Source: Verrucomicrobiia bacterium (GTDB lineage: Bacteria > Verrucomicrobiota > Verrucomicrobiia > Limisphaerales > UBA1319). From it: DNA of 64,000 nt. Of the stretch, positions 1 to 64,000 are shown piece after piece (position 1 is the first letter of the stretch; each line of letters starts with the position of its first letter). The position numbers and the translations under genes are program-made. A model generated the notes under the pieces. It was given only the letters and a program-made list of their open reading frames with translations. It made no database searches and had not been told where the DNA came from. The DNA lies in contig OY760937.1 in the NCBI GenBank assembly GCA_963664225.1, forward strand, positions 5,248,001 through 5,312,000. The letters are read 5' to 3'.

Positions 1-3000
1 GATGGCAGCCAGGCCGCGTCTGGCATCGATGTGACACTCACGTTTGGTTCGCAAAGCGGACTACCGGGCATCGCCAGCGCCCGCACGGACTCGCAGGGCC
101 GGTTTAATTTCGCCAACATCCCCGTGGGTGACTTTAATTTCGAGGCCATTGCTCCGGCATTCGACGGCATCGCCCGCTTTGCTTCCCTGGTCGCCGCCAA
201 TGGCCAGACCAATAACCTCGGCAACGTCTCGCTCGACGAGGAGAATCCGCGCGTGGTTGGTGTGAACCCTCCTCACACCACGGTCGGCGTGCCGATCACC
301 ACGGCCGTGACCATGGTCTTCAGCGAACCTCTCGCGACGAACAGTCTTAATACCAATGGCATCTTCCTGCGAACCGGTACGAATGTTGTCCGCGCAGCGT
401 TGCAGTTGCTGCCCGATCCGATCAACGGCCTTTTGCGGGTCGTTCAAATCACGCCCCTGGCCCCGCTTATAAGCCAGAAAACTTACCAGGTGGTCGTGAT
501 CGATGGCACGCGACTCGACGCGACTGGCGGTGCCGTCGCTTCCGGCCCGACAGACTTGGTGGGCCGACCGTTGTTGGTTCCTTTCGTCTCTGATTTCACG
601 ACTGCTGATAATGATCCGCCCGTGCTGGTGTCGCAATTTCCTGCCAACGGCGACATTCAAATCGATCCTCTGGCGGTGCTGCGGCTATCGTTCAACGAAT
701 CCATCCAGTCCTCGAACCTGACCTTTGCCATCACCGGACCGGCCGGGCTCGTCGCGGGAACGACGGCCGTGGGTTTGAACGGTCTGATACTCACCTTCGC
801 ACCGGCGGCACCGCTCGAGGTCAATGCGACATTTACCTTCGCCCTGAGCGGCGTGCGCGACCTCGCCGGGAACCTCGCCGATCATCAGCCGATCACCGGA
901 AACTTCGCTACGCTCGACACCCTCGGCCCGGTCATCGCCACCCTGCGCCTGGCCACCAACCAGTCGCCCGTCGCCGGCGCCACGGTCCAGATCGAGGCAC
1001 TGCTGGCTGGCAACGAATCCGGCGCTCGCGTTCGCTTTACCAAGGACTTTATTCCCATTGGTTCCGACAACTCGGCGCCGTTTACGGTAAACGCGACTCT
1101 GCCCTCCGGTGGCAGCACCACCTTGCGGGCTATCGCCACAGACCGTTTCGGTAACGACGGGCCCTTCACTGAATTGGTCCTCACCGTGCAAAGCAACCGG
1201 CCGCCAAACGTCTTCCTCACGCGGGGCCTGCCACTCAGCGGTCCATTGACTAATGGCCAGGCATTCTCTCTGACCGTAAGGGCAATTGATGACGAGGCCG
1301 TGACCAACATCACCGTGGTCGGTCTCGGGATCCTGCCGTTTGCCACTAACTTTACCAGCGGCGCGCCGCAAACCCTGGCCTTCAACGTGTCGTCCAATGC
1401 GTTGCCCGGAGATCTCTTTCAGATCCGCGCACAGGCAACGGATGGATTGGGAATCAAGTCGAGCGAGGCCGTGCTCGATCTTGTGCTGATCGATACCGTG
1501 CCCCCACTAATCTCCATTCTCAGTCCTGGGGTTAACAGCATCTTGAGTCCCGCGCAGCCGTTGAACCTGATTGTCGCTTCTTCCGATAGTGGCAGCAATT
1601 ACACTTTGCAAGTCGTGTTGAGCGGTGCGCTCAGCGCAACGCAGTCCATCAGCGTGGTTTCCGCGCGCGGCGCGATGGTGACCAATATTTTCAGTTTCTC
1701 TCTGGGCAGCGCACCGACAGATGGGGGTGTCTTGATCGCCAGCGTTCACGCGACCGACTCTTCGGGCAACATCGCAACTGCCATCCGGACTTTCCGCCTG
1801 CCGGATACACGCCCGCCGCAACTGCTATCGTCGAATCCCACCAACGGCGCCGTGCGGCAGTCGCTTTGGCTGGGCTCCATCGGGTTTGATTTCGACGAAC
1901 AGCTCGATCCTTCCAGTGTTACCACCAATTCCGTATTGGTGACCGACGGTGCCGGACCGATGTCATCTTTCAGTGTCACCCTGGGCAACGCCAACCAGCG
2001 CGTGTTGATCGCGTTGCCTGGACCGCTTTTGCCCGGCATGACCTACACGAATTTGCTTTTGCCGGTTCTCGCTGACACCTCGAGCAATCAATGGCAGACC
2101 ATCGGAGGTGGGCCCGTTCCACCCGAAGGGATTCCGTTCACCTTCACGACTGCCGCCGTGATGGAGTCCACTCCGACAAACGGAACTCGTGTCATTGCCG
2201 GCCAGACCGTGACGGTAACCGTCAACTACGAAGCCGGATTAGGCGCGAGCTTCTTCCGGTTTCAACTAAACGGCGGCACGCCAATCCAGGTTGCGGCCGG
2301 AGCGACCAATACTTCCGCCCTGATTCCCATTTCCACGAACGCAACCCAGGGAATTATCACTATTACCGCCAGTCCGGACACGTCGTTCATCGAGGCCCTC
2401 GCGCTGGCGCCGGTCCGCTTGCAAGTACTCCCTCTTACCGGCGATACCGATGGAGATGGCATGCCCAACGGTTATGAAATCGCCAACGGGCTGAACCCAT
2501 TTGCTAACGACACCGCACTGGACCCGGATCAGGATGGTTTGACGAACTTGCAGGAGTTCTTGCGTGGCACCAATCCAAACGACCCGGACACCGACCATGA
2601 CGGATTGACGGATGGAGCGGAAGTCGCGCTGGGCACCGACCCGTTGAATCGGGACACGGACGGTGATGGATTGATCGACGGCGTTGACCCTGACCCGCTC
2701 CACGCTAAAGTGGGCATGCAATTCACCGCCCCCGGGACCTTTGACATCATCGAAGGCACGACGACCAACCTGGTATTACAAGTAGCCTCGACGAACTCGC
2801 AAATCATCTTCTTCGACTATGCGCCCACCAATCTACCGCCTGCCTTCGTCTCGATCAAATCGCACAGTTTCAACAACACCTCCTCGAATGGCGTGGCGAC
2901 GCTCGAATTGGAATTTAACCCCTTGCACGATGCCGCCGGCGAGCATGTGATTAAGCTGCGCGCCGCCACTGCCAGTGGCGAATCCGGTGTGGTCAATATC

Positions 3001-6000
3001 CGGTTGGTGGTTGCCGACAATCCCACACTCACATTCACACGCTGGAAAGACCCGGTAAATGGGAATTGGAGCGATGTCGGCAAATGGTCCGATGGTCTGC
3101 CGGGTGCGGGGAAGGTGGCCGTGATTGATGCCGATGGTACCTACACGGTCAACCTGGATACCGCTGTGGCGACGGCTGGCGTAATCTTGAATGCGAGCAA
3201 TGCCGTGGTCACGCCGACTGGCAATCTGAGCATTGACGCCCCAGTGGAACTGCGTCGAGGAATATTCGTAATTTCTTCCTCCGCGACGATTACGCTGAAT
3301 CGGCCCTTGGTCAATCAAGGGACGCTGCGGTGGGTGAGCCGGAACAACGTGTTTAACCTGCGGGGCGGCGGGCGGGTGGAGAATCTCGGTTTGTGGGAAG
3401 TGTTTGCGGACCCGGCCGGCCCTGACAACGGGGCGGAGGCGACGGTCAACGTGCCGGTGAATGTGGCGGCGGGGGGCAAATTGTTGCTCAGCGCCGGGTG
3501 GGTGAATTTCACGGCGCCCTCAAGCCTGACGGTGGCCGGCGAACTGGAAGTGCAGAGTGGCGGGCGACTGCGGGTGGATGGGAGCACTCCTGCGCGGGAT
3601 TTGACGCTGACGGCGGGAAGTCTGCTGAGCGGGACGGGGACCATCCAATTGGAGGGGAACAACCGGCTGGTGGTGCCGGGCAGTTTGGACACGACGGTGT
3701 CGATTGTCTTGAATGGCGGCGGGACGCGGCTGGTGGTGCCGGGGACCTATACGATTCGGAGCAGCGGTACGATGGTGGGCACGGTGGAGGCCGCAGCGCT
3801 GGTGGTGAAAAGCAACGTGGTATTGGAGGCCAGCAGCAGCGGGTTTACCGGTTTGGTGAAGGTGGAGGACGGAGGGGCTCTGAGGCTGGCCGGCGGGGCG
3901 GTGAGTTTTGGAACAAATGTGTGGATCGAGGCCGGGGCGCGGTGGGAGGTGGTGAGTAGTACGACCATCAATCTGAGCGGGGTGTTGACCAATCAAGGGA
4001 CGCTGCGGTGGGTGAGCCGGAACAACGTGTTTAATCTGCAGGGGGGCGGGCGGGTGGAGAATCTCGGTTTGTGGGAAGTGTTTGCGGACCCGGCCGGCCC
4101 TGACAACGGGGCGGAGGCGACGGTCAACGTGCCGGTGAATGTGGCGGCGGGGGGCAAATTGTTGCTCAGCGCCGGGTGGGTGAATTTCACGGCGCCCTCA
4201 AGCCTGACGGTGGCCGGCGAACTGGAAGTGCAGAGTGGCGGGCGACTGCGGGTGGATGGGAGCACTCCTGCGCGGGATTTGACGCTGACGGCGGGAAGTC
4301 TGCTGAGCGGGACGGGGACCATCCAATTGGAGGGGAACAACCGGCTGGTGGTGCCGGGCAGTTTGGACACGACGGTGTCGATTGTCTTGAATGGCGGCGG
4401 GACGCGGCTGGTGGTGCCGGGGACCTATACGATTCGGAGCAGCGGTACGATGGTGGGCACGGTGGAGGCCGCAGCGCTGGTGGTGAAAAGCAACGTGGTA
4501 TTGGAGGCCAGCAGCAGCGGGTTTACCGGTTTGGTGAAGGTGGAGGACGGAGGGGCTCTGAGGCTGGCCGGCGGGGCGGTGAGTTTTGGAACAAATGTGT
4601 GGATCGAGGCCGGGGCGCGGTGGGAGGTGGTGAGTAGTACGACCATCAATCTGAGCGGGGTGTTGACCAATCAAGGGACGCTGCGGTGGGTGAGCCGGAA
4701 CAACGTGTTTAATCTGCAGGGGGGCGGGCGGGTGGAGAATCTCGGTTTGTGGGAAGTGTTTGCGGACCCGGCCGGCCCTGACAACGGGGCGGAGGCGACG
4801 GTCAACGTGCCGGTGAATGTGGCGGCGGGGGGCAAATTGTTGCTCAGTGCCGGGTGGGTGAATTTCACGGCGCCCTCAAGCCTGACGGTGGCCGGCGAAC
4901 TGGAAGTGCAGAGTGGCGGGCGACTGCGGGTGGATGGGAGCACTCCTGCGCGGGATTTGACGCTGACGGCGGGAAGTCTGCTGAGCGGGACGGGGACCAT
5001 CCAATTGGAGGGGAACAACCGGCTGGTGGTGCCGGGCAGTTTGGACACGACGGTGTCGATTGTCTTGAATGGCGGCGGGACGCGGCTGGTGGTGCCGGGG
5101 ACCTATACGATTCGGAGCAGCGGTACGATGGTGGGCACGGTGGAGGCCGCAGCGCTGGTGGTGAAAAGCAACGTGGTATTGGAGGCCAGCAGCAGCGGGT
5201 TTACCGGTTTGGTGAAGGTGGAGGACGGAGGGGCTCTGAGGCTGGCCGGCGGGGCGGTGAGTTTTGGAACAAATGTGTGGATCGAGGCCGGGGCGCGGTG
5301 GGAGGTGGTGAGTAGTACGACCATCAATCTGAGCGGGGTGTTGACCAATCAAGGGACGCTGCGGTGGGTGAGCCGGAACAACGTGTTTAATCTGCAGGGG
5401 GGCGGGCGGGTGGAGAATCTCGGTTTGTGGGAAGTGTTTGCGGACCCGGCCGGCCCTGACAACGGGGCGGAGGCGACGGTCAACGTGCCGGTGAATGTGG
5501 CGGCGGGGGGCAAATTGTTGCTCAGTGCCGGGTGGGTGAATTTCACGGCGCCCTCAAGCCTGACGGTGGCCGGCGAACTGGAAGTGCAGAGTGGCGGGCG
5601 ACTGCGGGTGGATGGGAGCACTCCTGCGCGGGATTTGATGCTGACGGCGGGAAGTCTGTTGAGCGGGACGGGGACAGTTCGACTAGAAGGTGCGAATCGA
5701 GTGGTGCTTACGGGAGATGTTATTTTGGGCATCGGTCTGCTCGACATGGCGGATGGCACCAGTATTACGGGGGCGTTTACGCTTACTATCGCAGCGGGGT
5801 CAATTCTCCAAATGGATCACTCGTCAACATTCCCCGGTTCAGTTACGGTGGATGGCGCGCTCAAGTTTACAAGTTCATCCGCCACTTTGACGATTATCGG
5901 CTCTCTGGCCCTGAACGCCTCAGGCACCTTGAACAATCCGGGCGCCATTCACGTGGGGTTATTCGTTAATGCCGTGACGGATAACTCCAACGTCATTGGT

Positions 6001-6291
6001 AATGTGCCCGTGCTGATTTCGTCCTTCCAGGGCCTGCTCCACATCGCCCTGTTCGGAAGCCCTGCATCCACAGATTCCGGGCTGCGCTCCATCCCGATCG
6101 CTGGTCGTAGCGAGGTCTTGCTGTGGTGGAACGCGCAAGCCCACATGCGGTTTACGGTGGAATCGAGCCTTGATTTGGTGCGCTGGCAGCAAGAATCCGT
6201 GCTGATCGAAGAACCGCTACCCGGTTCCTACCAGACGCATCTGGATCCGGGTAACCATCCCAGGCTGTTCTACCGTGTGCACGAACTGTAA
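1..6291 (+). CDS. Giant secreted surface protein / putative adhesin, 5' end outside the window: carboxypeptidase-regulatory-like and bacterial Ig-like domains, TSP3-like Ca-binding repeats, beta-helix-like repeats, Verrucomicrobia-type C-terminal domain
   Basis: Frame is open from base 1 to TAA at 6291. Ig-like motifs (VFSEPL, SFNESI, DLAGN); [12 protein letters not shown] / [12 protein letters not shown] / [12 protein letters not shown] / [10 protein letters not shown] repeats; [14 protein letters not shown] motif; C-terminus [10 protein letters not shown]...FYRV. Confidence 0.85.
3312..5674 (+). repeat. Intragenic tandem repeat, 678-bp unit (226 aa), 3 full copies plus about half a copy
   Basis: CAATCAAGGGACGCTGCGGTGG recurs at 3312, 3990, 4668 and 5346; the copies differ at only a few bases. 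Confidence 0.97.
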
Positions 6292-6570
6292 GAGCCTGTT
6301 TTAAAACTAATGTTTGACCCAGCGATAGAGCATCAGACGGGACATGGCCAGGCAAACCATCTCCTCGACGACATCGGCTCTGTGTGCGTAGTCGCGGATC
6401 AAACGCCGATAGCGGCCCAGCCATCCAAAGGTTCGCTCGACCACCCATCGGCGCGGCAAGACGACAAACTTGGCCAGGGTGTCCGAGTGTTTGACTGTTT
6501 CCAAAACACACCGCAGGGATTGCAGGGTCCATTGGACCAATTGCCCGGCGTAGCCGCCGTCGGCCCAGCT
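6292..6570 (-). mobile_element. IS5-family (IS1031-like) transposase C-terminal remnant with one terminal inverted repeat
   Basis: WADGGYAG...FVVLPRRWVVERTFGWLGRYRRLIRDY motif. The end sequence GAGCCTGTTTTAAAA directly follows the TAA of the upstream gene. The N-terminal part is missing. Confidence 0.85.
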
Positions 6571-6790
6571 TAACCGGATAAATACGACCGAGCAGGCAAA
6601 GCGAGCGCTGGCATTGGGCTCCTTGCCTGGCTCATCCAGGCCTGTCCGGGGTAAGCAAAGAGCGTGTCCGCCTCGTGGAATTGTCGAACGGCCCAATTCG
6701 TTTCTGGAGCTTCGGTGGATGCTGGCTGCGATGGTGCGGAAAGTGCACCCGACAGCGTGGTTAACGTAAGACAGGCTTAAAGGTTACTTT

Positions 6791-7801
6791 TCAAGGCGTG
6801 AATCCAAGGTCTTGAGGTGTTTGGCGGGTGATGCCGAAGATGGACGTTTGGCCATCGTGAAACCTCTCTCGCAACTCGAAGTTCTCGAAGGCGATACCCC
6901 CGGGGATTGGTCGTGATGAGCGCCAGTAGGTGTAGCGACCGTTCACCACCACCTGCACGTCATTCCGGAACGAACCGGTGTCCATGGCCCAATACTGAGT
7001 AATCCTGCACCCGGCGTAATGCCACAGCTCCGAATTCGGGAAGGGATAAACGGATGCCGGATCCTCCTCGTCGTTGGTGATGGCAACCAGCACGCGACCG
7101 GTGCTGGTCCGGTGCAAGCGGGACAAAGGATATTCCCGGTGCGGTGCAAATCCTGTGTCCCGGTAATCCGAATAAACCTTCAGGCTGCTCACTACTTCGT
7201 GATTGAGCCAAAGCTGACGGGTCCTGACCATGTTCCCCATCGTGGCAGTAAGGATGCAGTATTCCAGCGGCGCGCTGTCCGGCTCCTGAAAGACGATCAA
7301 TTGGATCTCGTTGGGCCGGTCGGAATGCTGGCGGACCACCAGTCGTACGTGGGCACCGTTTTCGAACTTCTCAACCTGGAGACCGACTTCAAGTTCCTCC
7401 TGCCCGTCGGCCTGCCTCACGAGATGCCCCGAGACCAGATTTGTCATGGAGCCGCCGCCAGCGCCTTGAGGGCAGATGCGTTTGCCGGCCACCCCATCAA
7501 GCTGGCTGCGCTCCAATTCACTGAAGCCACGATGTCCGCCAACAATGGGCTCAATGGCGATGAAGTTAATCAGGTCGTAACGTTTCTCCGGAAGCACCGG
7601 GTAGCCAAGACGGATGAGCCCTCGTGGCTCGCCAGGCCGAAAACCGGCGGGAGCCACGGCCCATAGCAGCCCCCCGCGAATACCCCAGACAGGCTGATTC
7701 GTGTTCATCCCCGGTCGGATCCAATCGCGCTCGGCTGCGACTGAAGACGCTGCGACCAAAAAGAGGAGCATTAAAAGGCGAAGCGCACGACCGCTGCTCA
7801 T
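6791..7801 (-). CDS. Hypothetical secreted protein
   Basis: 336-aa ORF with a signal peptide (MSSGRALRLLMLLFLVAASSVAA); its ATG overlaps the upstream stop (ATGA). Confidence 0.75.
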   Translation of the reverse strand: MSSGRALRLLMLLFLVAASSVAAERDWIRPGMNTNQPVWGIRGGLLWAVAPAGFRPGEPRGLIRLGYPVLPEKRYDLINFIAIEPIVGGHRGFSELERSQLDGVAGKRICPQGAGGGSMTNLVSGHLVRQADGQEELEVGLQVEKFENGAHVRLVVRQHSDRPNEIQLIVFQEPDSAPLEYCILTATMGNMVRTRQLWLNHEVVSSLKVYSDYRDTGFAPHREYPLSRLHRTSTGRVLVAITNDEEDPASVYPFPNSELWHYAGCRITQYWAMDTGSFRNDVQVVVNGRYTYWRSSRPIPGGIAFENFELRERFHDGQTSIFGITRQTPQDLGFTP

Positions 7802-8139
7802 GCCGGCACCTCCACACATTGGTCGAGGCCCGCCTTGAGTTCATCCATCAAAGCTGGCTCCCTGTAGCGATAAACTTCTGGAATGCGAAGGCAAATGATT
7901 CTTTTCCACGCCAAGGCGTCAGCGAATTTCTCGGCCAGCGGCCTCCCATGCCTCATCTCTGTCACGAAATTAATGTCAGCCAAACCGATATGCCCTACAT
8001 TAAGGCGCGCCATGGCTCGCGGTGAAGTGTCGGCGAAATTCAATAAGTAATCCATAAAGCCTCGGTACATGTGCTCCGCAGTCATGCTCCGCAACCGGTT
8101 TGGGCTGCATACGAAAAGCAGTTTCTGGGCTTGGCTCAT
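7798..8139 (-). CDS. Low-molecular-weight protein tyrosine phosphatase-like protein
   Basis: N-terminal LFVCSPNRLRS (CX5R P-loop) followed by TAE; 113 aa. Confidence 0.75.
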   Translation of the reverse strand: MSQAQKLLFVCSPNRLRSMTAEHMYRGFMDYLLNFADTSPRAMARLNVGHIGLADINFVTEMRHGRPLAEKFADALAWKRIICLRIPEVYRYREPALMDELKAGLDQCVEVPA

Positions 8140-8145
8140 TGTCAG

Positions 8146-8182
8146 AATGATTCAGTAATCCGCCAGATCTTCCAAGCTGACA
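8146..8182 (+). repeat. 37-bp direct repeat, copy 1 (res/att-like)
   Basis: AATGATTCAGTAATCCGCCAGATCTTCCAAGCTGACA; matches 18313-18349 at 35/37 positions. Confidence 0.9.
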
Positions 8183-8444
8183 TTTTGGGGTTTGTCCGAC
8201 GAGTATGTCCCTGATGTCATAGTTCACCGTGTATTGGACACTTCGAATGGCTTGGAAGAAAGCGGTTCCTGCGTAAAGGGCTGCAACTGTAATGCTCCGA
8301 CCTTGCTTAGGGCTAAGCCGCTCTGTGCGAGGCTATTCCAAGTGCTTTGGGGCGACAGTCCGCTTGATGTTCTACCTTAAATATGCACTTTCAGGACTTC
8401 TGCCTCTAAGCGCTTTGTAAAACGTGAATTAGCATATTGGGAAT

Positions 8445-8660
8445 ATGCTTCCCGGATGCACCGAAAGCCCTCGGCAGATTGGAGCTGCTGCCGCGTTTAT
8501 TAGCACCCGGATGGTTGCGGGTCGTGTGTCTTTCTCTCTGGCTGATCTGGTCAAAAAAACGGGATTGTCCCTTACGACAGCAAAGAAACAATTGCGCCGG
8601 TTAGGCGGTCGAGTTGTCAGGGTTTCTCGGTTGCGGCAGTTTTTCCTAATTGTTGGCCCG
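8445..8660 (+). pseudogene. N-terminal fragment of a type IV toxin-antitoxin AbiEi-family antitoxin
   Basis: HTH-like GRVSFSLADLVKKTGLSLTTAKKQLRRL...FFLIV; similarity stops where the convergent ABC fragment begins. Confidence 0.6.
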
Positions 8661-8661
8661 G

Positions 8662-8798
8662 CTTCAACGTGGTGGATTTGCCGGCGCCGTTGGATCCGAG
8701 AAAGCCGACAATTTGCCCGGCGGAAATTTCAACGAGAGCGAGTTCACCGCCGTCTGGGCACCGAAAGTCTTGGTCAGTTGGTCGATGGAAATCACCAT
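8662..8798 (-). pseudogene. ABC transporter ATP-binding protein, frameshifted 5' fragment
   Basis: Minus strand reads MVISIDQLTKTFGAQTAVNSLS, then after a 1-nt frameshift EISAGQIVGFLGSNGAGKSTTLK (Walker A), then is truncated. Confidence 0.8.
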
Positions 8799-8851
8799 AT
8801 TATTTTGAAGATTTAGCTGAGGATGCTGCAGATATCATTGGCGAACCAATT

Positions 8852-10183
8852 TTAGTTGGGACTGACTCCACGCAACGGTTTATCGCGCGGCTGGACATCT
8901 AAGCCCTCGGGCGCGTCATCGTGATTTGGAGTGAAATGAAACTCGCCCGGTTCCATGATCAACGTCAGGTTGGTAACGTCACCGCTCACTTTGCCGATAA
9001 TTTGATTGTTCAGCCAGTCCAAGCTGGGATTGCGACGCGAGTATTTATAGCCTTTTAATCGTGCGCTCAGGGTCACGGATTCAGTCGGTACAGACTGAAA
9101 CTCAAAGCGACCGTCGGCAGATAAAACAACGTCGGTGTAATCCGAAGCCCCTTGCCGCGACAGCAGCAAATGAGTGCGCGCTGGCATGGGGTTGCCGTCT
9201 GTAAGGAGAATTTGCCCGGAAACGCGGCAACCGGTTTGCAATACCAGATCGCTCAAATCGGTCATTGATTTGTTTTTACCGGAGGTAAATAGCTTCGGAG
9301 ACAGCGCGCCCTTGCCTTGCAGCGAATTCATCGTCCCCGACAGAACCAAGGCTTTTTCCGGTGGTAGATTTGGAATTGAGAAACATCCATTGCTATCGGT
9401 GGCGATTTTGTCGCTGGAAAAAAACTCCCCGAGAGGCCGATCAGCAGGGAGAATTTGGACCACCGCCGCAGATACGGGGGCACCGGCAACAACGAGACGA
9501 CCGGTCACAGTCACACCCGTGTGCAGGCGGACTAAATAATCACGTCCCGGCTTCAATTGAAACGGGCGCGGTGCGGCATCACGCGCCGACGCCATGCCAT
9601 AGATCAGGTCAACTTTTGATTTGCACCGGACCAGAAATCGACCGTTGGTATCGCTGATGGCTGTTTCGTCGACAAACCGGTTCGCTTCGCCCCATTGCTT
9701 ACTACCATTCCCAGAACTGACGCCCTGGGCTTGTATCGTGGCTCCCACGATGGCCTGGCCATCATCGCCGATGACCACACCAGAGATGCGTAATTCCGGA
9801 GGCGTCGCGTTCACATTCAAAACTTTCAGGGTGATATTGGTCACCCCACGCACCGGATTAACTTTATCCATGAATTTACTTTCGTGTTCCGGCGCGAGCA
9901 CAAGTAGTCGGAACATCAGTGTCGGGTCGAGCGAAGAGATCACAAACTCACCGTTCGTCCCAGTGAAAGTCTGTTTCCGGCAATCGGCATAACCCGAAGG
10001 ACAAAGGCTCGAAACTCCCTGTTGCGGCACGGCGGAATAAACCAGAATTGTGGCGTTGGTAATTGCAGAACCATCCGGATTGGTAACGCGACCGACAAGG
10101 TCTGGTCTGACAGGTTCAGCCCCGGCAACGGCGACCGCCAGTGCGGCAACCAACATTAAACAAATATTTCGAATCGTTTTCAT
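8852..10183 (-). CDS. Secreted protein with repeated carboxypeptidase-regulatory-like (beta-sandwich) domains
   Basis: Signal peptide; repeated GRV..PDG..I..A.I / TD.NG.F modules. Confidence 0.8.
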   Translation of the reverse strand: MKTIRNICLMLVAALAVAVAGAEPVRPDLVGRVTNPDGSAITNATILVYSAVPQQGVSSLCPSGYADCRKQTFTGTNGEFVISSLDPTLMFRLLVLAPEHESKFMDKVNPVRGVTNITLKVLNVNATPPELRISGVVIGDDGQAIVGATIQAQGVSSGNGSKQWGEANRFVDETAISDTNGRFLVRCKSKVDLIYGMASARDAAPRPFQLKPGRDYLVRLHTGVTVTGRLVVAGAPVSAAVVQILPADRPLGEFFSSDKIATDSNGCFSIPNLPPEKALVLSGTMNSLQGKGALSPKLFTSGKNKSMTDLSDLVLQTGCRVSGQILLTDGNPMPARTHLLLSRQGASDYTDVVLSADGRFEFQSVPTESVTLSARLKGYKYSRRNPSLDWLNNQIIGKVSGDVTNLTLIMEPGEFHFTPNHDDAPEGLDVQPRDKPLRGVSPN

Positions 10184-10196
10184 GGCGTTTGGCGGG

Positions 10197-13100
10197 TCAG
10201 CGGTGGGGCAGCACGCGACGGAGGGTGGTCGTTAATCGTTCTGCGCTTAAATCCCGCGCATAAATTCGGCCGTCCGGGCCAACCAGCAACACCGCTGGCA
10301 GGGCGGTGATGTCAAATGCTTCGGTGACCGATGCCCGCTCAGCGGTTGAAAGTCGCGCCCACGTGAACCCCTCGCCCTCCGACGCAGCCGTCTGCCGCAA
10401 ACTTTCAGCGTCATCGTCCACGCTGGTGGCCATGAATTGCACGCCTGTCTCCGCCGGAAAATCAGCGCGCACTTTCTGCAAAGCCGCCAAAGTATTTTTG
10501 CTGGGTTCAGACCAGCTTGCCCAGAAAATCAAGACCACATATTTGCCCCTTAGGCTGGCGAGTTGCAGCGTCTGGCCTTCGAGCGTCGTCAAGCTGGCAT
10601 TCAGCAGCAACGCCACCGCGCCTCCCGTTTCTCCTTTGATCGGTACCATTCGCCGACCCAAATCGTAAGACTCTTTGCCTTCCGGTATGGTCACAGACTG
10701 CACCAGCGAACCCAACAATTCGCCTTCGTGCAAATAGGGATCAGGACCAGGCGCAGGCTTCGTCACCTTAATCCGCAGCTCGTAATTTCCCGGGGGGACG
10801 TCCTCCGCTCGGAACGACCCGTCCTCCTCAAATTCGAGATGATAGGAACGTGCGTTGCGCGCCTCTTTCCATCGCTCGGCAGCCGATGTCCCCAATCCCC
10901 AACTATCGCGAACAAACTTTGTCACACTGGTGGCTGCGGACGGACGCACCAATTCCAGCGACTGGCTGTCGTTGAGCCAGTCCACGGCCACGGCGGGATT
11001 TTCAGGTGCCGCCTGACCGGTGACCGATCGGCCATCGCCACCCCATTGGATCTTGGCCGTTTCGCCTGGTTTGACTGAAATGATTTTCTGATGGCTCGGG
11101 TATGATGTAAACCCGCCATCAATGCGGCGACGGGGCATAAAGACACGGTAAAGACGATATTCGCCTGCAACGAGGTTGGTGAAGTGAAATCTGCCATCCG
11201 CGCCACTGACGCCGCTATAAGTGATGTGCAGGCTGCTCCGCTCCCGAAACAGGCTGATGTGAATTTGGGCACCGGGCTTGGGTTTTCCTTCGGACAACAG
11301 CACGCCTTCAACTTGACTAAATGGTTGAAGGCGTACGCGAGTATCTTTTCTCATCTTGCCAGCGGTGCTCACCAGAATGCCAGACGGATGGGTAACAACC
11401 ACCAGCATGTCCTCCGGAACAGCCGGCAACTTAAAATTGCCCGCAAAGTCGGCCAGAAGTTTTTGCATTCCATGCGGATAGAAATCGCCCGGCCTGAAAG
11501 AATCCAGCGCGGGAGTTCCACGCGAAGGGTCTTTTTCCGTCCCAACCCAGACCCAGGCATTAGTGGCAGGAGTCCCGTCCGGAAGCAAAGCGACACATGG
11601 TGGGGAAGTCAGTTGGTTCGCAGCAGAATTATAACTGCGCGATGTGGTCGTTGAATCCTTCTGTGAATGGATTGCGCTCCTGGAAAATTGCACCAGCAAG
11701 ATCACCAGGATCAGCCCTCCAGGACCCGCAGCAATCGGTCGCCATGGAATGTGAGTTTGGCGTTTGCCAGCCAAGCCTGGGTCAATTTCCGGCATGGCAC
11801 CATCGGGAACCAACCAGGTTTGAGCCAGGTGGTCTTGCAAGCTTCGGCGTAAAGCCAGCGAAATCACGGTGATGCTGGCCAAAATTATTGTTGTAGCGAT
11901 CAATGCCCATTCCGCGCCGACGATATTTTCCATCGCCTTTAACAACATCGGCGAAAGCAAAAATGGAAGCCATGCGATGAAATTTCGCCACACGGTGCGC
12001 ATGCGTGACGGTCTTCCGTTTCGCCCGACGACAGCGACGCCCAAACCGCGCATTGCCATTCCTCCTCGAAAAAGAATGGCCGCCACGAAACAAGGGATGA
12101 CGACGAAAAGCAATGTGCTGGCATAAATTATCATCGGCAGCATGAACGGAATTGCGAAGACAGCCTGGGATGTTTGGGCCCTCGGTGGTGGAATGTGAAA
12201 CTGAGATTCGACCGTTGTTTTTGCTTCCGCGAACTCAGCGGGAGTTGTTTTTGGATATGCTTGGACAATTTTCTCGGCGAGTTTCCGTTGCGCGGGCTGG
12301 ATGAACACCTGTGCGGTATAGCCATTCCATTCGACAGAATTGGTTATGAGCGGACGAAAGCGTCCTGCGATGTAGATCTCCAACTGCCGGTCCTTTTCAT
12401 TGGCCGACGATTGGCTCACCGAATTTGTGCCCTTCGTTTCCAGCGGTTTTACCTGGGTCAATGCATTTCGCAGCACTGCAAACTCCGTGCTGTTTGAATT
12501 GCGTAATAAAACACCGGTCACCATTTGGATGAGGACGACGAACACCGGGAAACAAAGGGCAATGACGAGCATGGCCCACCGGCGGCGGCGGGTGATGGCT
12601 GCCACCTTGCCAGTCAGAGGCTTGAGGCGCTCCCAAACTTGCCTGGCGTTCGGCTCGCTTTCGATGCGTTGAAAAAAACTGCGCGCATAAAGCGGCAGCG
12701 GCAGTTCCAGCGTGGAGACATGGGCTTGCTCCACATTTAATGGCTGACCTTCCAAAGCAGAGAGGGCGACCTGCCGAAGAAATGCCTGCGGGTTTGAAAG
12801 CTGCGGCGATTTGGTCTTGTTCGACGAATTGGTTTCCGGAGCCGGAAAGTCCAACAGCTTGGCATGACCGTCAGCGGTGATCCAGACTCGGTCAAGGCTC
12901 AGAACACAAGGAATGGAACCGTCCTTAACGCCCGTTTTCAATTCCTCGGCCAAATCAAGCAACCAGAACCGGATTTTCCCCCAATCTTGTTTGACGGAAA
13001 TGAGGCCAAGCAACGGCTGGCCGGTCGGGGCTTCATAGGCGTCCCAGGAATCATCAACGGATCGTTTGGCGTTCAGCCAGCGAAGACGGCCCGGTCGTCC

Positions 13101-14840
13101 GAGATGGCGCAAAGCCGCGTCCACTGTCGGGGTCGCCGCCGAAACCCGCCGCAGCCAGACCTTGCGCAACAGACGTGAATCGTAGCCAAGCAACACTGCG
13201 GCATCATCACTCTGCCCGAGCTCGGCCAAGACATGATAAGGCCCGATACGCGCCGTTTCACCGGCAAACGGAGGAAGTTCCAGTTGCGGCGGCATCCCGG
13301 GACGAACGGGCTGATCGGATTGAGCCAACACCCGGGTTCGGCTCCACAAATCGTGCAGGCCGGCAAATCCATTCCGCCGACGACAGGGATAAAATATTAG
13401 CAACTGGATGACGGTCGGTAGGAGCCAGGCAAAACTCATTTTGGGGTTGGGTGGATGCTGGGTCAGCCAGTCCGAACTGAAATAGGTCAGTGCCAGTGCT
13501 GGTAAAGATGAAAACCCGGAGAAAATCAGGACTCGCAGAAAGGCCTTCTTCACGTCAGGCGTATTTCCATCCAGATCCACCACTCGCAGCCGGCAGAGCA
13601 TTTTTCCCAGCGAAGCTCCCCGGATGCCTTCCATCAATCCAAAATACAAGATCACCATCCCGAAGGATATGAAGTAGGTGAGCAACCTCGTGCCACCGTG
13701 ATCGGGACTCATCATGGCGGTGAAGCTGCCGAAAACCATGAAGAACACCGCCCAATTCACAAGACTCAAGCCCAGATGATCAATGAGCCAGGCAACGAAG
13801 CGCAAAGACAGAGTCGCCGGCGATGGACTGGAGGATGCATAGGGCAACAAAGCGCGGCGCAATGCGGCATAACTGGCAAATCGCTCAGACGAATCTTTGT
13901 TGAGACAGTGGAGCACCGCCTGCGCCAGCCCCTTGGGAATTCCAGCCCGCAAACCGGCTGGAGATTCAGGCTTCTTTTCAAGGACAGTGACCAACAGTTG
14001 CACGATGTTGGGTGCCTCGAACGGCATCCGTCCAGTTAGCAGATAATACAACGTGACTCCGACAGAATAGATGTCCGAACGGACGGTGAGTTCCTCGCCG
14101 CGCAGTTGTTCGGGAGAAGAAAACGCCGGGGTGCCGAAGAGGGAACCCGATCCAGTCAGATTTGATTCCGTTCGGAGCGTCGTGGTGATGGAAAGACCGA
14201 AATCGCCAATCTTGATCGTCCCATCGGAATCGATGAAACAATTCGATGGCTTGATGTCACGGTGCAGAACACCTGCCTGCTGGGCTGCCTCCAGCCCGGC
14301 GATAATCTGGAGAATCACATCCACCGCCTCGGTGGCTGACAAAGGTCCGGACGCAACCACCCGGTCTCGCAAGGTGCCTCCGGCCACCAACTCCATGGCA
14401 ATCACCGGCGTGCCCGCGATTTCCTCCGTCCCGAAAACATAGACACTATTCGGATGATTGATCGAGGCCGCGATCTGCCCTTCGCGCAAAAACCGTTTGC
14501 GCGCTTCCGGCGAATCCAATGCCTGGCTCAAAATCTTTAGGGCCACACGGCGACCGGTTTCAAGATCATCCGCCTCGAATACCACGCCCATGCCGCCTTG
14601 TCCCAGCAAACGAATCAGCCGGTAATGTCCAAAATCTTCCCCCGGCTGGGGAATGCCTTTTAATGCCGCCGATTGAGGCAGGACGACCGTGTCCTCTGGT
14701 CCTGTTTGTGGTTGAGTTCCAAGGCCGGCTTGGAGCAGGCATTTGGGACAGAGGCTCGCAGGAAGCTGGGGCGGCAACTCCGCGCCGCATTTGGGGCATC
14801 GGCCTGGTTGTTGGTTCTGGCTCATGTTAGTTTCCAACAC
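10197..14840 (-). CDS. Membrane Ser/Thr protein kinase with Zn-ribbon, RDD domains, degenerate second kinase domain, carboxypeptidase-regulatory-like and thioredoxin-like domains
   Basis: CPKC..CPKC; LGQGGMGVV, VALK, HRDIKPSN, DFG, SPEQ; RDD signature (RFVAWLID...GASLGKMLCRLRVV...GLHDLW); C-terminal LRGKYVVLIFWASW. The start may be the Met at 14825. Confidence 0.9.
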   Translation of the reverse strand: MLETNMSQNQQPGRCPKCGAELPPQLPASLCPKCLLQAGLGTQPQTGPEDTVVLPQSAALKGIPQPGEDFGHYRLIRLLGQGGMGVVFEADDLETGRRVALKILSQALDSPEARKRFLREGQIAASINHPNSVYVFGTEEIAGTPVIAMELVAGGTLRDRVVASGPLSATEAVDVILQIIAGLEAAQQAGVLHRDIKPSNCFIDSDGTIKIGDFGLSITTTLRTESNLTGSGSLFGTPAFSSPEQLRGEELTVRSDIYSVGVTLYYLLTGRMPFEAPNIVQLLVTVLEKKPESPAGLRAGIPKGLAQAVLHCLNKDSSERFASYAALRRALLPYASSSPSPATLSLRFVAWLIDHLGLSLVNWAVFFMVFGSFTAMMSPDHGGTRLLTYFISFGMVILYFGLMEGIRGASLGKMLCRLRVVDLDGNTPDVKKAFLRVLIFSGFSSLPALALTYFSSDWLTQHPPNPKMSFAWLLPTVIQLLIFYPCRRRNGFAGLHDLWSRTRVLAQSDQPVRPGMPPQLELPPFAGETARIGPYHVLAELGQSDDAAVLLGYDSRLLRKVWLRRVSAATPTVDAALRHLGRPGRLRWLNAKRSVDDSWDAYEAPTGQPLLGLISVKQDWGKIRFWLLDLAEELKTGVKDGSIPCVLSLDRVWITADGHAKLLDFPAPETNSSNKTKSPQLSNPQAFLRQVALSALEGQPLNVEQAHVSTLELPLPLYARSFFQRIESEPNARQVWERLKPLTGKVAAITRRRRWAMLVIALCFPVFVVLIQMVTGVLLRNSNSTEFAVLRNALTQVKPLETKGTNSVSQSSANEKDRQLEIYIAGRFRPLITNSVEWNGYTAQVFIQPAQRKLAEKIVQAYPKTTPAEFAEAKTTVESQFHIPPPRAQTSQAVFAIPFMLPMIIYASTLLFVVIPCFVAAILFRGGMAMRGLGVAVVGRNGRPSRMRTVWRNFIAWLPFLLSPMLLKAMENIVGAEWALIATTIILASITVISLALRRSLQDHLAQTWLVPDGAMPEIDPGLAGKRQTHIPWRPIAAGPGGLILVILLVQFSRSAIHSQKDSTTTSRSYNSAANQLTSPPCVALLPDGTPATNAWVWVGTEKDPSRGTPALDSFRPGDFYPHGMQKLLADFAGNFKLPAVPEDMLVVVTHPSGILVSTAGKMRKDTRVRLQPFSQVEGVLLSEGKPKPGAQIHISLFRERSSLHITYSGVSGADGRFHFTNLVAGEYRLYRVFMPRRRIDGGFTSYPSHQKIISVKPGETAKIQWGGDGRSVTGQAAPENPAVAVDWLNDSQSLELVRPSAATSVTKFVRDSWGLGTSAAERWKEARNARSYHLEFEEDGSFRAEDVPPGNYELRIKVTKPAPGPDPYLHEGELLGSLVQSVTIPEGKESYDLGRRMVPIKGETGGAVALLLNASLTTLEGQTLQLASLRGKYVVLIFWASWSEPSKNTLAALQKVRADFPAETGVQFMATSVDDDAESLRQTAASEGEGFTWARLSTAERASVTEAFDITALPAVLLVGPDGRIYARDLSAERLTTTLRRVLPHR

Positions 14841-14912
14841 TACATAAGCAAAATATGCACAAGGTAACGCGTGCGCGTTCGATTTGTGTGTCTTGGCTCT
14901 GAAAGTTCACAA

Positions 14913-15659
14913 CTAGGAACCAAAACAGGCGAATAGGAAGCGCAATTCCTCGTCGATTTCTTGCGGTGATGAAACTGTCTTGCCAATCTCGCCGCGAAGG
15001 ATTTCACGATAGCGGGCACGCAGGCGGTAAGCGGCTTGTTTCACAGACGCCTCCGTAAGATTCAGTTCCTGAGCGATTTCCGCGTAAGAACCGGCGGATT
15101 CCACCTGAGTGAGGCAGGCGCTCAAATGCTCGAACAGGTTGGCGCGCCCAGTATCGATATACTCCTCGCGCAACTGGGACATGGTGCGTTCGAGCAACAG
15201 CAATGCCCACTGCCGGTCAAATAGGATTTCCGGTGATAATTCCGTTTTCAGCTCCGCATCCAGCCGATCCTCCGCCATGGCCTGATCAATTTCCACGGCA
15301 GTCTGGAAACCTCCGCGCTTTTGCGCATGCTGCCAGTCCCATTCGTTCGCGAGAAAACGTTTTAGCGCCATGAGAAGAAAACTTCGGAATTTACCGCGAT
15401 CCCGCCGGGCATCCGCGACAAAGTTCTTTTCGAGCAGACGGGCAAAGAAACCTTGGGTCAAATCTTCCGCTTCGTGCGGAGTGCGCCCCTGCCGGCGGAT
15501 GAAACAATAAAGCGGATACCAATAAGTTTGGTAAAGTTGATGGAGTGCTGCACCGACTGAGTCCGAATTCGCCTTACCGGCGCGCAGCACCAGGCTCCAA
15601 TGCGTCGTCACGAAACGCCCATTGGCGCCCCAATCAGATTCAGAATCACCGGGTTTCAT
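14913..15659 (-). CDS. ECF RNA polymerase sigma factor of the PVC kinase-associated type
   Basis: FVTTHWSLV, YWYPLY, AEDLTQGFF, RGKFRSFL, and region-4 SYAEIAQELNLTEASVKQAAYRLR; lies immediately upstream of the kinase. Confidence 0.9.
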   Translation of the reverse strand: MKPGDSESDWGANGRFVTTHWSLVLRAGKANSDSVGAALHQLYQTYWYPLYCFIRRQGRTPHEAEDLTQGFFARLLEKNFVADARRDRGKFRSFLLMALKRFLANEWDWQHAQKRGGFQTAVEIDQAMAEDRLDAELKTELSPEILFDRQWALLLLERTMSQLREEYIDTGRANLFEHLSACLTQVESAGSYAEIAQELNLTEASVKQAAYRLRARYREILRGEIGKTVSSPQEIDEELRFLFACFGS

Positions 15660-15934
15660 TTGCGAAACATCAATATGCCCGACGTTGGAGTAATCTTTCC
15701 GAGTATCGGGTTGGACAAGCGTATTTCAAAAAATGACGTAAGCAAATGAAAATGGAATCTTCAAAAACCGTCCGCTGGATTTTCATAATCCACAACGGAT
15801 GGTGACAAATACAATGGAATACTTAGCCCCAAGTGGTATCTGTTTCACCGTCGCGATAAAATCTTTGCCGACGGGTTGCATCGTCACTGTCACAATATTG
15901 GTCATGCCCGGAGCAAAGTCGGAGGTGCATCATC

Positions 15935-16639
15935 TCAAACACCCCAGCGCGCCTTCTGCATCAAATCGTCATTGGTTTGCAGGATGGTCCGCCGCACATC
16001 GGGCGGAACATCCTTGAGCATCGAATCACAAAGGCCGGCGTAGCGCTCGTAAACCGGCTGGATTTTCTTAATGCCCTTGGGAGTGATCCGCAGGACGATG
16101 GCCTTGCGGTCCACCTTCGTGGTGGCAGGAGCGATCTCGTGCAGCTTCCGGGTCTCCAGCAGGCCAGCCATGCGCAGAGCAGCCACACGCCGAGATAACG
16201 CGGCTGCGCTGTGTACAAGAGACGCCTTGAGCGCAGCAAAAGCCACGTAACCATCCTTATCGGCGGCGGGATCATCCCAGCCCAGACGGGCCGCCCCGTA
16301 TAAATCGAGCAATAGATCGGCTTCCTCCAAGGTCATGCCGGAACCGGGCAGGACGTGCTTTTTAATCAGCGCCGTCAGCAAGGCCCGGCATGATGAGAAC
16401 AACTCGAAACGGATTCTGGCCCTGACGAAGGTGGCGGCTCCGCTTGGCGCGCGTGTCAACTGCGACGACCGAACCGGGGATGCACGCGCGCTGTCCATCG
16501 ACCGGGAGGGCAAGTTCAGTCTCACGGCCAGTCCATACTGCGAATCCGTGAAGATCGAAATCGAGACGTCACCGGATAATGCCGGGAGGATAGCAGGGCT
16601 GCTGACGGCGCTGTGAACCTTCATCACTGCGCTGGACAT
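15935..16639 (-). CDS. MarR-like winged-helix regulator (true start probably downstream, near MDSAR)
   Basis: ALSRRVAALRMAGLLE...DRKAIVLRITPKG wHTH signature. Confidence 0.65.
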   Translation of the reverse strand: MSSAVMKVHSAVSSPAILPALSGDVSISIFTDSQYGLAVRLNLPSRSMDSARASPVRSSQLTRAPSGAATFVRARIRFELFSSCRALLTALIKKHVLPGSGMTLEEADLLLDLYGAARLGWDDPAADKDGYVAFAALKASLVHSAAALSRRVAALRMAGLLETRKLHEIAPATTKVDRKAIVLRITPKGIKKIQPVYERYAGLCDSMLKDVPPDVRRTILQTNDDLMQKARWGV

Positions 16640-16708
16640 TCCAATGGGCCGGGATGCCAGCGGTTACGGTGTGAATTGTCGGCTTGAATGTACTAACGAG
16701 TTAAAACC

Positions 16709-17866
16709 ATGCATCCAACAATTTTGAATCAATCCACACCGCAGGCTGCGGTCTCAGGGACGGCGCAACTGCCGGGGGCTCTGTTCGGGGGCACCGATGC
16801 ACTGGAGGATCCCGCAGGGGGCGTCTCTCTCTGGAACCGGTATCATCCACGTGAGATCCCGTTCTTCAAGGTGGCGTTAATGGACCAGCTACTGAAACGT
16901 CCCTACCACGCGGTGACGCTGGAAGGCCCATTCAACAATAAGCAGATATCCCGAGATTACCGCGAACAGACGTTCCGTTCTGAGACGTCCATCAATCGGG
17001 CGGGCACTCCATGTATCGAGCGGCTCCTGCTCTGTCTGGGCAATGGGGTGTTTGCCTATCTCGATGAATGCGGTGTCAAAGTTTACGCGCCCACACCACA
17101 GGCGGCGGAAGTGGCGGCTCAGGAATTTAGGCGCTATGTCAGGGCACCTGATGAGCGCAAACCGCATTTCCACGTCATCAGCATGACGCCCGAGGGGCCC
17201 TGTGCTGAATCAGTGCCCATCGAGCGGTCCGCACCCGTCACCACGGAGGACCTGGCCCTGAACTATGGTCAGGATTTTCCATTGTGGGAACAGCAATGGA
17301 GGGAGCGGATGCGCAAGGCTGCGAGTGGTCTGACGATCCTGTTCGGGCCCCCAGGGTGCGGGAAGACCTCGTTCCTCCGGGCACTGATGTCGCGCCTCAT
17401 AGAGACGGCCGTGTTCTATTTCGTCCCGCTTTCGGAAGCAGAGATGCTGTCCAATCCACGCTTCGTCAACTTCTGGATGCGACAGACCGCGCGTAACAAG
17501 GGGAAACAGAAAATTGCGATCCTGGAGGACGCGGACGAACTCCTTCTCATGAGGGACGAGGGCAGCCGGGCCAAGGTCAGCAACCTGCTCAACATCGCGG
17601 ACGGGTTCCTGGGTGAACATCTGAAGTTGCATGTGATCGCCACAAGCAATGAGCCGATCAGCAAGCTGGACCCGGCCATTGTGCGCCCGGGACGCCTGTT
17701 GGGGATGCGCGAGTTCCGGCGCTTGAATCGAGAGGAGGCCATCCGGCTGGCTGAAGCCAAGGGCCTGGTGGTCCCTGAACAGCGGGACTTTAGCCTCGCG
17801 GAGTTGTATTGCGGTCCCAACGACACCGCCCATGTGGACCAGCCGCAACGGATCGGATTCGCATAA
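16709..17866 (+). CDS. AAA+ ATPase (single module, classical AAA clade)
   Basis: Walker A GPPGCGKT, Walker B ILEDAD, second region of homology IATSN...LDPAIVRPGRL. Confidence 0.9.
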   Translation: MHPTILNQSTPQAAVSGTAQLPGALFGGTDALEDPAGGVSLWNRYHPREIPFFKVALMDQLLKRPYHAVTLEGPFNNKQISRDYREQTFRSETSINRAGTPCIERLLLCLGNGVFAYLDECGVKVYAPTPQAAEVAAQEFRRYVRAPDERKPHFHVISMTPEGPCAESVPIERSAPVTTEDLALNYGQDFPLWEQQWRERMRKAASGLTILFGPPGCGKTSFLRALMSRLIETAVFYFVPLSEAEMLSNPRFVNFWMRQTARNKGKQKIAILEDADELLLMRDEGSRAKVSNLLNIADGFLGEHLKLHVIATSNEPISKLDPAIVRPGRLLGMREFRRLNREEAIRLAEAKGLVVPEQRDFSLAELYCGPNDTAHVDQPQRIGFA

Positions 17867-18314
17867 GCGGGATGACGGTGAAATTACACTCATTGTGCGG
17901 GCGGTTCGTCCAAAAGGATCGCCTGCGGAAAACGGAATCGTGCGTAAAAAGAATCATCAAACCAAAGTAATAACCAGGCAACGCCCGGTGAAGCAGGGTG
18001 TTAACGTGCAAGCGCCGGTCGAGCCTGAACCCTTTGACGCCATGGCCTATCTGGTGTCCATGCCTGAGGAACCACCGAAGCCACCGGAACCACTGGACGA
18101 CTTCGATCCACTGGATTACGCGTGTCCAACGCCTAATTGGCCGCACGATTGGCCTGCACATATCATTCCACAATTCGAAGCCCAGGGATTCACCCGCATC
18201 CGGCTCGAACAGATCGTTCCGCATCCAGCCTGGACACTCCGCATGAAAAGCACTGGCAGGATTCTGACCGACATTGAGGCAAGCCGCGTTGTGCGTGCTG
18301 TTATCGAGCCATAA
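17832..18314 (+). CDS. Hypothetical protein, probably 3'-truncated at the direct repeat
   Basis: ORF follows the AAA gene and its stop overlaps the first bases of repeat copy 2; start uncertain. Confidence 0.4.
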   Translation: MWTSRNGSDSHKRDDGEITLIVRAVRPKGSPAENGIVRKKNHQTKVITRQRPVKQGVNVQAPVEPEPFDAMAYLVSMPEEPPKPPEPLDDFDPLDYACPTPNWPHDWPAHIIPQFEAQGFTRIRLEQIVPHPAWTLRMKSTGRILTDIEASRVVRAVIEP

Positions 18315-18349
18315 TGATTCAGTAATCCGCCTGATCTTCCAATCTGACA
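18313..18349 (+). repeat. 37-bp direct repeat, copy 2
   Basis: AATGATTCAGTAATCCGCCTGATCTTCCAATCTGACA; matches 8146-8182 at 35/37 positions. Confidence 0.9.
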
Positions 18350-18409
18350 ATTGTGCCGGCGGCTTTGGGCAATTGCGCTAAACGGTCATCGTAAACCGGC
18401 GGCCGACGC

Positions 18410-18469
18410 GCGCACCACCCGCCCCAATTGACGCCACAGCAGATCGGCGCTCAGGAAAAGCAATGTCAC
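18410..18469 (-). mobile_element. 60-bp internal relic of the same DDE transposase family as 33962-35140
   Basis: 54/60 identical to 34511-34570 by manual alignment. Confidence 0.8.
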
Positions 18470-18631
18470 TCCCTCCCCGAACATCAACCTGTCGGACTTC
18501 AAAGGAATAACCCCAGCCCTCAACCCTCCAATCAGTTCTGGAAGGAGGAGTAGGCTTTTCCCGAGGTGGCTTTACGCCAGCGATGCAGAGGGCGAAAAGC
18601 AAATCGTGACAAAAAGCATTCGAGATTAAAT

Positions 18632-19315
18632 TCAATGGCTCGGGGGTGCCAATCCCTCCTCTATTCTGCTCACACCACTTGCAATCGCATAGTGCGTCAG
18701 ACCCGCTATGGAGTGGATGTGCAGTTTATCCATCATGTTCTGGCGATGTTTTTCCGCGGTCTTGACGCTGATGCAAAGGTCGGCGGCGATCTGCTTGTTC
18801 GGAGCGCCTTCGGCGAGGAGTTGCAAAACCTCGATCTCACGACTGCTCAATGAGTCTGTTCGAGTGCATGATTGTGAGCCCTTCAGACACAATTTCCGGA
18901 ACTCTTGACGAATGTGGTTAGGAATGGAGCGGCTTAGAACAACGTGGCCGCTATTGGTTTCGCGTACGGCCGCGAGCAAGTCCTCCGTCGATGAGTCCTT
19001 GAGCAAATAGCCCGCCGCGCCGGCTTCCAACGCCTGCCGAATGGAGGGACCGTCGCTATGTGCCGAGAGTACCAGGACTTTCGCATTGGGAATTTCCCTC
19101 ATGATTTGCCGTGTTGCTTCCAGGCCGTTAAGCACAGGCATGGCGATGTCCATGATCACCACGGACGGCTCAAATTGCTTTGCCATTTGCACGGCCTGTC
19201 TGCCCGTCTCAGCTTCACCGACAACAGCGATGTCGTTCTCGGTTTCGAACAAGGCTCGCAGTCCTTCACGAACTACGCGGTGGTCGTCAACCACAAGTAT
19301 TCGAATTTGTCCCAT
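18632..19315 (-). CDS. NarL/FixJ-family response regulator (REC + LuxR HTH)
   Basis: VVDDH, MDIAMPVLNG, GYLLK, LSSREIEVLQLLAEG..NKQIA..L.IS.KT. Confidence 0.95.
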   Translation of the reverse strand: MGQIRILVVDDHRVVREGLRALFETENDIAVVGEAETGRQAVQMAKQFEPSVVIMDIAMPVLNGLEATRQIMREIPNAKVLVLSAHSDGPSIRQALEAGAAGYLLKDSSTEDLLAAVRETNSGHVVLSRSIPNHIRQEFRKLCLKGSQSCTRTDSLSSREIEVLQLLAEGAPNKQIAADLCISVKTAEKHRQNMMDKLHIHSIAGLTHYAIASGVSRIEEGLAPPSH

Positions 19316-19356
19316 AGCAGTCTATTTGGTTTGTTTGTTGCACGCATATTTCCCCA

Positions 19357-19371
19357 GCAGCACCTGTGCCA
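19357..19371 (-). promoter_or_regulatory. Sigma-54 (-24/-12) promoter of the NarL-type regulator
   Basis: TGGCACAGGTGCTGC (GG-N10-GC), 42 nt upstream of the ATG. Confidence 0.75.
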
Positions 19372-19414
19372 AGGCAGCCTGTGGGGCAAAGCCATCGGTT
19401 GAAGTAATCGCCAA

Positions 19415-19446
19415 TGCAATTTGCGATGTTTTGCTCGCAAGATGCA
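19415..19446. promoter_or_regulatory. Paired palindromic sites YGCA-N3-TGCR (candidate bEBP enhancer)
   Basis: TGCAATTTGCG at 19415 and CGCAAGATGCA at 19436. Confidence 0.65.
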
Positions 19447-19603
19447 AAACTGACGCCGAGCAGGGGGAGCTTTAGCGGCCCACGTGGCGAGCAGCAGGGA
19501 TGAGCCCGCCGCATTCGAGACAGGGTGTGCCAAGGGCTCGAACAATAGGTTGCTACTATTATTGGACCAAATCTGGCGGCAAGTTTCCGGCCGGAATATT
19601 GAC

Positions 19604-21016
19604 CTAAGGAGGCAATGTAACCATCGTCGCGGTCGGTAACGGGGGCCCGACGCTCGATTCCAATTCCCACTTCTTCATTCTGCGGTAAACCGTGGCCTGA
19701 TCGACGCCCAGGATTTGGGCGGCTTCGGCGACGGTTCGCGTCTGCGCCAGCACTCGCCGGATGTGCTGTTCTTCCAGTTGTTCCAAGGTTATGAGACCTC
19801 CGCTCTGATCCGGGCTGCCGCCATTAGTCCCGGGGCTGAGGTTCTGGCGAAGTTCGGTGGGCAGGTCGCCAGGAGTGATCCTGGAATCCCGTCCCAGGAT
19901 GACGGCGCGTTCTATGGCATTACGCAACTCGCGGAGGTTGCCGGGCCAGGCGTAAGAGTAGATGCTCGCGAGGGCTTCGTCGGTGAAACCGTCAAGCTGT
20001 CGCCCGCATCGGGCCGCGAAGTGCTTCGCATAATGTTCGGCGAAGCGCCTCAAGTCGGCGGGGCGTGAGCGCATCGGAGGTATTTGCACCGTGATAACAT
20101 TGAGTCGGAAATACAAGTCCTCACGGAAGGTTCCCTCCGCAACGCGCGCCTTGAGGTCGCGGTTGGTGGCGGCCAGCACCCGCACATTTGCCCTGCGCGT
20201 AACGTTTTCGCCCAAACGCTCATATTCGCGCTCCTGGAGCAGGCGGAGGAGTTTGGGTTGAATCTCCAGTGGGAGATCTCCAATTTCGTCCAGGAAGAGC
20301 GTGCCGCCCTCGGCGGCGGAGACCTTGCCCCAGTGATCTTTGACCGCCCCGGTGAATGAGCCCCGGACATGGCCGAACAGGTCGCTTTCCAGCAGTTCCC
20401 TGGAAAGACTTGGACAACTGACCGTGATGCATGGCTTGTCTGCCAGGTGGCTGTATTGATGAACCGCGCGCGCCGCCACGCTCTTGCCGGTGCCGCTTTC
20501 TCCGAGGATGAGAATTGACGCGGGGGTCTTCGCCGCGCGGAGGAGGATTTCCATGATCTCCTGCATGGCGGGCGCTGTGAAATCAAGGAGGCATTCAGCT
20601 TCTTGCAATTTGGTCTCGGTCACCTCCCGCTCCAGACGTTCTATCTTCTGGCCCATCTGGCTGAGACGCTGCAAACGCGCCAGCACGGTCAGGAACTGCT
20701 CATTCCGGAACGGCTTTTCGAGAAAGTCCGCCGCGCCGCGCCGCATGGCTTCGACCGCCGTCTTTACGTTGCCATCGGCGGTGAACATGACCACCGGCAG
20801 TTCGGGATTTGTTTTCTGAATTTCCGTCAACACATCCAGGCCGTTCTCCGGTCCGAGGTTAAGGTCCAGGAGCACCGCGTCAAATTTTTCCTCTTTCAGG
20901 CGCTTCAAGCCGAGTGGGCCGGAGGCTGCGCCTTCGGCGTAATGCTTCTCCTCTTCGATGAGTAAACAGGTTGCTTCTCGGAAGGTCTGGTCGTCGTCGA
21001 TTATCAGAAAATCCAT
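19604..21016 (-). CDS. Sigma-54-dependent response regulator (NtrC/AlgB-like enhancer-binding protein)
   Basis: REC domain (MDFLIIDDD, LLDLNL); AAA+ GESGTGKS, ESDLFGH.RGSFTGA, LFLDEIG, FREDLYFRL, WPGNLREL; Fis-type HTH. Start set to the ATG at 21016. Confidence 0.95.
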   Translation of the reverse strand: MDFLIIDDDQTFREATCLLIEEEKHYAEGAASGPLGLKRLKEEKFDAVLLDLNLGPENGLDVLTEIQKTNPELPVVMFTADGNVKTAVEAMRRGAADFLEKPFRNEQFLTVLARLQRLSQMGQKIERLEREVTETKLQEAECLLDFTAPAMQEIMEILLRAAKTPASILILGESGTGKSVAARAVHQYSHLADKPCITVSCPSLSRELLESDLFGHVRGSFTGAVKDHWGKVSAAEGGTLFLDEIGDLPLEIQPKLLRLLQEREYERLGENVTRRANVRVLAATNRDLKARVAEGTFREDLYFRLNVITVQIPPMRSRPADLRRFAEHYAKHFAARCGRQLDGFTDEALASIYSYAWPGNLRELRNAIERAVILGRDSRITPGDLPTELRQNLSPGTNGGSPDQSGGLITLEQLEEQHIRRVLAQTRTVAEAAQILGVDQATVYRRMKKWELESSVGPPLPTATMVTLPP

Positions 21017-21024
21017 GATTGAGT

Positions 21025-22191
21025 CTAGGTTGCTGGCTGTGGGAGCCGAATGATGAGAGTGGCACCCTCGCCGGGGATGCCCTCGCACTCCAGTTGTCCA
21101 TTCATCGCTTGCACGAGCTTCAGTGCAATACTGAGTCCCAAACCGCTGCAGGGTTCTCCACCCGTAGGTCGGGCTGAGAGACGGGCGTAGCGTCGAAACA
21201 TCCGCACCCGATCTTGTGCGGTGAAGCCGGGACCGTGATCCCGGATCCGGCATTCGACGTGTCCGGTGCCCGGACGCACGGAAATGATGATCCGTCCGCC
21301 TGCCGGTGAGAACTTTATGGCGTTGGAGAGCAGGTTTCCGAGCGCCTGATCGAGGGCGGACGCATCGGCGAGCACAGTGGTGCCCTCGCTGGCGAGGTCC
21401 CTCTCCAGCACCAACTTCTTGCTTTGAGCAGCCTCTGAGAATTGGAGGAGGGCATGGGCTGCGGCATCTGAAAGCTTAAGTCTCGCCAGGTTAAGAGAGA
21501 CGCAGCGGTCGGCGGCGGCGTTGGCGAGAAACTGGGTTACGAAGGTCAGCAACTGCCCCCCGGAACGCAGGATGTTTTTCGACAGCATGGCGGCGCGCTC
21601 ATCGCCCAGATTCTTGATCCGCTTATCCAATACCTGGGAGCTTATCTGCATGCCGCCAAGATGATTCTTCAAATCATGCGCCAGCATGCCGAGCAATTCA
21701 TCCTTATCCTCGGCCAGTTGCTTAAGCCGGTCGCGCGCGCATTTTAAATCGAGCTGGGTTTTAATCCTCAAGATCAGCTCGGCCTGGTTAAAGGGTTTGG
21801 TGATGTAGTCCACGCCCCCAGCCTCGAGAGCTTGCACCACCAGATCTTTGTCGTCCGCCGCAGAAACAAATATCACGGGAATTTCCCGCCAATCAGGATT
21901 CGCGCGCAGCCGCCGACAAACTTCGCATCCGTCCATCTCCGGCATCAGCAAATCGAGGAGAATTAAATCAGGCATGCGAACCGCCAACCGCTTAAGGGCG
22001 GTCGGCCCATCGAGCGCAGGGATGATTTCGTATCCCAACTTGCCCAGGACTGAACCAACGACCTGAATATTGGTCTGTTGGTCGTCCACCACCAGGATCC
22101 GGGCCAGCGCCAGTGTGCTGGCTTCGGGATTGAGCTGAGTCGTCGGAGCCTGAGGGGACGTGGGCAAAATCATTTCGGCAGGCTCTTGCAT
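21025..22191 (-). CDS. Hybrid response regulator-histidine kinase (REC-HisKA-HATPase)
   Basis: VVDD, LLDLLMPEMDG, DYITKPF; AHDLKNHL; NLLSNAIKF, DHGPG, GLGL. Confidence 0.93.
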   Translation of the reverse strand: MQEPAEMILPTSPQAPTTQLNPEASTLALARILVVDDQQTNIQVVGSVLGKLGYEIIPALDGPTALKRLAVRMPDLILLDLLMPEMDGCEVCRRLRANPDWREIPVIFVSAADDKDLVVQALEAGGVDYITKPFNQAELILRIKTQLDLKCARDRLKQLAEDKDELLGMLAHDLKNHLGGMQISSQVLDKRIKNLGDERAAMLSKNILRSGGQLLTFVTQFLANAAADRCVSLNLARLKLSDAAAHALLQFSEAAQSKKLVLERDLASEGTTVLADASALDQALGNLLSNAIKFSPAGGRIIISVRPGTGHVECRIRDHGPGFTAQDRVRMFRRYARLSARPTGGEPCSGLGLSIALKLVQAMNGQLECEGIPGEGATLIIRLPQPAT

Positions 22192-22192
22192 A

Positions 22193-24322
22193 TTAATTGG
22201 GCTCCGACAATCGTTTCACCAGATCTGGAAACCGATTAACTTGTTCCTCAAGCTCGACCACTTCATAGGCATCGGCCCGCTGAGCCAGAGCCTGAGCGTA
22301 TTCTGCCAGCGCCGGGCAAGGCCAGCTTTCCGCGAGGGCTTTTAGTTTCCCGGCAAAGGCTTTGGTTTCGTTGATCGCCAGATTGTCGCGGATCGTCGGC
22401 CATTCCTCCTTGCTCAGGCGGTGCAGCTCTGCGACGAATTCTGGGGGCGACGGGGACGGAGTGAGCGGGGGCGCGTTCGTGGTCCGTTCCGACGGCTCCC
22501 CCGGCTGTGCGCGGCGGGGCAGGAAGTGCGACACTTCGGTGAACAACTCGTGCTTCGAGAATGGCTTGCGCAAATGAGCATTGAACGTCTCCCGCATCCC
22601 GGCTTCGTCCTGGAGCTGCGTCGAGGCCGTGACTGCGATCACGGGGACCGCTTCCAGGCCGGGCGATTTGCGGATTTGGTTGAAAGCCTCCCGCCCGTCC
22701 ATGCCGGGCATACGGAGGTCGAGCAGGATGAGGTCTGGCCGAAGGGTTCGCGCCTTGCTGACTGCCTCGAGACCATCGCTGCCGAATTCAAGCTTGTGGT
22801 CTGAGCCTGCGAACATACTCGCAATGAGTTGGCGATTCTCCCCGTTGTCATCCACCACGAGCACCAAGGCTGGCTCCAGTTGGTTGAAGTCGCCGCCCGC
22901 CTCCGAGGATTGTGGCTCATTCGCCGGGAGGCGCATTGAGATCGGGATGTTCGGAAATCGCAGATGGAAGGTGGCGCCGTGGCCCAACGTGCTCGTCGCG
23001 AAAATGGTTCCGCCCATGGCCTCGGTCAAGCGCCTGACAATGGCAAGACCCAGGCCCGTGCCTTGCGTCTCTTTCTCGCGATTTGCACCGGCCTGGACGA
23101 ACGGCTTGAAAATGACCTCCAGTTTGTCTGGCGGAATGCCGACGCCGGTGTCCTCCACTTGGATGTTCAACACAATCTGGCTGCTGCTTTCCCCCTTCTC
23201 CCAATCAAGGCGCACATCAATACTACCGCGGTCGGTGAACTTCACGGCGTTGCCCACTAGGTTGACCATGATCTGGCGCAATCGGATGCGATCCAGCAAC
23301 AGGGAGCGGGGCAGATCGTCCGGGACCTTGCACTCCAGCTTAATGTTTTTCCGCAAGGCGGGTTCGGCGAAAATGGTTTGGATGAATTCGCCGATCTCCC
23401 GTGGGTTGGTGGGCTCCGGTTGTATCGTCAGCACGCCCGCCTCGATCTTCGACATGTCGAGAATGTCGTTGATAAGTTGCAGCAGCGAGGAGGCGCTGGA
23501 CCGGATGGATTTCAGATACTGGCGGTGCCTCGGCTCGTGCAGTTCGCCGTCGAGCAGCTCACTGAAGCCGAGAATGGAGTTCATGGGCGTGCGGATTTCG
23601 TGGCTCATGTTTGCGAGGAAGACGGTCTTCTCCTGGCTGTTGCGCTCGGCCTGGAGTTTGGCCTCAACCAGGGCTTGCTCGCGTTCCTTGTGCTGCAACA
23701 TCACACGAGAAAGCCAGAAGGCGAAGACGCCGGCCCAAATCCCCAACATCCCGGCGGCCAGGCTGGTCAAGCTGGCGCGAAGCAGTTCCTTTCGCGTGGA
23801 CTCGAGGTGAATCGCAACCAGGTGCCCCGGCGCCTGGCGAATCTGGCCCAACTCCGTCCGCAAATCGTCCAAGAGGTCCTTGCTCACACCCGTGGCGACA
23901 ATCCCTTTGGCGGCTGTAAAGCCTTGTGTCCTGCGCGTGTTGTTGACACTCTCGAACCGGTCGAGAATTACCGAAATCCGGTCCCGTAAACCAGCCACGC
24001 GCCGGAGCATCTCGGGATCGTTCCGCACAATGTCCACCAAATGGTCAAGCTCGATGGCCAGATTGGTCCGGCCTGCAAGCATCGGTACCAGAAACGCTTC
24101 GTCGCCGGTGATGACAAAACCGCGTTCACCGGTCTCACAATCAACAAGCAATTTCAGCACCTCTTGAGAAGAGACCTCGACGTCGAACGCATGCCGAGAC
24201 GCAGTCAGTCTGCGGGAAAGCTGCACCCATGTAACCAACGCGAGAACCACGCTCCCAATTGAAAGTGACAGCCATAGGACCACCACCGTCTTGTAAACGC
24301 TTCTGTTTGGTTGTCGCGGCAT
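22193..24322 (-). CDS. CHASE3-domain hybrid sensor histidine kinase (CHASE3-HisKA-HATPase-REC)
   Basis: Two TM helices around DCETGERGFVITGD (CHASE3); SHEIRTPMN, NLVGNAVKFT, DTGVGI, GTGLGL; REC LLDLRMPGMDG. Confidence 0.93.
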   Translation of the reverse strand: MPRQPNRSVYKTVVVLWLSLSIGSVVLALVTWVQLSRRLTASRHAFDVEVSSQEVLKLLVDCETGERGFVITGDEAFLVPMLAGRTNLAIELDHLVDIVRNDPEMLRRVAGLRDRISVILDRFESVNNTRRTQGFTAAKGIVATGVSKDLLDDLRTELGQIRQAPGHLVAIHLESTRKELLRASLTSLAAGMLGIWAGVFAFWLSRVMLQHKEREQALVEAKLQAERNSQEKTVFLANMSHEIRTPMNSILGFSELLDGELHEPRHRQYLKSIRSSASSLLQLINDILDMSKIEAGVLTIQPEPTNPREIGEFIQTIFAEPALRKNIKLECKVPDDLPRSLLLDRIRLRQIMVNLVGNAVKFTDRGSIDVRLDWEKGESSSQIVLNIQVEDTGVGIPPDKLEVIFKPFVQAGANREKETQGTGLGLAIVRRLTEAMGGTIFATSTLGHGATFHLRFPNIPISMRLPANEPQSSEAGGDFNQLEPALVLVVDDNGENRQLIASMFAGSDHKLEFGSDGLEAVSKARTLRPDLILLDLRMPGMDGREAFNQIRKSPGLEAVPVIAVTASTQLQDEAGMRETFNAHLRKPFSKHELFTEVSHFLPRRAQPGEPSERTTNAPPLTPSPSPPEFVAELHRLSKEEWPTIRDNLAINETKAFAGKLKALAESWPCPALAEYAQALAQRADAYEVVELEEQVNRFPDLVKRLSEPN

Positions 24323-24561
24323 TTTGTTGGTTCCTATCAAAACTCGTTCGTGGAAATCATCCGCGCGAACAAACTACAACGTCGAAAGCAGAATGTCTAA
24401 TTGGAGCCCCAGCGATTCTCAATATGGCGATTCCCACGGAATCTCCGCTCGCTGAGCCAACAAACTCCCTTTTGCGAAACTGTCGTGCCCTGAATCTGCA
24501 GCAAAGTCGCCCAAAAGCCTGGGGCGCGGACCTCCTGTCTTCCGAAGGTTGTGGTCCTAAT

Positions 24562-24725
24562 TAGAATTCAAATCGAGAGAAGTTCTCCCACCTTGGACAA
24601 ATTGGAGATTCGGTGGCTTTTACGATGACGAGCAGCGGTATCGCCAAAAGCGCGCCGGGCATATCCCAGAGCCCGGCGAAGAGCATCAGCGAAACAAAAA
24701 TCACAAGCGGATTTAAAGCGTGACC
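24562..24725 (-). pseudogene. C-terminal fragment of an AI-2E family transporter
   Basis: Minus strand LNPLVIFVSLMLFAGLWDMPGALLAIPLLVIVKA; no upstream gene body. Confidence 0.7.
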
Positions 24726-24863
24726 GCGGACATGCCGACGATCGATCTAAAACAGGGAATGAAGTTCAGACCAGCGGCGCCCCAGCCACCCATAGCGGCG
24801 TTGGGCTGGCCCAGCAGATGGAGGCTGATTCCGACCACATTTAAGCCTCTTTTTAGATTCTTC

Positions 24864-25019
24864 TCAGCCAAGTTTTTTGCCTTGAATCAGATTCACGACA
24901 ATCATGACCAAGGCGACTACCAGAAGGATGTGGATAAATCCCCCTAGCGTGTAAGAGGAGGCCAATCCCAAGACCCACGCAATAATCAGGACGAGGGCAA
25001 CAGTATAAAGGCTATTCAA
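24864..25019 (-). CDS. lmo0937-family small membrane protein (absent from the ORF track)
   Basis: 51 aa from a TTG start: SLYTVALVLIIAWVLGLASSYTLGGFIHILLVVALVMIVVNLIQGKKLG. Confidence 0.8.
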   Translation of the reverse strand: MNSLYTVALVLIIAWVLGLASSYTLGGFIHILLVVALVMIVVNLIQGKKLG

Positions 25020-25090
25020 TTATGGCCAAAGGTTTGAAGAAGTGAGAAAGGAAGTTCCCAGCCGCAGACACACAAGGACGGAACGCTGCA

Positions 25091-25705
25091 TCACGGCGCA
25101 GAATCAATTATTAACCGCCTGCGCGGGGATGAGGAAGCCCCCGCCTTTGGCCATTGGTAGTGCAGGATGTCCCCGACACCCTCTGGAGCTGGGGCCGGGC
25201 ATTCACGGCGGGACCCGATGTCCTGTGCCCCGGCAGCTTTAAAGATTGCCTTGGCCCGCGCTATTTCACGCGCACTCTCGGCATGGACCGAGATGAGGAC
25301 GATGTCGGGCTTGATCTTCCCCGCAAAGCGCGTGGCCTCATATTCAGGGATGCGCGTCCCAATTAGAGCGCCGACGATGCCGCCAATTGCCGCGCCGACG
25401 GCTGCGGAACTCAACGTTGCAAAGGCGGGGCCCACGGCGATGAGTGGCTCGATGCCTGGAAGGGGCAGGGTGCCCACACCAAGCAGCCAGCCCAGCGCTC
25501 CGCCCAGAATCCCCCCGGTCGCCGCCCCAGCGGAAGCTCCTTCCGGGGCTTTGGTGTGTTTTGTATGAGCAAAGTCCCTCGACGTAGTTTTGTCGGGAAA
25601 CATGGTTGAGATATCGTCATGGGTGAAGCCCGCAGCCAGGAGATCTCGTATTAGGATCGCCTGGCTGCGAGTGGTGGCCATACAGAATGCCGAGGTTTTT
25701 GCCAT
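25091..25705 (-). CDS. General-stress-type membrane protein with glycine-zipper helices (paralog of 30174-30836)
   Basis: DFAHTKHTKAPEGA..GA..GG..GGALGWL, IPEYEATRF, LISVH. Confidence 0.8.
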   Translation of the reverse strand: MAKTSAFCMATTRSQAILIRDLLAAGFTHDDISTMFPDKTTSRDFAHTKHTKAPEGASAGAATGGILGGALGWLLGVGTLPLPGIEPLIAVGPAFATLSSAAVGAAIGGIVGALIGTRIPEYEATRFAGKIKPDIVLISVHAESAREIARAKAIFKAAGAQDIGSRRECPAPAPEGVGDILHYQWPKAGASSSPRRRLIIDSAP

Positions 25706-25794
25706 ATTAAGTTCTTTCTTTGGTATTCGCGCTTGATCAAGATCTCGGAGAATTTCGCCGGTCCACATGATTTCAACGCCAAGCTGTTGCTTTA

Positions 25795-25809
25795 GCTAAG
25801 GCTGTGCCA
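25795..25809 (-). promoter_or_regulatory. Sigma-54 promoter
   Basis: TGGCACAGCCTTAGC (GG-N10-GC) upstream of the gene starting at 25705. Confidence 0.75.
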
Positions 25810-25889
25810 TTATTCAGCAATCCATACAAACTATTGCTTCGTAGTGACTTATGTTAATATAACTCACCGGTCCTGCCCATTTTTTAATA

Positions 25890-25930
25890 TGCATAATGCA
25901 AGTGGCAGAACATTCGTTCCGCAATTTGCG
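25890..25930. promoter_or_regulatory. Paired YGCA-N3-TGCR sites
   Basis: TGCATAATGCA at 25890 and CGCAATTTGCG at 25920. Confidence 0.65.
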
Positions 25931-26104
25931 AGAAACCTGGCGAACCGGCAGAGAAGATTTCCGTTGCCCCGAGCCGTGGCCAGGAGCATGAATAATCACG
26001 CGACGATCTTGGTTATTGTTTGAGCGGAATTTCACCAACTTCCGGGGGACGCCTTCACGAGACCAGGCAGGCTTCCAATCGTCCGTGACTTCCAGCAACG
26101 GACT

Positions 26105-26147
26105 TGCAAAATGCAATATGCAGCCCTTTAAAGCGCCGCAAAGTGCA
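26105..26147. promoter_or_regulatory. Paired YGCA-N3-TGCR sites
   Basis: TGCAAAATGCA at 26105 (overlapping TGCAATATGCA at 26112) and CGCAAAGTGCA at 26137. Confidence 0.65.
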
Positions 26148-26222
26148 AGAGATCTACCGCTAAAAACCCACGAAATCATTGCATTTATCGCGTATATGAA
26201 TGGGTTTCTTAAACAAATCCGC

Positions 26223-26237
26223 TGGCACGGTTCCTGC
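26223..26237 (+). promoter_or_regulatory. Sigma-54 promoter of the csbD unit
   Basis: TGGCACGGTTCCTGC (GG-N10-GC). Confidence 0.8.
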
Positions 26238-26299
26238 AAAGGCAATTTCAGTTGCGCAAACGTGCGCAATCCAAAGAAACAATAACGAAATCTAAATCC

Positions 26300-26494
26300 A
26301 TGAATACGCTCGAACTGAAAGGTGATTGGAACATTGCAAAGGGCAAACTTAAACAGAAGTATGCTCAACTGACCGATGACGACCTAAAATTCGCGAAAGG
26401 TCAAGAGGAGGAATTGCTGGGACGTATCCAGAAGCGAACCGGCAAGACCCGGGCGGAAGTGGAACGCGCCGTTAAGGATTGTGCCGGGTGCTAA
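26300..26494 (+). CDS. csbD: CsbD/YjbJ family stress protein
   Basis: KGDWNIAKGKLKQKYAQLTDDDL...GRIQKRTG; 64 aa. Confidence 0.92.
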   Translation: MNTLELKGDWNIAKGKLKQKYAQLTDDDLKFAKGQEEELLGRIQKRTGKTRAEVERAVKDCAGC

Positions 26495-26585
26495 AGCCCC
26501 CGATCCGCCGCTCCCAGGAAAATCTGGGGGGCGGCGAACCTTAAGGTTACGGAAAACCTTATTCGGACATAACATGCAAGAAATT

Positions 26586-26735
26586 ATGAAAACCACACAA
26601 TTCAATCGCCTCATCATCGTAATCCTCGCCGTGGCGTTGTTCGGTCTCGCCACCGCGGGTTGTAAACACACCGCGAACGGTGCGGGGAAGGATATCGAAA
26701 AGGTGGGCGAGAAGATTCAAGAGAAGACCCAATAG
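26586..26735 (+). CDS. Entericidin A/B family lipoprotein
   Basis: Lipobox TAGC followed by HTANGAGKDIEKVGEKI; 49 aa. Confidence 0.85.
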   Translation: MKTTQFNRLIIVILAVALFGLATAGCKHTANGAGKDIEKVGEKIQEKTQ

Positions 26736-26857
26736 CTTAGGGTCCGAAAATGCGCGAATAGACCAAAGAAAGGCTTGTCGTCCGAACCTGTGCCTCCCCG
26801 ACGGTCGTTAACGGACGCAGGACTGGCAGAATCAGTGAGCATAAGAACAAAACCGAA

Positions 26858-27232
26858 ATGAAACGCACCGGCAACATGGTAGAACCCAAACGTGGGCGAT
26901 CTGCCAGCACATTCAACAATCCCTGCGCGAGGCCACACAGGTATGCTCAGATCGATACCAGCAAAGGCCAGGCCGGGACGCTCATTGAATTCCGGATTGA
27001 GGCGCCGAATGCGCACTCGGTCAAACTCGCTGCGGACTTCACGGATTGGGAGAAAGCCGCGATCAAACTGGTTAACAAAGGCAATGGAATCTGGGGGATG
27101 CAGTTGCCGTTGCCTCCGGGACGTTACGCCTACCGCTTCCTGATTGATGGGGACTGGCACGACGACCCGCGTTGCGCCGGGCGCGTTCCGAATGACTTCG
27201 GCACGAGCAATTCAGTGATTGAAGTTGTTTGA
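26858..27232 (+). CDS. Glycogen-binding (CBM48 / AMPK-beta-like early-set) domain protein
   Basis: APNAHSVKLAADFTDW...GIW...LPPGRYAYRFLIDGDWHDDP...NDFGTSNSVI. Confidence 0.85.
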   Translation: MKRTGNMVEPKRGRSASTFNNPCARPHRYAQIDTSKGQAGTLIEFRIEAPNAHSVKLAADFTDWEKAAIKLVNKGNGIWGMQLPLPPGRYAYRFLIDGDWHDDPRCAGRVPNDFGTSNSVIEVV

Positions 27233-27351
27233 ACACGAAGGTGAGTGCAGCAAACCCTGTCGGCTCGGCCTGGATTAGACACGATGCAAAATCCGAAGCT
27301 CACCATTTTGTGGACCCGTGAGCGCCCCGTGTCTGTTCCAGCGTTTCTCTT

Positions 27352-28212
27352 TCACTTTATCGTAAATCTAAAAGTGTTTGTTCGTGCTTCTTCCTTTAGA
27401 ATGACGGTCACGAATTTGCCTGCGGATTCATTGAGTCGGCTCTTGAACGCTGCGTAACTTCTCGCATCGGCCTCGTCGTCGGACACCATTTCCGGGCTAT
27501 CACCCGTTTTACTCGGCATGGGAGGCGGTGCGGGGCGCGCGCTGGCTGCCATTTCCCCCCAAGTCCTTGGCGACAGGGAAGCATTAAGTCCCATGAATTC
27601 CCGGGTTGGAATGGCAAAGCTCACGTTCTGTGCGTCCACCTTGGTCCACGAGACAATGCCGATGACTTCACCACGATTGTTGAGAATTGGGCCCCCACTA
27701 TTTCCCGGAGAAATGGGACAGGAAAGCTGATACTGTAGAAATCCGTTTATGCTCCGAACCTGGCTGATCAAACCGTCGCCGATGCTAAAATCAAAGCCTT
27801 TGGGTGCGCCAATCACGTAAGCCCGAGCCGCCACAGATTGCAGGTCGTTGCATAAAATCGCCTGCCGCCGGGGCAGTTTCTTTTCCAGCTTCAATAACGC
27901 CAGATCGCGGCCGCCGTTATGGTCAATGCACCCGATCACTCTCACGCGTTGTCCGTCAGCGAACACGGCCCAAACGGAACGCGCATCTGCAATGACGTGC
28001 CAGGCTGTCAGCGCCACATCATTTCCGCGGGCAAGCACAGCGCTGCCTACAAACCTCTTCCCGCTCTGGTTTTCCACTTCCAACGTCATCACCGAAGGCA
28101 GCACTTTTTGGTAGAGTTTTTCGGGCTCTAACGCCGCCTGCGCATGCTCCGGAATTCCCGCATGAATCAGCCATAAGCCGAGCCAGACAATTTGATGCAA
28201 CTTACAAGTCAC
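27352..28212 (-). CDS. Secreted trypsin-like (S1C-type) serine protease without PDZ domain
   Basis: Signal peptide; catalytic triad motifs TAWHV, DLALL, ISPGNSGGP. Confidence 0.88.
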   Translation of the reverse strand: MTCKLHQIVWLGLWLIHAGIPEHAQAALEPEKLYQKVLPSVMTLEVENQSGKRFVGSAVLARGNDVALTAWHVIADARSVWAVFADGQRVRVIGCIDHNGGRDLALLKLEKKLPRRQAILCNDLQSVAARAYVIGAPKGFDFSIGDGLISQVRSINGFLQYQLSCPISPGNSGGPILNNRGEVIGIVSWTKVDAQNVSFAIPTREFMGLNASLSPRTWGEMAASARPAPPPMPSKTGDSPEMVSDDEADARSYAAFKSRLNESAGKFVTVILKEEARTNTFRFTIK

Positions 28213-28589
28213 GATTGTTATATCGTCACTTCACGCCGTTCCTGAAGTGCGCATTGTTCATACTCCTGGTAAATCTTATCAGGGGGTAGCGGACACGTGA
28301 CAGACGCCCCGCGGCAGATTCACCGCGTGAGTGTGGGTGGAAGGCAGTGAACCGCAGACCCAGACGGTCAGTGCCACCCATGGCAGAACACCGTTCGCAG
28401 CTTATTCGACGCGCCTCCCTTTTTTTCCGAACAAAATGGCATTATTACCATAATGACTCACGAGAACCGATCGCGATCAGGAGTTTCCTTGTGGCCGCCA
28501 GGAAAACGCTTGGTTTCAATGGTAAAGTGCTAGCCCGGAACGAATTGAAAAACCGAACTCGTGCGTGAACTCTCTTTCACTAGAAGAAG

Positions 28590-28629
28590 TGCAGAATGCG
28601 ACACATACTCGGCTTTTTCGCAAATTGCA
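28590..28629. promoter_or_regulatory. Paired YGCA-N3-TGCR sites
   Basis: TGCAGAATGCG at 28590 and CGCAAATTGCA at 28619. Confidence 0.65.
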
Positions 28630-28719
28630 GATGCTTTACGTTCACCAACATTTCCCCTTGGTGCCTACCGACAGCTTAATCTGCTTATAATCAATAGGAT
28701 AGAGCGCCACACGTTAGGT

Positions 28720-28734
28720 TGGCACTGCGTTAGC
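28720..28734 (+). promoter_or_regulatory. Sigma-54 promoter of the PRC/BON operon
   Basis: TGGCACTGCGTTAGC (GG-N10-GC); IHF-like AATCAATAGGATA near 28689. Confidence 0.75.
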
Positions 28735-28824
28735 TAGGAGGAGCGAGGCCAAGCGCATCGGCGTCACGCCGGGGCTTGGAAATGACAAAAACCATCTACG
28801 CAAAAAAGTAAAACAAAAAGAAAT

Positions 28825-30138
28825 ATGAAACGTAAACTGCAAATCATCATCAGCGCCTCAGCTGCCTCGTTCCTGGCGTTTTCGGCTTTGGCCGAAGACC
28901 AACCCAATCCGACGCGGGAGGGACTGGATTACACTCATGGCCGCATGCCCAGTGCGCAGCGGCCGGACAGTATAAATGACGCGGCTAAAGCCAGCGACCT
29001 CATCGGCATGACAGTCAAAAACTACCAGAATGAAAAAATCGGCAAAGTCGAAGACCTCGCGGTGGATGTGGAATCCGGCCGGGTTGTCCAAGTGATCGTG
29101 TCCACCGGAGGATTCATCGGTATCGGAGATACGCAGACAGCTGTGCCACCAAGTGCCTTTCATCACGATGTTTCCAACCAGGTGCTTCAGCTGGATGCCA
29201 ACAAAGAAAAACTGCAGAAGGCACCTAAAATCGACATGTCGAAATGGTCTGATTACTCTGACTCAAATCATCTAGCTCAAGTTTATTCCCTTTACGGCCA
29301 AGAACATACCTTGGGTTTTATTCAAGCCGGAGAAGCGGCTCGGGATGGCCAACGCACCACGGCGAATGCACCCGACATTGATTCAAACCGTAAGACGGAT
29401 GGGCCATGGGACAAGGACCGCGTCTCGAGCGATGGCCAAAGCCAATGGATGATTCCGGCATCACGGCTGAGCCAGGTCCAGAAGGCAAGCAAGCTCCTGG
29501 GCACGCCCGTGAACAATTTGCAGGATGAGAAGTTGGGCAAGGTGGAAAACCTCCAAGTTGATCTTCCCGCGGGCCGCATTCTGGCGGTCATCGTTTCCTC
29601 CGGCGGTTTCCTCGGGATGGGTGAGGAACTAAGCGCCATTCCGCCCACCGCGCTTCGATTCACTGCCGATCGCGACACTCTCAAGCTTGATGCCTCGAAG
29701 GAAATGTTGGCAAGCGCACCGCATTTTAAAGCCAACCAATGGCCTGACTTCGCCCAACCTGTTTACTCCGGCGGAGTGTATCGCGCCTACCATGTTGAGC
29801 CGTATTTCACCAGCGATGCGGCAACGCAGCCGGACAACACGACGCTTAACGTTCGCGACCGCAATAACAGCACCCTCACCCCGCTCGACCAGGGCAACAA
29901 CAAGGCAGACCTGGATATAACGGCGCAAATTCGAAAACAAATCATCGCCACAAAGGATATGTCCGTGAACGCCAAGAATGTGAAGATCATCACTGAGAAT
30001 GGCCGCGTCACCCTCCGCGGGCCGGTCAATACAGCCGAGGAAAAGCGTTTGATCGGTGAAATTGCGGAACGCATCGCCCGTTCCGAAAATGTGGACAACC
30101 AACTGGAAGTGAAAGTGACTAATACCACCAGCGAGTAA
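28825..30138 (+). CDS. Periplasmic protein with two PRC-barrel domains and a C-terminal BON domain
   Basis: Signal peptide; two KAS.L.G..V.N.Q.EK.GKVE.L.VD..GR...V.VS.GGF.G.G modules; NVKIITENGRVTLRGPV...VDNQLEV. Confidence 0.92.
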   Translation: MKRKLQIIISASAASFLAFSALAEDQPNPTREGLDYTHGRMPSAQRPDSINDAAKASDLIGMTVKNYQNEKIGKVEDLAVDVESGRVVQVIVSTGGFIGIGDTQTAVPPSAFHHDVSNQVLQLDANKEKLQKAPKIDMSKWSDYSDSNHLAQVYSLYGQEHTLGFIQAGEAARDGQRTTANAPDIDSNRKTDGPWDKDRVSSDGQSQWMIPASRLSQVQKASKLLGTPVNNLQDEKLGKVENLQVDLPAGRILAVIVSSGGFLGMGEELSAIPPTALRFTADRDTLKLDASKEMLASAPHFKANQWPDFAQPVYSGGVYRAYHVEPYFTSDAATQPDNTTLNVRDRNNSTLTPLDQGNNKADLDITAQIRKQIIATKDMSVNAKNVKIITENGRVTLRGPVNTAEEKRLIGEIAERIARSENVDNQLEVKVTNTTSE

Positions 30139-30173
30139 TTTAATCGAACAAAACAAAAAGAAAGGTAAATATT

Positions 30174-30836
30174 ATGTCAAAGAAATCAGTGTTTTGTATC
30201 GCCTCCTCGCGCGGGCAAGCCGATCATATCGTCGAGCTGCTCAAGATCGCGAACTTCTCGAACAACGACATCTCCGTGCTGTTTCCCGACAAGGGGACGA
30301 CTCGCGATTTCGCGCACGAGAAGAATACCAAAGCCCCGGAAGGCGCCGTTACCGGCGCGGGCACTGGTGGCGTCGTCGGCGGGGCGCTGGGCTGGATCGC
30401 TGGGATTGGCGCATTAGCCATTCCTGGAGTCGGCCCATTCATCGCCGCGGGGCCGATCATCGCCGCGCTGAGCGGTGCTGCCGTCGGTGCTGCCGTCGGT
30501 GGTATTGCTGGCGGATTAATCGGCCTGGGCATTCCCGAAATCGAAGCCAAACGCTACGAAGGCAAAGTCAAGGCGGGCAATCTCCTCATCTCGGTCCATA
30601 CCGAGAATTCAGAGGAAATTTCCCGGGCCAGGAACATCTTCACCAGAGCTGGCGCGCAGGACATCTGCACCACGGGTGAGGCGTCCACACCCAAGGAAGG
30701 CCGGGCCGCCGATCGCCCCGCTCACATATCCGATGATGGCCGGACCTCTAATCGAACGGCAACGTTAACCGAAGAAACACGGGCTGCGGATTGCCCGGTC
30801 CGTTCATCCGACGATAGCCACTCCGTAAACCGGTAA
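30174..30836 (+). CDS. General-stress-type membrane protein with glycine-zipper helices
   Basis: DFAHEKNTKAPEGA...GALAIPGVGPFIAAGP...GIPEIEAKRYE. Confidence 0.85.
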   Translation: MSKKSVFCIASSRGQADHIVELLKIANFSNNDISVLFPDKGTTRDFAHEKNTKAPEGAVTGAGTGGVVGGALGWIAGIGALAIPGVGPFIAAGPIIAALSGAAVGAAVGGIAGGLIGLGIPEIEAKRYEGKVKAGNLLISVHTENSEEISRARNIFTRAGAQDICTTGEASTPKEGRAADRPAHISDDGRTSNRTATLTEETRAADCPVRSSDDSHSVNR

Positions 30837-30900
30837 AATTGTCGGGGTGCCCTGGCGGTTGAATGACCCGGCGCCTGGGCTTCCAACCTTTTATAAAACT

Positions 30901-31509
30901 ATGAACACTACGAACAAAAAAATACTTAAGGATTTATTTTTGGACGAACTCGCGGATATGTATGACGCGGAGCATCGGATCGTCCAGGCCATTCCAAAGT
31001 TGGCCAGGGCCGCCACCTCCCCTGATCTCAAAACTGCGCTGGAGGCTCATTTGCATGAAACCGAAGGCCAGGTCGTAAAACTCGAAAAAGTCTTCGAATT
31101 ATTTGACGAAAAAGCCAAAGGCAAGCCATGCGAAGCCATGCAGGGGCTTTTGAAAGAAGGCGACGAAATCGCAGCCACTTTCAAGGGTTCACCGGCCATC
31201 AATGCGGCATTAATCTCCGCCGGCCAGAAGGTCGAACATTATGAGATGGCCTCTTATGGCTGCCTGCGCGAGTGGGCGGTGTTGCTGGGAAATGAAAAAG
31301 CCGCCGGACTCCTGCAAGAAATCCTGGATCAGGAGAAAGCAGCTAATGCTACGCTCAGCCGGTTGGCACAAGACGGCTGCAACGACGAAGCTTTAGGCGA
31401 ATCCAACGAAAAGGAATCGGAAACTTCGGACAAATCATCGGGTAAATCGAGCCACTACGGTCGGCCTGTCGGAGCGACCGCTGTTCGTGGCGTTTCACCG
31501 AAACGCTAA
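30901..31509 (+). CDS. DUF892 / YciE-YciF ferritin-like stress protein
   Basis: DELADMYDAE, HLHETEGQ, CEAMQGLLKEG, QKVEHYEMASYG. Confidence 0.92.
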   Translation: MNTTNKKILKDLFLDELADMYDAEHRIVQAIPKLARAATSPDLKTALEAHLHETEGQVVKLEKVFELFDEKAKGKPCEAMQGLLKEGDEIAATFKGSPAINAALISAGQKVEHYEMASYGCLREWAVLLGNEKAAGLLQEILDQEKAANATLSRLAQDGCNDEALGESNEKESETSDKSSGKSSHYGRPVGATAVRGVSPKR

Positions 31510-31576
31510 TCATCATGTCTACGCGACCGCCGCAAGACGGTCGCGGAACTTTCCATTACTTTTAACTAAACAATCT

Positions 31577-31699
31577 ATGATTGCAGTAATTATTCCAATG
31601 TTCGCCGCCGCAGGTTACTCGGCGATATATCTCCTGGGAGGCGGAGGCCTTATTGGTGCCATCGTCATCTTCTTCATCGCAAAAATGTTTCGTAAATGA
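31577..31699 (+). CDS. Small (40 aa) hydrophobic membrane protein
   Basis: MIAVIIPMFAAAGYSAIYLLGGGGLIGAIVIFFIAKMFRK; A-rich leader like the neighbouring genes. Confidence 0.6.
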   Translation: MIAVIIPMFAAAGYSAIYLLGGGGLIGAIVIFFIAKMFRK

Positions 31700-32031
31700 A
31701 CGTTTCCCTCCATCCGCCGTTGAAGTCGGGTCCGGAAATCACAAGTATTCCAGGCGTGCCTGCTTGGAGATAAATGCATCCTGCGGGTTTATCAATCGGC
31801 ATATCGAACCGGCTGAATGGGTAACAGGAAGTGGATAAACAGAGTCAGATATTATAGATTACGGCGGGGCGGGCCGCCTGGCTTGTTCCCCATGAACACG
31901 GCGGAATAGATGGGAACACCGTGTATTCACAAATATGTCAAACCGGACTGGTAGCAACCTCTCATCCTGGCGAATTTCAATGAGAACACCGCAAGTCGAA
32001 TCGTCTGGCAGCAAAATAACATGGGAAAAAG

Positions 32032-33234
32032 ATGAAATCCCCGGCTCCTCAAAAAAAAGCAGGGAATCCCCATTCGATCTCGTTTTATGTGCTGCTGGGA
32101 GCGGTGGCGTTTGCCTTCATCAAAACGTTCACGCAGTTGTCTCCCATTCTGCTCTCGTTTCTCCTCATTTTGCTGATTTCCCTTGCCGTCAATCCCATCA
32201 TTTCCAGGATGCGCGCCTTGACGGGCGGGAGAAAAATCGCCACCGCGATTCTTGCGACTGCATTTATGGCTCTGCTCGTTCTGACGGGACTGGCCTTTTT
32301 CGCGCCAATGAAAACCTCGGTCGCAAAGCTATCGGACGAGTTTCCGGTTTACTGGGCGCGGATCCAAAAGCCCTTGATCAAATTGGAGCGCCAGGCGGCT
32401 CATTCCGAGGACAAAATTCAGGCCGAAGTCACTTCCGAAATTTCCCGTTCCACGAATAAATTGGAGAGGCCCGAAGTCGCGCCGGCCAGCGAACCGCCTC
32501 CGGACAAAACCACAAAGGGTACCGGTTCGATTCGTTCCGGTTTGACCCAGACACTACAGGGCGTGGCCGGTCGCTTTACGGCGGTGGCATTCAATGTGGC
32601 CCAGATTGTGTTCGTTTTGGCGACCGTCCTCGTTGGCACCACCTATACGCTCATGAACCCCCGCCCGATTTTCGAGGCGATCTTTTCTCTGGTGCCCGAG
32701 CGCCACCACGCTCAGACATTGACCATCATGCAACGCATTGCAAAATTTGTCCCCGGTTGGGCATTGGCAACAGCTCTGGCCATGCTGACCGTCGGTTTTT
32801 TGGTTTTTGTGCTGATGTGGCCCCTGCTGGGTTTTACCGATGCCTTGGTCCTGGGACTCATCGCGGGTGTCTTTGAAGCCATTCCGTATCTTGGCCCCAT
32901 CCTCAGCGCGCTGCCCGCGCTCATGTTCGCTCTGACCAAGGGAGGATGGACTCCCCTCTGGGTTCTACTCGCGTATCTCGCTGTACAGCTCCTGGAAAAT
33001 AATGTGATCATCACTCTGATCGTCTCGCGCAGCATGAAGCTGCATTCCACGGCAGTCATCTTTTCCATGCTTTTGTGTGTCGCTGCCTTCGGTGTTCTGG
33101 GCGTTTTGGTCGCGGCACCCCTGGTCGCGATTTTGCAGATATTGCATGATGAACTCTATCGAAAACGCTATCTTCCCAACGCCACAGACGCAGACCTGGA
33201 AAAGCTGGCGCGAAAATCTCTGGGCGAAAAGTAG
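32032..33234 (+). CDS. AI-2E family transporter
   Basis: Multi-TM protein; IPYLGP, VQLLENNVI, FGVLGVLVAAPL. Confidence 0.9.
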   Translation: MKSPAPQKKAGNPHSISFYVLLGAVAFAFIKTFTQLSPILLSFLLILLISLAVNPIISRMRALTGGRKIATAILATAFMALLVLTGLAFFAPMKTSVAKLSDEFPVYWARIQKPLIKLERQAAHSEDKIQAEVTSEISRSTNKLERPEVAPASEPPPDKTTKGTGSIRSGLTQTLQGVAGRFTAVAFNVAQIVFVLATVLVGTTYTLMNPRPIFEAIFSLVPERHHAQTLTIMQRIAKFVPGWALATALAMLTVGFLVFVLMWPLLGFTDALVLGLIAGVFEAIPYLGPILSALPALMFALTKGGWTPLWVLLAYLAVQLLENNVIITLIVSRSMKLHSTAVIFSMLLCVAAFGVLGVLVAAPLVAILQILHDELYRKRYLPNATDADLEKLARKSLGEK

Positions 33235-33319
33235 GCGGGACGGCTCAAACAATATTCTGCTCGCATGAAACACTTCCTCACACCCCCAGCTAGGCACAAC
33301 CAGAAAATAGAACATTAAT

Positions 33320-33941
33320 CCAATGGGAAATCCTCCGGCTGTGCCGGAGGACTCCCGAAGTTTGACAGCTCCGGGAGTCGTTTGTGAGTCTGTATTTCGT
33401 GAACCGCTCAAAGTTTACGAAAAGGACAGACCATGCAAACATATGAGAGTTTGAAACACACGACGTGGGAATGCAAATATCATGTGGTGTTCATACCGAA
33501 ATGCCGTCGGAAGGTGTTGTATCAGGGGATCCGGCGAGAATTGGGGGAAGTGTTCCGCAGTTTGGCGGAGCAGCGGGAATGCACAGTGGAGGAAGGGCAT
33601 CTGATGGCCGACCATGTGCATATGCTCCTGTCAGTGCCGCCGAAGTATTCGGTATCCAACGTGATGGGTTTCATCAAAGGCAAAAGTTCGATACATATCG
33701 CGCGGGTTTATACAGGGCGGCGGAGAAATTTCGTCGGCCAGCATTTTTGGGCACGCGGGTATTGGGTATCAACGGTCGGCAAGAACGAGGCTGCCGTGCG
33801 TCAGTATATCCAAAACCAGGAGAAGGAAGACAAACGCCTCGAACAATTGGAGCTGACGGCGCTTTGAGCGCCTCACGATCCTAAGCCGCTTTGAGCGGTT
33901 CACGCTATCTCAAGCCTCCGGCTTTGCCGGAGGTCGCTGAC
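33320..33941 (+). mobile_element. IS200/IS605-family element (tnpA only)
   Basis: Subterminal hairpins CCTCCGGC-N3-GCCGGAGG at 33332-33350 and 33915-33933; right end TGAC; left boundary approximate. Confidence 0.85.
33433..33867 (+). CDS. tnpA: IS200/IS605 Y1 (HUH) transposase
   Basis: CKYHVVFIPK.RRK, DHVHML (HUH), FWARGY.VSTVG, YI.NQ. Confidence 0.96.
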   Translation: MQTYESLKHTTWECKYHVVFIPKCRRKVLYQGIRRELGEVFRSLAEQRECTVEEGHLMADHVHMLLSVPPKYSVSNVMGFIKGKSSIHIARVYTGRRRNFVGQHFWARGYWVSTVGKNEAAVRQYIQNQEKEDKRLEQLELTAL

Positions 33942-33961
33942 ATATCTGGACAGTGAAACGT

Positions 33962-35140
33962 TCAGGCAGCCTTGTCGAGGTTGAAGGCGTCTGAATATCT
34001 ACAGAATCGCGGGTCTGTTTTGGAGGCCAGGAATTTCTTGAGGGAAAGACTTTGGGCTGAACTGCGGAGAAATTCCGGCCACGTATGGCACAGGGCCTCG
34101 GAAACGACCCATTCGGAAGGGGGTTTCTGGGGGACTGCGGTGCGAATATAGGTGTGGAAATTGAACCAGGCCACGCGCCGGAAGTGGAGCGCCAGGTATT
34201 GCATCAACCCCTGGGCAATGAGTCCGAGTTGGAGGTGGCGCTCATAAGCCCCAAGCTTGCGCCGGATGTTTTGGCGATAGGCTTCTGACTTGTGATGGAC
34301 ATGCTGTTTGCCGCTGCCCCGCTCAATGGGCGTCATGTCCTGCATCCAGAAATGGTAGGCATAGGCGCCAACGGTGTGAATGGCGGCTTTGAAACCCACC
34401 TCAATTTTGAAGCGCCAACCATAAAGCCGGAGAATCTCCATCGGTTCGAGGGTCACATCCGTGCAAAGGAGGACCATTCGACCGCGCGTGGGATGATCCA
34501 CCCAGACAAAGCGCACCATCCGCCCCGATTGACGCCAGAGCAGATCGGCGCTCAGGAAGCGCAAAGTCACGTCCTTCTCGCCATAGACCGGACTGGGGGC
34601 CTTGGTGAATTGCTTGGCATGGCGAAACCACGTCTTGAGTTTGGTCTTGTTCCCATAGGTTTTGGGCCGTCCAGGCCGTTTGGTCCCTGGGGATGGCTCG
34701 GGGAAGTAGGCGACGGCGGTGGTTCTGACGCGGGTGACCAGATGATGACCCTGACCCAGAAGAGCCCGGGCGAATTTGGCGGCCGCGTAATAGGCATCGG
34801 CCACGACGAGGACCGGTTCACTCCAGTGGAGTCCCAAAATGAGGGACCCCAATTTGTCGAGCAAGGTGCGCCGGTCGCGGTTTGACCAGCGCAGGCCCTC
34901 ATGAATCCGGGCTGTGACGGGCACCGCCATGCACACCCCGGCGGCCTGCGCCAGCAGGGCGACGGCCTGAATCGAGTGTCCCATGATAAAGCTCGCCTTA
35001 GAGTTGGAGCCCGACTCCTGGTGGAGGCTTTTGACGGCGGGCATCTTGCGGCCCACCTTGCCCCGTTTGAGTCCGTCGACCAGGAGAATAGGCCTTCCTT
35101 TGACCCGCACCAGCCTCCGGGCCAGTATCCGTTCCAGCGT
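33962..35140 (-). pseudogene. 5'-truncated DDE transposase (IS4/IS701-like)
   Basis: LVDG.K..K.GRKMPAVK.LHQES, VADAYY, Y..R..IE (YGWRFKIEVGFK); N-terminus replaced at about 35140; candidate end CTGGACAGTGAAAC at 33946. Confidence 0.8.
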
Positions 35141-35402
35141 TCAGACCCGCCGCCTTAAACTCGGTCTGCGTCATAGGTCGCCACGCAAGAAGCGGCCTTG
35201 GACACCCGGGGAGGACGCGCTCTTGGGCACCGCGTCTGATACAGAGATTGCCGCGCGCCTTGAACGCCATGTGGCCGTCGTTTGCATCCGCCGCCAAAAG
35301 CTGGGCATCGCCAATCTGTATTGGCGGCAGCGCAGTGGGAGACAGCGTTTACGGAAAGGTCAGCCCTCGGAGAATCCCACCGCAAGTGCTTCGCATCCGT
35401 AG
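35138..35402 (+). pseudogene. C-terminal fragment of a Myb/HTH-like repeat protein (WTPxEDxLLG repeat)
   Basis: RRLKLG...PWTPGEDALLGTASDTEIAARLER...RRQKLGI; homologous to 54823-55016. Confidence 0.6.
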
Positions 35403-36137
35403 TTGCACACCCACAGTCGGGTGCTAGTCCACCACGAGATTAAAGAATTAGAGGCAGTAGGGCCATGCCTCGTGGAAAGTGCGGTCCAACCGCCTGGTTT
35501 CAAGGCTGGCATGAATCTTACGTGGTCCCGTGTCCCAACCCTCAATGCTGAAGACCACGCAGTTGATCGTCTGCCGGAGGCGGCGGCCACAATTGGACCA
35601 GAATGGTTCTGGGTTCAGCAACCCATGGAAGCATGCTATTGCTCCTGGCCGCGGTGGGGTGGTATCCGCTTGTCCTGTTGTGTCTGGCGATGGGCGGATG
35701 GGGGATGGTGCTTTACTTTTCAACGAGTAATACCCCCATCCAAAGCCGCGTCTCGGATGAGATGCGCGGGCGCGTGATGGGCATCTGGGGTTTGGTGTTC
35801 GGCGGCATGTTGCCGGTGGGCGGGCTCGAATCGGGTCTCCTTTCGCAGGCCATTGGGGTGCCTTGGACGATCACGGCGGGGGCACTTGTGTGCGCGAGTG
35901 CCGGGCTGGTAACGTGGCCGGTCATGCGGCGTAACCTGCCTGGCCCCAGTTGAGCCGCGCGCCTGATTTGTTTGTCGCCATCGGTATCAGCGACCATGGC
36001 ACTGGAGTTTGAGCAGGCATGGTGCCTTTGGATCAACCTTTGCCATCGGCAGGTCCTGAGCCTCGGTCTTTTTTATGACCACACTCAGGAGGGGGATAGA
36101 TCATGCGCCCGACTCGCCTGTCTGGAACAATTCCAGG
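35395..36137 (+). repeat. Degenerate mosaic module, copy A (CRR6/DUF1817-like fragment on -, MFS C-terminal fragment on +, 3' end of the next gene)
   Basis: 35395-35622 aligns with 47682-47910 and 35857-36137 aligns with 47973-48257. The minus strand has FSIEGWD..PR.IH...AWPY; the plus strand has IQSRVSDEMRGRVMGIW. Confidence 0.75.
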
Positions 36138-37078
36138 GCGGTCAGAAAAGGATCATTCAAGTCCATGCCCAAATCATGCTCCGGCGCGATGCGCTTGAAC
36201 CCGGCATACATGAGGCACATCATTTGCAGGCCGGTAAACTGTTCATCGGGCAGCGATTTCAGGGTGTATTTCGGTTCCGGTGACGCGTAATCAAGTCCGT
36301 GGCGACCCACGGAGGCCGCCTCGAAGGCAATTTTTCGAACCTTTTCGACGGGCAGTTTGTCGTAACGTTTCAACACGGCCAATAAGTGCCACACTGCCGC
36401 AGGATACTTCTTTTTCAGCAGGTCCACATTGGTGACCCCTTCCTCCTGCGGTGCTGTCATGACTTCGTGGTGGCCTGGATTGGGTTGCCAGGCAAACCAG
36501 CCACGTATCCCAAGCATATCGGCAAACTTATCCACGAGGGCATACTCATCGCCAGGACCAATTTGCGGTTGGCGCGATTGCCAGTGGTGGAACAGGCGCT
36601 GGGATAGGCCAAACGCCTCCAGCTTCTGAAAGCGGTTTGCCACATCAGTAGCGCCATGAAAGAGGTGATCGAGAAATAATGCGAACGCACCGTTCATCGC
36701 CAGGCTGGCCCGGAAGATGAGCGGGGTAGTGACCTGACGGATGTCGGGGTGATTGGTTGCCTCCCATGCCTCCTCCGCCATCAGGAGCAGCGACTCGAAC
36801 TGGGCCGCATGAAGCACCGGCATTTTCACCCGTAACTCCGCCTCAATCAGCATGTCGAGCGGACAATTGTAGAGGAAATTCGCTAGGCCTGTGATGAGGG
36901 ACTTTACCAAATTATGAACTGAATCATCGCGATAGCCAAGGCGTTGAATCCTGCGAATGTCACCTTGGATACGGTCCTTCGCTGTCTGTTCCGTCGCCGT
37001 AGTTGTCGTGAAAAACTGGTTCTTATCGATCATTCGGGCCTCGGATTCCAGCCGGAGATGCGTCAACTTGTGGGCCAT
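36101..37078 (-). pseudogene. C-terminal part of a larger (probably TPR-containing) protein, 5'-truncated
   Basis: Begins abruptly at AHKLTHL; C-terminal GLDYASPEPKYTLKSLP...GLQMMCLMYAGFK; no RBS context. Confidence 0.5.
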
Positions 37079-37396
37079 CTACGCCAGAGCCTATAACACC
37101 ATTCTTGATAGAAGAGATGGCCCTCTGGCTCCGTCGCAGATCACAGACATCCCGCCCGGCACATTCAGAAAACGCGAGGCACCGATTCGGTAGAGGGTTT
37201 GACAAAACAACGTTGGCGGCTCCATTGACTGTGAAGGAGACCACCGCCACCATTCCTTTGAGAATACGGGCTCTCGGTGGTTGGCACTGTTTAAGGTCGG
37301 AATAACTGGACTCACCTGATGACAGGGATGCCACGAGCACTGATGCCCTGAGACCAGTTTGCTTTGCTGACTGTTGGAAGGGGAGGGGGAGTGAAT

Positions 37397-37560
37397 AATT
37401 CCTGAAAATTCCTGAAAGATTTGACCGCTTTTTGTCGCTTCGCTCAGTATTGCTTTTTTTGGAGTAGTCCTGTAAACTGCTTCTATATGGTAACTTACGT
37501 CAGCCTTATGGAAGGCTGGCAGACTGGGGCCTTTGGATTCGATTCCCTTCACCCGCTCCA
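37397..37560 (+). mobile_element. att-like junction 1: arm-type direct repeats plus tRNA-Gly 3'-end fragment
   Basis: AATTCCTGAA x2 at 37397-37416; hairpin CAGCCTT-ATGG-AAGGCTG; TTCGATTCCCTTCACCCGCTCCA at 37538-37560 with no tRNA 5' half. Confidence 0.75.
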
Positions 37561-38095
37561 AATCCATAAGTTTCTGGCGTTTCGACACATTTAATAGCCT
37601 TTCTCCATAGACGCGACCAAGGGCGGTAGCACCTACGGCCAAACAGGGAAATTGCCCAAAGAACAGCACAGGCCGTTGCCGGTGAATACGCGCGAGCTGA
37701 AATGCTGGCTCAAGAGGGGAAGGTAAGTAGGAATCAATTCCGCAAGGTGTTGCACGACACTCTGGTTTGACCGATGAAACTCACCGGAGTGTGTTTGTGC
37801 GATGGCAAAAACTCGCCCCATTTAGATCGAATAAGCTGTAAGGATCCTCCGTCAAGAGGTTATGCACAGCGTACTCCACCAGCACAGAAGATTTGCGTTT
37901 TTTTGGGTTGGGAATTCACTTTTAAGGAGGCGGCGTGAATTGTCGCATGGGTCAGCCGACCCTGTTAACCCAAGGCCTGCAATTTCAATAATCCGGACCT
38001 GCGGTGAAAACTCCTTGCGCAGATCTTTTCGCACTCCTGGGCATTGCCTGCGTGGCACTGGGAATTAGAATGCCACTTTTTCCAGATTCCGTAAT

Positions 38096-39544
38096 ATGGT
38101 TTTCAGTTCTCAACTATTCATCTTTTACTTTCTGCCGATTGTCCTTCTGGTTTATTACGCTTCTCCCCAAAAAGCGCGGCATCTCGGACTGACGCTTTTC
38201 AGTTACCTCTTTTACGGATGGGCGAATCCCTGGTTCGTTTTGCTGATGCTTGGCACCACGGCGGTGGATTACTTGGTGGGCCTTTGGATTGCCGGTGGAT
38301 TCGGCTGCAAAGAGGTTCCTCTCCTGCCGATAAATGGTCCACGAACACGAAGCCAAAAGATCGCATTGGCGGTGTCCGTGTGCAGCAACCTGTCGCTCCT
38401 GGGGTTCTTCAAGTATTTCAACTTTGGCCTCGAAAACTACAACGCCATGGTCGCTGCGCTCGGCCTTGCGTCGTGGCACTGGGACACGGCCCTGCGCGTG
38501 ATGCTCCCATTGGGCATCAGTTTCTACACGTTCCAGTCCATGAGCTATACGATCGACATCTACCGCGGGGAGGCGCGTGCGATCCGGAGCTTCATCGACT
38601 TTGCCTGCTTCGTCAGCATGTTCCCGCAGCTCGTCGCCGGTCCCATCATCCGGTTTAGCGAGATCGCGGACCAACTCCAGTCACGCACTCATACCGCGGA
38701 GAAATTCGCCCGCGGCGTGGCCATGGTCTCCGTCGGTCTTTCCAAAAAAGTCCTCCTCGCCAATCCTTGCGGCAAGGTTGCGGATGTCGTGTTTGCGGCC
38801 ACTCCGGCTGGGACGCTGGATTCCTGGTACGGGCTGCTGGCCTACGCGTTCCAGATCTATTTCGATTTCAGCGCGTATTCGGACATGGCGATCGGGTTGG
38901 GGTTGATGATGGGCTTCATGTTTGCAAAGAACTTCGACAGTCCGTACCAGTCCACCTCGGTCACCGAGTTCTGGCGCCGCTGGCATATTTCGCTATCGAC
39001 GTGGCTGCGCGATTATCTCTACATTCCGCTTGGCGGTAACCGCTTGGGCACGGGGCGCACCTATGTGAACCTCGCGGTTGTGATGCTTCTTGGCGGACTG
39101 TGGCATGGCGCGGCTTGGACGTTTGTCATCTGGGGCGCCATCCATGGCGGGATGCTGGTCATCGAGCGACTGCGCGGCAAGACAAGTCTCTACGAAAGAC
39201 TGCCGCGCCCGGTGCGCATAGCCCTGACATTTGCGCTCGTCAACCTTGCCTGGGTGTTCTTCCGGTCAAACGATCTTCCCTCGGCCCTGGCGTTTATCGG
39301 GCGGCTGTTCGGCTTTGGAACGGCGCATTCCGGGACGGCCCTGGTGGGCGGACTGCTCTACTCGCCGTATTATCTCGGCTGCTTTGTGCTGGCGGGCGCG
39401 GTTGTTTGGATCGCACCGCAAAGCTGGGACTGGACGCGGCGGCTCACCTGGCAGCGCGGGGTAACGTGCGTCGGCTTGCTGTGGGTCTCCCTGGCCGTCA
39501 TGGTGACCCAGGCTTACAACCCTTTTATTTACTTTATCTTTTGA
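38096..39544 (+). CDS. algI: MBOAT family O-acyltransferase (AlgI/PatA-like)
   Basis: PLGISFYTFQSMSY, FPQLVAGPI, QIYFDFSAYSDMAIG, FWRRWHISLSTWLRDYLYIPLGG, GLWHGA; C-terminal NPFIYFIF. Confidence 0.95.
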   Translation: MVFSSQLFIFYFLPIVLLVYYASPQKARHLGLTLFSYLFYGWANPWFVLLMLGTTAVDYLVGLWIAGGFGCKEVPLLPINGPRTRSQKIALAVSVCSNLSLLGFFKYFNFGLENYNAMVAALGLASWHWDTALRVMLPLGISFYTFQSMSYTIDIYRGEARAIRSFIDFACFVSMFPQLVAGPIIRFSEIADQLQSRTHTAEKFARGVAMVSVGLSKKVLLANPCGKVADVVFAATPAGTLDSWYGLLAYAFQIYFDFSAYSDMAIGLGLMMGFMFAKNFDSPYQSTSVTEFWRRWHISLSTWLRDYLYIPLGGNRLGTGRTYVNLAVVMLLGGLWHGAAWTFVIWGAIHGGMLVIERLRGKTSLYERLPRPVRIALTFALVNLAWVFFRSNDLPSALAFIGRLFGFGTAHSGTALVGGLLYSPYYLGCFVLAGAVVWIAPQSWDWTRRLTWQRGVTCVGLLWVSLAVMVTQAYNPFIYFIF

Positions 39545-39557
39545 GCCAGACAATTTC

Positions 39558-41267
39558 ATGAGCGTTCATCTGACGCGGGAAGAAGTTGCGCGAAAGGAAC
39601 TGGGCCGGACCGAAGTCACGCCCCGGCTGGCGTGGATCATTGTGGCTATCTACCTTGCAACCATGGCCCTGCCGCCCTGCCTGCAAATCGCGATCCACAT
39701 CGCGGGGCCGCACGCCGCTTCAGTTTCTGGCGGAGAGGCTTCTCAGCAGTCTTCAACGGTGCATCCAAGCACCGCATCCCTCCTGCCGGGGGTTGCGCCC
39801 GAGGTGCGGATTCGGTCCTTGTCGTATCTGGTCGGACTGATCCCCTCGGCGCGGCAACTTCGGGAATTCGAGGATCGCCTCAATGAGGCCTCCCTGCCGA
39901 CGCAAACACTGGCACCCTGGGTGGGCTGGGCGATCAAGGGAATCCTGCATGGCGGCGACGAACAGGCATACTTTGGCCGCGGTGGGTGGCTCTTTTACCG
40001 GCCAAGTGTGGACAGCGTCACTGGTCCAGGCTTCCTGACACGCACCTGGCAGCAAGAGCGGTTGCGCACCGCTGACAAGTCATTGCCACTCCCGCAACCA
40101 GACCCGCTCAAGGCGCTAATTCAGTTCCATGGGCAATTGGCCGCGCGCGGCATCGCGCTGGTCGTGATTCCAACTCCCGGCAAGGAAAGCCTGCATCCGG
40201 AGAAACTGGCGCCGCAGTGGAGTTGCGCCATGAATGTCGTGCAGAATCCTTCATTCGAGTTGTTCAAGGCGGAATTGGCAAAAGCGGGAATTGACGTTTT
40301 CGATCCCGCGCCGCTTCTTGAGGAGATGAATCATCGCACCGGGGGAGACGTTTATCTCAAAACTGACACCCATTGGACAGCCCCCGCAATGGAACATGCA
40401 GCCTCTCGTCTGGCCAACTGGATGCAGGAACGCGGACTGGCGCCTGCGCCGGGCTCAGGGGATTGGCAGACCCATACGCAGACGGTATTCAACACGGGGG
40501 ATATTGCCGTGATGTTGAATTTACCAAAAGGCCAACGGATTTACCCAGCCGAGAACGTTCAGATCACTCGGGTGGTGACAACCGAAGGACGCCCATGGGA
40601 ACCGGATGCAACGGCCCCGGTGCTGCTGATGGGGGACAGTTTTTGCAACATATACTCACTTGCCGAGATGGGTTGGGGCGATTCGGCGGGTTTTGCTGAA
40701 CATCTGAGCATGGCACTCCGCCAGCCGATTGATAGACTGGCGATCAACGCCGGTGGCGCGTACAGTGCGCGCCAGGAATTGGTCCGTGAACTCGCCTCCG
40801 GACGCGACCGCCTGGCTGGCAAGCGAGTTGTTCTCTACCAATTTGCGGCCAGAGAACTGGCTTTCGGCGATTGGAAACTATTGGATCTTCCGCAAGTCGC
40901 TGCTCAGTCCCAAAAAACCGCCAGCGTGGGTGGGGAACTCGTTGTACAGGGTCGGGTAAGTGCGATCGCGCGGCTGCCGCAGCCGGGTTCAGTTCCGTAC
41001 AAAGACTGTTTGATTGCCATTCATTTGACTCAGGTGCGCGGCTCTTCATCCGGAGCGGCGGAGAACGAGTTGTTGGTTTACGCCATGGGGATGCGCGATA
41101 ACCGATGGATGCCAGTTTCGTCCCTGCCAGTCGGAGGGAACATCCAGTGCCGCCTCAGCGATTGGGCGAAGGTGGAGAAGAAATATGGCGGTTACAACCG
41201 CGCCGAATTGGATGATCTGGACTTGCTGTCGCTACCCACCTTTTGGTTGGAGGAGGTGACGAAATGA
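39558..41267 (+). CDS. AlgJ/AlgX-type SGNH-like O-acetyltransferase, membrane anchored, with an extra C-terminal domain
   Basis: N-terminal TM helix; GRGGWLFY, PTPGK, DTHW preceding GDSF (permuted SGNH order). Confidence 0.88.
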   Translation: MSVHLTREEVARKELGRTEVTPRLAWIIVAIYLATMALPPCLQIAIHIAGPHAASVSGGEASQQSSTVHPSTASLLPGVAPEVRIRSLSYLVGLIPSARQLREFEDRLNEASLPTQTLAPWVGWAIKGILHGGDEQAYFGRGGWLFYRPSVDSVTGPGFLTRTWQQERLRTADKSLPLPQPDPLKALIQFHGQLAARGIALVVIPTPGKESLHPEKLAPQWSCAMNVVQNPSFELFKAELAKAGIDVFDPAPLLEEMNHRTGGDVYLKTDTHWTAPAMEHAASRLANWMQERGLAPAPGSGDWQTHTQTVFNTGDIAVMLNLPKGQRIYPAENVQITRVVTTEGRPWEPDATAPVLLMGDSFCNIYSLAEMGWGDSAGFAEHLSMALRQPIDRLAINAGGAYSARQELVRELASGRDRLAGKRVVLYQFAARELAFGDWKLLDLPQVAAQSQKTASVGGELVVQGRVSAIARLPQPGSVPYKDCLIAIHLTQVRGSSSGAAENELLVYAMGMRDNRWMPVSSLPVGGNIQCRLSDWAKVEKKYGGYNRAELDDLDLLSLPTFWLEEVTK

Positions 41268-41376
41268 TCGCCGAAATTCTGATCCATCCTCGCCTCGCAT
41301 TGGAATGGCGGCGGGATGCCATCGCAACCATCCTTGAATTGGGTTCATCGCAAACGGCGGAGTATCTTTTTTTCAA

Positions 41377-42423
41377 ATGAAAACACCGAAATTCATCTTT
41401 GTGGTCGCCTTCTTTTCAGCGGCCTTCTCCTGCAATGCCGCCAGCGCAACGAACGCTTTGGAGACCCTCTCCAGTCGGTTTGCGGGGATCGCGGCTGCAG
41501 CCGAAGCTCAACAACACGCCGCCATTGCCAGTCAGGAGGGTTGGCTTTTCCTGACGGCCGAACTGCGCCACTTGGGCGTTGGGCATTTCTGGGGCCAGGA
41601 TGCAAAAACGGCCAGCCGGTCAGCGAACAGCGAAGCTGCGGATCCGCTCCCGGCCATTCTGGACTTTAACGCGCAACTCAAACGTGAAGGAATTGAACTC
41701 ATTCTCATGCCTGTGCCTCCCAAAGCGGCCATATATGCCGACAAGGTATTGGACCGGGCAACACCCCATGATGGCGGATCCCGACCCGATGTAGCGGACG
41801 CGGCCTTCTATCAGGTGTGCGCAGAGCAGGGAATCAAGGTGCTCGATTTGGGACCCGCCTTCTGGAGCGCCCGGAAAGCGGAGGCCACGCCACTCTATTG
41901 CATGACCGACTCGCATTGGTCCGGCCGCGGTTGCGTGGTGGCCGCCGGGGCCCTGTGTCAGGAACTCCGCACCCGGGCGTGGTTGGACAGCGTTCCAAAG
42001 AGGGTGTTCAAGAGCGATTGGCGGGAGGCGGAAATCCAGGGGGACCTGGCCGACCTCGTGGATCCCAAGGCCGCTCCTGAGAAGGTTCGATTGCGCTTTT
42101 TAACAGGCCCGGATGGTCCACCGGGTGACTGGCGGGAAAGTCCCATCTTGCTTTTGGGAGACAGCCATACCTTGGTATTTCATGCTGGGGAAGACATGCA
42201 CAGCACTGGAGCTGGCCTGGCCGATCAACTCGCTTTGGAATTGGGTTTTCCTGTGGACGTCGTGGGGGTTCGTGGCTCTGGCGCCACTCCAGCCCGCATT
42301 AACCTTCTCCGTCGAAAGGACAACCTGGCCGGTAAAAAAATCGTCATCTGGTGCTTCAGCGCCCGTGAATTCACCGAAGCGCCAGCTGGATGGAGGCTCA
42401 TTCCAGTCATCGGAAGAAAGTAA
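41377..42423 (+). CDS. Second AlgJ/AlgX-type SGNH-like protein, periplasmic
   Basis: Signal peptide; EGWLFL, PVPPK, DSHW then GDSH. Confidence 0.88.
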   Translation: MKTPKFIFVVAFFSAAFSCNAASATNALETLSSRFAGIAAAAEAQQHAAIASQEGWLFLTAELRHLGVGHFWGQDAKTASRSANSEAADPLPAILDFNAQLKREGIELILMPVPPKAAIYADKVLDRATPHDGGSRPDVADAAFYQVCAEQGIKVLDLGPAFWSARKAEATPLYCMTDSHWSGRGCVVAAGALCQELRTRAWLDSVPKRVFKSDWREAEIQGDLADLVDPKAAPEKVRLRFLTGPDGPPGDWRESPILLLGDSHTLVFHAGEDMHSTGAGLADQLALELGFPVDVVGVRGSGATPARINLLRRKDNLAGKKIVIWCFSAREFTEAPAGWRLIPVIGRK

Positions 42424-42434
42424 CATTATCTGGC

Positions 42435-45356
42435 ATGAAACCTAACTTTTTAACCTCCCTTTTCGTGGTTCTTTGCGGACTTCTTTGTCCGTGTGAATTG
42501 GTGGCTGCCGGACCAGCTCTCGTTCGGAATGACCCTCTGATCGACTTCAATTGGGGTGGTGCATCGCCCGGCCAGGGTGTGCCTGCGGATGGCTTCTCCG
42601 TCCGCTGGACCGGGTCGATCAAATTGCCGCGGGACGGGAAATTCACTTTTTACACGGTCTCCGACGATGGAATTCGGCTCTGGGTGGACGACCAGTTGGT
42701 GATCGATAACTGGACCAATCATGGCGAGACGGAAAACCAGGGCCAGATCGAGCTGTGGGGTGCCAGGCCCCATCCCATCCGCCTTGAGTATTACGATGAC
42801 ACTGGCGCAGCAGTCGCGAAGCTCTTGTGGTCAGGTCCGGGCTTCGAGAAACAAGTCATTCCCACTCAATCACTCTTTCCTGACCTCTGGTTGGAGAGCG
42901 CGAAGGGCACCGGACTGCGGGCGGTTTATTATTCAGGCACAGAATTGGGCGGGACTGCCGAGGACAATATTCCTCCGGGAAATGCGGAGGGGTTGCGGCA
43001 GATGGCCAAACTGGGCCGCGGCTTCGTCGTCTGGGAATCCAACCGCACCGGCAACTGGCGCATCTGGCATCGCAATTTCGATGGCTCCGACTTGCGGCAG
43101 GTCTCGCCTGATGAAACGGACCGCGCCCACCTGGCCCCGCACATCAGTCCCGATGGCACCCAGCTTGTGTATGTGAGCGTTCCTCACGCTCTTCTAATAA
43201 GCTGGCGAGAGGATGCCCCGGACGGCATTCCCATGTATCTGATCAACATCGATGGTTCCGGGTTGAAGAAGATCGCCGCCAATGCGCGGACCTACGGCGG
43301 AGATCGTGCCGCCGTCTGGCTGGACAACGATAACCTGATCTACCTCCCTGCAGGCAAAGGTCCGACCAAACTCAACATCCGGACCGGGGTGGAAGATCGG
43401 CTCCCACCCAACGGGCTTTGGCTGCCCAACCGGTCGATGACTTGTGCCACCACGGGAACCCCCACTTTCAGCCCCTACGATGCGGCCAGCGGCACGATCA
43501 GCGAGCAGGCCGCTTTCGGCGGTTGCATGCCGTATTTCAGCAATGATGGTGTCTGGGGTTTCTGGATGGGGGGCGCGGGGGGACCGATTAATCGCATTCG
43601 CCTCGGAAACCGACAGGTCAGCCCCATCATTAACCTCCACGACAGCCGCATGCCTGCCGACCGCGCCTATCTCTACTTTCCCATGTTCTCACGCTCCCAG
43701 CGCCTGTTTGCGTTCGGCGCTTCACCTGACCAGCACGACCACTCCATATCGGACTACGACATCTTTGTTGCCCAGGCGAATCCCGACACCCTGGAAATTA
43801 TCGGCAAGCCGGTTCGTTACACCTTTAATCGGGCCACGGATCGCTATCCGGACGTCTTCCTCGCCGACTTTGAACTCGGCACCCGAGACGGTGAAGCCCC
43901 CTTCGAGGTTGAATTTGCAACAGACAAATATTCCGGCGATTGGAACTGGGATTTTGGCGATGGTTCGCCGACAGGCGGGCAATCAAGGCACCTGTTCACC
44001 CGGCCCGGCGAATACGATGTGCGCGCCGCCCAGGGAGACAAATCTCTGCGCGGCCGTGTCCGGGTGCGCGCGGCCCAACCGCCCGCTGTGCAGGCTGTAT
44101 TTCTTCAAGGCGATCGTGAAGTGGTGGTCGAGTTTGATGAACCTATCGACATTTCCCGTATGAGCCTGACCGCGCCCCAGGGAATCCAGATTGCTGCCAG
44201 GCGCGTGGAAAAGCAGCGACTGCGTTTGACGCTCTCCTCCGAGCTAAAGCAGGAAATTACCCTTGGCCTGAGCGAAATCAGGGATCTAGCCCAGCGCCCC
44301 AATACGCTCGCCTCCACAAATGTCGTCGTTCGCCCGCTGGAATGGCCCGCTGACCGCAAAGGCTTGGTATTTGCCTGGCGAACGGCTGCGGTCCCTGTCA
44401 ACGCGGTCAATCCGGACACCGGAAAACCCGTGGCCAGCAAACTTACGCGACGCGACGCGGCCCGTCTGGACCATGATTCTGCCATGGTCCTCAATGGCGG
44501 ATCGTGCATCGCGACCAATGCCGAAACGCCTCTCCTTGAGGCCTGCCGGGCCTCGAACGCATTGACCATCGAAGCCACCATCACACCCGCCAGCATCACG
44601 CAGGAGGGGCCCGCGCGCATCGTTTCTTTCTCCTCGGACCCATCAAGCCGGAATTTCACCTTGGGCCAGCAGAAGGACAAACTCATCGTGCGACTGCGCA
44701 CTCCCCAGACCGGAACAAACGGCACGCCGCCGGAGCTTGAAGTCTGTTCTGTTGCGGCCAACGGCACGCATCACGTCATGGTGAGCTATACTGGTGGGCA
44801 ACTCGTCTGCTATCTGGACGGTGCAAAGGTGCTGGAGTCCTCGAAAGTTCAAGGCGATTTCAGCAACTGGTCCCCGCAACACCTCGTCCTCGGCGACGAA
44901 TGGAACGGCCAGCGTAATTGGTCGGGCGCCCTGGAGGGAGTGGCCATCTTCTCACGTACGCTCAGCGCTGATGAGGTGCGGCGCGAGTACGAGGCCTATC
45001 AGCGCATCCGTGCCAGGCGCGCCGCGGTGCCCCAACTGGCCGTTGACGCCGAACTGATCAGCCTGTCTAAGATTCCGACTTTGAAGGAAATCCTGCCCTA
45101 TCGGGAGGCCTTGATGGTGGGTGAATATCGGGTGACAAAGGTGGTCGATGGGAAACTGGAAGCAGCCACCGTGCGCGTGGTGCATTGGGCCTTGCTCGAC
45201 GGTGCCGCAAGGACTCCCACAACACGCAAGCCCGGATGGTCCGGCCGACTCAATCTCGAGGCCTTTGAGGCAAATCCCCAGCTCAAGAGTCTCTTCCTGA
45301 GCGATACTCTCAAGGAGAACTTCGAGGCGGAGCTGTTTTATGATTCGGCCATCTAA
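42435..45356 (+). CDS. Secreted multidomain protein: PA14, TolB-like/PD40 propeller, PKD, Ig-like, LamG
   Basis: IDFNWG...FSVRWTG...SDDGIRLWVD (PA14); WESNRTGNW, ISPDG (PD40); WDFGDG (PKD); HHV..SY...YLDG...LGDE..W.G.LE.VAIFSR.LS (LamG). Confidence 0.88.
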   Translation: MKPNFLTSLFVVLCGLLCPCELVAAGPALVRNDPLIDFNWGGASPGQGVPADGFSVRWTGSIKLPRDGKFTFYTVSDDGIRLWVDDQLVIDNWTNHGETENQGQIELWGARPHPIRLEYYDDTGAAVAKLLWSGPGFEKQVIPTQSLFPDLWLESAKGTGLRAVYYSGTELGGTAEDNIPPGNAEGLRQMAKLGRGFVVWESNRTGNWRIWHRNFDGSDLRQVSPDETDRAHLAPHISPDGTQLVYVSVPHALLISWREDAPDGIPMYLINIDGSGLKKIAANARTYGGDRAAVWLDNDNLIYLPAGKGPTKLNIRTGVEDRLPPNGLWLPNRSMTCATTGTPTFSPYDAASGTISEQAAFGGCMPYFSNDGVWGFWMGGAGGPINRIRLGNRQVSPIINLHDSRMPADRAYLYFPMFSRSQRLFAFGASPDQHDHSISDYDIFVAQANPDTLEIIGKPVRYTFNRATDRYPDVFLADFELGTRDGEAPFEVEFATDKYSGDWNWDFGDGSPTGGQSRHLFTRPGEYDVRAAQGDKSLRGRVRVRAAQPPAVQAVFLQGDREVVVEFDEPIDISRMSLTAPQGIQIAARRVEKQRLRLTLSSELKQEITLGLSEIRDLAQRPNTLASTNVVVRPLEWPADRKGLVFAWRTAAVPVNAVNPDTGKPVASKLTRRDAARLDHDSAMVLNGGSCIATNAETPLLEACRASNALTIEATITPASITQEGPARIVSFSSDPSSRNFTLGQQKDKLIVRLRTPQTGTNGTPPELEVCSVAANGTHHVMVSYTGGQLVCYLDGAKVLESSKVQGDFSNWSPQHLVLGDEWNGQRNWSGALEGVAIFSRTLSADEVRREYEAYQRIRARRAAVPQLAVDAELISLSKIPTLKEILPYREALMVGEYRVTKVVDGKLEAATVRVVHWALLDGAARTPTTRKPGWSGRLNLEAFEANPQLKSLFLSDTLKENFEAELFYDSAI

Positions 45357-45452
45357 ATGGCGTGGGATGCAGGGGCGTTCCCTTGATCGACTTTGACCGA
45401 CCTTCTGTTAACTGAAAAAATGAATAAGTTTAATACAGTGCGCGGCGGAGCA

Positions 45453-47612
45453 ATGACCACCCGGCTGGTTCTGTTCTGCGTTCGCGCCATGGGTTTCGCG
45501 ACACTTCTACTGAGCGTAATTAACACGGCCGCCCTGGACACGCCATGGCAGGTAGCCGGGCAGCCTGAACTAAAGCACGACCTGGAACAGGCGCCCAGGC
45601 TGCAGACCGAGGCGTTGGGCGAGCCCGCTCGCGGGGTGAATGTTTGGGAACGCTGGATGGTGCCCAATGCCGATGGCAAATCGTGGGACCTCCTGCAGAT
45701 CTATTTCAAGGAGTATTATGGGCCTACGTGGCTCTTTGCGGTCGATCTGGGCACTGGGCAAGTGAAGAAACAGCGGCTGGCTGATGACCACCAATTCTAC
45801 CTCTCCGGCAGGGCGCTCGGTTTCGACGGCAAGTACTACATCGCCATGCCGTCCCGAAAAACCTGGAGTATGGACCTGTTCGTTTACGATCCGGCGACAA
45901 ACACAGTGGAAGAACGAGGTGAGATCGTTCCCGGCCTTGGCGGTGAGGTTCGGCCGCTTGTGGTCGGTCCCGATGGCCGAATCTATGGCACCGGCACGAG
46001 GGGGAACCGGGTCGGCCTGTATATCTACGACCCGAAACTGGGCAAGGTGGTGAAGGACTTCGGTTCCGTGGGGCCGAGCCATCCCAATGGTGCCTGGAGT
46101 CGCTATGTCATGGGGGTGGACGACACGCACGCATATATCGCCAGTGGAATGATTCCCGCATGGTACCTCGTGGCGGTCAACCTCGAAACGGGCGAACAGA
46201 AAGTGCTGCTGGAATCGCCCACGGAACGCAAAATGGACATCCTCGAGCAATTCCCGGGGGCCTACGCCCGCATTCCCCAGGGCGGCGGCGCGCCCGACAA
46301 GGAATACTGGCTCTATCATGGTCAGGCGCTCCCGAAGCTCAATGACACACCACCGTGGCCGGGGAATGCCTCTCCCTGGGACAAGGCCATGCCGAGGCCG
46401 GAAGTCTATTTCGATCAGATCGATCCCGATGTCGAAGGCAATGCAGTGGTGTGGTACCGGTCACAGGAGGACGCAAAGGCTGAAAAAACCCTTCGCAGTG
46501 ACGGTGCCAGCATTGAAAAATCCGACGACGCCAGGCTGAAAGCCCTCGGCTGGAAATCGGTCCGTCTGGAGGGCGTCCCCGCTTATCCCCACCGCATCAA
46601 CCCTCTGTCGATCCTTCCTGACGGCCGCCTTTATGGCACGGGTGACGACTACGTGGGCACCTTCATCTTCGACCCCAAGACCGACCAAAGCACCTACTGT
46701 GGCCCGCGCACCGGCCTTGCGCCGTACACGACCATCGTCTGTGGTGGCAAGCTCTATTCCAGCGGCTACGCGGGCGGCCCGCTTTTCGTCTATGATCCCG
46801 GGCAACCCTGGACCCTGGGAAAAGGCGGCCCGCCAAATCAACCCGCTCTCGGCCCGGATAATCCGCATCGTGTGGGGGAATTGGACCGCTCCACGCGCGT
46901 GGCCATCATGCACAGCTCCGCCTTGGGCGCCGACGGGAGGATCTACTTTGGCGGATACGGGGAGCGCGGATATACTGGCGGCGGTCTCGGTTGGTATGAT
47001 CCGAAGACGGGGGAAATGAATGGCCTTTGGAAGCCCTTGAGTGGTTATGCCGTCCAATGGATCGCGCCGGTCCTTGACGGTCGGTTGATCGCGATTTCCA
47101 CGATCCGGGCTCCGGACGAATTGAATAACAACCAGGTCCCTGAAGAAGCCAGGCTGTTCATCTACGACGTGAGCGCGCAGAAGTTTGTCCGTGACATCGT
47201 CCCGGTGCCAAAAGGTCATACGACCGGGCTTATTGCTGAAGTTGCGCCCGGGCGTTTGCTTGGATTGACCTCGGACCGGGACCATAAAGACCGCAGCATC
47301 CTCTACGGGCTTGACGTCTCCACGGGCGCCGTGCTTTTCACCAGGGAACTGCCCTCGCCGGTCTCGACCGACGCCTATTGGCCCCACTGGGTGGATCCTT
47401 CATACGAATATCATGCCTTCGCGCCCGGGCCGGATGGTTTCATTTGGACCTACCTGAAGGATGTGCTGGTGCGCATCGATCCCAAGGACGCGAGCGTGCA
47501 TGTCGTTGGCAGGGTTGATCCGGTGGGTTGGCCGACTTTCGTAGGGCGCGACCTCTACCTGTCGGGCCACGAACAGTTGCGGCGCATTCGCAACATCGTT
47601 CCGGCTCGATAA
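45453..47612 (+). CDS. Secreted beta-propeller protein of unknown function (start uncertain, 45393-45490)
   Basis: Signal-like N-terminus; repeated GPDGRIYG / YDPKTG blades. Confidence 0.8.
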   Translation: MTTRLVLFCVRAMGFATLLLSVINTAALDTPWQVAGQPELKHDLEQAPRLQTEALGEPARGVNVWERWMVPNADGKSWDLLQIYFKEYYGPTWLFAVDLGTGQVKKQRLADDHQFYLSGRALGFDGKYYIAMPSRKTWSMDLFVYDPATNTVEERGEIVPGLGGEVRPLVVGPDGRIYGTGTRGNRVGLYIYDPKLGKVVKDFGSVGPSHPNGAWSRYVMGVDDTHAYIASGMIPAWYLVAVNLETGEQKVLLESPTERKMDILEQFPGAYARIPQGGGAPDKEYWLYHGQALPKLNDTPPWPGNASPWDKAMPRPEVYFDQIDPDVEGNAVVWYRSQEDAKAEKTLRSDGASIEKSDDARLKALGWKSVRLEGVPAYPHRINPLSILPDGRLYGTGDDYVGTFIFDPKTDQSTYCGPRTGLAPYTTIVCGGKLYSSGYAGGPLFVYDPGQPWTLGKGGPPNQPALGPDNPHRVGELDRSTRVAIMHSSALGADGRIYFGGYGERGYTGGGLGWYDPKTGEMNGLWKPLSGYAVQWIAPVLDGRLIAISTIRAPDELNNNQVPEEARLFIYDVSAQKFVRDIVPVPKGHTTGLIAEVAPGRLLGLTSDRDHKDRSILYGLDVSTGAVLFTRELPSPVSTDAYWPHWVDPSYEYHAFAPGPDGFIWTYLKDVLVRIDPKDASVHVVGRVDPVGWPTFVGRDLYLSGHEQLRRIRNIVPAR

Positions 47613-47681
47613 ACCTGGCCCCCGCGACTGCAGAGTGCGGTTCTGTGTTTCGCCCAATCCGCTGCCGCTGCCATCGTATGC

Positions 47682-48257
47682 ATCCTTAGTTGCACCCCCA
47701 CAGTCGGGTGCCCGTCAATCTCGAGATTGCAGAAAGAGATTCAGTAGGGCCATGCTGCGTGGAAAGCACGGTCGAGCCGCCTGATTTCAGAGATGTCGTG
47801 AATATCACGAGGGTCAGCATCCCAGCCCTCAATGCTGAAGACCACGCAGTTGATCACCAGCCGGAGGCGGCGACCTCATTTTGACCGGAATGGTTCTGAT
47901 TTCAGCAATCCTGGGATGCTGGCTGGACAAAAACTTGGCTTCGATATAGATGCTCGGGCTCCTTAGAGTTCAGGTGCCGTGGACGATCACGGTGGGGACA
48001 CTGGTGTGCGCGAGTGCCGGGCTGGTCACGTGGCTGGTCATGCTGTATAATCTGCCCGACCCCAGTTGAGCCGCACACGTAATTTGTTTGTCGCTGTCGC
48101 CATCAGTGGCCATGGCGCTGAAGGTTAAATAACACGGTGCCCGAGGATCAACTTTTTGCCATCGACAGGTCCTGAGCCTCGGTCTTTTTTGGACCTCACT
48201 CAGGTGGGGAGGGGACGTATTATGAGCCGGACTCGCCTGTCTGGAACAATTCCAGGC
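47682..48257 (+). repeat. Degenerate mosaic module, copy B
   Basis: Homologous to 35395-36137, with an internal replacement at about 47911-47972. Confidence 0.75.
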
Positions 48258-48400
48258 TGGTGTGAAGAAATGAAGGCTCGCATGGCTTTCATTGTGTTGG
48301 TGCCACAAGATTGGTCCGCCGAGACGAATGTATCCTGGGCAATCTTTAGGGATGGGTCACAGGGAGACTTTTATTTGGCCTTTGCCAAGGCGACGGGCGC

Positions 48401-48600
48401 TCAATGTCTCCCCGTGACGGGGTAGCCTGCCCGGCGTAAATCCTCTGCCAAATCCATTTCCATCTGTACCGCCGCGTCGAAGGGCATGGGATTAAGATGC
48501 ACAAACAGTTCAGACATCAGCCGCAGGCCATCGCGTTCGACCACATCTACCGACTCGATGCTCCGCCGGTGATTTTCGAAGCGTTCCTCTGGGGTCAGAT
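48401..48600 (-). pseudogene. C-terminal fragment of a small GIY-YIG-like protein
   Basis: LTPEERFENHR...GLRL..ELF.HLNPMPFDAAVQMEMDLAEDLRRAGY.V.G.H; the N-terminal GIY-YIG strands are absent. Confidence 0.5.
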
Positions 48601-49030
48601 GCGGCGTCGAAGGTTTTGCGCTGCACCAGTTCGATGTTGCGGGTGACGGGACCGGTCGCGAGCAGCGTGCCGGCATGCCCGAGGGAGGCGACAAACTGAA
48701 TGCCGAACCGAAAAAGGAGGCCGCTGACAACAACTCGCAGGCAGCGTTCCTGCATTGACCGGTATTGCTGCGGTATCGTTCATGTGGGAGCGCTTTTCTG
48801 TTCGGTCTGTGCCTGGCACTGGTTTTTCATGATTTATTCTTGCGCACAAAGATCAACTGTCATGATACTTCGGTAAATCACAAGCGGCAGCGTAATCCGG
48901 ATTGTCAGCTTTTTATGAATCAATTGGGTGTCTCACCGCACTCTGTCTTTACTCGATGGCCACTGCCGGGCCCGCCACCGCTCCATGTCGGACGCGTGGA
49001 AGATCCTCCACCGAATAGGAAAACCAAAAT

Positions 49031-50260
49031 ATGCCAAACTTACATTCATCCATTGAAGGCCAAGGCACGTCGCGCGGGCTGAATCGGCGCCAATTTCTTT
49101 CCAGCACGGGTGCGGCCACCTTGGGGTTAACCATGCTCAAACCGAGTCTGATCGGTGCCGCCGAGGCCAAAGTCAATATTGGGCTGATCGGCTGTGGCGG
49201 ACGCGGTTCCTGGATTGCAGGGGTGTTCCAGAACCACGGGGGCTATAATGTCGTGGCAGTGGCCGACTATTTCCAGGACAAGGCTGACAATGCCGGGCAA
49301 AAACTTGGCGTACCTGAGGCCAAAAGGTTCGCCGGCCTGAACGGATATCGAAAGTTGCTCGATGAGAAATTGGACGCGGTCATGATTATAAGCCCGCCCT
49401 ACTTCCATCCTGAACATGCGGCCGCCGCAGTCGAGGCGGGCAAACACGTTTACCTGGCCAAGCCCATTGCAGTGGATGTGCCAGGGTGCCAGACCATCGC
49501 CGAGAGCGGTCGGAAGGCCACCGACAAGAAACTGGCATTCCTGGTTGATTTTCAAACCCGATCCACACCTTCCTTCCAGGAGGTCGCCAAACGCATCCAT
49601 GCCGGAGAGATCGGCACTATCAAAACGGCCGAAGCTGCCTACCAATGCAGCCTTTATTTTGCCGAGATGGACGCTGCGTTCCGTCAGAGCACGAAAGACA
49701 ACGCCGCCCGCCTCCGCGCATGGGCCATCGACCGCGTGCTGTCCGGCGACATCATTACAGAGCAGAATATCCATGCCCTGGATGTGGCCACCTGGTACCT
49801 GAATGCCGCGCCTGTCAAGGCGGTGGGCACCGGAGGACGCGCCCGTAATTTTACGGGTGATTGTTGGGACCATTTTTCGGTCATCTTCACTTTTCCACAA
49901 GAAGTCATTGTCACATTCAGTTCGAAGCAGTTCGGCTCTTTCTACGATGACATCATGTGCCGTGTTTACGGCACCAACGGTTCGGCGGAGGCCCATTACG
50001 GCGGCAAGGCCTGGGTGCGCAGCAGTGAAGACGCCTTCGAAGGCGGCTGGACCGACGGGGTTGTTACGAATATCGCCACCTTCCACAAAAACATCAGCGA
50101 AGGACACCATGAAAACCCGACAGTGGACCCGAGCGTTCGCAGCAATCTGACAACCATCCTTGGGCGCACGGCTGCCTATAAACGAACCGAAGTCACCTGG
50201 GATGACATGATTAAGGCCAATGAGAAATGGACCTTCGATACCAAGGGACTCAAGGGGTAG
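49031..50260 (+). CDS. Tat-exported Gfo/Idh/MocA oxidoreductase
   Basis: LNRRQFL twin-arginine leader; GLIGCGGRG, HVYLAKP, EQNIHALD. Confidence 0.93.
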   Translation: MPNLHSSIEGQGTSRGLNRRQFLSSTGAATLGLTMLKPSLIGAAEAKVNIGLIGCGGRGSWIAGVFQNHGGYNVVAVADYFQDKADNAGQKLGVPEAKRFAGLNGYRKLLDEKLDAVMIISPPYFHPEHAAAAVEAGKHVYLAKPIAVDVPGCQTIAESGRKATDKKLAFLVDFQTRSTPSFQEVAKRIHAGEIGTIKTAEAAYQCSLYFAEMDAAFRQSTKDNAARLRAWAIDRVLSGDIITEQNIHALDVATWYLNAAPVKAVGTGGRARNFTGDCWDHFSVIFTFPQEVIVTFSSKQFGSFYDDIMCRVYGTNGSAEAHYGGKAWVRSSEDAFEGGWTDGVVTNIATFHKNISEGHHENPTVDPSVRSNLTTILGRTAAYKRTEVTWDDMIKANEKWTFDTKGLKG

Positions 50261-50403
50261 GAATCGCACGGATGAGATCGACACGCCCGGACGGGAGCTC
50301 GGGTTTGGTTATACAATCCGGGGGGTGGTATCATTTAAGTTCAGTGATAATAACTCCAATGCACCGTCGAATCTCAATCTCAACAACCTCCATAAAAAAC
50401 CTC

Positions 50404-52794
50404 ATGAGCATCCTCCCACTCGTCTTCGGCTTGGCCCTCTTTGGGTCAGTCCGGGCCAATGCACAGCAGGAGGACACCGCTCTGGCAGGCGGACTGCCAT
50501 CCTGCTCGCCGGAGTTGGAACAGGCTTCGCATTCCCTGGTACAAAAACAATGGGCTGAAGCGAATGAAACATTTCAAAAGGTCGTCACAGACCCGTCCGC
50601 TCCGGGTTTCATTCGCAGCCTGGCTTCGGATGGCCTGGTGGAAACGGCGCTTGCGGCCAGTAACATTCCGGGCGCGATCAAGTTCGCGACTTCCATGGCG
50701 GAAAACGACCAACTCCCCGCGTTTTACCGGGACCAGGCGCGCCGACTCATCGTGGAACTCGAGCGGCAGCAAAAAGGTCTGTCGGCCCGCGATCCCAAGG
50801 CATATCGCACCGCTTTGCCCTCGCTGCCTGCAGAAGTCGGCGCTGTGTTTGTTGTGGCGTCGGCAGCACACCCGGGAGGAGATGGTTCGGCAACCAGACC
50901 TTTTGAGTCTCTGGAGTTGGCACGGGAGGCCATTCGGGCTTTGAAACGATCGTCGGGAGGCCATCTGCCCAAGGGCGGTATCCGTGTCATCATCCGAGGG
51001 GGTGATTATCCCGTGAGCCAGACCTTTAACCTGACGGCGGAGGATTCCGGCACGGCCGAGTCACCCGTGGTCTATCAGGCAGAATCGAATGAAAGCCCTG
51101 TCTTTATGGGAGGTGTACGGCTGACGGGGTGGCAACCGATCGCAGAGGCAAAACAGCGTGAAAGACTCGACCCCGCCATTCGGGACCGGGTGCTGGAGAC
51201 CGATTTGGCGGCCCAAGGAGTGAAGGATTGGGGTGACGCGACGACGTTGCGCCGCCGTCCGGAACTCTTCTGCGATGGTGCGCCGCAGACTCTGGCTCGC
51301 TGGCCCAACGAGGGGTTTGTGAAAACCGGGGATGTCTTGGGCGCGACACCCGTTAAGGACGGCGGGCAGATTGGCAGCAAGGAAGGCGTTTTTCATTACA
51401 TGGAAGATCGTCCCGCGCGCTGGACAAATGAGCCGGACATCAGGCTGTATGGCTATTGGTATTGGGATTGGTTTGAAGAATATCAAACGGTAAAAGCCAT
51501 CGATATCGCGACCAAAGTAATCACGCTCAAATCGCCTTACAGCAACTATGGTTATCGGAAGAACCAACGGTATCGCGCGGAAAACGCGTTTGTGGAGATC
51601 GACCAACCTGGCGAATGGTATCTTGATCGGCGCTCCGGACTCCTATACTGGCTGCCTCCCGAGGGCGTCCAACCCAATCAGGCCCAGGTTACCTTAAGCG
51701 TGTTCAATGGACCGTTTGTGAACATGGAGAACACCGAGCATGTCGTCCTGCTCGGCCTGACCTTTCAGGAAAGTCGTGGAGACGCGCTTCGTATCCGTGG
51801 CGGTGGGAATTGCCTGGTGGCGGGCTGCACCGTGCGGCGAGGCGGAGGCGACGCCTTGATCATTGATGGAGGCACACATCACCAGATATTCGGATGCGCC
51901 ATTCACACCATGGGATGCGGTGGGATGCGTGTGCAAGGCGGGGACCGGGAGAAATTGATCGCTGGCCACCACGATGTCGAAAACTGCCATGTCTTTGACA
52001 TCTCACGCTTGAAACGCACCTACGCGCCTGCCGTCTTGCTGGAGGGCTGCGGCAATCGGGTGGCACACAACCTTTTCGAACAAATGCCCTCATCCGCGAT
52101 GCGTATCGAGGGCAATGACCATGTGATTGAGCTCAATGAAGTGCGTCACGTCGTGAAAGAATCCGACGATCAGGGCGGGGTGGATATTTTTGGAAATCCA
52201 TTATACCGCGGCATTGTCATCCGGTGGAATCATTGGACCGATATCGGTGGGGGAACAGCCTGCGGCGCGGCGGGCATTCGCCTGGACGATATGATTTCGG
52301 GCGTGGCCATCCACGGCAATGTTTTTGAGCGTTGCGGCGCGGTGATCTTCGGTGGGGTGCAGATCCACGGAGGCAAAGAGAACCTCGTGGACGGCAACCT
52401 GTTTTTGGATTGTTTTGCCGGCATCAGTTTCAGCCGCTGGGATGAAAAACGATGGCGGGATGCCGTCCGACCGTTTCTCCCTCAGGCCAGATCAACCCCT
52501 TACGCGAAGCGGTATCCTGAATTGGATCACTTGGAAGAGAACTGGAATATCAACCAGATCAGCCTTAATGTTTTTGCCCATTGCCAGTCGGTTTTTCTGA
52601 GGGACGGAGGGGTGGAGCAGACCGCACTGAACCTCGTTCTCAGCTCGACCATGGATCCTGCAATCTTATCCGATCCAACGAAGATTGATCAGATTCCCGC
52701 GCTAAGCCAACCGTTGTTTGAGCCGATTCCGGTGGCTGAGATGGGGCCTTACGCGCATCCATGGAAGGCTTCCGCAATGGCGACCGGTAATTAA
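50404..52794 (+). CDS. Secreted right-handed beta-helix protein (GH141-like candidate)
   Basis: GDGSATRPFESL..AR, IRGGDY, LARWPN, IDQPGEWYLD, GNDHVIE.N, DDQG, GIRLDD. Confidence 0.8.
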   Translation: MSILPLVFGLALFGSVRANAQQEDTALAGGLPSCSPELEQASHSLVQKQWAEANETFQKVVTDPSAPGFIRSLASDGLVETALAASNIPGAIKFATSMAENDQLPAFYRDQARRLIVELERQQKGLSARDPKAYRTALPSLPAEVGAVFVVASAAHPGGDGSATRPFESLELAREAIRALKRSSGGHLPKGGIRVIIRGGDYPVSQTFNLTAEDSGTAESPVVYQAESNESPVFMGGVRLTGWQPIAEAKQRERLDPAIRDRVLETDLAAQGVKDWGDATTLRRRPELFCDGAPQTLARWPNEGFVKTGDVLGATPVKDGGQIGSKEGVFHYMEDRPARWTNEPDIRLYGYWYWDWFEEYQTVKAIDIATKVITLKSPYSNYGYRKNQRYRAENAFVEIDQPGEWYLDRRSGLLYWLPPEGVQPNQAQVTLSVFNGPFVNMENTEHVVLLGLTFQESRGDALRIRGGGNCLVAGCTVRRGGGDALIIDGGTHHQIFGCAIHTMGCGGMRVQGGDREKLIAGHHDVENCHVFDISRLKRTYAPAVLLEGCGNRVAHNLFEQMPSSAMRIEGNDHVIELNEVRHVVKESDDQGGVDIFGNPLYRGIVIRWNHWTDIGGGTACGAAGIRLDDMISGVAIHGNVFERCGAVIFGGVQIHGGKENLVDGNLFLDCFAGISFSRWDEKRWRDAVRPFLPQARSTPYAKRYPELDHLEENWNINQISLNVFAHCQSVFLRDGGVEQTALNLVLSSTMDPAILSDPTKIDQIPALSQPLFEPIPVAEMGPYAHPWKASAMATGN

Positions 52795-52869
52795 TGCAAA
52801 TCAAAGCGACGTCTTAATTGGAGGAGGAGTTCGGACACAATCCTTTTGCAGGCTTGAAAAGCGAGGGAT

Positions 52870-53140
52870 TGTTGCCAGCACCTCCGTCAGTGTCAGCATT
52901 GCGCCGATCAAGGGAAGAATCAGGCGCGTCAGACTCTCCGTCGTCCCAAAGCTTTGGAGCACCGGCTGGCTGGTGAGCCATTCGCTTGCGAACCCATTGA
53001 GCGTTGGCAGCGCCGAAATTGCGACCGCGCCAATCAGGAAGAAAAAGGCCGTCTTCGGAATCCGACGGATCAGGCCGCCCATTTCCACCATGTTGCGCGT
53101 GTGCGTGGAATGCAGCACTGCCGCCGCCTGTTCCAGGAGG
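52870..53140 (-). pseudogene. Internal fragment of a HyfB-like (hydrogenase-4 / NuoL-type) membrane subunit
   Basis: VLHSTHTRNM.EMGGLIRR.P.TA.FFLIGAVAISALP.LNGF.SEWL. Confidence 0.75.
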
Positions 53141-53235
53141 CGAGATCACGCTTCGCCGCTGGTCTCCTTGAAAGGCAGATTATTATATTGGGTTACTGTG
53201 TTGTTGAACACAGGCAAACGCTCACCAGGATCCGA

Positions 53236-54570
53236 TTATTTCGTAACATTGGCGCCTTGGCGCGTGATCAGGTCGTAGGTGAAGGTGCGTTGTTCGCGGG
53301 ACTTGAGAGGGATGACAAACTTGACCTTGTTGGCGTCCACTTTTTCATTGGGCGCCTGGGTGTCGATGGACCAGTCCCCGGTGAAGTTGCGCCGAATATC
53401 CAGTGTGATGTCGATGTCCTTGGAATTGCGCACTTCGAATTGCCAGGTCTCCTTGGTGGTCCAGCCGGAGACGTTGCCCTTGTCATCGAACCGGATGTCT
53501 GATTTTTCCCAGTTCATCAGCACGGGTTTGACGAGCACCTCCTGGTCCGCGCCCAATTCGAGGTCCACCTGCTCATTGATGGGGATGTATTTCACGGACG
53601 TGCCGCCAGTATAAGCGTAAAGGCGGTCTTCACCGAGAACACGGAGGGCCTTGACCGCGCCATCCGGCAGCGGTTCCTTGCCGAGCTTGCTCTTGGTGTC
53701 GTTTTTAAACGGATAGAACCGCACCACCTGGTCCTTCCACTGTTCTTTCTCGAACTTGTAATAACTGGTGATGGGCACTTCATCGGCCTTGAACGACGGC
53801 AGGCGTTTGGACCAGCCGTTGGGAATGGTGTCGCTGCCACCCACCGTGTACATGAAGTATTCAGAGAGACCTTCCTTCACGATTTCCTTGGCTTTGAGGC
53901 TATCCACGTCGAATGCAAAATATTGTCGACCCAGGCTCGCTCTGCGTTGAACCACCTCTGATTTCGACATGGCATCTTTCATTTCGCCGTTCAATACTAT
54001 CCCACGGTCCTGCGGTTGGAAATTTTGGGCCAAGTGGGAGATATCCTCCACCAGGCGGATGACGCCCACGATCAGCCGCACCTGGGCATTCTCGTAATCC
54101 TCGCCGCTGTTGTTGGTCACGCGCACCGCACCGGACAAGGCCATCATCTTTTCGTCGCGAGTGGCCTCGGCCACATAATCGGCCGACCACGTAATGCCAC
54201 TGGTGAAGTAACGAATCTCCACCTCCACTTCCCCCGCAAACTCACTTTGGATGCGCCACTCCAGTGTATTCGTCACACGCGGAGGAAAACTGGCGTCGAG
54301 AACGTCCACGGCATCGGCGTGGGTGAGCGCGCGAAACTCCACTGACGTGGGATCGATCAGCGTGTTGGCCCAGGAAAACTCGAGATGGTTCAGCCCCTTG
54401 CGCAGGGTCAGGATGCGCGTTTCCTTGACCAGCGTGAGGTCGGCGGAATTGTAAATGGTCAGTTGCGTGGAATCGCGTCCGGGCAGCGTGACCACAGTGA
54501 TGCGCGCATGGACCGTGGCGGCCGTGAGTAAGACAACCCCCAACAGGATCCATGGCAATTTGGTTTTCAT
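53236..54570 (-). CDS. DUF4139-domain secreted protein
   Basis: Signal peptide; LTIYNS.DLTLVKETR, IDPTSV, Y.TSGITWSADY, NNSGEDYENA. Confidence 0.85.
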   Translation of the reverse strand: MKTKLPWILLGVVLLTAATVHARITVVTLPGRDSTQLTIYNSADLTLVKETRILTLRKGLNHLEFSWANTLIDPTSVEFRALTHADAVDVLDASFPPRVTNTLEWRIQSEFAGEVEVEIRYFTSGITWSADYVAEATRDEKMMALSGAVRVTNNSGEDYENAQVRLIVGVIRLVEDISHLAQNFQPQDRGIVLNGEMKDAMSKSEVVQRRASLGRQYFAFDVDSLKAKEIVKEGLSEYFMYTVGGSDTIPNGWSKRLPSFKADEVPITSYYKFEKEQWKDQVVRFYPFKNDTKSKLGKEPLPDGAVKALRVLGEDRLYAYTGGTSVKYIPINEQVDLELGADQEVLVKPVLMNWEKSDIRFDDKGNVSGWTTKETWQFEVRNSKDIDITLDIRRNFTGDWSIDTQAPNEKVDANKVKFVIPLKSREQRTFTYDLITRQGANVTK

Positions 54571-54822
54571 AACAGTCAATCATTCCCGATCGCAATGGAC
54601 CGGCGCATTTCAAGGAATTAGACGGACTCCCGAAAAATTTCCTCCGCAAAGTAAATCGCGATGTAATCCGCGCCACTGTTCTTCAACGGCACGAATCCAC
54701 GTTGCAGAAAAACTTGACCTGTCAGCGCCGTGTTTTGACAATCACGTTCACTCGAGAACACTGAACGATTATGAACGAAAGCATGCGGGGGAAGTCGAAT
54801 CGCCGCCTGATATGTATTCTGG

Positions 54823-55016
54823 CACTCCTGGGCACCGCGTCCGATATGGAGATTGTCGCGCGCCTTGGACGCCAGGACATCTTGTAGCCGTCGTTTGTAT
54901 CCGCCGCCAAAAGCTGGACATATCGAATCAGTATTGGCAGCAGCGCAGTGGGAGACAGCGCTTACGGAAAGGTCAGACATCCACTGGGAATATCGCGGTA
55001 AGCGCTTCGAATCCTT
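54823..55016 (+). repeat. Second, frameshifted copy of the Myb/HTH-like repeat fragment
   Basis: Homologous to about 35217-35400 (GGGCACCGCGTC...CCGCCGCCAAAAGCTGG...GCAGTGGGAGACAGCG.TTACGGAAAGGTCAG). Confidence 0.85.
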
Positions 55017-55220
55017 CAGGGTAAAGGAACGCGCACAAAATCCACCGCATCCGTCAACGCCGTCTTGATCTACTCTTCGGCCGAATGGCAGCAGACTTCG
55101 TGGAATAACTGCATGCTCCATAAAAAATCACTTCGTTTTGGATGGCTCAGGCTTTGTAGATGCCGACTCCAAATGAGCTCGAAAAATATGATGCGGAGAC
55201 TCGGTATAATCACCGTCGAG

Positions 55221-55382
55221 TGTGACAAAATGTGACAAACAAACTGCGTTTTATGGGGTTAATCTTCGTATTTGCCTTGCGAAGCGATTTGTTATAACTT
55301 GTTGATGTATGACAACATCAGCCACTTATGAAGGTGGCTGTGGGAGAGCTGGTCCAGGATTCGATTCTCTTCACCCGCTCCA
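55221..55382 (+). mobile_element. att-like junction 2: arm-type direct repeats plus tRNA-Gly 3'-end fragment
   Basis: TGTGACAAA x2 at 55221-55239; IHF-like TAACTTGTTGATG at 55295; hairpin CAGCCAC-TTATGAAG-GTGGCTG; TTCGATTCTCTTCACCCGCTCCA at 55360-55382. Confidence 0.75.
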
Positions 55383-55666
55383 ATCTATATACCTTATTCC
55401 AAACGACTTGCGTTTAAAGAGCGGTTGTAAACAACCGTTGCATGACGCCTGCAAAAGGGCGCTTTAAGAAGAACGCCGCTTTTGTTGCGCAGTGTCGAGG
55501 TGATGATAAAAAACATTCGGGTCTTCGCAATATCACCTGACATGCATCAAACCATGCCTGAATCACGTGAGCACTGGCGACGAATTACGCTTGGGCTTTC
55601 ACCCGCCGACAGGCATCCGCACATGAGCGGCACGGATGCCTGCCAGCTAACCATGGCAAGGACGGT

Positions 55667-56935
<1,269 letters not shown>

Positions 56936-57319
56936 CTAAGTGATATGATTTATAGCGCCTTTCCACCATTTTTTGAAATGAGTATCTATGCTCAGTGTGC
57001 CATCGGGTCTTACTCTCTTATGAATTCCGTCTCGAGAAATGAGTATTCATGCTCATTTCCACGACAACCGACATCTGCTTTCATTCAACGGACAAAAGAA
57101 TTTCCATTTGGACGGCGGTGATTCGCAAATCGCATGTTGCGCTTCGTTATCGAAATGGGAGATTTCTTTCGCCGAAATTACCAAAGAAAGCCCTGAAGAA
57201 AGATCATGAAGGACGACCGGAGATCAAGTGGGCAACGAAGCAATGCTTCGGACTCCCGAATGGCCAATCCAGCCTTCGAATGGTGTGATGGCGGTTGTCG
57301 CAAACACAAAAACAGTTAA

Positions 57320-59653
57320 ATGAAGAAGAGCGTCCACAATCGATCTCCTCGTGCCAGCTCAGGCAGAACTGCCGTTCCCGCCTATAAGAATCCCGCGCTC
57401 GCGCCTGAAAAACGCGTCAAAGACCTGCTCGCGCGGATGACTCTGGAGCAGAAGGCGGCCCAGATGATGTGCATCTGGCGAAGCAAGGCTGAAACGCTGG
57501 TGGATGCGGACGGGAATTTTGATCCGGTCAAGGCGAGGAAGGCCCTCGGCAAAGGCACCGGGATTGGCCAGGTCGGTCGTCCCAGCGATGCGGGCAGGGG
57601 CAGGGACGCGCGCGGGATGGCTGAGTTGACCAACGCAATCCAGAAGTTTTTTATCGAGGAGATGCCGTTGGGAATTCCGGTGATATTCCACGAGGAATGC
57701 CTGCACGGACACGCGGCGATTGGCGGCACGAGCTTCCCGCAGCCGATCGGTCTGGGCGCAACTTTCAACCCCGGGCTGGTGGAGGAACTCTTTGAAATGA
57801 CAGCGCTTGAGGCCCGAAGCCGCGGCACACATCAGGCTTTGACCCCTGTGGTGGATGTCGCGCGGGATCCCCGTTGGGGCCGGGTTGAGGAAACCTACGG
57901 TGAAGACCCTTACCTGGTTGCGCGCCTGGGAGTTGCCGCGGTTCGGGGATTTCAAGGCGATGCGTCCTTCCGCGACAAGACTCGCGTCATTGCCACTTTG
58001 AAACACTTCGCAGCGCATGGCCAGCCCGAGTCAGGAATGAATTGCGCCCCTGTGAACGTTTCCGAGCGCGTTCTCCGCGAGACCTTCCTATCGACATTCA
58101 AAGCGGCGCTCCACGAAGCAGGCGCCATCAGCGTGATGGCCTCGTACAATGAAATCGACGGCGTGCCATCGCATGCCAGCAAATGGCTTTTGCGCGACCT
58201 GCTGCGCAAGGAATGGGGCTTCAAAGGCTTCGTCGTTTCGGATTACTATGCGATTTGGGAACTGGGTTATCGACCGGAAACCCACGGCCATTTTGTTGCA
58301 AAAGACAAAGCCGAATCTTGCCGCCTTGCGGTGAAGGCAGGAGTCAACATTGAGCTGCCTGATCCGGATTGCTACCAGCAACTGGTTTCGCTTGTTCGCA
58401 AAGGGGCGCTTCTGGAAGCGGAACTGGACGAACTGGTCGCGCCCATGCTTTTGTGGAAATTCAAATTGGGCTTGTTCGATGATCCTTATGTTGATCCGGA
58501 TACGGCCGATAGGGTGACCGGATGCGGTGCTCATCGGGCGCTGGCACTTCGCGCGGCGCGTGAAACCATCACGCTTCTCAAGAACGAAAACCAGACTGTC
58601 CCGCTCAATCCCTCAAAACTGAAAACGATTGCGGTGATCGGACCAAACGCAAACCGGAGCCTCCTCGGTGGCTACAGCGGTGTGCCAAAGAAAGAAATCA
58701 CGGTGCTGGAGGGCATTAAAGCCCGGGCCGGTGCGGGCATCCGCGTTCTTTACAGCGAAGGCTGCAAGATCACGCAGAGCGGCTCCTGGAATGAAGACAA
58801 GGTCGTGCCCAGCGATCCCGACGAGGATCGCCGCCAGATTGCAGAGGCGGTTGCTGTCGCCCGGGAGGCCGACGTTATTGTGCTGGCGATTGGAGGCAAT
58901 GAGCAAACCTCACGCGAGGCATGGTCATTAACGCACTTGGGAGATCGCGCCCGGCTTGACCTTGTTGGCCGCCAGGAGGAACTCATTCAGGCGATGGCCG
59001 GGTTGGGCAAGCCAATTGTGGCGTTCCTGTTTAATGGCCGTCCACTGGCCATCAATAGCCTTACGACAACGGTGCCGGCGATATTCGAATGTTGGTATCT
59101 CGGTCAGGAAACAGGTCAGGCGGTTGCGGAGGTGCTGTTCGGTGATGCCAACCCGGGGGGAAAGCTGCCCATAACCATCCCGCGCTCTGCCGGTCACCTG
59201 CCGGTGTTCTATAATTACAAACCGTCTGCACGCCGCGGTTATCTATTTGACGATGTCACACCGCTGTATCCCTTTGGCTTTGGCCTCAGCTACACCCGGT
59301 TCAAATTCGAGAACCTGCGCTTGAAGAAAAAACGCATCAAAGTCGGCGAAAGCACGACAGTGCAGGTGGATGTGACCAATGCGGGTAAGCGCGAGGGCGC
59401 CGAGGTGGTGCAGATGTATATTCGCGACCGGGTCAGTTCGGTGACGCGGCCGATCAAAGAGTTGAAGGGCTTTCGCAAGATCCTTCTTGCTCCGGGTGAG
59501 ACCCAAACGATCACTCTCGATATCACGCCCGAATCTCTTTCGTTTTACGACATTGAGATGGAATACCGGGTTGAACCGGGCGAGTTTGAAATTCAGGTTG
59601 GCAATTCCTCCCGCGACGCCGACCTGCAAAAAGTTATCCTCACTGTTGTGTAA
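57320..59653 (+). CDS. GH3 beta-glucosidase/beta-xylosidase with Fn3-like domain
   Basis: HEECLHG, RDPRWGRVEETYGED, KHF, VSDY, LLKN, YPFGFGLSYT, KELKGF. Confidence 0.95.
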   Translation: MKKSVHNRSPRASSGRTAVPAYKNPALAPEKRVKDLLARMTLEQKAAQMMCIWRSKAETLVDADGNFDPVKARKALGKGTGIGQVGRPSDAGRGRDARGMAELTNAIQKFFIEEMPLGIPVIFHEECLHGHAAIGGTSFPQPIGLGATFNPGLVEELFEMTALEARSRGTHQALTPVVDVARDPRWGRVEETYGEDPYLVARLGVAAVRGFQGDASFRDKTRVIATLKHFAAHGQPESGMNCAPVNVSERVLRETFLSTFKAALHEAGAISVMASYNEIDGVPSHASKWLLRDLLRKEWGFKGFVVSDYYAIWELGYRPETHGHFVAKDKAESCRLAVKAGVNIELPDPDCYQQLVSLVRKGALLEAELDELVAPMLLWKFKLGLFDDPYVDPDTADRVTGCGAHRALALRAARETITLLKNENQTVPLNPSKLKTIAVIGPNANRSLLGGYSGVPKKEITVLEGIKARAGAGIRVLYSEGCKITQSGSWNEDKVVPSDPDEDRRQIAEAVAVAREADVIVLAIGGNEQTSREAWSLTHLGDRARLDLVGRQEELIQAMAGLGKPIVAFLFNGRPLAINSLTTTVPAIFECWYLGQETGQAVAEVLFGDANPGGKLPITIPRSAGHLPVFYNYKPSARRGYLFDDVTPLYPFGFGLSYTRFKFENLRLKKKRIKVGESTTVQVDVTNAGKREGAEVVQMYIRDRVSSVTRPIKELKGFRKILLAPGETQTITLDITPESLSFYDIEMEYRVEPGEFEIQVGNSSRDADLQKVILTVV

Positions 59654-59674
59654 TCAAACCACCCAAACCACCTC

Positions 59675-61234
59675 ATGTCCGCCCAGAATCAACGCCTCTC
59701 GGTCGTCGAAAAAGTCGGCTACAGCCTTGGCGACAGCGCCGCCAACTTCGTCTTCATGACGATGGTGCTCTTCCAGCTCAACTTCTATACGGACGTGTTC
59801 GGGCTGACGGCGAGTGCCGCTGCGGCGATTCTTCTATGGCCCCGCTTGTGGGATGCGGTCGCGGATCCGATCGTGGGCATCCTGGCGGACCGCACGAATA
59901 CGCGATGGGGCAAGTTCCGTCCGTGGGTTTTGTTCACCTCCGTTCCATGGTTCATAGTGATGATTCTTGCCTACACGACGCCGCACGGGTACAGCACCAC
60001 GGCGCTCATCGCTTACGCCGTCGTCACGAATACGCTGCTGATGACGTTCTACTCCATGAACAACATGCCCTACGCGGCTTTGGGCGGGGTAATGACCGGT
60101 GATGTCCATGAACGAACGAGCCTGAATTCTTACCGGTTCATCGCCGTGAACGCGGCACAATTCATCGTGGGCGGATTCACCCTGCCACTGGTCGCCAGAT
60201 TTGCGGCGAAGCACGCTGCGGCGTCGGGCGGAACGGTCGGCATTGCTGACAAGCAGTATGGGTGGCAGATGACGATGGTGGTCTGGGCGGTCGTTTGTCT
60301 GGTCTGCTTCATCATCACCTTTGCATCCACTCGGGAGCGCATCCAGCCTGTAACGAAAGAGAAATCGTCCCCGTTGCAGGATTTTCGCGACTTGCTCAAA
60401 AACAATCCGTGGAAAGTGATGTGGTGCTGGACACTGGTGCATTTTGCGATTCTCTCTTTCCGGGGTGGCGCTCTCTATAACTACTACCATCATTTCGCCG
60501 ACAAAACGGCGATGTTCGAGTGCGTGAAGGCGTTCGGCCTCACGGCGCCTGCGCTTGCGCCTGGGGCTCCGACACCCGCTGGCATCCTCGAATGGCTTGG
60601 CTATATCGTGCATGGCGACCAGACTGCCTCGAACGTCGCGGATGTCTTCAACAGCATCGTCAACATGCTGGGCACCGGGCTGATCATGATCGTCATCCTG
60701 CTTTCGCCGTCGCTTGCCAGGAAATTTGGGAAGAAAGCCGTCGCCACCGCCGGTTTTGTCTTCGCCACCCTCGGCTCGATTGCCTTCTATTTCCTCAGCC
60801 CAACAAATGTCTGGGGTATGCTGGGAATCACCTCCTTCATCTCGATCGTCTATGCGCCAACGATTCCGCTGACCTGGTCCATATTTGCAGACGTCGCCGA
60901 CTACTCCGAATGGAAAGTCGGACGCCGTTTCACCGGCATGGTTTTCGCCACGATTGGCTTTGCGCTGAAGTCCGGTCTGGCGCTCGGATCGGCCTCCTTC
61001 CTCTGGATCATGGTCGGCTTTTTCAACTACGACACGAAGATGCCGGACGCAGTCGCTGCGATCCAGGGCTACCGCGCCTGTAGCGGTCTGGTGGTTGGCG
61101 TCCTGTTCGCCATCTGCACGGTTCTGCTGGCCATTTACCAACTAAATAAAAAAGTCACACTCCAAATGGCCGATGAACTGGCCGAACGTCGGAAACGGTT
61201 GACCGGTACAACCACATCTTCAAACCCAGTATAA
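59675..61234 (+). CDS. Glycoside-pentoside-hexuronide (GPH) MFS symporter
   Basis: EKVGYSLGD.A.N, WDAVADP..G..ADRTNTRWGKFRPW, ADVADYSEWK.GRR. Confidence 0.95.
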   Translation: MSAQNQRLSVVEKVGYSLGDSAANFVFMTMVLFQLNFYTDVFGLTASAAAAILLWPRLWDAVADPIVGILADRTNTRWGKFRPWVLFTSVPWFIVMILAYTTPHGYSTTALIAYAVVTNTLLMTFYSMNNMPYAALGGVMTGDVHERTSLNSYRFIAVNAAQFIVGGFTLPLVARFAAKHAAASGGTVGIADKQYGWQMTMVVWAVVCLVCFIITFASTRERIQPVTKEKSSPLQDFRDLLKNNPWKVMWCWTLVHFAILSFRGGALYNYYHHFADKTAMFECVKAFGLTAPALAPGAPTPAGILEWLGYIVHGDQTASNVADVFNSIVNMLGTGLIMIVILLSPSLARKFGKKAVATAGFVFATLGSIAFYFLSPTNVWGMLGITSFISIVYAPTIPLTWSIFADVADYSEWKVGRRFTGMVFATIGFALKSGLALGSASFLWIMVGFFNYDTKMPDAVAAIQGYRACSGLVVGVLFAICTVLLAIYQLNKKVTLQMADELAERRKRLTGTTTSSNPV

Positions 61235-61342
61235 TGAATGAATTTCTCATCGGCCGCGCGCGGAACGAATTCCAACCGCGATTAACAACAACACCAACCT
61301 CCCGGTGAGATCAAAAAGAACAACTCAAACTTAAAATCAACT

Positions 61343-62005
61343 ATGCAAAACATTCCCGATATTGTTTCTCGCACTGTCCTGGGCTGCACAGCAGCCCTGT
61401 TATTGACGCTGGCAACCGGTTGCGAGACGGCCGAAACCCGTTCTGCGCAGCCCGCTCCGCCAAAGTCAACCGCCACTCCAGTCGCCCCAGTAGCGGTGAC
61501 CCCAACTCCCGCAGTGGCAACCCCGGCCCCGGCGGCAGCCGTTGCCACCACCCCGTCCATAATCCGCATCAAAGCGGGTGTGTCCGAACCCTTCAAGGAT
61601 TCCGCGGGCAATGTCTGGAAAGCCGAGGAAGGTTTCGAGGGTGGCAGTGTGATTGGCCGCGAGAACATTGAGGTTGCCAACACAAAGGACGCAGGGCTTT
61701 TCCTGACGGAACATTATTCGATGGATTCCTTCTCCTGCCCGGCCGCGAATGGCAAATATATCGCCAAACTTTACTTCTCCGAAATGTTTGAGGGCATCAC
61801 TGGGCCAGGTGGACGCGTCTTCTCCTTCAACGTCCAGGGCCACGAGTTCAAGGACTTCGATGTTTGGGTGAAAGCAGGCGGTCCCCATCGCGCCTACATT
61901 GAATCGGTGCCGGTGGAAGTCACAGACGGCAAATTCAAAATCACGTTCACCCCCAACGTTGAGAATCCGCAAATCAACGCCATCGAACTCATTCCTCAGC
62001 CATAA
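61343..62005 (+). CDS. Malectin-domain lipoprotein with Pro/Ala/Thr linker
   Basis: Lipobox ATGC; NGKY..KLYFSE, GGRVFSFNVQG, DFDVW..AGG, ENPQINAIE. Confidence 0.88.
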   Translation: MQNIPDIVSRTVLGCTAALLLTLATGCETAETRSAQPAPPKSTATPVAPVAVTPTPAVATPAPAAAVATTPSIIRIKAGVSEPFKDSAGNVWKAEEGFEGGSVIGRENIEVANTKDAGLFLTEHYSMDSFSCPAANGKYIAKLYFSEMFEGITGPGGRVFSFNVQGHEFKDFDVWVKAGGPHRAYIESVPVEVTDGKFKITFTPNVENPQINAIELIPQP

Positions 62006-62142
62006 CTCGCAAGATTGAGGCTTTATATTAGCGTTCAGGTCGCCAGTTGCTTGCAAACTGGCGGCCTGAATAGCTAGGGAACTCACGCCTGCCTGGTCGA
62101 AGTTCGTTTGCATGGAGATCATTAGCCATCATCAAATCACCC

Positions 62143-64000
62143 ATGAAAAGAGTTTGCTTCCTCCTCGTCCTTTTTGCCGCGCTTGCGGCTGGGGCTCAGA
62201 CTGCTGCCCCCACCCAGACCGTTGTCGCCAATATTGACGCTTCGAAAACCGGCCCGCCGATCTCTCCTTACCTTTATGGGCAATTCTTCGAACACGCCGG
62301 CAACCTCATTTATAGCACGCTCTGGTGTGAAATGCTCGATGACCGAAAATTTTACCATCCGGTGATTCCCCAACCTGCGGTGGATCCCAACGCCGACCAG
62401 AGCCCCGGTTTTGGGCCGGGACGACGCAACCGCAGTCTGGCGGGAAGATGGAACCCAGTCGGCCCTGCGGATTCGGTTGTCATGGATACCGCAACTCCCT
62501 TTGTTGGCGAACAAACCCCGCTGATCAAACTCGCAGGCTCCGAGCCGCGCGGCATTCGTCAAACCCGCCTCAATTTTATCAAGGACGCAACATATAACGG
62601 CCGCATTCAACTGGCCGGTGATCCCACCGCAAAGGTTTCCGTCAGCATTGTTCTTGGAACAAACGCCGATTCCCCGCGCCAGACGGTTGAACTCGGCCCA
62701 TTGAGCAAAGATTACCAGAAGTTCACATTTTCTTTTAAGGCCGCCGACTCCGGCCAAGGCGCATTTGAAGCCACGGCAACCGGCACAGGATCATTCCACG
62801 TCGGCGCGGTTTCCCTCATGCCTTCTGACAACGTGGAAGGTTTTCGTCCCGACGCTGTCGCCGCCTTGAAAAGCGTTCGCTTCGGAGTTTGCCGCTTCCC
62901 CGGTGGCAACTTTGTTTCCGCCCATGAATGGCGTTACGCCATCGGCGACCCCGACAAGCGCCCACCCACTTATGACCCTGTTTGGAGGGCGGTTCAGCCG
63001 AATGATATTGGCACGGACGAATTCCTGACCCTGTGCCGACTTCTTGAGGTTGATCCCTATATCACTGTCAGTGCTGGCTTCGCCGATGTTTTTTCGGCCG
63101 CCCAATATGTCGAATACGCCAACGGCGCCACTACCACCCCGATGGGCAAACAGCGCGCCGAAAACGGCCATCCCGAACCCTACAACGTCAAGTTCTGGGG
63201 CATCGGCAATGAAATGTGGGGGCTCAGCTACCAATATGGCGCCATGAAACTCAATCAGTTCGAGTTCAAGCACAACCAGTTTGCCAGGGCCATGAAGAAG
63301 GTGGACCCAACCATCAAAATCATCGCCTGCGGCGCCATGCCCGACACCATGACCGGTTCCAGGGAATCGCTAAGCCTGGGCACCAACCTGGTTCCGCCCT
63401 ACCTCTCACCCGGTGACTGGACCGGCGGCCTGCTGTCCAATTGCTTCGATAACATCGATATCCTCAGCGACCACTATTACAACTACGGCGGCACTCACTT
63501 CAGTCTGGCTGAGGGCAAACAAGTCCCAAATGATCCAAAGGAACCTGTCACCGACTGGATGCGTCGCCCGGCCAACCACATCCGCATCAAGTACGAGGAA
63601 TACAAAGAATACGAAAAATTGTTTCCCAAGCTCGTCACCAATCCAAAGCCCCTGAACATCGACGAATGGGCCTACGCGGGTAACCGCGGCGGCGGCTCCC
63701 AATCGTATCCCGTTTATCCGGCCTACGGCATCGTCTTCCACGAGATGTTCCGCCACTCTGACATTTTCCAGATGGCGGGCTACACGTTTGGCACTTCGCT
63801 GGTCAGCCGCAACGGAAACGTCACCGCGTTAAACACCACCGGTCAGACCTTCAAATTCTATCGCGATCATTTTGGCTTCATCCCTGTCGAGGTCACCGGC
63901 AACTCACCCCAACCCAGGCCAACGGACCCGCCCGGCGGCGAGCAACCTGTTGTTAATGCGGGCAGCGACACATTCCCTCTCGATGTTGCCGCTTCCTGGA
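62143..64000 (+). CDS. GH51 alpha-L-arabinofuranosidase, secreted, runs off the window end (absent from the ORF track)
   Basis: Read from the DNA: MKRVCFLLVLFAALAAGA, ISPYLYGQFFEH, RFPGGNF, WGIGNEMWG (acid/base), DEW (nucleophile). Confidence 0.92.
   Translation, partial: MKRVCFLLVLFAALAAGAQTAAPTQTVVANIDASKTGPPISPYLYGQFFEHAGNLIYSTLWCEMLDDRKFYHPVIPQPAVDPNADQSPGFGPGRRNRSLAGRWNPVGPADSVVMDTATPFVGEQTPLIKLAGSEPRGIRQTRLNFIKDATYNGRIQLAGDPTAKVSVSIVLGTNADSPRQTVELGPLSKDYQKFTFSFKAADSGQGAFEATATGTGSFHVGAVSLMPSDNVEGFRPDAVAALKSVRFGVCRFPGGNFVSAHEWRYAIGDPDKRPPTYDPVWRAVQPNDIGTDEFLTLCRLLEVDPYITVSAGFADVFSAAQYVEYANGATTTPMGKQRAENGHPEPYNVKFWGIGNEMWGLSYQYGAMKLNQFEFKHNQFARAMKKVDPTIKIIACGAMPDTMTGSRESLSLGTNLVPPYLSPGDWTGGLLSNCFDNIDILSDHYYNYGGTHFSLAEGKQVPNDPKEPVTDWMRRPANHIRIKYEEYKEYEKLFPKLVTNPKPLNIDEWAYAGNRGGGSQSYPVYPAYGIVFHEMFRHSDIFQMAGYTFGTSLVSRNGNVTALNTTGQTFKFYRDHFGFIPVEVTGNSPQPRPTDPPGGEQPVVNAGSDTFPLDVAASW

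Follow-up and report, generated by a model that had tools for sequence, protein, structure and literature searches.

Does the locus at positions 19357-28734 of the window (the 64-kb stretch analysed, taken from the Verrucomicrobiia bacterium UBA1319, GCA_963664225.1, OY760937.1, 5,248,001-5,312,000) encode a sigma-54 regulon run by its own activator? The initial annotation had proposed that paired upstream palindromes are bound by the bEBP encoded there, which would activate stress-type genes via sigma-54. This inference finds strong comparative support, because motif and activator co-occur in relatives, the motif is physically linked to the activator orthologue, the same gene families lie downstream, the activator has a distinctive recognition helix and rpoN is present. 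We put at roughly 80% the probability that the locus is a sigma-54 regulon with stress-type cargo, under the control of the NtrC-family response-regulator bEBP encoded within it (19604-21016).

The four TGGCAC-N7-GC boxes on which the proposal was built were confirmed by re-reading the sequence. P1 (TGGCACAGGTGCTGCT, 19356-19371, T at 19371) and P2 (TGGCACAGCCTTAGCT, 25794-25809, T at 25809) lie on the minus strand, and P3 (TGGCACGGTTCCTGCA, 26223-26238) and P4 (TGGCACTGCGTTAGCT, 28720-28735) on the plus strand; the P1 box is 40 bp from the ATG at 19315. In all four the GG of the -24 element and the GC of the -12 element are exactly 10 bp apart (GG-N10-GC) in a sequence resembling TGGCAC-N5-TTGCW, and each box has one mismatch to TGGCACNNNNNTTGCW. 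Further TGGCAC-N7-GC matches in the window, at 31647 and 46495 and 49469 on the minus strand and 40711 on the plus strand, are all inside coding sequences and without paired palindromes. A crude scan of the whole 5,783,426-bp (5.78 Mb) genome, which is of soil type, gave 75 intergenic sigma-54 candidates, of which only three, each belonging to this locus, have two palindromes within 250 bp upstream; P3 was absent from that list because a spurious 184-aa ORF had been called over its intergenic region. The genome has one PF04552 (rpoN) match (201.9 bits, G000:C1:594943-595416).

Eight YGCA-N3-TGCR palindromes, starting at 19415, 19436, 25890, 25920, 26105, 26137, 28590 and 28619, were found where the initial annotation had placed them, together with a ninth, overlapping copy at 26112 that it did not mention. 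As candidate enhancers, to which no strand was assigned, they form TGCAATTTGCG and CGCAAGATGCA upstream of P1 (19415-19446, 10 bp gap), TGCATAATGCA and CGCAATTTGCG upstream of P2 (25890-25930, 19 bp gap), TGCAAAATGCAATATGCA, which by pattern scan holds the two overlapping copies, and CGCAAAGTGCA upstream of P3 (26105-26147), and TGCAGAATGCG and CGCAAATTGCA upstream of P4 (28590-28629, 18 bp gap). From start to start, the two sites of a pair are 21, 30, 32 (25 when counted from the overlapping copy) and 29 bp apart, in line with the 21-32 bp first given, and the proximal palindrome is separated from TGGCAC by 43, 80, 75 and 90 bp at P1 to P4 (44-91 bp in the earlier reading). The earlier chance estimate of about five copies per 64 kb was also sound: 507 palindromes in 5,783,426 bp correspond to 5.6 per 64 kb, with 17 in the window. 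By chance, the whole genome should contain about 2.7 pairs within 60 bp, and six such clusters were observed, four of them here, within a 10-kb stretch, and two elsewhere; only at these four is a sigma-54 box rightly placed and oriented. A relaxed whole-genome scan returned 20 sites, with zero mismatches only at these four; at the most relaxed threshold noise amounts to about 10-16 sites per genome, which the backward control underestimates.

At a second locus of the same genome, a similar TGCAnnnTGCC pair lies upstream of that locus's own sigma-54 promoter, beside a different, PAS-containing bEBP gene. Related bEBPs may therefore share half-site preferences.

The genes assigned to the promoters in the initial annotation were upheld by Pfam. 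The first gene after P1 encodes a NarL/GerE-type response regulator (18632-19315, minus strand; Response_reg 1.6e-30, GerE 1.7e-19). P1 does precede this gene, as had been claimed, but its standing as a target is weakened by relatives, since the gene was not conserved beside the bEBP orthologue in the 80 loci compared. P2 is followed on the minus strand by a glycine-zipper protein gene (25091-25768; Gly-zipper_Omp 1.4e-4, a weak match below cut-off), a DUF5670/lmo0937-family small membrane protein gene (24864-25019; Pfam 1.6e-14, and above the cut-off of NCBIfam lmo0937_fam_TM) and the frameshifted remnant of an AI-2E transporter gene (24618-24838, residues about 299-412 in two frames; tblastn with the AI-2E protein of relative locus L152, E 4e-10). 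On the plus strand, P3 precedes genes for a CsbD-like protein (26300-26494; CsbD 1.5e-12), an entericidin-family small lipoprotein (26481-26735; Entericidin 5.1e-6 over residues 64-81), whose real start is probably downstream of 26481, and a CBM48/AMPK1_CBM glycogen-binding-module protein (26858-27232; Pfam). P4, on the same strand, precedes genes for a PRC-PRC-BON protein (28825-30138; PRC 2.1e-27, BON 5e-13), a YflT-like protein (30174-30836; YflT 1.9e-3, weak and below cut-off, with homologues of 65-77% identity in three of the four orthologue loci that have a match), a DUF892 (YciF-like ferritin-fold) protein (30847-31509; 1.5e-54), a 40-aa hydrophobic small ORF with no Pfam match (31577-31699) and an AI-2E family transporter (32032-33234; 1.6e-41), the probable last gene of the unit.

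The putative activator (470 aa, 19604-21016, minus strand) has the REC, AAA+ and Fis-type HTH domains of a sigma-54-dependent response regulator (Pfam Sigma54_activat, Response_reg, AAA_lid_14 and HTH_8). The acidic pocket and phospho-acceptor Asp of the receiver domain (Response_reg 1.1e-25) are present in the translation as IIDDD, LLDLNL, MFTADG and EKPF; the AAA+ domain (PF00158, 1.4e-63) has the Walker A motif GESGTGKS, the Walker B motif FLDEIG and a GSFTGA loop one change away from the canonical GAFTGA, and the C-terminal HTH matches HTH_8 at 4.3e-8. The label "AlgB-like" given to this protein is not supported; of the 102 NCBIfam families listed for it, the best 25 include no AlgB model. 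Assignment as an equivalog of AtoC (371 bits against a cut-off of 714), NtrC (358/559), the PEP-CTERM regulator (PEP_resp_reg, 353/503), ZraR (312/760), GlrR, LuxO or NtrX was rejected, all scores being below the NCBIfam cut-offs. The protein is an NtrC-family response-regulator bEBP. It is one of 17 bEBPs encoded in the genome. Its recognition helix, DQATVYRRMKK, is a near form of the D(Q/P)ATLYR(K/R)RKK present, with single variants, in most of 12 orthologues compared from both classes, and five paralogues of the same genome differ from it.

Next to it on the minus strand are genes for a REC-HisKA-HATPase kinase (21025-22191; Pfam), the putative second tier of a cascade, and for a CHASE3-HisKA-HATPase-REC hybrid sensor kinase (22193-24340; Pfam), in whose C-terminal 119 residues no Hpt domain was detected. 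This arrangement is kept in relatives: of 80 orthologue loci, 70 have the REC-kinase gene upstream in the same orientation and 64 have a CHASE3 kinase match, in the order CHASE3 kinase, REC-kinase, bEBP, and a divergent csbD was present in 18.

Co-occurrence of motif, promoter box and bEBP was analyzed across 400 further genomes of the order, with the backward pattern as control. The exact architecture was matched 46 times versus seven for the control, in keeping with conservation of the pattern. Matches occurred in 26 of the 94 genomes with a bEBP orthologue versus 8 of the 306 without (Fisher p 8.6e-12, kin not being independent), and in seven of those eight the match lacked the -12 GC. In 16 genomes a match lay within 5.1 kb of the orthologue gene. 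A relaxed form of the architecture was present at 33/80 orthologue loci (43/80 when YGGCA was allowed) and at none of 26 paralogue loci. All five same-class genomes tested had the orthologue, three of them with an adjoining match. The -12 GC was present in 37 of 47 promoters of relatives' loci, though the search did not demand it. In 91 distinct promoter regions, with gaps of 8-24 bp allowed, the inter-site gap had modes at 9-11 and 19-21 bp (chi-square p 1.6e-21), indicating helical phasing of the paired sites, and the pair was 35-105 bp from TGGCA. The exact-pattern search gave no match in 68 of the 94 orthologue-bearing genomes and the relaxed scan none at 37 of the 80 loci, likely because of degenerate sites, a CGGCA -24 box, short contigs or targets at other loci. 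A search of nine same-family genomes, including one of the same genus at 93% completeness, did not turn up the system, which suggests a patchy history. The wiring predicted from these patterns is conserved across the bacterial class.

The genes behind the architecture in relatives belong to recurrent families: CsbD, BON, PRC-BON, DUF892, DUF1328, DUF883, DUF3185, DUF3309, DUF5670, Ku, Pyrid_ox_like, YflT, AI-2E and PqiA-MlaD, with a thioredoxin-reductase-type Pyr_redox_2 also present. The PRC-PRC-BON type recurs in loci L038, L072, L155 and L169, DUF892 in L072, L109, L122 and L147, and AI-2E in L037/L152 and L143. The CHASE3 kinase operon itself is also among these genes, the kinase following directly in L083 and L113; in L139 it comes later in the transcription unit, after DUF883 and a 45-aa ORF, and in L152 likewise, after AI-2E. 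Some relatives have non-stress genes in this position, namely those for secreted proteins of about 1,040 aa (G013), a methyltransferase, GH127 and MTHFR.

We infer the label "general stress" from this gene content, and the same mechanism could instead serve a narrow response to a single signal (osmotic stress or desiccation, envelope damage, or stationary phase) rather than one of the RpoS, SigB or EcfG kind. A single CHASE3 sensor heads the cascade, the regulon of this genome is small (four promoters and about 13 genes at one locus) and much of the cargo is of envelope or periplasmic type (BON, entericidin, Gly-zipper, PqiA-MlaD). However, relatives add cytoplasmic, DNA-repair and redox items (Ku, Pyrid_ox_like, DUF892, Pyr_redox_2), and genomes G013 and G347 carry four to five such promoters on different contigs; we therefore regard a narrow response as possible, on balance doubtful.

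The palindromes could also be bound by another regulator, such as one of the 16 other bEBPs, the NarL-type regulator or a repressor. The look-alike pair at the PAS-bEBP locus is consistent with this, as is the exact pattern carried by the same gene type in G135, a genome lacking the orthologue. Against it, the pattern co-occurs and is physically linked with this orthologue group across order and class and is missing from all the paralogue loci; the motif is kept at orthologue loci whereas the NarL-type gene is not, and position, pairing and phasing fit enhancer sites rather than promoter-overlapping operators. A different binder is thus unlikely. That the clusters are chance or a non-regulatory repeat beside unused TGGCAC-N7-GC boxes is very unlikely: simple repeats did give false positives (in L047 and L050 a CAACCTG repeat within leuS, in G509 a CATTGCA-type repeat), but four correctly oriented pairs in 10 kb exceed the genome-wide expectation, conservation is limited to the eight core bases, with variable flanks, and dozens of genomes have the architecture in front of the same gene families, together with a -12 GC that was not part of the search.

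Control by the local bEBP would then proceed as follows. The CHASE3 hybrid kinase would sense an extracytoplasmic signal and pass it, probably via the adjacent REC-kinase, to the bEBP's receiver domain. Once phosphorylated, the bEBP is predicted to assemble on TGCA-N3-TGCA pairs two or three helical turns apart, to act from about 43-90 bp upstream of the four TGGCAC-N7-GC promoters and, by ATP hydrolysis, to open the sigma-54 holoenzyme complex. The cargo would comprise the CsbD, entericidin, PRC-BON, YflT-like, DUF892, DUF5670 and glycine-zipper proteins plus the AI-2E transporter, and the NarL-type regulator may extend the response. P2 would read on into the kinase-kinase-bEBP operon, which it most likely also feeds, a point absent from the initial annotation; such read-through would therefore give autoregulation and positive feedback.

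Verrucomicrobiota are an abundant, poorly tractable phylum of soil and freshwater. To our knowledge no general-stress regulator has been described for them, and RpoS, SigB and EcfG are, as far as we know, confined to other phyla. The claim that this wiring is undescribed in the phylum stands, no description having been found in the literature; in the accessible parts of a 2025 cross-phylum survey of sigma-54 regulons, Verrucomicrobiota appear only in connection with motility and ABC permeases of Opitutia, and neither "general stress" nor "CsbD" occurs (PMC12316311). We tentatively suggest, at a little under even odds, that besides RpoS, SigB and EcfG bacteria have a fourth way of organising a general stress response, one based on sigma-54. 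If the wiring is as proposed, paired TGCA-N3-TGCA would be an enhancer code, and since the motif is short, phased and conserved, the regulon could be read from the sequence of every genome or MAG in the class and predicted in hundreds of uncultured genomes. Genes that depend on sigma-70-type factors in three lineages would here be under sigma-54 promoters. Such promoters stay off unless an ATPase has been activated, and the control would combine a tight off-state with input through a phosphorelay and with positive feedback. The locus supplies a concrete promoter set, one regulator and one sensor for experiments.

In form the locus resembles the NtrC family (NtrB/NtrC, AtoS/AtoC, ZraS/ZraR, DctB/DctD), which shares the REC, AAA+, Fis-type HTH order and has dyad enhancers that are likewise paired and phased, some 80-130 bp ahead of a -24/-12 promoter. 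The glnALG and zraSR operons are autoregulated, which the putative P2 feedback would resemble. On the other hand, the NtrC dyad is 17 bp long and the TGCA-N3-TGCA dyad 11 bp, the sensor here is a CHASE3 hybrid kinase with a separate REC-kinase, and the cargo consists of stress-protection genes instead of nitrogen, acetoacetate, zinc or dicarboxylate genes.

PspF/psp and the Borrelia Rrp2-RpoN-RpoS pathway resemble the proposal in that sigma-54 and a bEBP answer stress. The Psp regulon comprises one or two operons under a bEBP without a REC domain, which the bEBP here has. In Borrelia, according to the portion of the source available, a response-regulator bEBP tops a stress and adaptation cascade (PMC4014564). 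There sigma-54 acts only through rpoS, whereas the sigma-54 promoters here stand directly before effector genes. The chlamydial CtcC has no DNA-binding domain, and we know of no enhancer sites for it. CtcB/CtcC, from the same PVC superphylum, is presented in the accessible part of its source as a two-component bEBP system that with sigma-54 controls developmental or stress-linked genes (PMC10597470). Its cargo of late-stage membrane and secretion genes is unlike the one found here.

In effector content the locus and its relatives resemble RpoS of E. coli, SigB of Bacillus and EcfG-NepR-PhyR of Alphaproteobacteria. The effectors of those systems include osmY (BON), yciF (DUF892), yjbJ/csbD, elaB/yqjD (DUF883), ecnB (entericidin), ytjA (DUF1328), pqiA, yflT, general stress protein 26 (Pyrid_ox_like), Ku and PRC-barrel proteins. 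Every one of these families is represented behind the architecture, either in this genome or in relatives. The three systems rely on an alternative sigma-70-family factor under proteolysis or partner switching, whereas the promoters here are of the sigma-54 type; since these need an ATP-driven activator, the control logic would differ, with an enhancer, a phosphorelay and no leaky expression.

The four sigma-54 boxes and eight YGCA-N3-TGCR palindromes reported in the initial annotation were borne out by reading of the window sequence. The boxes P1 (TGGCACAGGTGCTGCT, minus strand, T at 19371), P2 (TGGCACAGCCTTAGCT, minus strand, T at 25809), P3 (TGGCACGGTTCCTGCA, plus strand, 26223) and P4 (TGGCACTGCGTTAGCT, plus strand, 28720) are preceded by the palindrome pairs UAS1 to UAS4, starting at 19415/19436, 25890/25920, 26105/26137 and 28590/28619, respectively; a ninth, overlapping copy starts at 26112. 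In the source genome, a single 5.78-Mb contig of which the window occupies positions 5,248,001-5,312,000, the palindrome occurs 507 times, or 5.6 per 64 kb, in agreement with the rough chance rate estimated earlier. Six palindrome clusters were observed genome-wide against approximately 2.7 pairs within 60 bp expected by chance. Four of these are UAS1 to UAS4, which precede sigma-54 boxes of the right orientation by 43-90 bp; no such box accompanies the remaining two. A genome-wide list of 75 crude intergenic sigma-54 candidates, which missed P3, contained three that are preceded by two palindromes, and all three belong to this locus. The GC content along the locus (53-60%, against 56% for the genome) is not unusual, and both flanks, when compared at the DNA level with G001, a genome of the same genus, gave short matches only.

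A PWM pair scan and a one-mismatch, relaxed scan of the same genome returned coding-sequence noise and no convincing additional regulon member. The backward-read control, which gave 0 matches in the relaxed scans of orthologue and paralogue loci described below, underestimates noise, since placing the pair 3' of the promoter as a control yielded 9 matches per genome; the loosest threshold lets through some 10-16 noise sites per 5.8 Mb, corresponding to roughly 2 in 855 kb. The sole other intergenic pair in the scans of the source genome, at position 1,373,412, consists of TGCAnnnTGCC sites 33 bp apart and accompanies a second sigma-54 promoter, TGGCATGCTTCCCGCT (G000:C1:1373412-1373560, outside the window), just 3' of a PAS-AAA+ bacterial enhancer-binding protein (bEBP) gene distinct from that of the window and 5' of NifX-like and Mrp/ParA-like genes. 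The same kind of promoter was found in a comparison genome (locus L053 of G135), and promoters of this type probably form a separate regulon with a related half-site. Elsewhere in the source genome, several sigma-54 candidates and bEBP genes occur as identical, distant pairs (3851456 and 5763675; 1593813 and 5778493; 1306427 and 2798827; 446186 and 4334810), which suggests large duplicated segments.

The gene annotation proposed earlier was confirmed with Pfam and NCBIfam. Three consecutive genes on the minus strand encode a CHASE3-HisKA-HATPase-REC hybrid kinase (22193-24340), a REC-HisKA-HATPase kinase (21025-22191) and the REC-AAA+-HTH_8 bEBP (19604-21016); a search for an Hpt domain in the C-terminal 119 residues of the hybrid kinase was negative, even with E values up to 1 admitted. 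UAS1 and P1 are followed by a NarL/GerE response regulator gene (18632-19315, minus), downstream of which the ORFs 18378-18635 (minus), 17790-18350 (minus) and 17832-18314 (plus) had no Pfam or NCBIfam match. After P2 come genes for a weak glycine-zipper protein and a DUF5670/lmo0937 protein, an AI-2E transporter remnant (24618-24838, minus; the C-terminal third, frameshifted, in two frames) and then the CHASE3 kinase. In L152/L037, from relatives, an intact AI-2E gene takes the place of the remnant, 3' of the sigma-54 promoter. A scan for intrinsic terminators revealed 22 against 19.7 in shuffled sequence, that is, no excess, and it is therefore synteny that points to read-through from P2 into the kinase operon.

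P3 precedes csbD and genes for an entericidin-family lipoprotein and a CBM48 protein, and P4 precedes genes for a PRC-PRC-BON protein, a YflT-like protein, a DUF892 protein, a 40-aa hydrophobic ORF and an AI-2E transporter. Between the csbD unit and UAS4, convergent to the former, lies a trypsin-like serine protease gene (27352-28212, minus), which has no sigma-54 box facing it and for which no homologue was found in the 80 orthologue loci described below. The csbD leader contains a self-complementary octamer twice, TTGCGCAA-ACG-TGCGCAA (26243-26261, plus), at approximately +1 to +15 of P3, which might serve as an operator or form a hairpin in the RNA. Within the 79 nt that lead up to the PRC-BON gene there is an inverted repeat, GGCCAAGC...GCTTGG (28736-28790, plus), that could fold; positions 17000-34000, this leader included, matched no Rfam family.

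A single rpoN and 17 bona fide bEBP genes are present in the source genome. The bEBP of the window retains the acidic pocket of the receiver, the Walker A and B motifs and the GSFTGA loop; in a longer version of this ORF, of 549 aa, the added part contains no domain, and the ORF then overlaps the gene upstream. Since its score fell below the cut-off of every NCBIfam equivalog among the matches listed, we regard it as an unnamed member of the NtrC family, and the earlier label "AlgB-like" is unsupported. Orthologues, defined by E of at most 1e-120, were present in 94 of 400 same-order genomes and form two groups of approximately 61-74% and 45-59% identity; in the nine genomes searched of its own family there was none. 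Both groups share the recognition helix D(Q/P)ATLYR(K/R)RKK, with single variants, in the HTH domain, and the helix reads differently in five paralogues within the source genome.

The pattern GTGCCA-N65-95-YGCAN3TGCR-N8-24-YGCAN3TGCR, searched in the 400 other same-order genomes, gave 46 exact matches in 34 genomes against 7 for the backward-read pattern, with several matches on different contigs in G347 (five), G013 (four) and G131 (three). A -12 GC was found in 37 of 47 promoters of the fetched loci although the pattern did not require it. The matches lacking this GC are evident false positives, located in a CAACCTG repeat of leuS or in other coding sequence; this heptamer repeat in the leucyl-tRNA synthetase gene mimics the palindrome recurrently (L047 and L050, from G320 and G120). 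A one-mismatch scan of all fetched loci yielded 91 distinct promoter regions, in which the motif is tTGCAwwwTGCAa with uninformative flanks and the relatives' boxes read TGGCA(C/T) at -24 and GC(T/A) at -12. With gaps of 8-24 bp allowed, the distance between sites in these regions peaked at 9-11 and 19-21 bp (p 1.6e-21 against a uniform distribution); the site centres are therefore separated by about 21 or 31 bp, which amounts to two or three turns of the helix. Across a phylum-level sample, 18 of 131 same-class genomes from other orders had the pattern, against one control match. Among 267 genomes from other classes there was one match, a tandem-repeat artefact, and likewise one control match. 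In three genomes of another family of the class (L164-L166, from G694, G761 and G496), one TGCA-N3-TGCA pair with a gap of 22 is common to two divergent TGGCAC boxes, with 52-aa ORFs without Pfam match on both sides and CTTC or TTCC instead of GC in the -12 region of five of the six boxes; in G694 the bEBP orthologue lies 341 bp away.

Motif, -24/-12 box and bEBP, whose co-occurrence across relatives the initial annotation had put forward as a check, were associated: the pattern was matched in 26 of the 94 orthologue-bearing and 8 of the 306 orthologue-free genomes, related genomes not being independent. Seven of these eight lacked the -12 GC, and the eighth is of the NifX-like gene type. In 16 genomes the match lies at most 5.1 kb from the gene for the orthologue, and often only a few hundred bp separate the two. 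Scanning of the GTDB genomes revealed 80 loci with 65-74% identical orthologues, titled mostly as Verrucomicrobiota, Verrucomicrobiia, Limisphaerales or Pedosphaera MAGs, with a minority of other names that are probably mislabelled. The relaxed architecture, a palindrome pair upstream of a correctly oriented sigma-54 box, was found within 6 kb in 33 of them (49 sites in 855 kb), and in 43 when a CGGCA -24 box was allowed. On the other hand, none of the 26 loci with paralogues of 40% identity had it; at equal density, their 109 kb would have been expected to hold 6.2 sites. The kinase-kinase-bEBP order is kept at the orthologue loci (REC-kinase in 70/80, CHASE3 kinase in 64/80). Of these loci, 18 have a divergent csbD and 19 have DUF5670; conservation does not extend to the NarL-type gene. 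All five same-class genomes tested from other orders had an orthologue, beside a pattern match in three, and at two same-class loci from other orders BON and PRC-BON genes again lie downstream of the pattern.

Genes behind the architecture in relatives encode CsbD (L067/L139, L093, L155), BON (L088, L139, L150), PRC-BON (L038, L072, L155), DUF892 (L072, L109, L122, L147), DUF1328 (L044, L061, L102, L114, L118, L136), DUF883 (L093, L116, L139, L152), Ku (L041, L155) and Pyrid_ox_like (L040) proteins, as well as DUF3185, DUF3309, DUF5670, YflT, AI-2E, PqiA-MlaD and apolipoprotein-like coiled-coil proteins. Also among the cargo is the operon of the CHASE3 kinase itself, with the kinase directly after the promoter in L083 and L113 and further along its unit in L139 (after DUF883 and a 45-aa ORF) and L152 (after AI-2E). 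In E. coli, expression of most of these families depends on RpoS (osmY, yciF, yjbJ, elaB, ecnB, ytjA, pqiA), and others depend on SigB or EcfG in other bacteria. Non-stress cargo comprises secreted proteins of about 1,040 aa in G013, GH127, MTHFR and a methyltransferase. The three paralogous G013 genes (L065 1818 and 9203; L066 1319; about 1,040-1,076 aa, one product with a CBM_6 domain) have promoters that share one geometry, with a site gap of 11 and a distance of 89, and their distal sites are nearly identical.

We infer that the bEBP binds the paired sites. A signal perceived by the CHASE3 domain would lead to phosphorylation of the bEBP receiver, probably via the REC-kinase, and the bEBP would then oligomerise on the sites and open sigma-54 closed complexes at P1 to P4. 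P2 probably also drives the kinase-kinase-bEBP operon, which would provide positive feedback, because relatives have the architecture ahead of this operon and DUF5670 is separated from the kinase by a decayed AI-2E gene. Through the NarL-type regulator under P1, the source genome alone may have an additional, second tier. We assign this regulator-enhancer-promoter model a probability of about 0.8; conservation, phasing and association with the regulator sustain the wiring proposed in the initial annotation, its AlgB label apart. As to physiological role, judged from gene content, the reading that the class uses this system as its general stress response is tentative, and we hold it at a little short of even odds.

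In a 2025 cross-phylum sigma-54 survey (PMC12316311), the passages on Verrucomicrobiota concern motility and ABC permeases alone, and the main text uses neither "general stress" nor "CsbD"; its supplementary tables might list such promoters. Within the literature accessible to our search, no sigma-54-driven CsbD, BON, DUF892 or DUF1328 regulon and no sigma-54 stress control in Verrucomicrobiota was found described, in line with the initial annotation, which knew of no account of this wiring in the phylum. The system of the window works like NtrC-type two-component sigma-54 systems and has the structural features that define that family, although its bEBP belongs to none of the named NtrC-family equivalogs among the matches listed. 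In cargo it corresponds to the general stress regulons of RpoS, SigB and EcfG, whereas its promoter class and control logic are different.
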